Shown: one piece after another, positions 1-64,000 of the stretch | How positions within the stretch are numbered: position 1 is the stretch's first letter | Layout: every line of letters begins with the position of its first letter | The notes under the pieces: generated by a model | The model's database searches: none | The model's input: the letters and a program-made list of their open reading frames with translations, nothing else | What the model was told of the DNA's origin: nothing | DNA from: Bugula neritina | Lineage: Eukaryota > Animalia > Bryozoa | Direction: 5' to 3' | Length of the DNA stretch: 64,000 nucleotides | Assembly (NCBI GenBank): GCA_964035545.1 | Contig: OZ037771.1 | Location: 11,412,480 to 11,476,479 of the forward strand | Position numbers and translations under genes: made by a program

Positions 1-360
1 AAGTTGTGTTTTTAAAGATTTCAACTTGAAAATCAAAAGGAAATGCATTAGAAATATCGTAGATCTTGGATCAAATTTTCACTGTTGTCGCCTTTAAATG
101 AAGGTCATGCCTATATATACACTACGTTTCCATTATGGCATTATATAGGAATTGATTTTTCATTCATTCATTCCATTCATTCGCATAATTCGCAGTCATG
201 TAAACGCAGTGCTACAGAAACTTATGAAACTTCCAGCTGCTATAAACATTAATTTATTGCAATTTCAGAGCTGCAGTTTTTGGTGCATCACTGAAGTAAG
301 AAATATATTCAATTGACTCGTAATTCTTTTAGAATAATAAGATATTTAACATTTTTCAGT

Positions 361-465
361 ATTATAAAATAATTCCTGCACTGGGATACGCACCGCAGAC
401 CTCCAGTTCACTAACCATAACACCACATGCGGGACTACTGCATGGGTAATCTTAACACTGCAAGT
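361..465 (-). mobile_element. Degenerate tRNA-derived element (SINE head or tRNA pseudogene), related to 54160-54270
   Basis: Shares ACTGGGAT..ACC..AGACCTC...CACT.ACCAT.ACACCACA...GGGACTACTG with the 54.2 kb copy; has an internal deletion. Confidence 0.5.
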
Positions 466-1728
466 AGGAAGAATTTTCGAGAAGTTTTTGTGAAGTTGGA
501 ACTTTAGTATATGGTCAGCGGAAGACTTGGGGAAAGACAGGGTTTAGATGTTTTTAAGTGTGCTATAAGATCTTCTACTATTCAAATTCTATAACTTCTA
601 CACCATTTGGACTGTGGACCATCTTGAGATGCAACTGTCAACACAAATAACTGAGCTGCCAATATTTGACAGCACAGGGCTAGTTGTAAGCAGCACACAT
701 GACACATCATCAGTAGCTAACTACTAGACGTGATGTCACCTGACCAACTAGGGTTTCAAGTCCCAAGGTCGATGTATGCAGGAAGTAGTCACATGTTTAG
801 TTTAGCGGTTAACAGTCATAAGATGTGGTTTATTAAAAGTCTTCTGGTCACGATTATTCAATAGTCTTTGAAACAATGACTCAATAGCAGTTGCCCATGC
901 TTCCTACTTCAACAAGACTAGGTTATTATTCGAAGACTTGAATTAGTCAAAATTTGGTTTGTATTGCATGATAAATTATTGAATGTGTATAGAAATTTGT
1001 TTTAAAGAGCTACTAAATTAAACATATTATATTTACCAAACCATAAATGTTAGGAGAATTTTAATAATTGTTTATAATTTCTTGATTTAGTTGTCAAGTT
1101 TATAGGCAGGCTGTTGCAGAAATATAATTTCCTTTATTCTTTAGATTTTACATTGTCATACAAATTATGAAAGTTGTTCTTTAAATGTAGATTTTTACTG
1201 TAGATGAAAAGACAGATGAGTTCTCACAGATGTACAGCCAAATAGCTGTTTTGCCATTCTAATTATAGTAAATTATAATAATTATACAAACAGCTGAGGC
1301 TGTATGATACATAGAGTCAGACAAGAAGCTTTAGAGGTCTAAAAATAGTTATTTATTTTATGACTAATATGTTTAGATTTACTACAAAATTCAAGGATCA
1401 AGGCAGTATTTATTTTGTTGTTGACCAATAACATTATTGTGTATAAGAAACTGGCAAAATATTACATAATATATACAGGGGCATCCACTGCACCAATAAA
1501 TAGTCTAAAGCTGTATATATGAATAAATAAGTCACTAATATTGTGTTGAAGAAAATGGTAATATAACATCTATATATAGCAAAGACTTGAAACCACATAT
1601 AAGTGAATTATATAAATAGTTCCTTCAAAATATTTTTGCTAAAATATTAAAAATAAATAAATAAAAAAACAAATGAATTTAGTTTAATTTGTTTATATTG
1701 TGATTGTATTGTGATTATATTATTACTG

Positions 1729-4700
1729 TTAGGTTGGTTTGTAACATTTACAGAGTCGTATCAATACTCTAGCACCAGTCTTGAAGTCATCATATGCTTT
1801 CCATTTACACTTCTGACTGTAATGTATTTCATATCCATCACAGTCGTTATTCCTCCCTTGAGCCAGAGCTCCATCCATCTGGGTGTACTGTCCACACCGG
1901 CATATTCTGGAAGATAAGAGTTTGTTATTAAATTATGTTTAAGTATTTTATTTCAACTAGAAACTGTCCACACTGGCGTATTCTGGAACAATAAAAACTG
2001 CCAAATAGTAAATTAAATAATGCAACCACATTAAGCTGTTGCTTTTACCATTTATGCATAATAATATGATACATGAAAAAATTACGTTTTTCAAGTACGA
2101 GTTAAATGCTTTGATAAATATTCCAAATTGTAATTACTAAGATAAGATCAGTATGGTTAGAAATGTCAAAATTGTAATTAATTGTCCATTTTATCTGCTG
2201 GGCAGATTACAAGTTTTGGCTCCCAAAATATATACATTAATTGGCTGAATTGTTAATGTATGACCTAATGGCAGGATGCATATATAAGATTGATTACCAT
2301 ATTTGGTGACTAACAGTCATTCTCTAATGACTTATTTTTGTGACTCATTTAGATTGTTTTGATATACAGCTGATTAATATAGGCAGCTATAATAATAATA
2401 TAGGAAGTTGATTGAAACAGGCTTAATGCTAGTTTTTAACTATAACATTCGTTATATATTTCCTTGAAATTAATGTTTTAATACGATTTATATAAACCGG
2501 AGAAGGAAAATTTTTTTTAGCTTTTTATATATAGCACCTTTTAAGACACATAATGTAGCTTGCTTTATGCCACAAAAGTTGTTTAATGCTAAAAAAGAAT
2601 GCAATCATTTATACAAAAAATATTATAAATAATTGTTTCTTCTAAAGCAATATAGAATTATGATATAATATTTACATCATACAAATTTATCATATCGACA
2701 CCTTTTTCATGCAAAGCTGAATTATCAGATATATTTAATTTTCAAGTTACCAGATGACTGAAATCAAAGTAATGTTTACTCAAGAGAATTTTTTTAAATT
2801 AAGTCATTTTTGAACAAAACTCGCTAAATAATGATTTTTAAATACAATCTATAGTTGCTTGTTACTTCTGATAGATAGATATTGTTTTTGTTTTCAATGC
2901 ATTTGTTCAAAACATTAATCCATGCATATGCATGTTGCATTTGTCTATATTAGATAAAAAAAATTTATTTGATAAAATCATTCAACAGTGATTTATTATT
3001 GATAACTCAAGGTGCTTCAAATAGCAATGCATAAACTATAAAAACTGGTTAAAAATATATTTTCAACTCTTCTTATGCATTTTTATACTCCGAAGATAAA
3101 ACGCTGCTATGCTGGAAAGCCAATAGTTTCAATAAATATATTTTTACGAAGTAACTCTTTTTTATATATCAAATGTATTTACCTGACAAGATGTTTCTGG
3201 TATATCTTGATGTACTGAACCTGTGATTCACACTGAGAGCTGTAGGGATTGTAGGTCCGCACATGCTGCTCCTTAACAGTTGACCCTGACCTACAATATA
3301 AGTGGCTCAGTTCTATTATAATAATTATAAATATGTACCCGTTGCACGCTCATGATTATTCAATAATAGATTATTAAATGAAATGTGTAACATAAATATG
3401 TATAGCTGTGTAAATATTCTCCATGAAATCATTTTTCTTACTAGTTATTCACTGTTTGAAAAGTAGTTGAAAATAAAATTTAAACTGAAACAATTTTACC
3501 GTAAAAGTCACAAGCTTTCAATTTATAAACAAAGTTTTAGTTACTTGTAACTTGAAATAAGATCAGCAACATTGTTTTGTTTTTATAAATCATTTTGTAA
3601 AGTACATTTGAAACTTTTAATATAGAATGCTGAACCAGGTTGTAGTAACTTTCAACGGCCTTTATAAGCTTGCTCAAAATTTTAATTGTTCCACCTAGAA
3701 ACTTTCCCAATTGCAAACAGAGAACCTTTGAGTATTTTCTAGTGCTGCCAATAAATAAACCTTTTACGAGCACACCATATCAATAAACAGCAATATCCTG
3801 TACTGCTTAATGAATAGCATGTGTACCTCGTTGGTTGTCTGCGATAAATGCACTGTTTACTTCCGTGATGCTCTATAGCCACCGGGTATTTGTTGGGATG
3901 GGACTGAGGCTGTGAGTCATCGCTATCTTCGGCCTCATCTGAGAGCTGTGACTCATCAGGGCCAGAGTAAGCTGGACCTTGAATAGCAGATGGATGAACA
4001 CTTGCAGACGCCGTACCTGCTGCAGACTACAAAACATGGATAGAGATCTTACTACTCAGTCCTAAATTCAGTTCACAGCTAGTGATGTGCATTTTTATGT
4101 AAATATATTAAGCTATATGCATAGAGTAGAGTAGATTCAGCGTTACTACATGTGTTGTGCAAGCATATAGTTTATATGTTCACAAGTTAGTAATACATTA
4201 AATATTTAATATTGGTATACTGTAGCCTATATGTTTTAGTAAAATATACAATACAGTAGGCTACTGCACAATTTGACCAACTACAGTGTTGTATTTTTTC
4301 CTAGACACACTTTGCCGCACTATAGGCCGCAACAGCAAAAACAAAATGGCACTGCTGTTACGTTTCGTCAACATGCGTTCACACACTGAACAAAATGTAT
4401 AACGCATCACGCTGGACTGTGACCAATCATTATTAAGCTAATTCTTTTTTTTGCAGTGACTCATATGTTTTTGGGTATTATTCACAAATTTGTCGCAACA
4501 TTCTTCTCTTAAGATGTGATGTAGATGTTACGGACTAGATAGTAACAATTAAAGACGAAAACTCTCTTTTAAATATATATTCCTAAAATAATTGTGGAAA
4601 CTAATTAGAAGAATAAATATTTAAGCCACCCATTTAATTTTTAGGTTTTAGGTTTGGTGTTTTTGTAATTAGTGAAATAAATATTTTTTGGAACTATGGA

Positions 4701-5494
4701 ACTGAGTAAATTAAATCAACAATAGCTACTAAAATAAACCAGCCGAAAAGATTCTTTACATTTTAGTACGATGTCAACTCATTGGGTATAGCTGTCCAAT
4801 AAGTAGACATAGATTTTGCCCAATCGCGGACTTTGAGAACGTCTCTCTGCCCAATAGGAGTCCGACGTGATTTTTTGAATCAAGCAGTGTTTGATCATCG
4901 CCGCAACGTAAACCGGGGTGCGATTCAGCCCGGATGTTAATAAAAATGGCTGAGATTTGTTGTTGCGGTGTACGATACGGCAAAGTGCGTCTAGGGGATA
5001 GAATGTATAATTCTACATATCATGATTAGCACAAATTGAACGATACAATAAGGCTACACCTTAGCTATGACTAAATACAGACTCTGTGGCATGTTTGCAA
5101 CCACTGAACTGAAACTATAAGTTATAGTTCAATGTTTGCAACTGTCCAATATCATTGAACACAAAGCACCATTTGCTTACATGTTTACTCATTAGAATAC
5201 AATGTAATGTATGAAATTTACCTGCCTGTCCGTATAATTGTGAGCTGTCTGAGTAAGGCTTCCATCTCTACTCTTTGGACTTTGAGATAAATATAACTTT
5301 GATTGGTTGAAAATAAAGTTTCTCGCACAGTTTGGGTTTGGTACAGTTGAGTAGTAATAGTCTTTGGAATCTCCACTGAATGAGCTACCCTGCCCTTCAT
5401 ATACGCTGACATCTGAATTCAATGGCATAGAGTTATACGATTTAGTCAATGCTCGACCCAGGCCCGAGGTACTTCCTGTTTGACTTGAATCCAT
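1729..5494 (-). CDS. Uncharacterised protein, tandem paralog 1 (252 aa) with C-terminal duplicated H-x4-C/C-x-C domain
   Basis: Exons 5494-5222, 4026-3827, 3290-3183, 1906-1729; all GT-AG and phase-consistent (0,2,2). Spliced C-terminus: HPNKYPVAIEHHGSKQCIYRRQPTRSGSTVKEQHVRTYNPYSSQCESQVQYIKIYQKHLVRICRCGQYTQMDGALAQGRNNDCDGYEIHYSQKCKWKAYDDFKTGARVLIRLCKCYKPT*. Same exon structure as paralogs 2 and 3. Confidence 0.88.
4300..4995. mobile_element. MITE-like non-autonomous DNA transposon in intron 1 of paralog 1
   Basis: ~40-bp imperfect terminal inverted repeats: CCTAGACACACTTTGCCGCACTATAGGCCGCAACAGCAAA vs rc of right end CCTAGACGCACTTTGCCGTATCGTACACCGCAACAACAAA; no coding capacity. Confidence 0.7.
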
Positions 5495-7042
5495 TTTAAC
5501 TCGCCCGCATGCATATACATGTATACGTGCTACTTTGAAGGTGTAGTGCAGTTGTGCAGTGCAATTGTATTCTTATTTAAATTGCTGAGAAGTGGTTGCA
5601 TCATCATGAGATAATACTGGACTTTGCCTGAACATGTACGCAACAAATTCCCAACCATTCAATATTGCTGCTACATGTTTTCATCATGTAGAGATCTAAC
5701 AATTACATCTACATTGTATATTTTCAGTCCAGGCTTGTTTCTTACATACTTATTAAACGTTTCTTATTGTCTATAATCTACATCTTTATAAAGTTTCCTA
5801 ACGTACACATATCTCAGCACTGTGATTTGTCAGCACTCCTGCAAGTCAGCAACAGCTCTCTAAGACAACTGGCAGCAGGTAAACATGACTTTCACAGGAT
5901 TTATTCAAGTTAATGGCTACCATAGAGTATAAAACCAAACTACGTTAAGATATGAAGCACAGTGTATTTGTTAAACACTAACTTACAGCACAAGGTAATT
6001 ATTGTACAATTCCAAACAAGTGAATCACAAACACTAATTAACACAACATGTTGAGTGTTTGTTATGTTTATGATGGGATATATGCTTTATATAAAGAATA
6101 CTGATTGTGTAATGAAACAGCATCATTGCATATTGTAGCACATGTATTAATGATATAACAATGATAACATATCTATGATCATTATCTAAGAATTAGAAAC
6201 TATTTGATGTTGGCAATAAAAAAGCAAAAGTTACAATTCTTATTATAAAATACAATAAAAGAAATCGCTTGTTGAAATGATTCGAAAGCCGCAGCAGGTA
6301 TAAAAATCACTAAAGTTTTAGTACATATTGCATGCTATACATAAAAGTTAGTAGCAATAGTAGCAATACTATATATAAAAATAAGTTTGTATTTAAGTGG
6401 TAATATATATATATAAAACTGAATATAGCTGTGATGTAAAATCATAATTATATCAAGTGAGTCACAGGTATGGCATATAAAGCAAAAATGCAATCAATAA
6501 GAAATATAATATTTTTGAAATGAAAATATAAATATTCTACAAGAGTGCACCATAGTCTTGGGATGTTATAGACACAAAATGAATGAATCAAATGCAGTCT
6601 ACAGTGAGATAGTAGTTAAATGTAGTAAAATAATATGTAGGTTGATAAAACATAAATACCCATTCCGAAACAAAATAAAATACTGCTCAACTCTAATAAA
6701 AGTTTGTCATGACGCATAAACTTATAATTGCATAGAAACTTATCAAATTGAAAAATGTTGATTGAGTTGTTGGCATGGTAACGGTATCTAGGAACTTTCT
6801 CAAAACTTATAAAAAAATAAAAGGTATATATTTCTATCTGTGTAGGTGTAGAAAACCTTTTCCAGTCAACTGGACACATCAAGAGAGTGTTTGGAGCCAC
6901 CCTTTTATCACAAAAATTAGCAAAGTTTACAGGCTATTGTATGAGGCAGAGCATTGGGGAAGACAAGTTTTTTCTAGAAAGACAGCTGTATAATATGCGG
7001 CTAAAAAATTGCATAAGAATTTGAAATTTGTGTATATTGCGA

Positions 7043-8932
7043 TTAGGTTGGTTTGTAACATTTACAGAGTCTTATCAATACTCTAGCACCAGTCTTAAAA
7101 TCATCATATGCTTTCCATTTACACTTCTGACTGTAATGTATTTCATATCCATCACAGTCGTTATTCCTCCCTTGAGCCAGAGCTCCATCCATCTGGGTGT
7201 ACTGTCCACACCGGCATATTCTGGAAGATATAAGTTTGTTATTAAATTACGTTCAAGTATTTTATTTCAACTAAAAGCTGTCAACGCTGACATATTCTGA
7301 AATATATATGTTCATCATTAGTATTTTAATGCAACTAGAAACGAAGTCAGTTAGCTGACTTGCTGATGGTTAGTATTGAGTGCTTATCAATTTCAGGTTT
7401 ATAGTCAAAGCAGGCTACGCCCAGACCAGGATGAAAGAAATTATCACAAAATTTGTAAAATCATAAGAATGACAATGCAGTATTTTGTGTTTGCACAGTG
7501 CTTTGTCAGAAGAAATGAAGGAGATGACGTGAAGGAGATGAGAATGCGTGACTAGTCAATAATTAATCACGAGCAAACCGTTTTAATCTTTTAATTTATT
7601 GATCCTCGGTCTGACCAATGAGAAAAGAGTGAAATTTCTTATATAAGCTTCGTTATGTAAGCAAAGAGTTTCCAATACTTCATACATGCAGGCGTTATAC
7701 AAAGTTCCAATTGACCTGATACAAGACGACAAAGTGTCATTTCACTGGCCAGCGGTGGAAATTCTACCCCATAATCATCATGAATATTATAAAAAGATAA
7801 ACCATTCAATTTTTTACTAGTGTTGAAATAGTACCGACCAATCACGACCCACAAAATTATAAAAAATAGTGAGATTTACACTGACTGCACCAGAATAGCA
7901 ATATCATTAAGCAACCATATTACATAGCATACAAATGTCACCCAGCTGTAAATGTTATGCAGACTTTTCTTATTGGTTGCTGCTAAATTACGAAATTACT
8001 CGCTGTTGTTTACTCCATTAACTATGCAATGTTTATAGCAATTTTTATGAATGCATGTAATCTGATTTAGAGGGCAACATGTATCCCTAGGCCATCAGGT
8101 TATCAGATAATTGTTGTTTTGACAGTTGTTATCAGTATAGTGTATAATGCAAGTGTAGTATACAATGAAGTGAACTCTGGCGCTGGTATGGAAATAAAAT
8201 TAATATGTTTATCAGCCATGAATGTTAATTGTAAAGACATGACATGGTTTGTGAATGAAGCAGCATGCTGCCTGCTACTGAAGACTTGTCTACTTGAATC
8301 CTGTTAACTACACCTACCTTTAGACTCCTAAGTGATTTAACATTTATTTTTCTAATGAATCATAGAATATACAATCCTTTAGATTACCACCCACCTTTAA
8401 ATGTTACCACCCACCTTTAAATGTTACTACCCACCCATGATGTTGTGGAGGTTTGCATTACAATGAGTCAGATTTTAATGGGCTTTTAATGGGCGTGTGT
8501 TAGTAATCAAGCAGGCCAAGGGGGTATTGCACTATAACGCCCCTTGATACCTTATGTGTGTAGTAAAAGTCTATAGTAAAACCTGACTAAGAGAGAGGGA
8601 GTTGCTACCAGTCTACACTCACCTCACCAAATCTTTCTGGTAATATTTGACGTGCTGAGTCTCACTACGACTTTGTGCTGCTAGTGGGTCATAGACTGTG
8701 TTCTTCATTTGCTTTACCTTCACCCCTGACCTAAGGACAAATACTGTATATATGAATATATTGATACTAACAACATTAAGGGATATACAGTCAGTCACTA
8801 AACCTTGATACTGGCTACTGGCTACTACCACTACAACTACCACTACCACTACCACTATCACTACCACTACCACTACCACTGCCACTACTACTACCGCTAC
8901 CGCTACCGCTACCGCTACCACTACTACTACTG

Positions 8933-8969
<37 letters not shown>

Positions 8970-10415
8970 CACTACCACTACTACTAGTACCACTGCCACT
9001 ATCACTACCACCACTATTATACCTTGTCGGTTGTCTTCTGTACATGCAGTTCTTGTTGCCGTGGTACTCAATTTCGACGGGAAATTTGTTGGGGTGTGTC
9101 AAATCATCCTCTTCGCTGTCACTATCTTCATAGTCCCCATCAGCATTGACATTGTTAGCAGCATTAGACCACACACTGTTCGTAGATGTCATTGGAGTCG
9201 AGATGGAGGCAGCTAACATCTGATTCGTCAAATCAGCAATTGTGGAGCTCTAAAATTATCAGGTATTTGTTTCTTTACCAACAAACACAGCCGAAAGTCT
9301 AGACACAAAGCAATGCACCAAGTTGTCTATACGCAGAGTCTATAAGAACTTTAAACTATCCTCTAAATGACCGAGTAGACAGCATGCAGGCAGTAAAACA
9401 AGCTGTTAGAATGATATATTTTAGCAGTCAAACAACAAAACCCTGTTAATCTCACAGTTAATCGTGGGTTCCTTTTAGCCTACTGGTTGGCAAATGGCGG
9501 ACTTTACGCAGTTTAACATATAGCTGGCAAAAAGGAGTTGCAAATCAAACAGCACTAAAAGATGACTACTAAACTTAGTAACTGAAAATTCAGTTTCACT
9601 AACAAAAAAAAGCTTTCTTATAATCAATACTAACAATCAAACTATTAGCAACACTTCACATTCAAACTGAATTGCAATAAATTTGTCTTCATACTCACAT
9701 TATTAGTAACAGCCGAAATGTCGCGTAGTGGAAAGCCTGGAGGAGGTATCAGAGGCCCTTCGTAGCCCCCTGTAGGGGGTGAGACCGGTGGTCGAATGTA
9801 TCTTACGTTGGATACGCTAGCAGGTGAACTACCACTGTTTGTGCCAGACGTTGTATAGACTGGCTGGTCAAACACCTGAAAGCCTGAGGACTGGTAATGT
9901 GATGGTGGATCGTGCTGCAACGACGGTTGACGGCCAAATCCAACTGGAAATCTTTGTGTTTTAGAAACTCCGCTATTGTGAAAGTAGCCTTGTAACTGTG
10001 GTCTTTGCTGTTTGTTGAAACCTCCTACACCGGCAGCTAAGGAGTGGTAGCTGTGCTGTCTCTGCAGGTGAGTCGGCTTCACCCAAGCCTGTGGTGGCCC
10101 TTCATTGCTGCCAAAGCTGTGCTGCCTCTGATTAAAGAGAGGGTCACTGGGAACTTGAAAGTCACGGCTATAGTTTTGAGGTAAGTGCTGATTATTCTTC
10201 GTAATTGCACGTCCCAAGGTTATGGCAACACTATTACTACTAATACTACCACCGACAACTGGGCTAGTAGTAGCAGTACTACTACTAGTACTAGTAGAGC
10301 AAATTGAAGAAGTAACTGAAGTTCTTACTGTGTTAGGTTGATGTTCTTCTAAAACTCTAGCCGATTCCTGATATACTGACGCCGGTGAATCATAATCAGC
10401 TTCAGTGCTTGTCAT
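7043..10415 (-). CDS. Uncharacterised protein, tandem paralog 2 (409 aa) with S/Q/P-rich N-terminus and the same Cys/His domain
   Basis: Exons 10415-9699, 9249-9023, 8730-8623, 7220-7043; GT-AG, phases 0,2,2. Contains HPNKFPVEIEYHGNKNCMYRRQPTR|SGVKVKQMKNTVYDPLAAQSRSETQHVKYYQKDLVR|ICRCGQY...LIRLCKCYKPT*. Confidence 0.9.
7335..7874 (-). mobile_element. Non-autonomous Helitron
   Basis: On - strand begins TCTCACTATTTTTTATAA after an A. Ends with hairpin AAGTCAG-CTAA-CTGACTT (7344-7361), 5 nt, then CTAG followed by T. This matches the Helitron 5'-TC / hairpin-CTRR-3' / A|T signature. Confidence 0.65.
8820..9015. repeat. Compound (CTA/CCA/CCG)n microsatellite just inside the exon-2 donor of paralog 2
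   Basis: ctaccactac/ctactacta runs; source of the poly-V, poly-Y/H and poly-SG ORFs. Confidence 0.95.
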
Positions 10416-10561
10416 TTCAACGATAATAACGCTCAATATAAAAGATTAAGTCTCTTACTAACGAACCTGTCGTTTCGAGCTCAAATTGAATGAATGAAAT
10501 GCTCCTAGCTTTCGCGTGTCTGTATTTATCTGTTAAAACCACGTGGGCTGGCTGAATCATT

Positions 10562-10571
10562 GGAAAATCCC
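10562..10571 (-). promoter_or_regulatory. NF-kB consensus site about 150 bp upstream of the paralog 2 ATG
   Basis: rc GGGATTTTCC fits GGGRNWYYCC; a second match GGGAATCCCC lies at 11477-11486; motif match only. Confidence 0.35.
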
Positions 10572-12440
10572 ATTAGTAATACAGACCTGCCATATTACTG
10601 TTTATCACAAATCGACCTCAATTTTTTAAATATATTTTTCAACATTAAAAAGTATAAATGAATTATAAACGCGTTGCTGTGTGAAAAGCATACTTAAGAA
10701 TGGTGTAAAATTTTTCAGTCATAAATATAACTTCACAGGTATATCTTAAATTTTGTAACCTGTTAAGTGTGCTACAAGATAATAAGTAGATCACACATCA
10801 TTGAGTTAACTAATGTGTAAGCTAAACATTTATTATTAGCGTATTTATTTTTCTTAGGTAACTTTTTCTACAATCTCTCAGAGTGAACTATCGTGATTAC
10901 AGTGGATATAGAAAAGCTATGAAAAAAAGATATTGATAACAAGTAAGATATTCTCAAGGCAGTCAAAGATTTTCTTTCAGCATTGCTGCACCAAACCGAC
11001 TTATTTTTAATTTGGTATAAGAACAGGTAAATTCTCCACACTCACACTTATTAAAACACTCACAACTGTTAGCAGTGGACACAATTGAATTTGCTTAAAT
11101 TGATACTGTATACATTTTTACAGTTAACGAATTTATCAAAAATAGTAACTATCAACTATCAAACAAAATAGAATTAATTAAAGTAAATAGTGAGTGAACA
11201 ATCAATTTCTATAATGTGTAATTTAGTTGAGTAACTAATCAATAAATTTTGTGAATGAAAACCTTGCGCGATTATGGAGTAAAGATACTTGACACATCTG
11301 TGCCCTAAGAAATAAACTAGGTCAAAAGTAACAATGATCAAGAGTAAACAAGCTGCATCCAGTATCTTCGCCTATATGTGAACTAAGAGTACGTGTCCTC
11401 ACTTTACACTATCAGTTATCACTCTGTTGATAATTGAGCCATTTTTCTTACTAAATGACCTTGAACTATCAGAATAGGGAATCCCCTGTTCACTTAGGAA
11501 GACAGGAACTTATTCTGATTGTGAAGGGGAAAATTATTATTAGTTATTATCAATTTAACAGGAAAGAAATTGAAAGGAAATAACTTTCAACACCTTTTTG
11601 ACAGTTAGAGATTTATTTTTCATTTCATATTTGTGTAATGCTTGTGCAATTCTTACATGTAGCTTTATTATTGAAGTTATAAAATATATGTCACTATGTG
11701 CTTGAAATGTAAAACAAATTATATAAATATTTTGCAACTGATTTCATAAGAAACTAAACATAAAATACTAAACTAATGTAGATTTTAAAGGTTTCAAATA
11801 AAATTCTACTTATTTATAAAAATTACAGACTTTCAACCTTCTAAAAAGTAAATTATTGGCTTTACTTACTTTTAAGATGATTCATATTTTATATGCAAAC
11901 AGATTTGTGACCTTATTTTTCAAAATGAATTGACTTGTGGGACATGCTATTTACTTGAATAGAAGTTTTCTAAAGCAAATTATTTAATCAATGAGTATTA
12001 GCTTTGAATTATTGAAAGTATTGATTCATAAACTGTGAGTATTCAAACTTTGGCTGATTGCACGCACTCTATATAAATACACTCATTTAGAGAAATTCAC
12101 AAATTACTATAATATAACTGTTTACTGTTTTGTCAGCTCATAACATGGTTGCCAAGTGCAACATAAGACCATTTCCAAATTTTCCATAGAATGAATCTTG
12201 TACCAGAGTACAGGACCTGGGGTCATGGACAATGTGACAGGAAAGTTTATTTCACATACAGAGATGTGGCTGCTATTTTAGCTAGAAAAGTGTCCCCACC
12301 AGTAGAGCTGTAAGATAACATACCTATATTACTACAGATCTAACCAAGCTGAATTACTGCTGCTTGTTCTACTTCAGAAAAAATGATGGTTTTCTTGAAA
12401 GTGTCTAGAAATACTGTTGAGCTCTCATAAATACATCACT

Positions 12441-12657
12441 TATGCCAATATAACTAGTGTATATTATATTATATATATTATATAAGATACAGTATAGTGA
12501 TGCCAATATAACTAGTGCATATTATATAATATATATAAGATACAGTATAGTGATGTCAATATAACTAGTGCATATTATATAATATATATAAGATACAGTA
12601 TAGTGATGTCAATATAACTAGTGCATATTATATATTATATATATAAGATACAGTACT
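12441..12657. repeat. Minisatellite, ~52-59 bp unit x4
   Basis: Repeated TG(C/T)CAATATAACTAGTG(T/C)ATATTATAT...ATAAGATACAGTATAGTGA. Confidence 0.9.
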
Positions 12658-13788
12658 GATGAAGTTTATTATAGGGTGTGTAATACAGATGCAATGCTTT
12701 GTTAGCTCTAAATATTGGGATTCCTGGCAAATCATAATATAAATACTTTAAAAAATGCTTGTCATCATTATCCAAGCAGCACATGATGATCATTCATAGA
12801 TTCACTTTCATTGTATTACCACATCTTTCACGTGATATTGAATATTTCATTGATATGCGCTGGGTGTAGCCTTCCCAATGATAATGTACCTGTATGCATA
12901 ATAATGCTTAATCTCCCGGATAAGAGCTATGATGGTGTAGATGCAGTAATAGAGAAATTGAGAAAAGCCTGCGTTCTAGACTAGAAATGTAGCATAAGAA
13001 GTTATGTTCTGGCAAGAATTTTAACCAGTACCCCAAACTAAAATTTAATTTGTAAAATATAGACCTTAGGCTATCTTAATTTCTCCCTTAATGAGAGCTA
13101 TGGAGGCCATCATATTCTGAGTTTGCAGAAAATTTTTAAAAATTGCAGAAATTATAAAAAAGTAGAGACAAATGGCTCATTTCTTGCATATATTACCCAC
13201 ACTTTCCTGATTGCTACTGTACTGTATCTAGCTAGGTCTGTGACAGGCCTTCATAATATAATATAATTGCATATTGGTTACAGCATTGACAGAAGTCCCT
13301 TATAATAACTGGTAAAATCTTGCATTAGCTTGTGATAGTAAACTTGTAAACTTTCAATGATAAGTTCTATAACATAGAAGGTGCAAAATATTGGTAAAAC
13401 AGGGCACTGCTTAATGAATCATAATAATATGTCATTCTTACACTGTAATCAGTTTACAACATGACTACGGCTAGCAGGTGATTGACTTCACTAAAAATAG
13501 CAGCAGCCGGTCAGTGACCTTGCCTAATTTGGTTATGGCTAGCCATTGAGGAAGTATTTGAAAGAAATGAGTGACTTTTTTGATAATTTATTCAAAATCA
13601 AAACACTGGAAGTTTTCACCAGATATCACACTGCAAATTTTACAGCATAGATGAGTCGGAAGCACTAATTTTGCGTTTGAGCACAAAAATTCCATTAGTT
13701 AGGAGCAGGGTTATTTTTTTTAATATACCTCTAGTGGATAGGCTTAAATTAGAAATTGCCATACAAAGTTAAGTATCAAAGCTCCACG

Positions 13789-13931
13789 CCAAAACTAGAA
13801 ATCAAAACATGGTAAATATTTCCACCTTTATTCTCAGTAGTGTGACTCATGAAACCAAAACTAGAATTCAAAACATGGTAAATATTTCCACCTTTATTTT
13901 CGGTAGTGTGACTCATGAAACCTAAACTAGA
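13789..13931. repeat. 66-bp tandem duplication, each copy containing TGACTCA
   Basis: CCAAAACTAGAA(A/T)TCAAAACATGGTAAATATTTCCACCTTTATT...GTAGTGTGACTCATGAAA x2 plus a partial third copy. Confidence 0.9.
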
Positions 13932-15929
13932 TCAGGCTGGCCCAAGTCTGGTTTAGACCAAATCTCATTTCATCAGAGTTTTTCTAGAAATTTCTTCTGA
14001 AGCGTGTTGGTATTTTTATTGCACTGTGCCTAGTAACCAGCAGTTTTATCTATATTTACACAGCGTTTTGTTCTATTCAATGACCGCTATTCATAGTATT
14101 CAGTCACGCGTGATGTTTTTTCATTGGTTTATTGCGCAACCATGTCGCAATGTAGTGAATCATCGTAGCCTAGCATTTTCCTTGCACGACTAGAACGAAT
14201 GCACTGTACATTCCCGTGAAAACCGAAGTAAACAAAGGGCTGAAATAACCCGATATTAGTAAATAAAGTTCGTATGCTTTAGCGGGCAAACTTCTTATCT
14301 CTCCTTATAACCTAAGTAGCTCTTACTATTATAAAAATATGTTTTCTTTGGCGGTTGGACCTAAGTTTAATAGTATTATTAGTTATTCATACCATCATAA
14401 GCCTTTAGTATCCTTACAATATCCACAAAAATTGCTATGTTTGAGCTCTGCTTGTACTTTAGTAATGTCCCTAAAAGCAAATCATTTATGTACTACTTTA
14501 TTACTATTATGTGTTTGTTATACCTACCTTGCTGATACAAACTCTGGCAACAGAAGTAGCGGCAGCAGCAGCAACAGTGGCATCGCAACCATTACCAGTG
14601 GCGGAAGTTATATAAAATCCACTAAATAAATCAGTGCTACACTAAAAGTTCAGTCTTCACTTTCTCAAAGCTATTAGTCAAATGAGTTGCATATAAGGAA
14701 ATATAAGCATAGCTGCTCACTCAGTTGGGAAGGGAGCATATACCTTCATACCACACTTTAGCATTGAGGCTACATAAGTTGGTCAGTTTCATTTTAGTAA
14801 TGATCTATTATATCGTCTAATTCCAGCTTTTGTGTTGCACATAGTTATTATATAGTCATTAATTAGTCTAGTGGCACATTGAAACTCTAATCTAAATGCA
14901 CCTTATTATAATATTGTAGAAGCATCATTTCAAAATTAAGAGTTGTCTTCTACTCTGTAAATGATGTTTTTGTTGTTTAATTTCAATGGAAAAATTACTT
15001 GGGCTTGGTAAGGAACTAGTGGGTGTGTTCACAAGCATTTGGTATCAATTAAAATTTATTATTGTACAAATCACTTGACACAAATAATTTTTCGGTCATT
15101 TCTATTTTGTGATATAGTGCGCGTTAGCTATTAGCTGGTTGCTATTTGGTATTAGCTATAGTTGCTATTTGCTATATGTAGAATTCAATAGAACAGCCAT
15201 GCTACGCAGTACAATGCATTAAATTTTGTTGTAAGTTGTAGTCACCATCATACACTGCTATGATTTGCAGTCAGTAATATAAAAGCTCAATGTCAGTATA
15301 AACTAACTGTTTACGACACTTGCTATATATAACTACTGCTGTTGAGTAACACAGATTTGAACTTCATACAAATTATGACTCTTGATATAGATATACAAAT
15401 AAGAAAATTAGAAGGTAATTTCCGTTAAACTTCAATATATTTGTGTAATAACTCAAATGAATTTTATTGAAACCTGACCTAAATTGATCAAAGCATACAA
15501 TATAAAGTTTCAAAAATATTATTTATATATTATTTAGTTCGAAATATAATTAATTATACTAGCAAGAACTGCCTTATAATACTGCATAAAAAGCAATAGT
15601 ACGCATGTATAAAAAGATGAACGTGAAATAAACTGAGTAACAACGTTAGACAATAATCTAGAGAGTAGGTTAATAATCAACTTGTAAAAGAACTATAAAA
15701 ATAAAATGTGGAGTTAACTAGCATCGGGAGTTATCCCACACATTTCTTGAGTATTTTCTCGTATTAATACTAAAAGCTAAATAATAAAATACAAATATAA
15801 CATCAACAATAAAGACTAGCAACAATAAAATGTCATAATAAGGCAGCAAAAATATGTTATATAAAATAATGCCATAAAAGGCTTAATTTGCAATTTACTT
15901 TGCTTATAGCATGAAGCAATATGGGAATT

Positions 15930-18033
15930 CTAAAATGGTTTGTAGCATTTGCAAAGTCGAATCAACACTCTTTGACCAGTCTTAAAATCATCAAATGCTT
16001 TCCATTTACACTTCTGACTGTAATGTATTTCATATCCATCACAGTCGTTATTCCTCCCATGAGTTAATGCTCCGTCCATTTGGCTGTATCTTCCACATCG
16101 ACACATTCTAAAATATTTAAAATAATATGACTATTACACAGATTTCTATATTTTAATGGCAAACAAATGCGCAAATATGAGTTTTCAATTACTTGCATAC
16201 TACTCATTTCTCTATAAATTGACCATGTGATGTTTTCAATTGATGTATATTTATAGCTGATACAAATTTAGAAGATCGCATTACCAAGTAGGAAGTGTTT
16301 AAGTTTAAGCCACCCTAGAAATTACCCGAAAGCAGATTGCAAAATCTAACACTGATACAAATAACGTGTTAATATTTATTGCGAAACCAGGATATTATGA
16401 CAAAATATTTATAAAAATATATAATTAATACTCTGTGTGGATGTTTTCAAGTGAAGTTTATTAAAATAGAACTTCATTTAAGTTTTGTAATCGCCTATTA
16501 ATCAAGTTTCCAGTGGGGTAATTCTGGAACTTTCTACTTATAAGTGTGATAGAACATTATAAATCATATCAGAATAGGAAGACGAGATACGCTATCTGTC
16601 ATATCAAACATTACTGGCAAGTGTTGACAAATTGTGAAGGTATTACCTAATAAGTATGAACAATTCTGGGCATCCCCTATGACTGTGTACATTTCCTACG
16701 AAGGAAGATGCATGTAACCCCAAATATAACCCCAACTCATTTTACTTCCTTTAACGTTACTCACGAAAACTTTAAACTCTTCTTTCCGTATTAGAAAATG
16801 ATTCAGCCCTACTAAACATTTTATAGTTGGAAGTTTCAGTTTGATCGCCATCAATATTACATTATCAATAGCCTAGGATTCTCTAACTCTCACTACACCA
16901 TGGTCATCACTGTGTGTCGTCTCTTAGGCTAGCTTTACCACCTTCAAACTCGAGCATTACTCACCTAACTAAATCTTTCTTGTAGTACTTGATGTGTTCG
17001 GTGTGCTGCTTGTTTTGTAAGGTCAGGGGGTCGTAGACAGTCACTGTCTGCTGCTTTACCTTGGGTCCTGATCTAAATGTAAGAAGTGTTTTATAAAATT
17101 AAATAGAAATGTATGAATGCATTTGCCAATGTAAAACCAAATTGTTTAGTAAATATAAATATAAAACAAACATTTCTAATTCAATTTCCATAGTTCAAGT
17201 GTAAAGTCTGTATCACCGAGCTTACCTTTTAAGCTGCCTTCTGTAGGAACAGTGTGGGTTGTTGTGATATTCTATTTCAACTGGAAACTTGTTTGGGTGG
17301 GATGTAGACACCCCTGTCTCCTCATCATCACTGTCCTCTGAGGCTAAGTCAGGGTCAGACCAAGTGCTGGGAGGAGATGGGGGGGTTGGTGAAACATTCA
17401 GTCTAGTTAGAGCTCTGGTCAAGTCCTCAAAGGGTGGATTGTCATTCTATAGAAAGAATAAAAGTGTTGTAGCTAACTTAGTTTGGTGGCTTAAAGTAGA
17501 AACAAGTAATGAAAAAACATAACTATTTGATTCAATAAACCGTAAATTATTTATTCTAGAAAAATGCCATTGTTTAACGATAAATGTTGTATGATACTTA
17601 CAGTAGCTGTATTTAGTTGGTAGAGATGCTGAGATTGGTGCACGGGGTTCATCGGATACTCTGACGGTAGTGGTGCGTGATGCTGTGGAGGATTTACCAT
17701 GCTTGGAACAGCAGGCAGCTGTTGTGTAGAGGGCACCTGCTGACACCACTTTTGCTGTGTCATTGCAGACGGTGCAGTGTCCAAGTTTGGGTACTGCCAG
17801 CTCTGATATTGCTGGAAGGGTATGTAGGGGTGAGGAGCAGTCTTCCCGAAGAGGCTGTACCCACTCCCTGTAGACATCTGTGCACACTGACCTTCTACTG
17901 AGCTGTTCCCATTGATATCTAATGCAGGTTTAACCTTGGTGATGGCTCTCTTAGTTCCAATCGCTCCAAAATGTCTGCCATGTGGCTCTGTTGCGCTGTG
18001 CACGTGATACGGGGTTAGCTGAGACCACGTCAT
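15930..18033 (-). CDS. Uncharacterised protein, tandem paralog 3 (~312 aa) with Q/P-rich N-terminus and the same Cys/His domain
   Basis: Exons 18033-17602, 17446-17226, 17072-16965, 16107-15930; GT-AG, phases 0,2,2. HPNKFPVEIEYHNNPHCSYRRQLKR|SGPKVKQQTVTVYDPLTLQNKQHTEHIKYYKKDLVR|MCRCGRYSQMDGALTHGRNNDCDGYEIHYSQKCKWKAFDDFKTGQRVLIRLCKCYKPF*. Start codon less certain. Confidence 0.87.
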
Positions 18034-21000
18034 TATCAATAAAATCTATATTTAGCACTGAATAAAAGTTACTAGTAGTCTGATTGTACGTTGGTGAATG
18101 ATTGATCGCTGATATGCTACCAGCTCTTTTATAGTTATACACGCTTCATTGTATCCTTACGCGATTGGATAATATAGAAATGATGACTCAGCACATTGCT
18201 TACTGATGCTGGTGAAATACTAAACGTGCTGGCATCAATGTTAGTGCATAATATAATATTATATAGCTGCTAACAGCAAGAGTAAGAATAGTTGTTACGG
18301 GACTCTATATAATAAGTATGACAATTAACGCGGTACACATACTAGTGCGTTTCTTCTATAGTCAACAATCCTGTCTTGCTAATAAATAAATATTGCTGGT
18401 ACATTATGCAACTAGTGTTATCAGTCAGGAATGACTATCTTACAGTTGCTTGACTCACAAACCGACTGACTTATACAATGTTCTAACACCCTAAAGAGTT
18501 TCACTAAGCGCCATAATAGTATAACATAATAAATTTCAAGTTGAACACATATATGCGGGCTTCATAACCATTACAGCATTTCTATCTCCATACTCGATAC
18601 AATATTTTTAATTTGCTTTACATTATATTACAGTATTATTACTGTTTTATACTATACAAAAGCAGCAGTTTTTAGTTACATAATAATTTCTACTGCAGTA
18701 GATTTGTAAGATTTTGTTTTCAGCAGTTTTCCAACAGAACCAGAATAATAATATATGGCTCATGTGGAAAGGTAACTCCAACATTCCAAAACTATTGATT
18801 ATATAAAATATTATAAGATGTATTATAGTAAACACGCCTCCTCAGCAAAGCAAACTGTGATTGTGGCAGTTTTCTCTCAAGTTCCTTTTAGTCTATTGTC
18901 TGATTCAAAATGCATGTAGATTTTTCAAAAATTTCCAGATATTCAAATTTGGAACACATTAGGTTGAACAATTCCAATTTCCTGTCAAAATTGTATTTGT
19001 GCATATTTAATAGTTAAATTAATTAGCTGAAAAATGGCCGATAAAGAAATAAGACTGTTACAAACCTTTAAACTTATAAACTTTGCCAGTTAATTATCCA
19101 AAATTTATTGCATGCACTTCAAAAGAATTACTACAGTATCTATATTTGTGATGTTTACTGTAATTCATCTGAGTAGCTTATCCATTGAAGGAAATGATTT
19201 ACTATTGGTGACGCAAAACACTGGAAATAAAATTAAAATATTTTACTATCAGAAATATGCAAGTGCTTGGTTAAAGATATAATAATAACATGGACTCTGA
19301 TAGGGCATAATGATCCCCTTATCTAGATTATGTTAGAATAGTGAAGTGTAACAAGGATACAACCATATTTATAGGTGATTGTAGTTGCTGTGTTATAAAA
19401 CTTGAGAAAGAGTTATGCATGGCTGAATGTTACGTACTTTGTTACTACATTGATTCACATTCTGTCTTTGGTTGTCAACACCTTCTACCGTAGATAGTAT
19501 ACTTCCTGTCCACACAGCCACTGGTGATAGAACCATATTTTATTATATTATATACAGAATCTTCTTTACACAAGATCAATAAACTCACAACAAACAGGGA
19601 ATATTTCTTCAACATAATTATAATTATACCCATTTGTACCGTGGAAAGTTAGTCACCTGTAAATTATATCTAATTAGCATGCTGTGTGTTAAGGAATTGG
19701 GGCTATATAGATGTACAGCTATATAATATAAAGACATGGAACTGATGCTAAGGTGTTTATTTGAATTAAATCTAGTAATTAGGAAGTTTTCTAGCTGACT
19801 GCGTGTATCGTATTTCATATAGGAAACTTATAATTAAAGCTAGGCAGCTGTATATTGTTATGTGTAATTTAATTCATACATTACCTGATGTAATATAATA
19901 TGTATAATACGTCATCATAGGCAAGTCAGCTATTACATAGGGAACATTTCTTCTCCAGCTTCAGGGATTATGTAAGGCCAACCGATAATGGACTACACAT
20001 AGGATGAAGGGAATTTACAAATTACTATACTAGTTTTTTCCCTCATTCCATCATATCATTTAACTTGTTTACCTGCCTAAAGTGTTTTGAGATAAAGTAT
20101 ACTATATCATTATTATGTAATAGGAACTCCCATTATTTATTTCCCCCTCGTTTTACATGATTACGATATATACAGTATCCATCATATCAGGCTATAAACC
20201 TTGTCATAGAAAATTTCAATATGTCAGAATTATATAAAATTGTGAGCTTTTGTGCTATTGTTGAGTCAAAAACTATCTAATAGATTTCTGTGAGCAACTT
20301 GTACTTAGAGATATACTAGATGCAATGTAAATATAACAAAGAATTCTTCAGGTAAAAGCAAACAGAGAGGCACGATATCCTATACTGTCATAATTTCTAA
20401 GCCACGTAGAAAACAAGAAAAACAAAATGTATTTGATGTATCATGTAATACAATAATTGATCATACAAACGTAGAAATGGGAATGTTGGATTACACATCA
20501 GCTGTGTTGTTAGACAATATTCTGAGCTCATAAAAGGGCGGTGTCCATAATTTACACAAATATTTGAACTTTTAACATTGCTATTATAAAGTAGTGTTAG
20601 TCATTTATTGTTCATTGCGTGGGTGCATGCATGGCTAAGGTAGGGTGTTCACTATTTTCATAGAGCAGGATTTTCATAAGGCAAAATTTTTTCAGGCTTG
20701 CTAAGCTCTCTAATATTAGTACATAGAGTGGAATTTCCAATTAGCTGATACCAAGCCTAGGCATGCCTGGCTATAGTTTGATGGCATGTGGGCGTTGCAT
20801 AACACATCCGACACATTTCCCTTTTAAGTGATGATTAGAGTAGCATGTATACTGTGGAATATTATCTTCCCATAGCTTTGTCATCAGCTAATCAAGTTTA
20901 GTCAAGTTTAGATAAGTTTGCTATAATCTAAATTCTAAACCAAAACAAAGCTATCAGTGGAGTCATCCTATCGCATCTTATGCTATCAATTGTATAAATC

Positions 21001-23064
21001 AAACAATGATAAGCCGAAATGTTCAAATTACAAAAAGATAGCAGTATGTTGTTTATCATGGTATCCTAAAACAATTTAGTTAAACAGGAGTTATGTGCTT
21101 GTGTTTATACATCAGATACGCCAATACATCTCCATAGAATGACATACTTTGTAAAAATAAAAGTAAACCTTTATTAAAAACATACTGTATAAGTTATACA
21201 GGCATGTGGTTGTATAATTTTAAGTTGCATTATTATTATATAATTAACCATTAAAGATATGCAACATTTCTAAATTTCCTGGATTATCAAATAACTGTAA
21301 AATGAATTGCCCCACTTAGAATCGAAAACAATCCTCCAACTTACAAGCCAGCATGCTGACCCTTGCACATTACATCACAGTAGTTAGCTGATATAGTTAT
21401 GACAGAGCACCATGCGGTCAGTGGGGAGAAAACTCTTAAGTATTTAAAAAGTCACATGTCTACTTGAAAAGTTGTGTACACATTCGTGTCAGTTTAGTTC
21501 TACTCAAAGCTCAAATTGGTTTTAATCTATTATAAGCTGAATATACCATTGGTAGAATTACAAGCACGATTGTCCCATAAACTATACTTTATGCTATCCC
21601 AAACTGTGAACTGTTGTAGTAACTTTTCGAGAAGACAACTCTCACTAAATGAATAACTACTGACCAAGAAACATAAAAGGCTTTGCTTTGTGAGGCATGA
21701 ATATGATACAGTCAAATAAATTAGCTTCAGCTTAGATTAAGTTCACAATTAAACCAAATTTTCCACATTACTCTGAAGCGTTTCAACTTAACTCAATTAA
21801 GATACTTGATGCCAAACTCATTTATCAAAAGATTCAAACTAAAATGTATAGTACTTACAGAAATAATTTATTTGTATTTATTCTGAATAGCAAAAGTCAT
21901 TAATTTTTCCAGTTCAAAGTTTTACTATTGATTTTTTCATTTACTTAAGTTCTTTGTTTTGTAGTCCTTCAGCTGCAATCAGTGGCCTTTTGAAATATTA
22001 TCCACATCTCCTTTCTCAAAGCAATTTACTATAGAATTTCATGATCTAACACATTCAATTCAAAATCATAGGATAATAGAAAGCTGTAGCTGTGTGCTGG
22101 TATGTATATGAAGAGGCTGTTGTTGGTAAGCTATGCCATGCAAACCTACTGATTGGATATTGTTTAGACACTCAGCGTATATTGATAAGTAGATAGTTGT
22201 TGAATAAATATCTCAAGGGATTAGAGCTAACTGCTGACAGACTGAGAGATAGTATCAGCACACAAGACTGTAGCAACTTATCTCATCCCATAGACAGCAA
22301 GTGTATGCTTGATGTAAGCTGCAATTATGGCTAACGAATTTCATTAGACTTTGCCAGCTGCATTATCATGTGTCAGAAGTGACGGAGGAATAGCCTAAAG
22401 GACTTTTCTTAACTTCAGGTAGATTATTTTAGAGTTCTAGTTTATATCGTGAATTTAGTCTATTATAACTAATGCTGATAGACTGGTAATCATTATAAAG
22501 TGCATCATATATTTTGTTAGCTTATAGCAGGTATAAATATTGGAAATATTGGCAAGGAAATTGATTTTTCATCTAGTGTTGAATATTGCGCAAATAATTA
22601 TAAACTATAACAACTAACAAGTGAGTGACTTTGAAATAAAGCTAAGAATTGTAAAATTTATAAGCAAACCAAAAATTTAAAGCTAAATTACTAAGAAAAA
22701 ATTATTTTTCATCTTTGTAGTAGAAGGGGACTTCCTAAACATGTATATACTGGTATCATTTAGACAACCCTATAACCATGAGATCATAATAGTTGGTATA
22801 GGCAATTGAAGAATAAATTCTAATTTATCTACTTTATATAATAACTTGTTGATAAAACACATGTCTAGCCTATTATTATGGGCAATCTTGAACCTGCTTT
22901 AAGTGCTTTATTCTGCAATCGCACATCTGGTGCACACAACTCCCCGGAAACAAAATCAGCTTCTTCTTTGAGATGTGTTACCATATTGATTCTAAAACTC
23001 ATCATCTAAATGCTTCTCTTGTAAAATAAATCATGACAAGTTAGATTAAAAAAATTCAAAAAAA

Positions 23065-23176
23065 GAATTGCTCCTGCGTGCCCTATCTGAATAAATCCTT
23101 AGCCCAATTTAACAAAAAAGCACCTTTTCCATCAGGGGTTTTGCACAGGGATAGTGACTATAAACTTGTTTGAGTG
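23065..23176 (+). mobile_element. 5'-truncated copy of tRNA-derived SINE family
   Basis: Matches the 3' half of 25020-25232 (TGAATAA.T..TTAGCCC...CACAG.GATAGTGACTATAAACTTG). Confidence 0.75.
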
Positions 23177-25019
23177 AGTTTAGTATAATACATTATTATA
23201 CTAAATTCTAAAACAGTATAACATAGTATAGTATAATGTAGAGTATAATAGTATGGTAAAATTTAGAGCATGATATAGTATAGTCATGTTGTTATGGAGA
23301 AATATGACCTCCAAAGAAAAGGTTCCTACTGCATATTGTAATGCTGACCCTGCATATTGTAATGCTGACACTCTGTTTATTAGAGAGGCAGGTGTTGCAT
23401 AGCAACTATCAACTTGAGAGCACAAATATTTGTTTGCTGATCATAATCCTCAAACCAATTTAATTTAACTTGTAGATAAATAAGCTAATCTGTAAAAAAT
23501 GAAGTTGCACACAGCGTGTAGTTCTACCAATATAGTTATAGTAGATGTATTAGCTTTATAATATAGCTATTCACTTTCTACATTGAGTTGAATTGAAATC
23601 GGAATGTATGAATAACTACCATTTTACTTTTAGTGTGAAAAACTTAAAATAATGATTATAAGATTAGGCCTCATTGCAACTTTATCTTCTACTTTTAAAC
23701 TAGTTTGATCTAATAAAATCACTATTGATGCATTCCTTTAGGTTAGTATATTAATTATGATACTTGTAATACCATGTTATAACATTTATGTATAATGATG
23801 TGTTATAATATATGTACATTATTGATATTGTCTTATAGTATACATGCATGTAACGTATGTATAATACTGTGTTATAATATACATGTGTAATACTATTTTA
23901 TATTATACTGTATTATACTAGCTTCATGTAATGCTGTGCTAAAATGTACACATGTAGACCTACTACTCTGTTATGTTCTACAGCAAACTGTCTATATAGC
24001 ATTGATGCAATATTTGCTATCTACTAACACCTGCCATTGACATATAATATTGTAAAGTTGTCAAATTCCCCTCTCACTATACTTGCTATATATAACATTA
24101 TTTAGTCAGCTGATAGTAAGGCTTACCGGGAAAAGATAACTCCTACACATACAGCTTAAAGGCCACTGTATTTTGTAGCTGTACATATTTTATATAGTTT
24201 TGTGGTTAGCCAAAGTAACAATTAGGCAGTTTGTTGTCAAATTAGTTCATGAAAAACGACACTAACATATGTGACATTTAAAAAATGTGCAAATAAATTT
24301 TGAAAATTCTGTAAAAGCAGAGTTGTATAAGTAAATTAAATTGACATCAGAATTTAAATATAGTTTTATAAAAATTTGTAATAATATCTTTTAATATTTG
24401 AACGCTGACTTTTATATCATTACAATATATACTATAGGATGAAGGGGTTAAGTTGCATAAACATGGCAGCTTGTGTGGCTTTATTATCCTTAGTTATTTT
24501 AAGTCCTTATATAACTATATAATTGATTTAATGGTCTGCCGTCATTTGAGTGTAAAAATGATCATCGGATTCTATAACTGCCATGAAATTGGATGATTAA
24601 TTTACTTAACTGTGTGCAAAACTTGCATATGAATTGTTAAAGGCAGATAATTGGTTTCTGCTCATAGCATAAATTATTTGTTGAACGATTTTTTTTATAA
24701 ATATGCAAACATTCTGTCTAACTAATTCTTCCTGACTTGCTCAACCAATCATCATTCACCTGTTAAGAAACAGCTGCTTATAGCCAATTGTGTCTGAATG
24801 AACAAAGTTTACCGTGATTAAATTTTTATTAGTCTTTGTTGAAAACAGTAATGTTAAACAGCCATGTCTTTCAAAAGACTATCTCAATGTAGACAAGTCT
24901 ATAAACATTAAGCTCTATATAGTTTGACAAATTTCTTCACAACATTATGTTAAACGTTATGTTGTTATAGAAGCTGTGTGAAGCTCATATTTTAAATAAC
25001 TTCATATCTTCAGTATTAA

Positions 25020-25232
25020 GGGAGCAGTCGTGGTCTAGAGGTTAGAGTGTTTGGCTTGGTAACAATGAAGTATTGCATGGGTTCGAACCCTATAAGTAAA
25101 GGTCATTGGTGATGTTAGGAAGAGGATCTAATCATATTTTTCCTGTGCCACATATGAATAAGTTTTTAGCCCGCTTTAAAAAAATCCTTTCAATCAGAGG
25201 TTTTCACAGAGATAGTGACTATAAACTTGAAC
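25020..25232 (+). mobile_element. tRNA-derived SINE, near full length
   Basis: A-box-like TGGTCTAGAGGTTAG, B-box GGTTCGAACCC, followed by a body ending GATAGTGACTATAAACTTG that recurs in 5 other loci. Confidence 0.8.
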
Positions 25233-25640
25233 AAGCTTTTACACCTTCAATAATAAAAGTACAAATCACAGTTAACCTGCACAATCTTCACACCAAGTTA
25301 CTAACTACAACTATAACTTCTCTCAGTATTATTGTCAGATCAGTATATTAGCACTTGACTGACTCAAGTGGTTGAATGTTAATCAGTTTAATTTCAATTT
25401 CAATTAAATAGAAATGCCATTTAATATGTAAGAAATGCTTCCACCTTATCACTAAACTGCTGCCAAGGGCAGTTTCTATAACAGAATAAATCATCAAGGT
25501 AGGCTCTCTATGTCACCACTCGACTTGCCTGTAGACTACCAAGCTAGAGCAATCACAGATAAATTGAGCATTTCTGTGATAGAAGTAGCCATAACATAGC
25601 AGCTGAGTTTGTTTGCTGCAAGCAGTTTTCAATCGTTACA

Positions 25641-25825
25641 TGTCACCAGTGCTCAGGTGTCACCAATGCTCAAGTGTCACCAGTGCTCAAGTGTCAGCAG
25701 TGCTCAGGTGTCACCAGTGCTCAGGTGTCACCAGTGCTCAGGTGTCACCAGTGCTCAAGTGTCACCAGTGCTCAGGTGCTACTATAGTACTCAGGCGTCA
25801 CCAGTAATCAGGTGTCAGCAGTGCT
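25641..25825. repeat. Minisatellite, 17-bp unit TGTCACCAGTGCTCAGG (~11 copies)
   Basis: Direct inspection. Confidence 0.95.
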
Positions 25826-27025
25826 AACTAAAGTACGTAACCGTGACTACTGGAAGACAGCATGTCGGGACATCGTACTGGAATCGGCATAGCTTTTAGT
25901 AAGTTAGTGTGTCAGACTGAGAGTCAGTATGCCAGAAAGTGTAGGGAGTATCATGCACAGCGTTGAAAGTAGTTTGTATTTGAACACGCTGACACTATTT
26001 GGTATAACATGTTTGGAATTTATAGTCTAGTCTGCTAGTCTAATACTCTGACAGTCACGAGAAATCTAGTAAAAGGGTCCCATTGGGGAATTTATATCAT
26101 CACTCATCACTTTATATCAATTGGTGAGTGTCTTTTAGTCAAGTGAATTTAGAGAGCTGTGTTTTGTATCTGTTGTAAGCTCCTTGTCGCACATGACTAG
26201 AGTAGCACATGTTTGGCTACTTGCAGCGCATGGAGCTTTTGCACTAAATTAATTATTCAGTGCATTGATATGTTTGACACTTGAAAGATCAATATTATGT
26301 TATTACGTAGTGTACCTGGCAAAATATTTACAATAGTGACTGAGCATTCAACATTTTCTGCTTTCAAAACTTAGTCTAGTTTATTTAATTAAACCTAATT
26401 TGATTAGAACTTTTAACTATACACAGAATGAAATAGCACACTTTTTAGCACTTGGGAAACGGGCTGAGGCCTTTCACCCTTCAGTCCAAATCACAACTTT
26501 ACAGGCTAAAATCTATGGACTGTTTAATTCCCTCATTAGCTTATTGGAATGCATATAGAAACAAGGGCATGCTTGAATTACTATGTATGCTGGGTTTTAA
26601 ATGGAAACATTGGCATCTTTGATCAATTGTATTGGTTATTGAATAATTAAGTAATATTGTTGAATTGATTCGACTGCCTATTGTCAGGGGGCCAGTTACG
26701 GCTGTAACAAACAGCGGTCTCAAACTAAAATGTTTTGTTGAAATGCAGGGAACTCAAGCTATGATGTTGTTACTATTGCGACTTCCAATATTGAATACTA
26801 TAGGCTGCCTGCATATTCAACTTTGGTTTCTAAGGCTGTCTCTGCTGCCGCGTGGCTGCTTCTTTATCAAATGACCTTTTCAAGCTCTAGCTCTTACTTT
26901 TATCAAAATGTTTGTCTCAATCATCAACAAGATTTGAAGCTGCATCCCTGTCATGGAGACATTGGATTTCGATATCTGTACCTTTTAATCTCCCAGCTAA
27001 GAACTAAAATCTTCTTAGCAACAAG

Positions 27026-30000
27026 ATGGCGACTAAAATGAGTTATGCTCAAGTTCAAACGGACAATTATAGAACGAATTCGAGGCCAATCTCTAGTACT
27101 TCCTCCTCAAGAGGCTCAACTACCCCAACATCTAATTTTGATGGACTGGAAATTTCCGAAAGCCGAGAACTTTCTTTAAGTAGTAACAGAGCTTTAACTC
27201 GGCTTTTACAGAAAGGAGTAAGCTGTGAGGAAAACAGACGGAGGGAAAGATATCCGTCTGCTTCTAGTAGGATTAGCACACTGAGTGAAGGTAAGGGTTA
27301 GTCACAAGCACTTAACTCTCCTGTCATCCCAACATGCAAGTACCTGATACCTTGTCATACTTGTCATACCAATATCTAATATCAATTTGCGGTAATCGCT
27401 TGGAAAAGCCCTTTGACAACCACCATGTTTGGGTGATAACAGCATTTCTTATAACTATTTCAACACAGATTGCCAGGTATCCAAGTGCAAAATTGCAGTT
27501 TTATGGAGTATTGTTAGTATTAGTAGAACTTTTCAACATTAGAGTTTGTCATACCCTAAACTGAGGGAATCTCATTTCAAATTATAAACCTAAGTAAAGC
27601 TAAATTTCACAATTTACATAATCAAATTTGCAAAGGCTGTTTATAATTTAATATGAACTGTCCTTTTCTACCAGCCCACCCATGGAACCAACTCTCAGAT
27701 GCTCCCGTAAAGTTTAGTGAGAAACTTGATATGGCTATGCACCCATGGAGTAAGGTGTTCACGCACTATATACATGTGTCACACACTATATGCATGTGTC
27801 ACACTATATACATGTGTCACACATTATATACATGTGTCACACACTATATACATGTGTCACACATTATATACATGTGTCACACATACACATGTTTCACACA
27901 TTATATACATGTGTCACACATTATACACATGTGTCACACATTATATACATGTGTCACACACTATATACATGTGTCACACACTATATACATGTGTCACACA
28001 TAATATACGTGTGTCACACACTATATACATGTGTCACACACTATATACATGTGTCACACATTATATACATGTGTCACACACTATATACATGTGTCACACA
28101 CTATATACATGTGTCACACACTATATACATGTGTCACACATAATATACGTGTGTCACACACTATATACATGTGTCACACACTATATACATGTGTCACACA
28201 TTATATACATGTGTCACACACTATATACATGTGTCACACACTATATACATGTGTCACACACTATATACATGTGTCACACACTATATACATGTGTCACACA
28301 CTATATACATGCGCTTTACACTTAAATGAATGAAGAGTCTAAAGTTTAAATATACATTTATTTTCATTTGTGTGGTCAATTGAAGCTTAAAAACTGATTG
28401 AAAGTGACCCAGGATTTTTGTTACTCTTATTTTCAGCATCCTAAACAATTTTTTTCCTAATAAACAGAAATGGTGACAGTAATGTAATATTAGGTGACCA
28501 GTTAATTAGTTTGGAAAAAAATTGAATTATTTGATAGCTAATTGGCAGGCTATGCCATGAGTAAACTGTTTTCCATACTATAACTACATGCCTACATGAG
28601 TATAATTAAACTACAGTATTCAATTCACTTGCGAAGTACACCATTCAAAGCAAACAATGCATTTACTAGCTATTATAAATTGGAATATAATTTGTTTGAA
28701 CCCGGTGCTTACATTAAGAGATTATGACACTCTATCAAAGACTACTATCATGATCAAGATGAAGTACACTTTATGCTACACAACTAGTGTGTAATGAGTC
28801 TCTAGTGTATGTGTAGGCTAAGTCTAGTAGCTGTACTATAGTCACATTTAGGTGCAGTATAGTCAAGAAATTCTAATAACCTATGTTATTTTTATTTCTT
28901 TTAATAAACTTTGGTACCTATGTAGGCCTATTGGGTTGAAATTCTTGTGAAAACATAGCTTCTTTTGCTACAATTCTAGAACACAGGCTTTTCTCAGCTT
29001 TTCCATTGCTGCACCGCCTCCTATTCACAGGATGGTGGCCAACCAAGTCATTTGAATATTACTAATACAGACAGCTAAACCAATATAGAGCACTATAATA
29101 GCCTTAGAATTTTTTCAGCATGCATGTTACTATAGACTATTATTAACTTGATTTACTTTGAACATTTTTAAAATTTTAGTGAATTTTTATTTTTAAGCTA
29201 ATTGTGCTCTGACGAAGGTTTAATATCACATGTTAAGTAATATGAGTTACATAGCATGCTATGTTATATTATATTACACTTTATGATAGAATATAATATA
29301 ATATTATGTTCTATAATGATTATAATATTATATAATATAATATGTTGTAAAATATAAATGTTTATATAACATAGGCCTATGTTACTCGCAAAACATATAT
29401 AATTTTTTTACTCTGGATATGTCATGAGATACAAAGCATGTACTTAGTGCTTCTAGCCCTACTCTTGCTCTCTATTATATATATTATCAGCGTTATAATT
29501 TTTGTACTTGGCTACACTGTATTACATAGTAGACATCAGTAAGCTGCTAAGGCTATTATATGGGTGATAGCGCATAGCTACAAGAAAATAGCTTGAAGCA
29601 GCACTGAGTTAGTGGTCACTGAGTGCATTGGTTGGGAGTCTAGAGTTTTAAAGTTTTAATAAGATGTCTATGCACTCTGCCTTCAGTCACCCCAACTTGG
29701 TGCTGTTTTTAGAGATTTCCTAACTATAGCTGGTCACCACATTCCCTTCACCCAACAGTTAGTAGAAGTATGATATTCTCAGTTGATTACATACTTAGAG
29801 ATTAGCTTGAGTATGATTAGCCAAGTTCATTCTGTCAGTTGTATTAGTCTCACACTGCAGGTAGATATATTATGCTACAGAGCTTGTGTGCGTCAACATC
29901 TCTTTGAAAGGATTTCTTAGGCCACATATTTACATAACTGTGATAGATTTCTAATTGATTCCATCATTGAAATGGAACATGCATTTCAATCCAGTGAATT

Positions 30001-31045
30001 ATATGGCCTGTAGTAGTATTGGGAGTAAAACAAAATAAAGCACTACAACCAGCACTCTGCACTGTGTTTGTAGATGAGAAGCTTTCCAAGTCTGTAACCA
30101 GACTACGACAACAAGCAAAGCGGTTGCCGAGGGCCAACCCCCTACCCACCCCCAGGACCAACAGAGGAGTCTGGTCTACGTCTGAATTCCAGTATTACAT
30201 CAGCAAGATGGCATCAGAGGCTGTCGAACCCTGTGATTGGGCCATGTTAGGTGAGCCTACGTAGTCTAAATCCCATTTCAAATGTGTTTGTTTTTGTTTC
30301 TATGGTAACCAACTACTTATATGCTGGTAGCAGTGGCCAAAATTTACATGAAATTTTCCAAGTGTGAGAAGACAACAGCTGTGCTATGCAGTTTATAGTT
30401 GGTATAAACAAGCTGTAGTATGACTTAATACTCACTCCCAAAACATATAGTTTAGTACAGTAGCATAAGACTAGTGAAGGCTAGCGTTAGACTTACAGTC
30501 TGAACTGAATAGACTCAGAATATCATGTAATGTCTACCAAATACTTTAATTACCTTCAATAGTTAGTTTACTTATTTATGGTTTGAATGAAGCTGTAAAT
30601 ATTAGGATATTGATTGGCTGTAAGGCAATATGATAGAAATAAACAGAAGAGACAAAGCTTCACCAATATTTCCTTTAAAGTTTATCAAAAGGTAAATTGA
30701 CTCCAGTCAGGGGCTAGTCAAATCAATGTCCAATAATTAATAATGTCTCAAGTAAAGCACGATCACTCAAACCAATTGATATAATACTATCTAATCATGC
30801 AATGTATACCACTAGCTAACTCAGCACTATCTATTAACTATTATTAGAATATGCTCTAGATGTATTTGTTATCTTAGAAATAAAGTATTATTTCATAATA
30901 ATTTGTATATATAATAATCTTTGTAACTCTCAAGCTCTGTCTGCTTATCAGTAGACTCAACTTTTATGTAGTATGTATTATATATAGTATGCCTGTGCCT
31001 CATCTAAATAAGACCTTAGCCAGATTTAAAAATCCCCCTTTCTAT

Positions 31046-31125
<80 letters not shown>

Positions 31126-34100
31126 ATAGGTATACGAGAAACATTGTTATTTATTACTTTATTAGGTAAAGTAATTACACTGATATTTGAATTTATTAAT
31201 TTTTGAATTTCATTCATTGCTACTCTGAAGATGGGTACAGTGGTACCCGAAATATCAGGGTAATTACTTTACCTAATAAAGTAATAAATAACAATGTTTC
31301 TCGTATACCTATTTATAATCAAATTGCTAGCTCATAAAGATATATTTAAATATACATATATATATATATATATATACATATATATATACCGTATACATGC
31401 TGACATTGTGATACTCTCACAGGTTACAAGTCAGCCAGACACTACAGACCACAGAGACATGACAAGAAAGAGGACGAAGTCCTGACTTCTCTACAGATCT
31501 TCACAGGAGATGAGAAGTCACTGAATAAAGCATATTCGATGAAAGACACTCTCAAGAGATTAGATGCTCACAAGTGTGGTGAGTATGAAGTGTGAATAAA
31601 GGCTATGTAGTGCTGATTATAGAACATATACAGAGCATATGAGTTAGATCTGTGCTAAACCAAATATAAAGATGTAAAATTTTAATTATAGAAGATATAC
31701 GTTGTATTTGAATTTAAATCTGAATTCACATGAATATCTTATTGCGTCATTTTGGATAACAAGGTGTATTTAATTGTTGTCAGAAAACAGCTAGTAGATC
31801 TTCATGATTAATTCTGTAAAAGCTGTTAAACTTTTTTATACTTTGATACACTTTGTTGGAGTTGTTGGAAATGTTTATTTCAGACAATTACATAATATCA
31901 AAGGTATATAGTATCAGTTATTTGCATTTAACTATCAATTAATCATATAGAGTAAACTGCAAAATATAGTAGAACTGTTATGGTGATAGTTATAGCGGGT
32001 ACTATATGATATATTACAGGTACTATATGATATATAGCAGGTACTATACGATATATTACAGGTACTATATGATATATTACAGATACTATACGATATATTA
32101 CAGATACTATACGATATATTACAGATACTATATGATATATTACAGGTACTACACGATATATTACAGGTACTATATGATAAATTACAGGTACTATATGATA
32201 TATTACAGGTATACAGAACATTCCAGAAAGCTTAGCAGGTACATTGATCTGTTTAGAGAGACTTGATCTCTCCTGTAATTCACTTAGTGACAAGAGTTTT
32301 CCTCCCTCCTTCAACAGCTTGTCCAGCTTGATTGAGCTCAATCTAAACAGCAACCTCCTCACTACTCTTCCTGCCTGTATTCTTACTCTACACAAATTAC
32401 AACGCCTCTACCTTGGTGAGTAATGAAGTAATGAGTAGTGAAAAAAATTGATATAAAAACGTTGAAGTGCACATTAACAGTTCTTTTTTGAATATAAACA
32501 TAAAGTTTTAGCTATGCTAGGCAAACTTCACAACTATGCTTGAAGTGAAAAAATGGTTATGTTTTATTAATAAGATTTTTATTTGCATTACAAATTACGC
32601 ATTAATATAATAACATAGTATAAGTTAACACTCACTATATTTTAAATTATTATAATGATACGTTTCTAAAGATTTATACCCTGCCATTGTTAAACTTACT
32701 ATATGTATATTTTATTATTCTGTATGCCTGTATACTTATAGTGGTGCTATATTGCAGAAAAAGTTGTAAAAATAGCCAATTTTTAATATTAATGTAAAAT
32801 GATTTACATTACTACATGCTTATACAGCATACTCATGCTACTACACTTTCATACTACACGTCTATACACATACTGCTACACACCTATACACATACTACTA
32901 CACACCTATACACATACTACTACACACCTATACACATACTACTACACACCTATACACATACTACTACACACCTACACACATACTACTACACACCTATACA
33001 CATACTACTACACACCTATACACATACTGCTACACACCTATACACATACTACTACATGTCTATACACATACTACTACACACCTATACACATACTACTACA
33101 CACCTCCTACACTTTCATACTACACACCTATACACACACTACTACATGTCTATACACATACTACTACACACCTATACACATACTACTACATGTATTTAGG
33201 CTACAATGAGTTCACACAGATACCGTCCCTAGATGGAATGAGACACCTTACTGGTCTGGACATGGAGTGCAATAATCTTACCAGTGTGCCCTGGCAGGAG
33301 CTGGCTACCAGCTGCAAGTGAGTCTTCAGCTGTTACATTGGCTCACCTCTTTCTATTCTGCATGTGACATGCGTCGCGTCAACTTTCATTTACGTATTTT
33401 GAAGAAAACCAGGTCGATGTTTCTGCTTCACTTTTTAGAATTTTAGAATGCAATTTAAATAATTTTATTTTCAAACATCAATGCGCTATCAAAAGATGTG
33501 TATTAAATACAATAGGTTAATATAAAATAAGCATTAGGGGAAAAAAACCGTGATTTCTTCCCTTTATAAGGGTTACATGCAGACAGTAAGGCTATTTGAT
33601 TATATGCAAATGATACCAATTTTCAACAGGAAAACACTAGAAATAGTTATCGGAGTAAAATAAGCCAAGAAGCCTCTTCATGAATGTAATTTAGTTACAG
33701 CTTATTGTTTACTGTTTGGTGTTTTCAAATTTTAGGAGATTTTTGTATTTAAACAGCATAAAAGATAATAAATGCTGCTTTTAGACGATTACGGGTCCTG
33801 AATCTTCAAAGCAATGAGATTTCTAGTGTGGAGAAAAGTATTAAGTCTTTTAGAGAACTTATACAGTTGAATATCTCACACAACAAGCTCACAGCTGTTC
33901 CAGTTGAACTCTTTTCACTCAGAAAACTTCAGCATCTTGATGCATCTCATAACCAGGTAATAGCAATCTTATGTAAAGTATTTTTATTTTGTCCTTGTTT
34001 GCAACTTGGTGTCTGAAGCTATTAAAATACAGCTCAGCTATGTGTATATAATAGGTCCAGTCATTATATATTTGGAAAGTTGATTATGAAAGAAACGTTA

Positions 34101-36455
34101 ATTGGTTGTCGCAAGTGATTATGCTGAGGGACTGTATCAAGTGAACATTTTGCACATCTATAGTATAAATTGGGCATTATGACTGAAATCAGACAAAGTT
34201 TAAACATTAAGTATCATATATGCAGGACATATTCCTGTGAAGTTATCTCCCTCTCCTGTCTCCACACACTATATTACTGCTATGTAAGTTCTATAATGAC
34301 ATATACTTATAATTGTAGATCTCGCGTCTCCCTCAATATAATCTAAGTCAGCAGCGGCAGCACATGATGGACCTAGTTGACCTATCATACAACAATATCT
34401 ACAAGTTCAGTGATTGGCTGTTATTTATATCCTGGTGTACAGACTTATCGGCTAATAAAATAGTCACAATCCCAGGTGAGAAAACATTTTAAGTAACCCT
34501 TAATGCTCCGCAAAACTTGGGTTTAATAAATCTACAAAATCTTTGATAAAAGTTATCTTAAATATAATTCATTCACTTGATGCACTAATTAAAGGCTAGA
34601 ATATAAAATATATCTATTTGTTTCTTCACTTCACTACATAAGTTGTGTAAAGAAGTGGCGGTCATAAGCATTTGGTTAAACGTCATTTCGATTGCTTTTT
34701 TTGCGGCCTAAGATTTAAGAAAATACTGCTTTTATAAAGAGAATGGCTATTTTGCCAATTTATGTTTGAGCTTTGACCTAGATAATGTTGTTGTATTTAG
34801 CTCAAAGAGATATGAATTACTCAGAAAATATAAAGCATGGCTTTGTTATAGGTTCTACAATCAAACACATGGATTATGAAACAACGCAGAAGCTCGTTTT
34901 GAGGGAGAACCCAATAAGGTCCCCGCCTATCGATATTTGCATGGCAGGGTTACCGGCTATTATCAAACATTTTCAAGAAATCAAAAATCATTCACACATA
35001 TACCAAGGTAAATCATGTTTTATAATAATAAACTAAAACTTTATTCTTTGAAATAATGATTATTCCAAAGAAGTTCTGGTATATATTATGACATTTGCTG
35101 ATGTTTATTTGTGACGTGCTATAATCTGTTTGCCAAGTATCATAAGATATACATACTCATATTTAGGATTAAAACTAATAGTGTTGGGCCAAAAGTCTAG
35201 TGGAAAAACCAGTCTGGTGCAGAGCTTAGCAGACGGTCAATCGAGAATAACTTCACCAGATGAAGCGACAGTGATGTGTGATGTTAGCTCTATTGATTTG
35301 GCAAACCTAACAGGTGAGTATACAATTATTTATATATCTTTAAACAAACTACAGGTACACCTGCCTTTGTTGCTTATGTAACCTTGAGCAATATCATAAT
35401 ATGGCATACTCTTATACAACCTTTCATCTAAACCTATATATTATGCTTTTTATACTTAACCTAATTAACAGATGAACTCACAACATACTAATATGCATTT
35501 CTTATCATGCAGAGATGTAACATATTATATAATATCGTTATCTATGCATAGTATTTGACAGGTAAAACTGCTATGTATTTCTATACACCTTGAGCCCTTA
35601 CGTACTTGTAGAGCAACACAGTAAAATTTAAATACAGATACACAGTGCATTAACACATAGAAGTATAAATACAGACACTTATATAGATTGTCTGGTACAT
35701 AATATTTGTTATTGATTATATAGATTTCGGAAAACCTTTCAAGCTTTCGGTCTGGGACTTCTCTGGAGACCCCTTCTATTTGAACACAATCCACCACTTT
35801 CTAGATGCCAAGGCTCTCTACTTGCTCACATTTGATCTCTCCACTTACAGAACTGGAGACTTCCAAGATACATTCGCATTCTGGTTGGACTACGTGGTAG
35901 CCAGGAATAACGAGGTGAGTTGTAAGATTAGATTTGGAGAAGCTGGTAAATTCTCCAATATGCACGTAATGGGAAGTAATAAATTGAACAAAGATGATCT
36001 TTTTTCATATCAAAATGTTAAAATGTGGATGGTTTAAGTTGCAAGCTTTATGTATTCTCAACATTTTAGAAATTATTCTTGGAGCTTATTTGAAACTGAG
36101 CAATCTTATTTTACTCATTATTTTAAATTTGTGAACAATTTTATTGCAACTAGAATTAAAAAGTCCTATATGAGTTGCTTATTGAAATAAATCTAAATAA
36201 ATGCTCAATATATACTAAATATGAATAGGTTTTCAATAAATATACTCAATAAATAATATTATACTCAATAAATACTAAATAAATACTCAATAACATTACT
36301 TAAAGTTTGCTTTGCAGTTTAAAAATGATAATCAAAAAGCTGTTCTTTTGCAACATTAAAATACACCATGCAGTTTACGTAAAAGTAGGTTATACACCAT
36401 TAAGTAGGTCAGATATATATATATATATAAATATTTAGTAAGTCACACACACACA

Positions 36456-36531
<76 letters not shown>

Positions 36532-39500
36532 CACACACACAACACACACAACACACACAACACACACACAAGCAATATTTGGTTATACACATGCACATTA
36601 GGTAATAAGCACAATTTATAATAGTATATAATATATACATGGAAAAAAATATGTGGTTGTATATTTCAGGTAAAGTTACTGGTTGTTGGAACACATGCAG
36701 ACCTTCTGAATGCAGCAACAATCAAAAGAATCTGTGCAGAGGTAGAGAATCTCATCAAAAGACATTTTGCTGTCTTCAAGGAGAACATTGAAAAGAAGGT
36801 AAGAATATAAAAAGCTTCAGTTGAGGGCATATTATATCATTTTCCGCATCTTAACACAGTAAATCATATCATAAGTCCCACTGACATCAGCTATTGCCCT
36901 TCCGCCATATTGGAAAGACTAATAAACAGCCGGAGAAAGGTTTAATTACATTAGAATTTAAGTGATGAGTGGCCATACCTTGCAAACTAGGACATGCAGA
37001 ATATGGATTGCTACCAAATTTTAAAAAGGGAAGAATAAATAAAAATAATTAGGTTTCAATACACAAACAAAAATAGCATAAATTAAGTAGTATTACCGTG
37101 CCTATTTGCATCCAATTCACTAGTCTTACATTTATAGCAACTGTAATGTATTTTGTGTAAAATGGTTATTGCAAGCATTGTTCAATTCATATTTACATGG
37201 TAATCACAGCAAAATTTAAACTCTATGGCTTTGTATTTACGTGCATGAGTGAGTTTTAAAATTTTTTAAACTTTATATGCATAAAGAATGTGTTTAAAAA
37301 TTATACCAATAAGCAGAACTAAAAAAAATGTACACATAAAATAAAAAAAGGATAAAATAACAAAAGTGGCAAAATTTTCCCTTTATAACTTATATAAACT
37401 CGCGGTACAAACGTGGCATAATGACTTCTCATGCTCTAAAGTCGTCACTCTAGAAATCTACCATCTCTGAGTAGCACTAGCTTAGTGTAGACTAGTTTTA
37501 GTAGCTAGTTCTTTTATGCATGTAACACTTTTTATTTAACCTTTATTTAGATAGATTATTAGTATCAATAAATATTGGATTAGACTTTTAAGTGGATTAT
37601 TATCTCTCAACTCTTCTCTAACTCTCATGTGCAAGAGTACATGTTCAATCATTAGATCTCGTAATTACCCACAGTGCAAATTATCAGCAACATAAATTCG
37701 CAACACTACTATCTAGTATTGAAGTACATTACATGTTATATTATGCTGTACTATATCATAAAACAATATATCTATACACATATAATATACTGGGTAGACT
37801 CTGTGTATATTGATGAAAATTTATAATATAAGAGCTGTTTTAATATGCTTTTCTTAATAATATATGAGAATCTTACATCTAATAAACTCAAGGAAGTTTA
37901 TAGTCGCCATCCCTGTAAGAAATCCTGATGAAAAGGTTTTTTGTTCAGTTGGGCTAAGGACTTATTCATATGTGGCACAGGAGCAATTATGACTGGATGC
38001 TCCTCCTAATTAACCTCACTCATGGCCTTTGTCAGTTAGAACGTGACTTGTGTTTACTAAGCGAACTGTAAACCACTGCTTTTTGACTTGTACTATATAG
38101 ATAGCTGTGGTATGAAATAGAAAGGCACAAGTGCATTTTATGATATTATGTCTAAGTTGTGCCTTAAAATTATATTTTTAAACATCTTTTCACACCTCTA
38201 TATTACAGAATATTATAACTTCACTATGTACACAAAATCTTAACAACTATTGTTTAAATGAGTATAATTTTTGATTTTTTAACGAAGCAAGTATTTTCAA
38301 CATGAAAAGTAGGTAGCTCCAAATATTAGTTTATTGATTTAAAAACTTGTCTATGATTTTAGATTGAAGCAATAGAAGCAGTGAAACCCATAACCTCGTA
38401 CATGCAGGAGCAGTTGAAGCACTACTTTGGCACTCTCAAGAAAGTCAGCACATTTGTTCACTCCACTCAAGCTGTCAGCAGTCTCAGCTACGACGGATTT
38501 GAACAACTCATTGACTCTATTACAGGTATGGGCAATACTCATGACTTGCAAGTTCTGCTCCACATAATCTAATGACTTAGTTATACTTTTGCAGCTGGCA
38601 ACGTTTGAAATAAGATATTTAATTTAACCCTTTAACCACCTTTAAAGTTACGTAATATTATGGCTCGATTGAGTTTATTTGTTGTAGACTTTTGATATTA
38701 GTTTTAATTTATTTATTGAACAGTTACAATAGCTTTTGGCCTTAAATAAACTAGCTAATATAAGTTTAACAAATTTCATTTGAGAAAGTTCAAGTTGAAG
38801 TAGTTTGTTAATGATCACCATTTGTTACAGTGTTGCTATAGTTACACTTCAATTGTTTAGAGTTAGCCTCTGACAACAGGCTATTTCCAAATGGGCTGCA
38901 GCAAATACCGTCCCTTTGGATAAGTGTCCATGACACTGTGGAGGACTTGGCTAAGCAGACAAGAGTTCCTCTCCTGCATATTGATGAATTCCAGTCAAAG
39001 GTCAGTGTCAGTCACTGCTTTATGCACACAAGCTTTAACAGAAATTCTGATTGTGGTTAAACATCTTTATACATTTTGTAATCAACAACTAAGCCAAGAA
39101 TAAAAAAAACTTTTCGTAATGTTTTTCACAATAAAAATTACTTTGTCTAGTATGAAAATTCTATTTTAAATTCAGATGGCACAAAACACCTAAAAATTCA
39201 TATTCTCATAAATGAAACTAGTGACTTAACTTCTATTTGACATTCACATTAAAATAGAGCATAGTCTTATCATTTTCTTCCCTTTAATAATGTGGCTCAC
39301 TTTATATTCTAGTGATAATCTGGGTTATTTTTGTGTTTTATAAAATAGCGCATCAGTTGCAGTTGTCTTCTCTTTCATTACTTCTATTATAATATATCAA
39401 ATATACATATAATGTAAAATAAAAAGTTACATCTGCATTTAACACTCATGAAACGCCTAAAAACTATTTTTTCAGTTGATATCAAATCATGGAATGAAGA

Positions 39501-39941
39501 ACATGATGAAAGATATATGTATGTACCTTCATGATACCGGCACTATTGTGTGGGTACACAATGATGAGAAGCTGAAGGACTACGTCTTTCTTAGACCAAG
39601 ATGGCTGATAGACATCATCAAGTCCCTTATTCGAAACGACATGAAGAACTTGGACTACGAAGAAATGGACGAAATACTTCTAGCAAATGCTGTTCTCAAA
39701 CACCGGTGAATATTTAGCTAGTCTGCTGCAACAGGAAATACATGATTATTTAATGAGTCAGAGCAGTATGTGGTAGCTTTGCAAGTGTATACTAGAGTAC
39801 TATAGATATATGTACATTTCTTTATAACAAGATTTTGTAGTGTGATTTGATTATGAAATGTGATCGAAAGTTTATGTGTTTTTGAATAATATGATCGAGG
39901 GTCTATTAAACAAATGTGTAGATGTTAAATGATCAAACAAA

Positions 39942-40034
<93 letters not shown>

Positions 40035-43000
40035 TATACGAGAAACATTGTTGATATATATATATTTGCTACTAAGTTACACTCAAGACTTCATGCTTTT
40101 TCTCCAGTCTCGAGTCGTTCATATTCACGGAAATTAGCCGTATTTACTATCTGGAAAAAATGTATACAGCCTAAATTACAAGTGAAAAAAAAAAATTTTT
40201 TTTTAATTGCTAGATAAACTGTGTGTAACTAATTGCTGCACTATTTTCTTTCCTAACTTAATATTTTGTCTCTAAAATAGAAAGTATAGCGATACTATTA
40301 AGGATGACAACTCCCAATCTCTAGAAATGGCTGAGTATTCCTGGTAAAATGTTTCAGTTATTTGCATGCAGCTGGATAATGGTTGATGTGATTGAATGTT
40401 GCAGTTGTTTAAATCAAAGAACTTTCTAAATTTATGGTCTTAGCTTTACCCTGTGTTGTACTCTGCCACTCTGACTGTTTTGCTGGTGTATTATAATCAT
40501 TCTTGTTTGAAAAAAGTGTAGCAACTTTAATAAAGTGCTGAATTTTTGTTATTACCAATCAATTTAGTGAGTTCTTTAACCCTGTTCTTTAGCCTATCAT
40601 ATTTGCTGTAACATATGACACTTGTATCTAATTGGTTGCTGCTCTGTTTTGAGTGCATTGCTTTAACTGGTTCATATAATATGCATATGTGTACAATTTA
40701 CTACCGTCATATCACTATATTTTCATGCCATCAGTGTTACGACATGTGCTATTCTTTTATTTTATTAATTTGAACCAATCAAATCATTTGTTTTAACCAG
40801 CCATGTTTCTTTTCAATGTTTAAATACATATATATTACTTTCATTGATTGCACCAGCTAGCTGATTCATTCACAGAAAATCGCACCAATGATGTTGTTTT
40901 CTCAAAAAATGTGTTTTATACTTTCTTTAAACATTTCATTTTCTACAAAACAAATCAAGTAATAATTATTTTAAATTGGACTAATCAGGTTTCTCACCAA
41001 TAGTTTGAGTAACTGAAGTTTAATTTCAAGTTTTTTTCATCTTGTCAGATTATTTCAAAGTAGAATCTTAATGTTTTTATTTGTAACTTTCATTTTGCAA
41101 TTTAAATAATTCAAATTGATTTTGATTTCATAATTTAGTGAGAAACATTGGAGCTGCTTAAGACAATCAAAGAATACAAGCAGCTAATTATTTCTTGTCT
41201 CAGAAACTCGTATACTGCTCCTACTTTCAGGTTTACAGCAATGAAGAATGAAGTGGCAAACTCTGCATGCATTGATTCTGATTTCCTTAAACTTCTTCTT
41301 GCAAAGGATGTTCCAATAAATTCTCTAAAAACTGGTGAGTCATTGCTATGAAAAGCATCAGTGATATCATATTCATGATAGTCTGAGTAGGAGTTGTGTT
41401 CTACCAGTGGGATTTTGCATCACTTATCTAAAATGTCACCATAATTATTGTGCAATACCTGTGCATACTAATGAATAAGTAACTTAATTAATTAAATTCA
41501 TTTTAAACTTAAGAAATATATGTTGTCTGTATTCAGTTTCCAGCAAAACCCCAATTTAAAGATTTAGAAAAATGTAATAAGAATTATCAATAAAACTTGT
41601 TTTACTTATTATTATCTCAATTTTTTGTTATGAATCTCATAATACAAGCTTATGAAAGTCTAACAAACATGGAAATACTCTATACCATGTTACATTCAAT
41701 AAAAACTTTCATATTTCTTTGTTATCTTTCAGGGCTGCTGATAAAGTTGGTGTGCTCTGTGTTTGAGTATGGCTACCCAGTAGAGAGGCACATTGCAGAC
41801 AGCGAAGGGGCGTTTAAACTCAACACCAACTTTAGATTTTCCAGTCCAGAATCAGCTAACCAATCAAAACGGCCACAGTCGGCCTCAGCGACATCTAGTG
41901 GTGAAATCAACCAATCAGCTGCCATCCCAGATATTGACCTCTCCAGTGAGCTGATCACCAAAACACCTAAGGTTCGGTAGTCATAGCAACAAGTCATTGT
42001 ATTGTGTTTGTCATTCAACCATTTTAAGCATTCTGACCCCAATTTTGGTACGTGCTTTTCACTTCAGCTCCTACTGGCTTATATATCTATAAAAATAGGT
42101 TTATGCATGCGTTGAAAATGATTGATTTTCTTTCATTTAAAAATAAATAATTGATTAGCTTAAAAAATAAATAATTACTAAGTTTGATTGATCTTGCATG
42201 TTTAGAAAGACATGGTCACAGCAACTATATATACTTTGTATGTAGAATGTTTCTGAACTACAGAAACCTTTCACTTTATAAGGCAAAAGTCTTGCCCACA
42301 ATATTATTCACATACCAACCCTAACTTCTCTGACAAAGGAACATTGCTAAATGTTTAATATTAATTTTTAAGTAAATTTGATGGTTGCTTTTAGCTTATA
42401 GGCATTCTCCTGCGTCAAGATGAGACAGATGTGCAGGCGTATTTGGTAAAAGTAATGAATTAAACTCCTTTGTATACTATTCTATCATTTGCTTGCTTGA
42501 CATTCAAAGAATTTTCTGTCTGAGTGGAAAGACAACTCTATAACCATACCTTGTGTTTCTGTTGCCCTCAAATACATTAAAGTATTGAAAATGCTAACAT
42601 TTTTGTGTGATTGACTTTATTCTCTTTTCTACATTATACTTTACATCATTTTCTACTCAATCATAAAATATTTAACGAAAATAGCGTATTTGTTTAAGTT
42701 GAGTATACCAAGCTTGCAGTGTACAACCAAACTAAGTACCAAAAGAAAATAGGTTTTTCTAACCATTCAGTTTTGAAACTATAAAAGAGCTTGCCAATAA
42801 ACGAAAGGGTTTATATTTTAGCCTCAAACAGATGTTATCAAGCAATCAGCATAGTAAAGGCATATATAAAACGCAATACAACCCATTGACAATGTAAAGT
42901 TAATATTAAAACATAAAATTATAATCAAGACTTTGTTTTTTTCATATCCAATAAATCCACTTCAAGGTCTGTGCGCTATAAATTGATTCTCTTGTGGTTT

Positions 43001-46000
43001 CATAAAATTTCTTGCAAATGGAAAATAGCCGATGTAATCATCCATTATTCACTATATCTCTCATCACAATGTCTACTATTACATATTAATATGTCCTTCA
43101 AACAGTCACTTACACGATCTACATATTATATCTTAAAACGTTTCTAATTCTGTGCAACACATAATAAAATTCTCTTTAGGTGCAAATATTTTTTTCATGC
43201 TTTTTTCTCATTTTACATGAATCAAAGCTCAACAAACCAACTTACAAACCTGTTTAAATTCATACAAGATTTTATGTTGAAGTTAAAATGAATGTTTTCA
43301 ATGTTAAAGAAATGCTGTGGAACTTAATCAGCTAACACTTGCATTTTGTATGACTTCTTTCAACATTTGGCTGTGGCTAGCTGAGTCTTGCAACCAAACT
43401 TTATACAAAATATTTTAGCTTCATCTGTCTTTATAACACTTTGTTCTGCTTGCATGGTTGTCTTTGAGTATTTATATACATTTTATGTGTACAGCATATA
43501 CTATGTGTTTATATGTATCTTAATTCTATTTCATTCATTTTACATAATCTTATGTTGGTTTTGCTGTTCATTATGTATATTTTTGCATTTATTGTTGGTT
43601 TCTCTGCTAATAATTTTAATGATTTGATTTTGAAAGTCATTTACTGCTACTGCTTTCTTCCCAGAAATGTGATGTCTTTACAGATGTTATATACTTTGTT
43701 GCAGACCTCCTTACTAAAGAGCTCTGAGAGCAGAAGAAGTTCAACTGATCAATCCGCTGACAGTAGTCAGCACGGTGATGTGCCGTGCATCCTGGTGCCT
43801 TGCATTAGAAGCACATCTAAGCCAGACTTTGTAGACAGGGTAGGCATCAGATGATATATAGTTAGCTTATATCTGCAGCATTCAATACAATGTGTCAAAC
43901 TGATCAGTTGCTACGCATGATAAAAGATAAATATATAGATAGAGCAATATCATCGGTAGAACCGAACTGGATCAACCAATGTTTGTTTGGATCACATGAC
44001 CAAATTTGTGCAGTTTAAAATTTGCTGTGTGATGACTAATGACCAATAAGAAGTCATTTGAAATTATAATGACTACATTATTATCAATTTTTCCACTTTT
44101 TTGTATCACCTTTTCATAAAAGACTTGCTATCGGATTAACGGAGATTAGATTGTTTGGTCTATTTACAGGAAATGAAGTCGTTCAGAAGTAGAGGATTCT
44201 ACCACCTGACGGGGATCTTTGTGTTTCCTGTCTACAGCCCACCAGGAATGTTTTCTCGAATGGCTGTTCGGTTCAAACAGCCTCTATTTGAGTTGGAGTA
44301 TTTAGGTCACTGGAATACCGGGATTTATGCAAAACATAAAAGCAACAAGATTGCCTACACCTTTCAGTAAGAGTTACCTTCACTTGATCATAAACATGTA
44401 TCATACAGTTATAGTATAACTAGTTAAGTTGAAAGGCTATAAAGCATGCTGTATTGTATAGTCAGTAAATTTTTTTACTTTCTTGAATAATAAGAGAAAA
44501 AGTTTTATAAATCTGAGCCAATTCTGATGTTAGGAAAAAAGACTTTTTATTTATTTAAAAACTATGTTATTCAGATTCTCTGAGGAGACAGTAAAAACTG
44601 AAAATGGTGAAAGAGAAACTAGAACTTGCTGGAGGTTTGAAGCTTGCAAAAGTGAAAAAATAGACTTCATAGCCGTACAGGAAATGTGGGCAGACTTCCT
44701 GCCTCTGCTTATGGATGCAGAAAAGCTAATTTCTCAATATAAAGGTATGCAAATGTGTATTTCTAATAACTATTTTAAGATATTTTTTCCAACTTAATAA
44801 AATGTTTAAAAGGACATTTGTTTGCAGCTATTCTTTGCGTATTCCTAGGTTTGAGAGTTGAGCGTTACATGGAGTGTCCACATTGCGGCCAGCCATCCTT
44901 TACAGGTGAGTGGACTGCACCTAAAGATCTTCAAGAGTCTTCCGATTTAAGCTGTAGCTCTTGTGAAAAGGAAGTAAAGAGAGAGCTGTTGATTCAACCA
45001 AAAGAGCGAAAAGCAGGTAAATTGAAATTTTATATATGACAGTAGTTTCTGGCATATTTGATGCTATTAACCTATTTGAAACTTGTAAAATGAACCACAC
45101 AATGATCTCTAGGCTGCTTTCTAAATTATGCTAAACAATTATTTCAATTGTTTTCACTATAGCAAGTTTAATAATATTTAGGTACAAGAACAGTTTGTCA
45201 GGATATTATCACTTTAGTTATATGGAATTAACAAATTAAATCACACTCTGTATTTTTAAATAAATTTTAATTAGCAAATGGGTAATAGAATTAGCATTGA
45301 AATGTAGCGGAGCAGCTTTGGAAGGTAATCATGGAGCTCAATCGGCGACGTAAGTTGCGGGCAGAGCGGCAGGCACCCAACTTTGCACAAAATCGGATGA
45401 AGAAAATACTCTCTGCCTTTGGCAACACAAAGATTAGCTGAAGTCTGGCAATAAGGGTAGCTGAGTGTGATAACTCCAGTTTGCTGCTCCGGCTGTGTTT
45501 GTTAACTTGTTTCAGGCCTCAACCTCTTTGCCTCAAGAAAGCAGCTGTTTGCAATAAGATCTGATTCACAGCAAGCGTCACCTCGTTGTAGCATATAACT
45601 CTCATATCTCCTCTCCGTCCTGACAGCCATATCCCTTCCTTGATATGCCTCTCTCACTGCTACTGCATCTTCATATCTACCATCAAATAATATTCCTCTC
45701 TCTTTTTACTCCAACATGCCCAAATTATTCAAATTTTTTTTATCTATCTGAACCACTCCCTCGTACACCCCCCCCCCCCCGGTTTGCGCAAACGCACTGA
45801 TCAAATAAGGCCTCTTATCAATGAAACAGGGCCATGCAGTGGTGCCTCTATAACTTCACACTCAGTGCTCAAGTGTTTGTGAAACTCACGTTTGGTTGTT
45901 AACAAAATGATGGCTTTATTGCTCAGCAAACATGTATCAACATCATCTTGACTTTTATTGTATAATTAAAACATGATAAAACGAGGCTGAGATCGATATC

Positions 46001-46287
46001 AATGTACTTTCGGCTGTGGTAAAAACTTGATATTTCCTAATGAATGTTATACATTTGCAGAGGATGTTGACAGAGTGTTTGCGGAAATTGCTAGAAGAAG
46101 GAGCCAACAACTCCCACCCATAACGCCTGCTAATCCCCACCCCAACAACACAACCCATAAGAGTCCTCGAACCTCTAACAATAAACGTCCTCGGAACACA
46201 AACTCTGTAAACAAAAATGCTGCCAGAGCCACATCCAGGTCAAGTAGAAGAGTCAGCACTACAACATTACCTAATCTGTCACGGTGA
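27026..46287 (+). CDS. MFHAS1: MFHAS1/MASL1-like Roco protein (LRR-Roc GTPase-COR, no kinase), ~1184 or ~1215 aa depending on last exon
   Basis: Exons 27026-27290, 30074-30250, 31423-31578, 32209-32415, 33200-33317, 33785-33956, 34319-34475, 34852-35007, 35167-35313, 35724-35914, 36670-36798, 38363-38525, 38861-39000, 39476-39705, 41231-41334, 41733-41971, 43705-43839, 44170-44366, 44575-44744, 44849-45016, then 45308-45441 or 46061-46287; all phase-consistent. LRRs ([44 protein letters not shown]). LRR cap [16 protein letters not shown]-loop [10 protein letters not shown]3 WDFSGD, G4 VGTHAD. COR motifs [42 protein letters not shown]-terminal CPHC...CSSC. Orthology to MFHAS1 is by recalled motif similarity. 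Confidence 0.9.
27760..28312. repeat. Minisatellite, 20-bp unit CACACTATATACATGTGTCA (~27 copies), Roco intron 1
   Basis: Direct inspection; source of the [14 protein letters not shown] ORFs. Confidence 0.97.
30296..30309 (+). promoter_or_regulatory. RFX X-box motif in Roco intron 2
   Basis: GTTTCTATGGTAAC fully matches GTHNYY-AT-RRNAAC; motif match only. Confidence 0.4.
31050..31120. repeat. (TA)n microsatellite
   Basis: Direct inspection. Confidence 0.98.
31119..31319. mobile_element. ~200-bp foldback MITE with ~69-bp terminal inverted repeats, abutting (TA)n
   Basis: ATTATAAATAGGTATACGAGAAACATTGTTATTTATTACTTTATTAGGTAAAGTAATTAC(A/C)CTGATATT is inverted at 31251-31319 with 1 mismatch. Confidence 0.8.
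31999..32208 (+). repeat. 21-bp minisatellite x10 whose last unit supplies the Roco exon-4 splice acceptor
   Basis: Unit (G/A)TACTATA(T/C)GATATATTACAG; exon starts at 32209. Confidence 0.95.
32810..33192. repeat. 22-bp minisatellite CATACTACTACACACCTATACA running up to the Roco exon-5 acceptor
   Basis: Direct inspection. Confidence 0.95.
36443..36570. repeat. (CA)n/(GCAC)n compound microsatellite
   Basis: Direct inspection. Confidence 0.97.
37884..38080 (-). mobile_element. tRNA-derived SINE copy
   Basis: rc of the SINE body: AAGTTTATAGTCGCCATCCCTGT...GGGCTAAGGACTTATTCATATGTGGCACAGGAGCAATT. Confidence 0.75.
39945..40031. repeat. (TA)n microsatellite followed by a 19-bp remnant of the 31.1 kb MITE end
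   Basis: GTATACGAGAAACATTGTT at about 40034-40052. Confidence 0.9.
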
Positions 46288-46949
46288 TGACTCACATACT
46301 AGGCTGTATTCAAAGTATAGAAGTATAACCAGCTGCCTAGCCATATCCACTAGATACAAGCTCAGTCAAGTCAGGGCTATAACCTTTCAGAAGTCAAGGA
46401 TATCTGAAGGACTGGATTTGGTAAACAAATTTAATTAACTGACCACTGAAGATTTTCATGACATTTTATACAATGCGGCGAGAAATCGAAGTTTAAAACT
46501 TTAGCAATGTTTTTTGACATATTTATGATGTAACAAATAAAATTTATTTTTATAAATTATTTTAGTCCTGCAACTTGTAGCTTATTATGAGATAATTTTT
46601 TTTGAAGATCTTTTCAACCTGTAGCCATAGATATAGTTTATAAAGAGAATATTTTCGTTACCATAGAAGGCCAATTTTATTACCTGACTTATTGTTTAAA
46701 TAAAGACTTAATATAAATATAACAATGGCATAAAGTTATTAGAGAAAATTTTGTAAAAAGAAAGAATTTGATCATCTGAAAATAAAACATTCTTAAATAC
46801 TATTTGTAAAAATATCCTATATTAGACTTGTAATACAAGTCATTGAATGAGTAATATAATACTTTGTATATTCAAATAGCAATGCATTGTAAGCAATGTT
46901 AATTATGTTATATCAGGAAAGATTGCTACAATGCAATGCTCAGGAATGC

Positions 46950-47520
46950 CTAGCACACAATACAATACCAAGCAATGTATAGTGCAATGACGCAATACTA
47001 AGTAATGTATATAGTACACAATAAAATACCAAGTAATGCATAGTATAATAGTGCAATACTAAGTAATGTATATAGTGCACAATACAATACCAAGCAATGT
47101 ATTGTGTGATGACGTGATACTAAGTAATGTATATAGTGCACAATACAATACCAAGTAATGTATTGTGTAATGACGCGATACTAAGTAATGTATATAGTGC
47201 ACAATACAATACCAAGTAATGCATAGTATAATAGTGCAATACTAAGTAATGTATATAGTGCACAATACAATACCAAGCAATGTATTGTGTGATGACGTGA
47301 TACTAAGTAATGTATATAGTGCACAATACAATACCAAGTAATGTATTGTGTAATGACGCGATACTAAGTAATGTATATAGTGCACAATGCAATACCAAGT
47401 AATGTGTAGTGCAATACTAAATAATGTAAATAGTGCACAAAGCAAGACCAAATAATTTCTAGTGTAATGATGGCAAATGCAATGCCAACTAATGTTTGAT
47501 GTGCAATGCGGTACTAAGTA
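46950..47520. repeat. Degenerate ~29-31 bp minisatellite between the convergent 3' ends of the Roco and TMEM26-like genes
   Basis: Alternating CTAAGTAATGTATATAGTGCACAATACAATAC and CAAG(C/T)AATGTATTGTGT(G/A)ATGACG(T/C)GATA units. Confidence 0.9.
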
Positions 47521-47649
47521 AGATCGTAAGTATACACTGCATTGTTCTCTGTACCAGTGTGTGATTCAACATGGAGTCCAGCTGTACGACACAATGTAGA
47601 CTGCAAGGTAAGGCTTCATATATATCCAGAATGTACTTTTAGTTGACAC

Positions 47650-50600
47650 TCAATCTTTGTCTTTATCTTTATTTTTCTTCTTTTTCTTGTGTTTCTCTTT
47701 TCTCTCCGCCCCTTCCTCCTCTTCATTTATCGGTTCAAGGTCGTTGGATTTTGATTTTTTCTTTTTCTGCTTCTTTTCTTCACTAAAAAGTGTTTATTTA
47801 TAGTGATATAATGAAGTACCTACTTTACACTTATAGTGAAAAAGGTGTAATGATTGGAATAACAGAAACATAACAACTTTCTGCTGATGAATCTGAACAA
47901 GCTAGGAAGATCATTTAAGCCAATGACATAAAGTGGTCAATAGGTCAATAGGTCAACAAATCAATAGGTCAATAGGTCAACAGTGAAAAGCTATGTGTAC
48001 CTCTTAGTTGGCTTCTCATCATCTCCTTCTTCCTGATCTTTCTCCTTATCTTTCTTCTTCTTTTTCTTCTTTTCTTTAATTGGTTCTTCATCCACAGTGT
48101 TTATGATGTCAGCGATATCATCATCAATCTAAGCATAAATAAAACATGTCTATTCACATGCGCTTAATTTCCTATACTGTTAGCAGTTCTTATTACCTAC
48201 AGGGCTAGCACCTACATTTGCATAGATCTCATGTCAATTGTTAAGTATTTTGCCAAAAGGCATGGCTGTCATTTGAGAATGTTAGACTATAAGTATAATT
48301 TTGAATGCACAAATTTTAACACATGTCAACAAAGTTGGTTTCACTATAGTAATGAGTTATGTAATATTGCCTGTTGGTATAGTTTGGTGTTACATTTTAA
48401 AATATTATATAATTTAAAGCAATTTGAAAATTAATTTCAACAAGCAAGTAACTTTTTGACACAGTTATATTTTAAAGGCATAAGTTTAGCTAATTAACAG
48501 TTGCTTATATTATAACCACAGTTAATAAAAAATGGATAATAACAATTATAAATGCTGCAAAATTTGCGAACCTGATCGTCAGATTTTTCTTCTGATTCGG
48601 ATTTGGATTTCTCAGGTTTAGAATTTTCTTCTGGTTTTTCGTCTTCCCAGGAATTATCTTCTCCTAATAAAAAACCAATCAGGTTTGCTAAAGACTGAAA
48701 ATCTATAGTTGGCAAAATTTATATCTACCAGTTCAAAAAGCATTTAACAACTTTGACAGGTAGTGACAAATAGTGACAGTTGGTGACAGGTGGTGGCAGG
48801 TAGTGGCAGGTAGTGACAGCTAGCGACAGGTAGTAGCAAGTAGTGACATGTAGAGACATGTAGTGACAGTTAGTGACAGGTAATGACAGGTAGTGGCAGG
48901 TAGTGACAGATAGTGACAGGTAGTGGCAAATAGTGACAGGTACTGGCATATAATGACAGGTAGTAGCAGGTAGTTGCAGCTAGTGGCAGCTAGTGACAGG
49001 TAGTAGCAGGCAGTGACAGCCAGTGGCAGGTAGTGGCAGGTAGTGACAGGTACTGGCATGCAGTGACAGGTAGTAGCAGGTAGTTGCAGGTAATGAAAGG
49101 TGACAACTAGTGATAGGTAGTGGCAGCTGAGTTAAAATTAACACGACCAGGTGACCTTGCATACAGTATAATCTTGTTATCTTTTCTAAGGAACCAAAAA
49201 GCAGCATTTAAATCTCACCTTTATCTTTTTTCTTTGACTTCTTTTCTGATTTAGCAGATTCAATTTCTCTAGGTGCTGGTTTGGGCATTGCATTGCTAAA
49301 GTTAATAGTTCCTTTCATCACTGTCTCACCTAATGGTATTTGTATGTGGCTTCTATTGCCAACCTTACTCATATCCAACATGGCGTCACACTCGTCTGCA
49401 TATCCTTCAGTAAAGTAGGCAGGGTCAGCTACAAACACAAAAAGAGAGAGTTTGCATATTGAATAGTAAACAGACAGACTAATTCTGACACCATTACTCT
49501 AGTTAATATACGTTGACATCTATAGCTGTTTGTGTGGCTTCAAATATGAATTTATACAGACTAAATTTATATGTATTCTATAACTACCAGAAAGAACTTT
49601 TCTGAGTTAAAGATCAACTTGCACTAGCAAGTAATGAAATATTTTTTTCTGTTTATTATTCACTTCAGTGCAGAGTCATGGATTTCATCTAAGTTTTTAG
49701 CTGGCACTTCCAATTTTTAGGTAGACATTTATGTCTGGGATACATATTACTGTTTTTCAACATTTGTTTTGACAAGTGACATTTAATACTGTCACCACCC
49801 AAAAACTGTAAGCCCACATCTCAGGTAGATCTAACTACTATAGTAATGAATGAACCCCCCCACACAACAAACCCCAAATCCCACCCCCCCCCACACATGC
49901 CAGCTTTCAACAAACAACTTAAACTAAGTTGAAAGAACAATCTATACTTTAGATGTTTATCTTTGGCCTAGTGGTTAAAACACTGGACTAGTTCTGGGGT
50001 TCAAGCTTTAGTAAGACCACTAGTCTTGTCAGGAAGAGCGTTCAATCCTGATTTTCCCCGGCACCAAAGCAAATAACTGTTAACCAACTTGAAAACTCTT
50101 ACCACAAAACTTTCTCACAGATATCGCCACTTTAAACAAGTGCAACTAACCTTTAGGATTCCATATACTGAGTTTCTCTTGCTCAATACTTGGCTCATCA
50201 GCGAGTCCAGCCTCAACGTCCCACTCACTGGATCCGAGAAACTGCGAGTTATTCTGAGCCTAAAGTAAGGTTGTAGCTAAGACAAATTGTCTCAAACAGA
50301 TATTAGTCCAGGAAAATTTATAATCTACCAAATAATTTTCACACCAAAGGTTTTGCTTATAATAATGAAAATTTCTACAGCCTTACACACACCTTTTGAC
50401 AGCCAGCTAAAAATATCTCTGATAAAAAAATTTGGCTTCTAAATAAACTGAATCAGTACCAGTGTTAGTAATTTAGCCTTTAAAACACAATTTACTAACT
50501 TTCTAACACTGTTTACACCTAACTAGTTTGTAACCTTCTAATCAGCTTTGGGAATTTTTCAATAGAATATTGTTACTTTTACCTTCAAACTTTTACGAGA

Positions 50601-53600
50601 AGATTTCATGTTTAAAAAGCAGTCGTCAAAAATAAGTGTGCTACAAACAGCTGATCCAATACTAAAACTTATTCAGCACTTCTATAAACTAGTGACCGCT
50701 TATGCCTGTGTGGCAGCGGCAGCGTTGGTTGTCAAAGTGATGACTTGAAACTTTTACAGGATGCCCTAATTTAACTCGAGTGTCATACAAGAAAAATCAA
50801 TTTTGTTTCTATTGAAAAAGCTTAGTATAAAATCAATTTAATTAGCTTGAATAGATGCAACTAGAAAGCGTTATGGAAACTATAGAAAGGTAATGATGGC
50901 ACAAACAAGATTTGCTTCGTGGATTTCATGTAACAAATGATGTAATAAATAATCATATTATAATTGTGTTTAGACTTGTAAAAAAATTCATTACAGTCTG
51001 AGCATAATCTGAAGCCCATGTAAAACCTGCTAGGGCTGGCTGTGTGGATGTGTAGAATGCATGTATAGTATACAGTTGTTTAGAATGTATAGTTGTATAG
51101 AGTGTGTAGTAGATGTGTAGTAGATGTGTAGTAGAAGTGCAGTAGAAGTGTAGTAGAAGTGTAGTAGAAGTGTAGTAGATGCGTAGTAGATGTGTAGTAG
51201 AAGTGTAGTAGATGTGTAGTAGAAGTGTAGTAGATGTGTAGTAGAAGTGTAGTAGATGCGTAGTAGATGTGTAGTAGAAGTGTAGTAGAAGTGTAGTAGA
51301 AGTGTAATAGATGTGTAATAGTAAAGTAGTAAAACAATTCTATATTGCATCACTATTTGCAGTTTATAACTTGACATGGATTTTAACAAAAAATCAATTC
51401 GTTTCTAGATTAGTTAATTTCTCAAAAATAAACATACATGGAAACTAATGCAGTATAGAAGTTGTAATAAACCTGGTTATTCTGTAAGTATATAACTGTA
51501 AGTATATAGCTGTAAGTATATAACTGTAAGTATATAACTGTAAGTATATAACTGTAAGTATATGGCTGTAAGTATATAACTGTAAGTATATAACTGTAAG
51601 TATATAACTGTAAGTATATAACTGTAAGTATATAGCTGTAAGTATACAACTGTAAGTATATAACTGTAAGTATATAGCTGTAAGTATACAGCTGTAAGTA
51701 TACAGCTGTAAGTATATAACTGTAAGTATATAACTGTAAGTATATAACTGTAAGTATATGGCTGTAAGTATATAACTGTAAGTATATAACTGTAAGTATA
51801 TGACTGTAAGTATATAACTGTAAGTATATGACTGTAAGTATATAACTGTAAGTATATAACTGTAAGTATATAACTGTAGAAATTCTATTTGTATTATAAC
51901 CTTGGCATTTAAACAACACATGAAGAAATTCTTTACTTGATAAATTATTCATCAAACAGAAGTGAAGTTTGTTAGCTTTAAGATATTATATGACTAAGAT
52001 CTTGCACTAGTAGTGGGCATGTTTGCTAGAAACAGCTATAAGCCCTCCAAATCTGTTATACATTAAAACTAGGTTCTCAAACATTCAACATTAAAATTAA
52101 TATTAGTCTATCAGAACTAATAGCTTACAAGAAAATGTAACAGGGGTTTGGGGTACACACCAAATCATCTTTGAGTAATACTTTATAAAGATAATTTATA
52201 CTACGCATGTCTGGTCACATTCACCGGCTTTCCATGTACCGATCTCAGGGAGATCGATCCATGGAAAGACGTCAAAGATCGATCTCAGTCGTTCTGAGCT
52301 GGTCGGTCTGTAGAGCTCGAACTCAGATCGATCTCAAGGCAATAAGACCATGGAAAGACGAAAGATCGATCCGAAAAGTAGAAAAATGACTGCTCGCTAA
52401 AATGTTGTCTGCTAATGAAAATGATAACTTATTGTTAATTACTAAGCAAAGTACTTAACAATCAAGATAGCCACTTTTTCAAGTGGCAAAACTTTGACTT
52501 TCAGTAAAATGATTAAGAAAACTTAATTATGTAAAATTACAGACGGTAGAAGATACAAAAAATGAGAGCATTTAAATTGAATTTAAACGACTAGTATAAC
52601 GAACTGTCATTAGTTATTTGCTGCGTAATCTTAAGCCTAATAGTCCCGTAAATTTATGAATAAGCTGCACAACAGCTAATAATTTTATATAAGCTGTCAA
52701 GCTAAAATATTAAAATCAATTATCTTAAATTGGCGAAATTAATTCATATTAAAAGCTTTACTGCGTAGAGTTTATAGCTGACGTTAAATTTTAGACTATG
52801 AAAATTTTGTTTTTCAACTGCAGTAGCTTTTATCACTCAGGTGGGTGAAAAAATTATACTATTAAAGTAGTCTTCACCTAAGAGGAGGCAACTCCGAGAG
52901 ATCGATCTGACACTCTCATGGAAAAACGATCGATCTGAGCACATGTCTCAGATCGATCTCAGCGAGATCGATCTGAGATCGGTACATGGAAAGCCCGTGA
53001 TTATAACGGACAACTAGTTAACCAATCACAGGCTTGTCTATGATTTTACATCTAGTTAGCATATGACCTTTTAAACTAAACCCTCTCCACACTGAGTAAA
53101 GTTAAGAGATGGCTTATATAACTATGACTTTCTAATATAAATGACTTCAAAGCATGCAGACGGTAAATCTCGACTTATAAGATACCCTATCCAAAGTTAC
53201 AAGTTATTTGTATGATACAGTGGCCGATAGCTTTAGACAAATTCTTACAGGAAGAATGTAATAAGATAAACATAATAATAGAAAAACATTAGGTTAAAGG
53301 TTAAAGGTTAGTGTGAGCCTCTCTTCTAACCCTGATTTGACCTCCTCAAATAAGGATACACTAATCTGCCTATCTTTAATATAAGAGTGAGCTGTTGAAA
53401 AGTTACCTGAGTTACTTCAGATCTTTGACGGTCTAACTCGGGGACGCTGTCCCCCCAACCCTCATCCTTCTTGTTACGTTCAGCTCTAGATTTGACGGCC
53501 GCTGCGTGTGAATATTCAGATTCTGAGTCTGACATCTCATTCAGACTATCCGGTGTATCTGCAGGTAAAACGTGCATAAAATAATATATATAATATAATA

Positions 53601-56600
53601 TAATATATATTATATTGTATTAGTATATAGTAGTGTATGTGTATATTATGTATGCATTCTTAATAGTGTAGATGCAATAATGTATTCATATAATATGGTT
53701 AGGCTTTCGTATGTATTACCAAGCTTGCAGTGTGCAGGTTGTTACAACTGCAGTATGTATTATAATAAATATTTTAGTATAATATATATAATATAAGGTA
53801 ATACTGACGTTATAGTATATCTAATTATTAATTAACCTAAACACTGAAGGCATTTCAAACACATAGCACCCATTATTCAGTGTAAGACACCAGTAAATAA
53901 ATATAAAGTGTGTAAACTATAATCTTCCAGAAATTTATGACATGTCATATCGCATTACATGATAATTTTACTACATGTTATAGTAAATATGACATGGAGA
54001 AAAATCAGACTAAACTTTCTAGATGCGATGTGAATATTATAACTCAGAAGTAAGCAGTTATTGATAAATTATGTAGTCGTGGTGATTCCAATTATTAATT
54101 GCAGGACAACTTAATACCTACTAAAAGCTTTTGTTTAAAAATTAAAAAACAGCTCATGATACTATAAAACTTTTGCCCCAACTGGGATTTGAACCAGAGA
54201 CCTCTGGCTTGCAAGCAGGCGCACTGACCATTACACCACAGGGACTACTGGGTTAATTCAAGACTATAGATACATTTAGTATAAGTTTCATGTTATGCAG
54301 GGTATAAATGTGGGTGGAGCGCAATACCTACCAATCATAGACTCGATACTATCTGGAGACTGAGGCTGGGATCTTACATATTCTTCTATTTCATCCTCAT
54401 CTTTGCCCAGCCATATCATCACACCCTTGTGTAACGTCACGCACATGAACACAAAGTTTTTGAAAAAGAAGAAAACTCCCATCGAGCTGAACACCTAAAA
54501 AAATATAACGAAAGAATATAAGCCAAGCTGGTTAAAATGGTCATTAGACCAGGGCATAGCTAAACACATAGCATAAAACGCAGTTAATTTTCGTATCATC
54601 AAAGTTTTAACTTATGTGCTTTCAACATAAGACTAGGGGGAGGGGGTGGGGTGGGGGGAGGTTTAGTAAGAAATAGCCATATAAATACAAGCTGTATATG
54701 TCACGTTTACAATGACTGGTCAAATAGGGCTGACTGTTATTAAATTTACAGATATGCCATCTTTGCCTCTGCAGTAACTGTAACATACAAGTTGGTGACT
54801 GTGGGTGGTGATAACAGCCACTACTACAGGTACTGTAGATACAGTGTAAATAGTGTAGATAGAGTAGCTACAGTATATAGGGTAGATAGTGCAGATATGT
54901 GTGAATAGGAGAGATACTGTAGATAGAATAGATACTGTGTAGATAGAATAGATACTGTAGATAGAAGAGATACTGTGTAGATAGAATAGATACTGTAGAT
55001 AGAATAGATACTGTGTAGATAGAAGAGATACTGTAGATAGAATAGATACTGTGTAGATAGAATAGATACTGTAGATAGAATAGATACTGTAGATAGAATA
55101 GATACTGTGTAGATAGAATAGATACTGTGTAGATAGAATAGATACTGTAGATAGAAGAGATACTGTGTAGATAGAATAGATACTGTGTAGATAGAAGAGA
55201 TACTGTAGATAGAATAGATACTGTGTAGATAGAATAGATACTGTAGATAGAATAGATACTGTGTAGATAGAATAGATACTGTAGATAGAATAGATACTGT
55301 GTAGATAGAATAGATACTGTAGATAGAAGAGATACTGTGTAGATAGAATAGATACTGTAGATAGAATAGATACTGTAGATAGAATAGATACTGTGTAGAT
55401 AGAATAGATACTGTGTAGATAGAATAGATACTGTAGATAGAATAGATACTGTGTAGATAGAATAGATACTGTAGATAGAAGAGATACTGTGTAGATAGAA
55501 TAGATACTGTGTAGATAGAAGAGATACTGTGTAGATAGAATAGATACTGTGTAGATAGAAGAGATACTGTGTAGATAGAATAGATACTGTAGATAGAATA
55601 GATACTGTGTAGATAGAATAGATACTGTAGATAGAAGAGATACTGTGTAGATAGAATAGATACTGTGTAGATAGAAGAGATACTGTAGATAGAATAGATA
55701 CTGTGTAGATAGAATAGATACTGTAGATAGAATAGATACTGTGTAGATAGAATAGATACTGTGTAGATAGAATAGATACTGTGTAGATAGAATGGATACT
55801 GTAGATAGAAGAGATACTGTGTAGATAGAATAGATACTGTAGATAGAATAGATACTGTAGATAGAATAGATACTGTGTAGATAGAATAGATACTGTGTAG
55901 ATAGAATAGATACTGTAGATAGAAGAGATACTGTGTAGATAGAATAGATACTGTGTAGATAGAATAGATACTGTGTAGATAGGAGAGATACTGTAGATAG
56001 AATAGATACTGTAGATAGAAGAGATACTGTGTAGATAGAATAGATACTGTGTAGATAGAATAGATACTGTAGATAGAATAGATACTGTGTAGATAGAATA
56101 GATACTGTGTAGATAGAATAGATACTGTAGATAGAAGAGATACTGTGTAGATAGAATAGATACTGTAGATAGAATAGATACTGTAGATAGAATAGATACT
56201 GTAGATAGAATAGATACTGTGTAGATAGAATAGATACTGTGTAGATAGAATAGATACTGTAGATAGAATAGATACTGTGTAGATAGAATAGATACTGTAG
56301 ATAGAAGAGATACTGTGTAGATAGAATAGATACTGTGTAGATAGAAGAGATACTGTAGATAGAATAGATACTGTGTAGATAGAATAGATACTGTAGATAG
56401 AAGAGATACTGTGTAGATAGAATAGATACTGTGTAGATAGAATAGATACTGTGTAGATAGAATAGATACTGTAGATAGAAGAGATACTGTAGATAGAATA
56501 GATACTGTAGATAGAATAGATACTGTAGATAGAAGAGATACTGTGGATAGAAGAGATACTGGAGATAGAATAGATACTGTAGATAGAATAGATACTGTAG

Positions 56601-59600
56601 ATAGAATAGATACTGTAGATAGAATAGATACTGTAGATAGAAGAGATACTGTGTAGATAGAATAGATACTGTAGATAGAATAGATACTGTAGATAGAAGA
56701 GATACTGTGTAGATAGAATAGATACTGTAGATAGAATAGATATTGTAGATAGAAGAGATACTGTGTAGATAGAATAGATACTGTAGATAGAATAGATACT
56801 GTAGATAGAATAGATACTGTAGATAGAAGAGATACTGTGTAGATAGAATAGATACTGTAGATAGAATAGATACTGTAGATAGAAGAGATACTGTGTAGAT
56901 AGAATAGATACTGTAGATAGAATAGATACTGTAGATAGAATAGATACTGTAGATAGAAGAGATACTGTGTAGATAGAAGAGATACTGTGTAGATAGAATA
57001 GATACTGTAGATAGAAGAGATACTGTAGATAGAATAGATACTGTAGATAGAATAGATACTGTGTAGATACTGTGTAGATACTGTAGATAGAATGGATACT
57101 GTAGATAGAGTAGATACTGTAGATAGAGTAGCTCACCTGGTATTTAGTCATAAGAAAGAGTCTCATAGCCAGGAAAGGAGCGTCGCAGGTAATAAGTATG
57201 ACCAGAGAGGCCCACAAGTCTGTCTCCAGGACTATGTGGAAGTCGGAGAACTTCTGCTCTGCAGTGGCGAGAGTGTCGATAGAGAACTGCACGATGCCGG
57301 CACTGAACAGTATCAGCAGCATGCTCGTTACGTAACCGTTACCTCGCACCGTCGGGAACCGTGAGTAACTTATCAAGTCTAAAGCATCTGCTCCGTTACC
57401 TGTACGAAATAGTAATACAAGATACTGTACACAGTGTAGAAGCCTAGTCTAAAGTGACTGAAGACTATAAGACTATTGTTAGAGTACAGCTCTTGTACAG
57501 ACTATAGACTTTGTTAGTATGTAAAGCAGTAACGTCAGCTGGTCAAATATGAGCGTTTAATAAACTCAGGCAAGTTTATAGTCACTATCCCTGAGAGAAA
57601 ACTCCTGATAGAAAAGCTTTTTTGAGGCGGACTAAGAACTTATTCATATGTGACACAGGAGCAATTGCATAACTGGATGCTTTTCTTAACATCACCAATG
57701 GCCTTTGTTGGGGTTCAAACCAATGAATTCGTGTTTACTGAGCAAATGCTCTAAAGTCCAACTCCGTGACCACCTAATGTATGTCATATATTCTAGTAGT
57801 CAGTGTAACGTCTACCCCAGTTTATTGATAACAGGTTGCACTGCTGGTGTTTTGTTGATATTTATTTAACTAACTGGTAACCAACGTGAAACTCTATTAC
57901 CCTTCCTGGGGAGAGTTAGAATTAAGTATATAAAATTGTGATGGTGAAAGTTTAATCAAATAAAGAATGACTAGTTAGAACTGCAACAGTCAGTAGAGAA
58001 AATGAAGGCATAAAAAACCTTAGCTATTATAACTTCTGGCTACAAACTATAAAAGGCTGACAGCTATTCTGATAGCAAAATCATTGCCTTGTAATAATGA
58101 AAATAAAGCTATTTGTGGTTTAAGAAAAAGCTGTGGCTATGTGAGTAGCTAAGTGAGTAGCTATGTGAATATATGGGTGAATGGTATGCAGTAGTGAGTA
58201 ATATAATAAAGAAAATGATCAAAACGCTACAGTCAGTATATTCAATTGGTAGTTAATTATTACTTAACTTCTTGCAGTAGCAAACATCAAATGTTGAGTG
58301 AGCAGAGTGTATAATATATCATGCCTTGTCTTTAACAGAATACCACAACGATACATTAGTTACACAATAAAACTTGATAGCCAAAAAGTATATATAACGC
58401 ATACTGAAATACTTTAAACTAGTTACTCAATGAATGTAGAGCAGAATTGACCACAACTTACAAGCAATGACGAGAAAGAAGTGAGTGCGGCCCAAGGATT
58501 TCAGAAATAAGTTAATTTTATCGTTCTCTGGATGATAAAAATGAACTCCCTTGGGAAGGAAATATCGTCCAATCAGCAACATGATAACAAAGAACTGCTC
58601 AGCAGCACCGTTACAATGTCCACAGGAACAGAAGTCTAGCTGTAAACACATATATACTTCAAGTGTACTTCAAGTGTGTGATTTGTGTATATATTTCACA
58701 AAAGTAATGAGGATGATGTAGAAATGCTAAGAAATAATGGCTTATTTAGGTTAATTAGATTAAACTTGTAAGCATTTTAATAAATTATATATTTAAAACA
58801 AGGTATTTTTAGTTGCCCAGTTCAAAATTATAATACAGTACAACATAATATTTAATATAAACTTTTTAATATAACATTTTATTCTCATTGTACAAACTAT
58901 AACTAAATCAGATAAACTTGGCTCATACTAAAATCTACACACTGATAAAAAAAGCACACGGAAATGCTGCTTCCTTAGATGTCAAATGAATGAGTCATTC
59001 TCACCCAGTCGGCCATTGCAGACGTATCGAGACGAATCAGCTCGTCTGTTGACGTGTAGTTAGTGCAGACGTGAAGTCCCTGAGCTTTGTAGCTCCACGT
59101 CCTCAGTTGTAGAAACCAGACGATGGCTAGACAGTTGGCGGAAAAGAGTGCTGTGGCGGGGTTCACCCTGTAGACATGTGACAGTCATGTGACAGCCATA
59201 TAACAGACATGTGACATACAGTATTTAATATAACAGACATGTGACATATTGTAGTTAATATAACAGACATGTGACATATTGTAGTTAATATAACAGACAT
59301 GTGACATACAGTATTTAATATAACAGACATGTGACATATTGTAGTTAATATAACAGACATGTGACATATTGTAGTTAATATAACAGACATGTGACATACA
59401 GTATTTAATATACCAGACTACAATTCCTAACAGAAGAAGCCAAAACGTTCAATAAAAGCATTTCTCAAGAACAAATATTATTTCAACGACACATTTTAGA
59501 CATGTATATAATTTTATTTATGTTGTAGAATCTGTTTTGCAATGCTTGCAGTGCACACACTAGTATGCTGAGTAGAAGGTCTAAACCTCAAGCTTGTTAA

Positions 59601-60032
59601 TGAAACAAAAAATACTGCAGCACAAAATATGAGATACTCTTTCTAATATCTTGACTCTAATTCATGGCCTATTATACAATTAAACCTTGACTGCTTCCTT
59701 TTACTTATAATATATTTTAATAGTTTATAATCATAACGAAATGTGTAATCGTTTTGTTATATTAATGCAGTTATATATTTTTATTGAATTTTTAATTTAA
59801 TTGAATTTCAATTTACATTTAGACTTTAGACGTACCATCTCCAATCAAATCCTTGAGTCATTTTGTTTGTTATCAGCCCTTCTATTATGAGAACTACAAT
59901 TCCACCACCAAACACCCAGGAGCCACTGAGCTTTACTCCACCTTCATACATGATAACCACCAGAAGAGTGAGTGTGGCTATGCAGACCCCATAAAGAACT
60001 CTAACTGAGGCCCCCCTAAACACTCTGCCCAT
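47650..60032 (-). CDS. TMEM26: TMEM26-family multipass membrane protein with long acidic/Lys-rich C-terminal tail (~595 aa)
   Basis: Exons 60032-59836, 59167-59005, 58639-58462, 57399-57137, 54494-54332, 53558-53407, 50259-50151, 49428-49219, 48663-48572, 48128-48001, 47782-47650; phase-consistent. TMEM26-type motifs IEGLIT..TQGFDWRWVNPA, EQFFVIMLLIGRYFLPKG, NGADALDL, ETDLW...DAPFLAMRL, FFFFKN. Family-level call; could be a divergent paralog. Confidence 0.8.
48756..49127. repeat. 10-bp minisatellite GTAGTG(A/G)CAG
   Basis: Direct inspection. Confidence 0.95.
49963..50140 (+). mobile_element. Divergent tRNA-derived SINE copy ending next to a TMEM26-like exon donor
   Basis: TGGCCTAGTGGTTAA (A box), GGTTCAAGC (B box), tail TTCTCACAGATATCGCCACTTTAAAC. 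Confidence 0.6.
51103..51330. repeat. 11-bp minisatellite GTGTAGTAGA(A/T)
   Basis: Direct inspection. Confidence 0.95.
51482..51878. repeat. 14-bp minisatellite CTGTAAGTATATAA (~28 copies)
   Basis: Direct inspection. Confidence 0.97.
52222..52999. mobile_element. Non-autonomous DNA transposon, probably CMC (CACTA/EnSpm/Chapaev) type
   Basis: 27-bp TIR CAC(C/G)GGCTTTCCATGTACCGATCTCAG with 1 mismatch; 3-bp TSD ATT (52219-52221 and 53000-53002); multiple subterminal GATCGATC palindromes at both ends. Confidence 0.8.
54172..54250 (-). pseudogene. tRNA-like sequence (degenerate tRNA pseudogene or SINE head; loop TTGCAAG)
   Basis: rc GTCCCTGTGGTGTAATGGTCAGTGCGCCTGCTTGCAAGCCAGAGGTCTCTGGTTCAAATCCCAGTTGGGGCA has A and B boxes but mismatched stems; related copy at about 361-465. 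Confidence 0.55.
54905..57130. repeat. ~2.2-kb minisatellite, 18/20-bp units GATACTGT(GT)AGATAGAA(T/G)A, in a TMEM26-like intron
   Basis: Direct inspection; source of the spurious 850-aa ORF. Confidence 0.98.
57561..57775 (-). mobile_element. tRNA-derived SINE copy
   Basis: rc of the SINE body: AAGTTTATAGTCACTATCCCTG...CTTATTCATATGTGACACAGGAGCAATT...CATCACCAATGGCCTTTG..GGGGTTCAAACC. Confidence 0.78.
59170..59415. repeat. 30-bp minisatellite running into a TMEM26-like exon acceptor
   Basis: Unit TAACAGACATGTGACATA(TTGTAGT/CAGTATT)TAATA. Confidence 0.95.
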
Positions 60033-61636
60033 CTTGTTAGGTGCTTAGTCTACCTGAAAATGATTCAATCAACAAATTATAATCGTATTAGAATTCTGCC
60101 CAATAACCTTGCAGTATCTTATCCCAACAAATTTACCATAATAATAGAGAAAGTTTAATAACTACTAAAAATTACATTAGAACCATATATATTACAATAT
60201 TGCAAGGCGACCTTGTAAATATTGGTGATGTTTTTCTACAATATACCAGTATTACCAACATATGTTGCTTTCAGCTTGATTCAGCAATATAAGATAAAGT
60301 AAAAAGAAAAGAACATTTTAGCAGAAATAGAGCTGATAACCAAGGTATTTACCTTTCTGCATAAGCGAATAGTCGTGTCTCAAAGCTAATGTCCTAAAAA
60401 CATAAAGTAAAACACAATTAACTCTGTTATGCACACAGCAGATACATTATAAAATTAGTAAATCACTAGCACAGCTCAAACTATGTTTCACTGCTACTAA
60501 AATTCTCAAATTATTCAACAGATATTATGGCACAGACAGCTTTATTCAACTATTCTATGTGTAAATTCCTTACAGACAATCTACAAGTTGTAGTCCTGGT
60601 GTATTTGCCAAAACTAAGTTTTATGGTAGAAAGATGATACAAAAAATAGTCTAAAAATATATTTTTGTTAAAAACTTACCAACAAATGAGGAGAAATAAA
60701 TATTCCCATTAAAAGTGCTCAATGCGATCCTCTAACTGTGTCTTAGAAAATCTATACCATGTAGTTGTCTTTATTGTAGCAACGTACATCAATATCATTG
60801 TTATTGCCCATAATCAATACTCAAGTACAAACATAAGACAACTAACAGAATAAGATAATAGATATTCTTTATTATTTGGCACTTCTGAATTGTTTGACCA
60901 ACAATAGCTCAAGCAGGCCATTACTGCAGGTATAGAAGGTCAAGTTACCAGTCATCACTGTATTGAAGTGCTACGTGGACCAGTAAGTTAGAAGTTATCA
61001 ACTCCTACACAAAACATGCCTCCATAGCATTTACATGATTTGACAGTGACTGGTGTACAATCATTGTATAATGTGTAATTGAAATTTTAACCCTAAAAAG
61101 AATATACCGAAGTCGAAGCTAGTCCTAAGTAAGCATAAATATGTTTCTATGTCCCCATAACTTGCATACTAAGTGGTAGATACTATTCTTCTCAAGATAA
61201 ATACAGTGCATTTATCTGAACACAGTATATGAAACACAGGAGAGCATGTGACAAGGTATTAGCTGTAATGCTCAAGGTCATGGCCCTTTCCATCAGCTAC
61301 TGGAAATGGTTAGTAATATTCCAAACAGCTTATTTAAATCAAAATGTGAACTTTATTGATTACAGTGTAAACCAAATGTAGTTTTCAATGAAAACCTGAT
61401 TAATCGGTTTTTGAAACATAATTACTAATCTTAAATGTAAAGATAGAGAAAAATACAAAACAGCTAGTAAAAATTAGTTGAAGTATGAGTAAGAGAGAAT
61501 TTCCTTTGTTATAATCATTTTAAATAAAATCAATGCATTAAAAATATAGCAGCACCAAAATGATTCACAAACCTTGAGTTAGCTAAGGAATAGAGTCAAT
61601 GTGACAAATCAGTAGAGATGTGACCTGACAGGAAAG

Positions 61637-63877
61637 TTATTTAATGTTTCTAAGTATTCTCCTGGTGTAGTGAGACTTGCTCTCCTGGAGGGCCTCGTCC
61701 AGGCTGTTGGTAAGGTTGATCAGGTTGGGGATGTCACACTGGAGCAGCTGCGAGTGGGCGGAGTCACCTTGAGACGTGTGCAGACGTAGAAGCAGGTTTG
61801 GCTCAGATTGTCCCTGCAGACTCCGACTAGCTAGCTGTAAAACAATTCCTTAGTCAGTAGGGAGGGGGCAACTCCCACATTCAGCAATGGATAATTCAAT
61901 ATAAATAATTATGTAATTACTCCTTTACCATGATAGAAAACAAGTTCTTAGCCTGCTTAAATAGCTCTTTCCATTATTGGTTCTCACAGAGATAGGGACT
62001 ATAAACCTTCGTAAATTTTAAGTATTTACAATAATGTCATCACAGGACAAAGGCGGGTGAAAAATGTGATAAAAGCAGTGAAATAATTATTAATTATACT
62101 ATACTTCTTTACATGTAAATCAGTAAATTCAAAACTCTGTGAAACCAAAGAATGCCACGTAATAAATTATCCATTTTTAAAGTAACATTGAGGAATCAGT
62201 ATCAGGGATCACGTCTAAACTTTTATAACAAATACTATGGGCTCTAGTTTATTGTTAGAAGATTTAAAATGCAATGGCTGCAACAGTATTTCTTGAATTT
62301 CAGATGAATGACAGGTGCACCCTGTTCTTAGTGTGAATAACTGTCAGGCGCTACAGCTATGGAGTACGCGACACACAACACACATGATGTTGCTTGACTC
62401 GACTAGAGTCAGCACTCAGTAAAGCTCCTCTAGTGCATAATGCTGCCAGTCAAAGGTTAGACAGCAGCAGTTAATGTCAAACCACACGAGTAGCAAAACA
62501 TCATCTAACCTTGACATTTAGCCTCCATTCCAAGTCCCGATACTGAACAGGATGTAGACTGAGCTCATCTAAGATTAACCTGATCTCCCCTTTGTTATCC
62601 ATGTAAATGCTCACAAGCTCCTTGCAAATATCTTCAGACACTCCGAGTGTTAGAATTGAATCATGGAAGTCCACTTCATTGATCTAAAATAATAGGAACA
62701 GACTGCTGTGTAGATCACAGTCTAATGCTGTGTAGATCACAGTCTAATGTTGTGTAGATCACAGTCTAACGCTGTGTAGATCACAGTCTAATGCTGTGTA
62801 GATCACAGTCTAATGTTGTGTAGATCACAGTCTAACGCTGTGTAGATCACAGTCTAATGATGTGTAGATCACAGTCTAATGCTGTGTATATCACAGTCTA
62901 ATGCTGTGTAGATCACAGTCTAATTCTGTGTAGACCACAAACTACATAATAAGGCACTACATGAGAGAAAATTTGTCAGTCTCTAGCTAAAGTTTCTAGA
63001 TAATTTACATCCAAATAATTAAACTGAAGTAACCACAAATCTGAGAATTGCAGCAAAGCTAAGCACAGCGCTAATAATTATATTGAAAAGAAAGCACAAC
63101 TCCAAAAAATGAGTTAAAGTCGCGTGTCAGCATATTGTAATGAAGGCTCGGTATTTGAAGGATGACTGAAGTTTGACGCCAACTCTTTGGCCTTTTACCC
63201 TTTGACCTGTGTGTCGTACCCTTGACCCCTGCCCTGTGTGTCGCACACCATGACCCTTACAAGCTCATACCATCAGACATTTGAAACTGAAAGTTGAACT
63301 GCAAGAACAGAGAAGGTAGGATCTGAAGGAGCACTATCAGGTCCGTCATGATGTTAGAAAACAAGTTATCTGAGTGCCAAAAAATCAGTTAGTTAATTCT
63401 AAGAATATGCAAAAGAATTTAGTCACCAATCATGAAATATTTCTAGCTCCAACATAATTACAAGTGTTAGAAGAGGGTCATTCTGGAAGTTGACATGACG
63501 TAACACAAGGTGTAAAAGAATAGCATATTTAAACTTCTAAAACCCACCTCTTATAATCAGTAAAAATTATACACTTAGTGTCCCTTCGAACTGCTCAGGA
63601 TTTTTGTTTTAGAATGCATATTTGATCGATTGACCACTTTCATTATTGAACAAGAGTTACAGGGGAAATTCATTGTTAATCTGCATTGGCTTAATAATTT
63701 CAATGCAACAAAAACCTGATTTATTAAAAGTTTTAGTTTTAACAAATAAAATGGTCGCTTTCTTACTACATTCTTAGGTTGAAATAATATTTACCATCAG
63801 TTTTGCACTTTCAGCCAGCAAAAACATAAGCCCATCAATTAGATTTTCAACTGTGGATAACTCCAGCTTCAACTTGT
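61637..63877 (-). CDS. COMMD2: COMM domain-containing protein 2 (3' partial; 5' exons lie beyond the window)
   Basis: Exons 63877-63795 (KLKLELSTVENLIDGLMFLLAESAKLM), 62683-62510 (INEVDFHDSILTLG...YRDLEWRLNVK), 61834-61637 (LASRSLQGQSEP...YTRRILRNIK*). Matches the COMMD2 signature ESSKLM-ISELDF..LEWRLDVQLASRSL..RRVVRNIK. Confidence 0.93.
61915..62010 (+). mobile_element. Truncated SINE copy in a COMMD2 intron
   Basis: AAGTTCTTAGCC...TTCTCACAGAGATAGGGACTATAAAC. Confidence 0.6.
62704..62935. repeat. 22-bp minisatellite CTGTGTAGATCACAGTCTAATG about 19 nt from a COMMD2 acceptor
   Basis: Direct inspection. Confidence 0.95.
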
Positions 63878-64000
63878 CTACAGAAAAAATTACAATGAAT
63901 TTAACAGGTATGAATATCACATGTCAAAAATCAACTAGCAGTTACTTTGCTCTTCAAATAGCAACTTAGATAAAAATAAAACGCAATGCAAAGGAAACAA

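What the first reader, a model, noticed from the sequence alone, without database searches (positions are those of the whole stretch)
1729..18033. Tandem trio of genes encoding an unrecognised ~120-aa Cys/His domain (best candidate for a novel system)
Seen: three - strand genes share a 4-exon layout (phases 0,2,2; exon 3 = 108 nt and coding exon 4 = 178 nt in all three). Their S/Q/P-rich N-termini are unalignable and differ in length. Each then has an acidic patch followed by HPNK(F/Y)PVxIExHxxxxCxYRRQ..RSGxxVK.....Y(D/N)P..........KxYxKxLVRxCRCGxYxQMDGALxxGRNNDCDGYEIHYSQKCKWKAxDDFKTGxRVLIRLCKCYKP. There is no signal peptide or TM segment. The ORF track misses the domain because it is split over three exons. 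Inference: an intracellular Zn-binding module on a disordered activation- or scaffold-like arm, as in a transcription factor or signalling adaptor. I do not recognise it as a known Pfam family.
Basis: partly seen in the sequence, partly recalled or inferred. Interest (0 to 1): 0.85.

Follow-up and report, generated by a model that had tools for sequence, protein, structure and literature searches.

The report
Bryozoan two-zinc domain gene family
Three neighbouring genes in a bryozoan genome belong to a family, so far seen only in bryozoans and in two uncharacterised large DNA viruses, whose conserved end is a probably zinc-binding domain with no detectable relative in sequence or fold.

Summary
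Three minus-strand, four-exon genes (252, 409 and 312 aa) have canonical GT-AG introns in phases 0, 2, 2. Exon 3 is 108 nt and coding exon 4 is 178 nt. Each encodes a disordered S/Q/P-rich arm, an acidic patch and a basic (net +11) domain of about 120 aa.

The trio is part of a larger family. The array has five tandem genes, and the genome holds at least eleven, including three about 105-aa versions without the arm. The genome is close to Bugula neritina, which has the same three genes in the same order.

Eight Cys/His residues are invariant, arranged as two H-x4-C...C-x-C units. No Pfam or PDB sequence match was found. An exhaustive HMMER search of 1.84 billion proteins found only bryozoan and metagenomic members. 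A confident AlphaFold model (pLDDT 85) has no fold relative.

Intronless homologues lie on gene-dense contigs that carry a family B DNA polymerase, a UL9-like helicase and a poxvirus-type poly(A) polymerase, so they are large DNA viruses. At least one comes from a marine biofilm.

The arms share short motifs, including PPPGF, a known GYF-domain ligand. Best reading, inferred rather than shown: a nucleic-acid-binding regulator family that viruses captured. Function is untested.

The parts
5222..5494 (-). Gene 1, exon 1 CDS (ATG at 5494; 91 codons; phase-0 donor). Holds the GRALTK motif at 5441-5458.
   Evidence: B. neritina KAF6036550.1 residues 1-91 align here at 86% identity. GT donor.
3827..4026 (-). 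Gene 1, exon 2: end of the arm, acidic patch, and start of the domain (HPNK at 3889-3900; first H-x4-C at 3835-3867). Ends in phase 2.
   Evidence: The RNA-run joint that removes 3291-3826 ends this exon at 3827.
3183..3290 (-). Gene 1, exon 3 (108 nt): the long beta-hairpin insert of unit 1.
   Evidence: AG/GT borders; 97% identical to the B. neritina orthologue.
1729..1906 (-). Gene 1, exon 4 (178 nt with stop): C-x-C of unit 1 (1891-1905) and all of unit 2 (H-x4-C at 1801-1827, C-x-C at 1735-1755).
9699..10415 (-). Gene 2, exon 1 CDS (ATG at 10415; 239 codons; phase-0 GTGAGT donor). GRAITK at 10197-10214; PPPGF at 9732-9746.
   Evidence: orthologue is B. neritina KAF (EB796_005141, P0028).
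9023..9249 (-). Gene 2, exon 2: acidic patch (9103-9126), HPNK (9085-9096), first H-x4-C (9031-9063). An (ACTACC)n microsatellite follows within a dozen bases of the donor, in the intron (8824-9011).
8623..8730 (-). Gene 2, exon 3 (108 nt).
7043..7220 (-). Gene 2, exon 4 (178 nt with stop). Its protein is identical to exon 4 of gene 1, with 3 synonymous differences.
17602..18033 (-). Gene 3, exon 1 CDS (ATG at 18033; 144 codons; GTAAGT donor, phase 0). KRAITK at 17935-17952.
   Evidence: This donor and the next acceptor were chosen by consensus and phase, not seen in RNA.
17226..17446 (-). Gene 3, exon 2: acidic patch (17318-17341), HPNK (17288-17299), first H-x4-C (17234-17266).
16965..17072 (-). 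Gene 3, exon 3 (108 nt).
15930..16107 (-). Gene 3, exon 4 (178 nt with stop). Against genes 1 and 2: dN 0.08, dS 0.83-0.92.
   Evidence: B. neritina EB796_005142 (P0008) is its partial orthologue.

Best explanation
Shown:
- The three genes belong to a family found so far only in cheilostome bryozoans (Bugula, Watersipora), in environmental contigs that look like bryozoan DNA or mRNA, and in two related large DNA viruses.
- Each protein is a low-complexity arm, then an acidic patch (net -8 to -9), then a basic C-terminal domain of about 120 aa (net +11 to +12, pI 9.4).
- The domain is modelled confidently as nearly all beta.
- It holds two copies of one unit. A beta-hairpin carries His at the end of its first strand and Cys four residues on, at the start of the second. 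A later strand runs into C-x-C.
- In unit 1 a long beta-hairpin, encoded largely by exon 3, is inserted. The arm-less paralogues lack it.

Inferred:
- Each unit binds one zinc through His and three Cys.
- The basic domain binds nucleic acid. I lean to RNA rather than DNA, but only weakly.
- The arm recruits effectors through short motifs: a GRAITK-like motif near the N-terminus and, in some members including gene 2 and one viral copy, PPPGF. PPPGF is the PPG-hydrophobic ligand of GYF domains, used by TTP and ZNF598 to recruit GIGYF-4EHP repressors.
- The proteins would then be sequence- or structure-directed regulators of gene expression.
- The viral copies are host genes captured as spliced mRNA and used to steer host or viral expression.
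For: Family and range:
- Exhaustive phmmer of exon 4 against 1.84e9 representatives found 15 true clusters. All named ones are B. neritina or W. subatra.
- Word-indexed searches with a protein and with a profile added only more of the same.
- 31 metagenomic loci were found. Thirty have low coding density, most of them with the gene in two or three pieces. One is an intronless, mRNA-like contig.

Ligands: eight invariant Cys/His in alignment A1, viral members included. They are kept in the arm-less paralogues.

Repeat: hhalign of unit 1 (insert removed) against unit 2 gives probability 78%, P 1.8e-5, with all four ligands in register.

Fold: AF2 on a 61-row alignment gives pLDDT 85.3 and pTM 0.73. 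His and Cys sit at the hairpin ends and C-x-C directly follows a strand in both units.

Charge and lack of hydrophobic segments.

Selection: dN/dS is about 0.1 for g3 against g1 or g2. dN is 0 among g1, g2 and gA in exon 4.

Motifs:
- PPPGF occurs in 3 of 12 non-redundant arms, and in 0 of 20,000 shuffles.
- PPG-hydrophobic motifs bind GIGYF GYF domains (PMC10187677).
- The genome encodes a GIGYF-type GYF domain.

Viruses:
- P0015 lies 2 kb from a pox-type poly(A) polymerase (PF19244, 50.9 bits) and a UL9-like helicase (PF02399, 67.8 bits) on an 85%-coding contig.
- P0027 lies on a 67-75%-coding contig from the same biofilm sample as a colinear contig carrying PolB, helicase and PAP.
- P0027 groups with two Watersipora paralogues, support 90/89.
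Against: - Zinc binding, nucleic-acid binding and every partner are untested.
- I could not inspect model coordinates. That the four ligands of a unit meet in space is inferred from sequence order and secondary structure only.
- A cross-braced arrangement of the four ligand pairs is not excluded.
- PPPGF is absent from genes 1 and 3 and from most members.
- The one complex prediction tried (GYF domain with the gene-2 peptide) gave no verdict.
- The repeat test used a hand-cut insert anchored on the ligands, which favours the result.
- The RNA joint has short sides (26-27 nt), was laid at 85% likeness, and comes from one sample.
- The position of viral P0015 in the tree is unresolved, so the direction of transfer is not settled for it.
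- The host of the viruses is unknown.
Confidence: 0.5

Rival explanations
1. It is a DNA-binding transcription factor. The two units are divergent WRKY-GCM1/FLYWCH-type zinc fingers, where a beta-hairpin gives two ligands and the end of a later strand gives two more. The Q/P/S-rich arm is an activation domain.
For: The ligand spacing H-x4-C-x18-22-C-x-C in unit 2 and in the arm-less unit 1 resembles C-x4-5-C-x22-23-H-x-H of WRKY, which I recall from memory. The strand positions in the model fit this. The domain is strongly basic and follows an acidic patch.
Confidence: 0.2
2. It is a protein-protein adaptor or scaffold with no nucleic-acid role. The zinc domain is a structural interaction module and the arm is a hub of docking and phosphorylation motifs.
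For: The arms carry conserved short motifs and a CK2-like acidic Ser/Asp patch. Arm-less paralogues show that the domain works as an autonomous module. Viruses often capture adaptors.
Against: A net charge of +11 on 119 residues is more typical of nucleic-acid binders, but this is weak evidence.
Confidence: 0.15
3. The family came from the viruses. A viral gene entered an ancestral bryozoan genome, gained introns and expanded. The host genes are domesticated viral genes.
For: The family has no relatives outside bryozoans and these viruses. The two viral proteins align along their whole length, arms included, at 33% identity. That suggests long residence in the viral lineage. P0015 is a long, unplaced branch.
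Against: Host diversity is far greater: at least 11 genes in one genome, including divergent arm-less forms. Intron positions are shared by Bugula-like and other contigs. Viral P0027 nests beside two Watersipora paralogues at 78% domain identity. The viral copies are intronless, as expected of captured mRNA.
Confidence: 0.12
4. The conserved Cys/His residues do not bind metal. They form disulfides or serve another role, or the models are not real genes.
For: No metal data exist.
Against: - There is no signal peptide, so the protein stays in a reducing compartment.
- Two His are invariant alongside six Cys in a repeated pattern.
- Purifying selection acts on the domain.
- Orthologues are annotated in two species, with conserved gene order in B. 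neritina.
- There is an RNA joint and mRNA-like contigs.
Confidence: 0.03

Closest known systems
WRKY-GCM1 superfamily zinc fingers (WRKY, FLYWCH, GCM, FAR1/MULE DNA-binding domains)
   Same: Two ligands flank a beta-hairpin turn about 4 residues apart. Two more, one residue apart, lie at the end of a later strand. The domain is basic, all beta, and sometimes tandem.
   Different: Ligand types differ (H,C,C,C here; C,C,H,H/C there). There is no WRKYGQK-like strand and no Pfam hit. No structural match was found. The resemblance rests on pattern and memory only.
Nanos (C-terminal tandem CCHC zinc knuckles on a disordered arm)
   Same: The architecture matches: a long disordered arm with effector-recruiting short motifs, and a small basic two-zinc domain at the very C-terminus. 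Nanos works as a post-transcriptional repressor.
   Different: Ligand order and spacing are unrelated, and there is no PF05741 hit. The domain here is twice as long and rich in beta strands.
Tristetraprolin and ZNF598 (zinc-finger RNA-associated proteins with PPPGF motifs)
   Same: PPPGF, the PPG-hydrophobic ligand of GIGYF GYF domains (PMC10187677), is present in gene 2, its B. neritina orthologue, two further members and viral P0015.
   Different: The zinc domains are unrelated (CCCH or C2H2/RING there). Most family members lack the motif. Binding is not shown (one search gave no verdict).
MSL2 CXC domain (PF16682)
   Same: This is the only Pfam family that scored at all on exon 4, aligning over the C-x-C-G stretch.
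   Different: The score was 14.6 bits against a cut-off of 26.7, E 0.04, covering 30 residues. It was absent when full-length relatives were scanned. I treat it as a chance match of Cys-rich sequence.
Host-derived genes of giant viruses ('virologs', PMC10583209 title and abstract)
   Same: These are intronless viral copies of a host gene family, one of them nested among host paralogues.
   Different: The captured gene is a phylum-restricted family of unknown function. The viruses are unclassified metagenomic contigs without a known host.

Membership tests
Any Pfam-A family | Score above the family's gathering cut-off | tested here: not met
   No family reached its cut-off in the ten exon pieces and arm ORFs of the window, or in eight full-length relatives. 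The best hit was MSL2-CXC at 14.6 bits against a 26.7 cut-off.
WRKY-GCM1 / FLYWCH zinc fingers | Sequence profile match (PF03106, PF04500, PF03615, PF03101) | tested here: not met
   None were listed at E up to 10 or up to 1.
WRKY-GCM1 / FLYWCH zinc fingers | Four-stranded antiparallel sheet with the zinc site at one end, seen as a structural match to solved members | tested here: inconclusive
Zinc-binding domain (generic) | Four invariant Cys/His per site, close in space, and metal bound | tested here: inconclusive
   Eight invariant ligands in two repeated H-x4-C...C-x-C sets. Their positions at strand ends fit.
Nanos zinc finger (PF05741) | Two CCHC knuckles with Nanos spacing; profile match | tested here: not met
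   No hit. The ligand order differs.
GYF-domain ligands (PPG-hydrophobic motif proteins) | PPG followed by a hydrophobic residue in a proline-rich disordered stretch | tested here: met
   PPPGF is at window 9732-9746 in gene 2 and in P0004, P0026, P0028 and P0015. No shuffle of 20,000 reached this count. The motif is absent from genes 1 and 3.
GYF-domain ligands (PPG-hydrophobic motif proteins) | Physical binding to a GYF domain | tested here: inconclusive
   Complex prediction of the genome's own GIGYF-type GYF exon with the gene-2 peptide scored 0.10 against a mark of 0.34. The tool gave no verdict.
Large eukaryotic DNA virus (Nucleocytoviricota-like) for contigs L020 and L057 | Virus-type replication and mRNA-processing genes on gene-dense, intron-free DNA | tested here: met
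   PF19244 poly(A) polymerase at 50.9 bits (cut-off 30.2), PF02399 helicase at 67.8 bits, a family B DNA polymerase, and 67-85% ORF coverage. A capsid gene was not seen on the stretches held. For L021-L023, membership rests on gene density, the shared sample and GC content, and one shared gene with L020.

The most novel reading that the evidence does not exclude
The domain is a new zinc-binding fold that arose within Bryozoa (or in their viruses) by duplication of a roughly 35-residue His-Cys3 unit. It defines a lineage-specific class of gene-expression regulators. Its capture by a previously undescribed lineage of large DNA viruses, which have a delta-like PolB, a UL9-like helicase and a pox-type poly(A) polymerase, gives the first molecular link between such viruses and bryozoan hosts.
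Probability: 0.35. Interest if true: 0.8.

Novelty: new variant of a known kind. Interest (0 to 1): 0.62.

Why it matters
- Phylum-restricted protein domains with a confident model but no fold relative are uncommon. They are direct entry points to lineage-specific biology, and bryozoans have almost no functional genetics.
- The family is expanded, tandemly arrayed, under purifying selection and homogenised by gene conversion. This argues for an important, dosage-sensitive role.
- Two related large DNA viruses carry full-length, intronless copies. This suggests the protein controls something worth hijacking.
- The viral copies also give a sequence marker for finding, and assigning hosts to, an unclassified virus lineage in marine fouling communities.
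- If the PPPGF-GYF link holds, the family would be a new class of adaptors for the conserved GIGYF-4EHP repression machinery.

Tried and rejected
- **Pfam on single exons and on full-length relatives:** nothing above cut-off.
- **PDB by sequence, single and profile:** nothing. Sep15 at E 1.3 is noise.
- **ESM Atlas by features, twice:** no usable hit.
- **First AF2 run with 8 sequences:** pLDDT 55.7, so it was not used for fold searches.
- **Fold searches with the good model:**
  - Foldseek against PDB: best E 0.066, TM 0.23 or less.
  - Atlas: TM 0.43 or less.
  - BFVD: nothing.
- **IMG/VR viral contigs:** no relative of the domain.
- **Own genome searched with the viral poly(A) polymerase:** no match, so there is no sign that the virus is integrated there.
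- **Complex prediction of the GYF exon with the gene-2 PPPGF peptide:** no verdict. It counts neither for nor against binding.
- **Paper searches for run accessions:** only SAMN08714533 was found, a marine biofilm. The other accessions gave nothing relevant. A search for bryozoan large-virus papers found none.
- **Depth in the laid runs:** it peaks over the gene-2 exons, but the tool warns that contig depth cannot rank parts of a gene, so I do not use it.
- the joined (spliced) window proteins were not sent to any search or fold tool. Searches used single exons by reference, and database orthologues stood in for the joined sequence. Joined models were built only inside local scripts, for the alignment, tree, charge and dN/dS work.

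Full report
**1. What is in the window**

Translating the minus strand shows the quoted motif three times, each split over three exons. I built complete coding models with GT-AG at every border.

| Gene | Exon 1 | Exon 2 | Exon 3 | Exon 4 | Length |
|---|---|---|---|---|---|
| 1 | 5494-5222 | 4026-3827 | 3290-3183 | 1906-1729 | 252 aa |
| 2 | 10415-9699 | 9249-9023 | 8730-8623 | 7220-7043 | 409 aa |
| 3 | 18033-17602 | 17446-17226 | 17072-16965 | 16107-15930 | 312 aa |

Intron phases are 0, 2, 2. None has a hydrophobic stretch, so there is no signal peptide or membrane segment. The arms are 11-21% Ser and also rich in Gln, Pro and Thr. The 25 residues before the domain carry net -8 to -9. The 119-residue domain carries net +11 to +12, pI 9.4.

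**2. Support for the splicing**

- Bugula neritina protein KAF6036550.1 (P0003) maps onto gene 1 exon for exon at 86-97% identity.
- Two runs labelled RNA-Seq, both from one sample of a close relative (about 8% divergent in non-coding DNA), hold a contig that skips exactly 3291-3826. That is GT..AG on the minus strand. The DNA run of the organism itself does not hold it. The sides of the joint are short (26-27 nt), so this is modest evidence.
- A paralogue on contig C2 has exons 2 and 3 fused in one frame. Several environmental contigs have other intron subsets.
- Three independent assemblies share an mRNA-like contig with the same 5' end, and one has AATAAA plus an A run at its 3' end. This contig encodes the uninterrupted domain of another species.
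- Gene 3's first intron rests on consensus alone.

**3. The family is larger than a trio**

The window lies on contig C7 of a 216-Mb assembly. A six-frame search of that assembly with exon 4 found nine matching places. A local profile scan of the regions fetched around them added two more. The genes are:

- Two further full genes 18-30 kb upstream of the window, on the same strand, making a five-gene array.
- One copy on C2.
- Two divergent copies on C7 at 14.73 Mb.
- Three tandem two-exon genes on C6 that encode proteins of only 101-106 residues. These have a short acidic N-terminus and the domain without the long insert.

In B. neritina the orthologues of genes 1, 2 and 3 carry consecutive locus tags, EB796_005140 to 005142, so the order is conserved.

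Exon 4 of genes 1, 2 and the upstream gene A is identical in protein, with 3-7 synonymous differences. The last 60-80 nt of the preceding intron are 87-93% alike, while exon 3 is only about 45% identical in protein. The B. neritina copies share their own variant of exon 4. This is concerted evolution by gene conversion. Gene 3 against the others has dN 0.08 and dS 0.66-0.92, which indicates purifying selection.

**4. Taxonomic range**

An exhaustive phmmer of exon 4 against 1.84 billion representative proteins gave 17 hits. Two are bacterial or phage repeat proteins. Every named true hit is from B. neritina or Watersipora subatra. Word-indexed searches with a full-length member and with a 36-row profile found nothing new in kind.

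A scan of JGI and ENA metagenome contigs gave 31 loci. Thirty have low coding density (0-31% in ORFs of 100 aa or more), and most carry the gene in two or three pieces, so they look like bryozoan DNA in environmental samples. One is an intronless, mRNA-like contig. I saw no member from another phylum. The tools cannot exclude more distant relatives.

**5. The domain**

In an alignment of eight diverse members, exactly eight Cys/His are invariant. They fall into two sets with the same pattern: His, four residues, Cys, then after 45 or 18 residues Cys-x-Cys. A ninth Cys (in NDC) is not conserved. In the arm-less paralogues the two sets are nearly the same length: H-x4-C-x22-C-x-C and H-x4-C-x19-C-x-C.

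MAFFT placed the arm-less unit 1 on unit 2 columns of its own accord. A profile-profile comparison of unit 1 (insert removed) with unit 2 gave probability 78%, P 1.8e-5, with all ligands in register. My cut of the insert was anchored on the ligands, so the test is not fully independent.

An AlphaFold2 run with 8 sequences was poor, at pLDDT 55.7. I then built a 61-row alignment from database members plus single exons of the window, of other loci of this genome and of the metagenome contigs, all given by reference. With it, the model of a Watersipora member reached pLDDT 85.3 and pTM 0.73. It is all beta apart from one short helix between the units. In both units His ends one strand, Cys begins the next, and C-x-C directly follows a later strand. 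Unit 1 has an extra long hairpin, encoded largely by exon 3.

I could not read the coordinates, so zinc geometry is inferred, not measured.

**6. No known relative**

- No Pfam family passes, by exon or by full-length protein.
- No PDB sequence matches.
- The ligand spacing recalls WRKY-GCM1 fingers. That is a resemblance from memory, and neither sequence nor whole-domain structure supports it. Single units could not be tested.

**7. The arms are not featureless**

Nearly all long members have a GRAITK-like motif near the N-terminus: G-x-[IV]-G-x-R-x-I-x-K in the Watersipora forms, and GRALTK, GRAITK and KRAITK in genes 1-3. An acidic Ser/Asp cluster abuts the domain.

PPPGF occurs in gene 2 (9732-9746), its B. 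neritina orthologue, two other members and one viral copy. That is three of twelve non-redundant arms, against none in 20,000 shuffles. PPG followed by a hydrophobic residue is the ligand of GYF domains. PPPGF motifs in TTP and ZNF598 recruit GIGYF-4EHP repressors (PMC10187677). The genome has a GIGYF-type GYF exon. A complex prediction of that exon with the gene-2 peptide gave no verdict.

**8. Viral homologues**

Two database members are not bryozoan genes.

P0015 (285 aa) is an intronless ORF on a 19.7-kb contig that is 85% coding. About 2 kb upstream of it lies a poxvirus-type poly(A) polymerase catalytic subunit. Directly upstream of that lies a 1033-aa helicase related to herpesvirus UL9.

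P0027 (319 aa) is an intronless ORF on a 67-75%-coding contig. That contig was recovered at over 99.5% identity from three assemblies. Its neighbours have no Pfam match, but one is homologous to the gene next to P0015.

A 36-kb contig from the same sample and with the same GC content carries a family B DNA polymerase (nearest solved: Pol delta). It also has the helicase and the poly(A) polymerase, colinear with the P0015 contig at 45-60% protein identity. That sample, SAMN08714533, is a marine biofilm metagenome (PMC6355793).

These are two related large DNA viruses of the Nucleocytoviricota kind. No capsid gene lay on the stretches I held, and I did not classify them further.

Both viral proteins keep the whole architecture and all eight ligands. 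In a maximum-likelihood tree P0027 is sister to two adjacent Watersipora paralogues (support 90/89, 78% domain identity). P0015 is a long, unplaced branch. The two viral proteins align over their full length.

Capture of a spliced host mRNA is the simpler reading. Transfer the other way is not excluded. The viral poly(A) polymerase has no match in this genome.

**9. Reading**

Shown:
- A real, expressed, selected and expanded gene family.
- A confidently modelled domain with eight invariant ligands and no detectable relative.
- Motif-bearing disordered arms.
- Copies in large DNA viruses.

Inferred:
- Two zinc sites.
- Nucleic-acid binding, from the charge and by analogy with Nanos and TTP.
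- Effector recruitment through the arm.

I put about 0.5 on 'zinc-dependent nucleic-acid-binding regulator with arm-borne effector motifs'. Within that I lean to RNA over DNA only weakly.

**10. Procedure note**

Exons were searched one by one by reference, and database orthologues stood in for the joined sequence. On the viral contigs I only observed and compared.

Noticed in passing
G000:C7:11382481-11402480 (loci L015, L011), just upstream of the window: Two more full family genes lie on the same strand (gene A at L015 2611-442; gene B at L011 2786-1426). The array therefore has five genes. Gene B has a diverged linker and ends in YSTKLE instead of YKPT.
   Followed up: partly
G000:C6, locus L019 4686-5153, 6452-6918, 8666-9167: Three tandem two-exon genes encode 101-106-aa arm-less versions of the domain. 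They have a short acidic N-terminus, no long insert, and CPCG in place of CRCG. Two further divergent copies lie on C7 at 14.73 Mb (L018 1637-1777 and 4962-5135); their upstream exons were not found.
   Followed up: partly
window 8824-9011: An (ACTACC)n microsatellite, about 31 copies, lies within a dozen bases of the gene-2 exon-2 donor. Read through in frame, it gives a long Ser/Gly run, which inflates the mechanical ORF 8815-9231. The B. neritina annotation of the orthologue (P0028) mis-splices here and drops the first H-x4-C.
   Followed up: partly
window 4150-5150 (intron 1 of gene 1): Summed contig depth is 10-100 times that of neighbouring bins in the DNA run as well as the RNA-labelled runs, with many discordant joints and loose ends at 4300, 4851 and 5099-5134. 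This suggests a dispersed repeat or transposon fragment inside the intron.
   Followed up: no
protein P0030 (NCBI, MAG of Chloroflexota): A 316-aa NAD-dependent epimerase has, as its last 30 or so residues, the exact C-terminus of this family (QKCRWKAYDDYKTG...CKCYKPL). This is almost certainly an assembly chimera between bacterial and bryozoan DNA in a metagenome bin.
   Followed up: no
window 27650-28330, 32800-33210, 51030-51960, 54820-57380: Long minisatellite arrays give spurious repetitive ORFs of up to 850 aa. GC skew is strong at 54-58 kb (0.36).
   Followed up: no
L020 3406-6507: The viral UL9-like helicase has a weak LAGLIDADG_3 match near residues 942-985 (E 0.002, below cut-off). 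This may be an intein or homing-endonuclease remnant.
   Followed up: no
L021 3137-3583 and 3710-4156: Two adjacent 148-aa ORFs of equal length lie next to the viral family gene. Neither has a Pfam match. They may be tandem paralogues.
   Followed up: no
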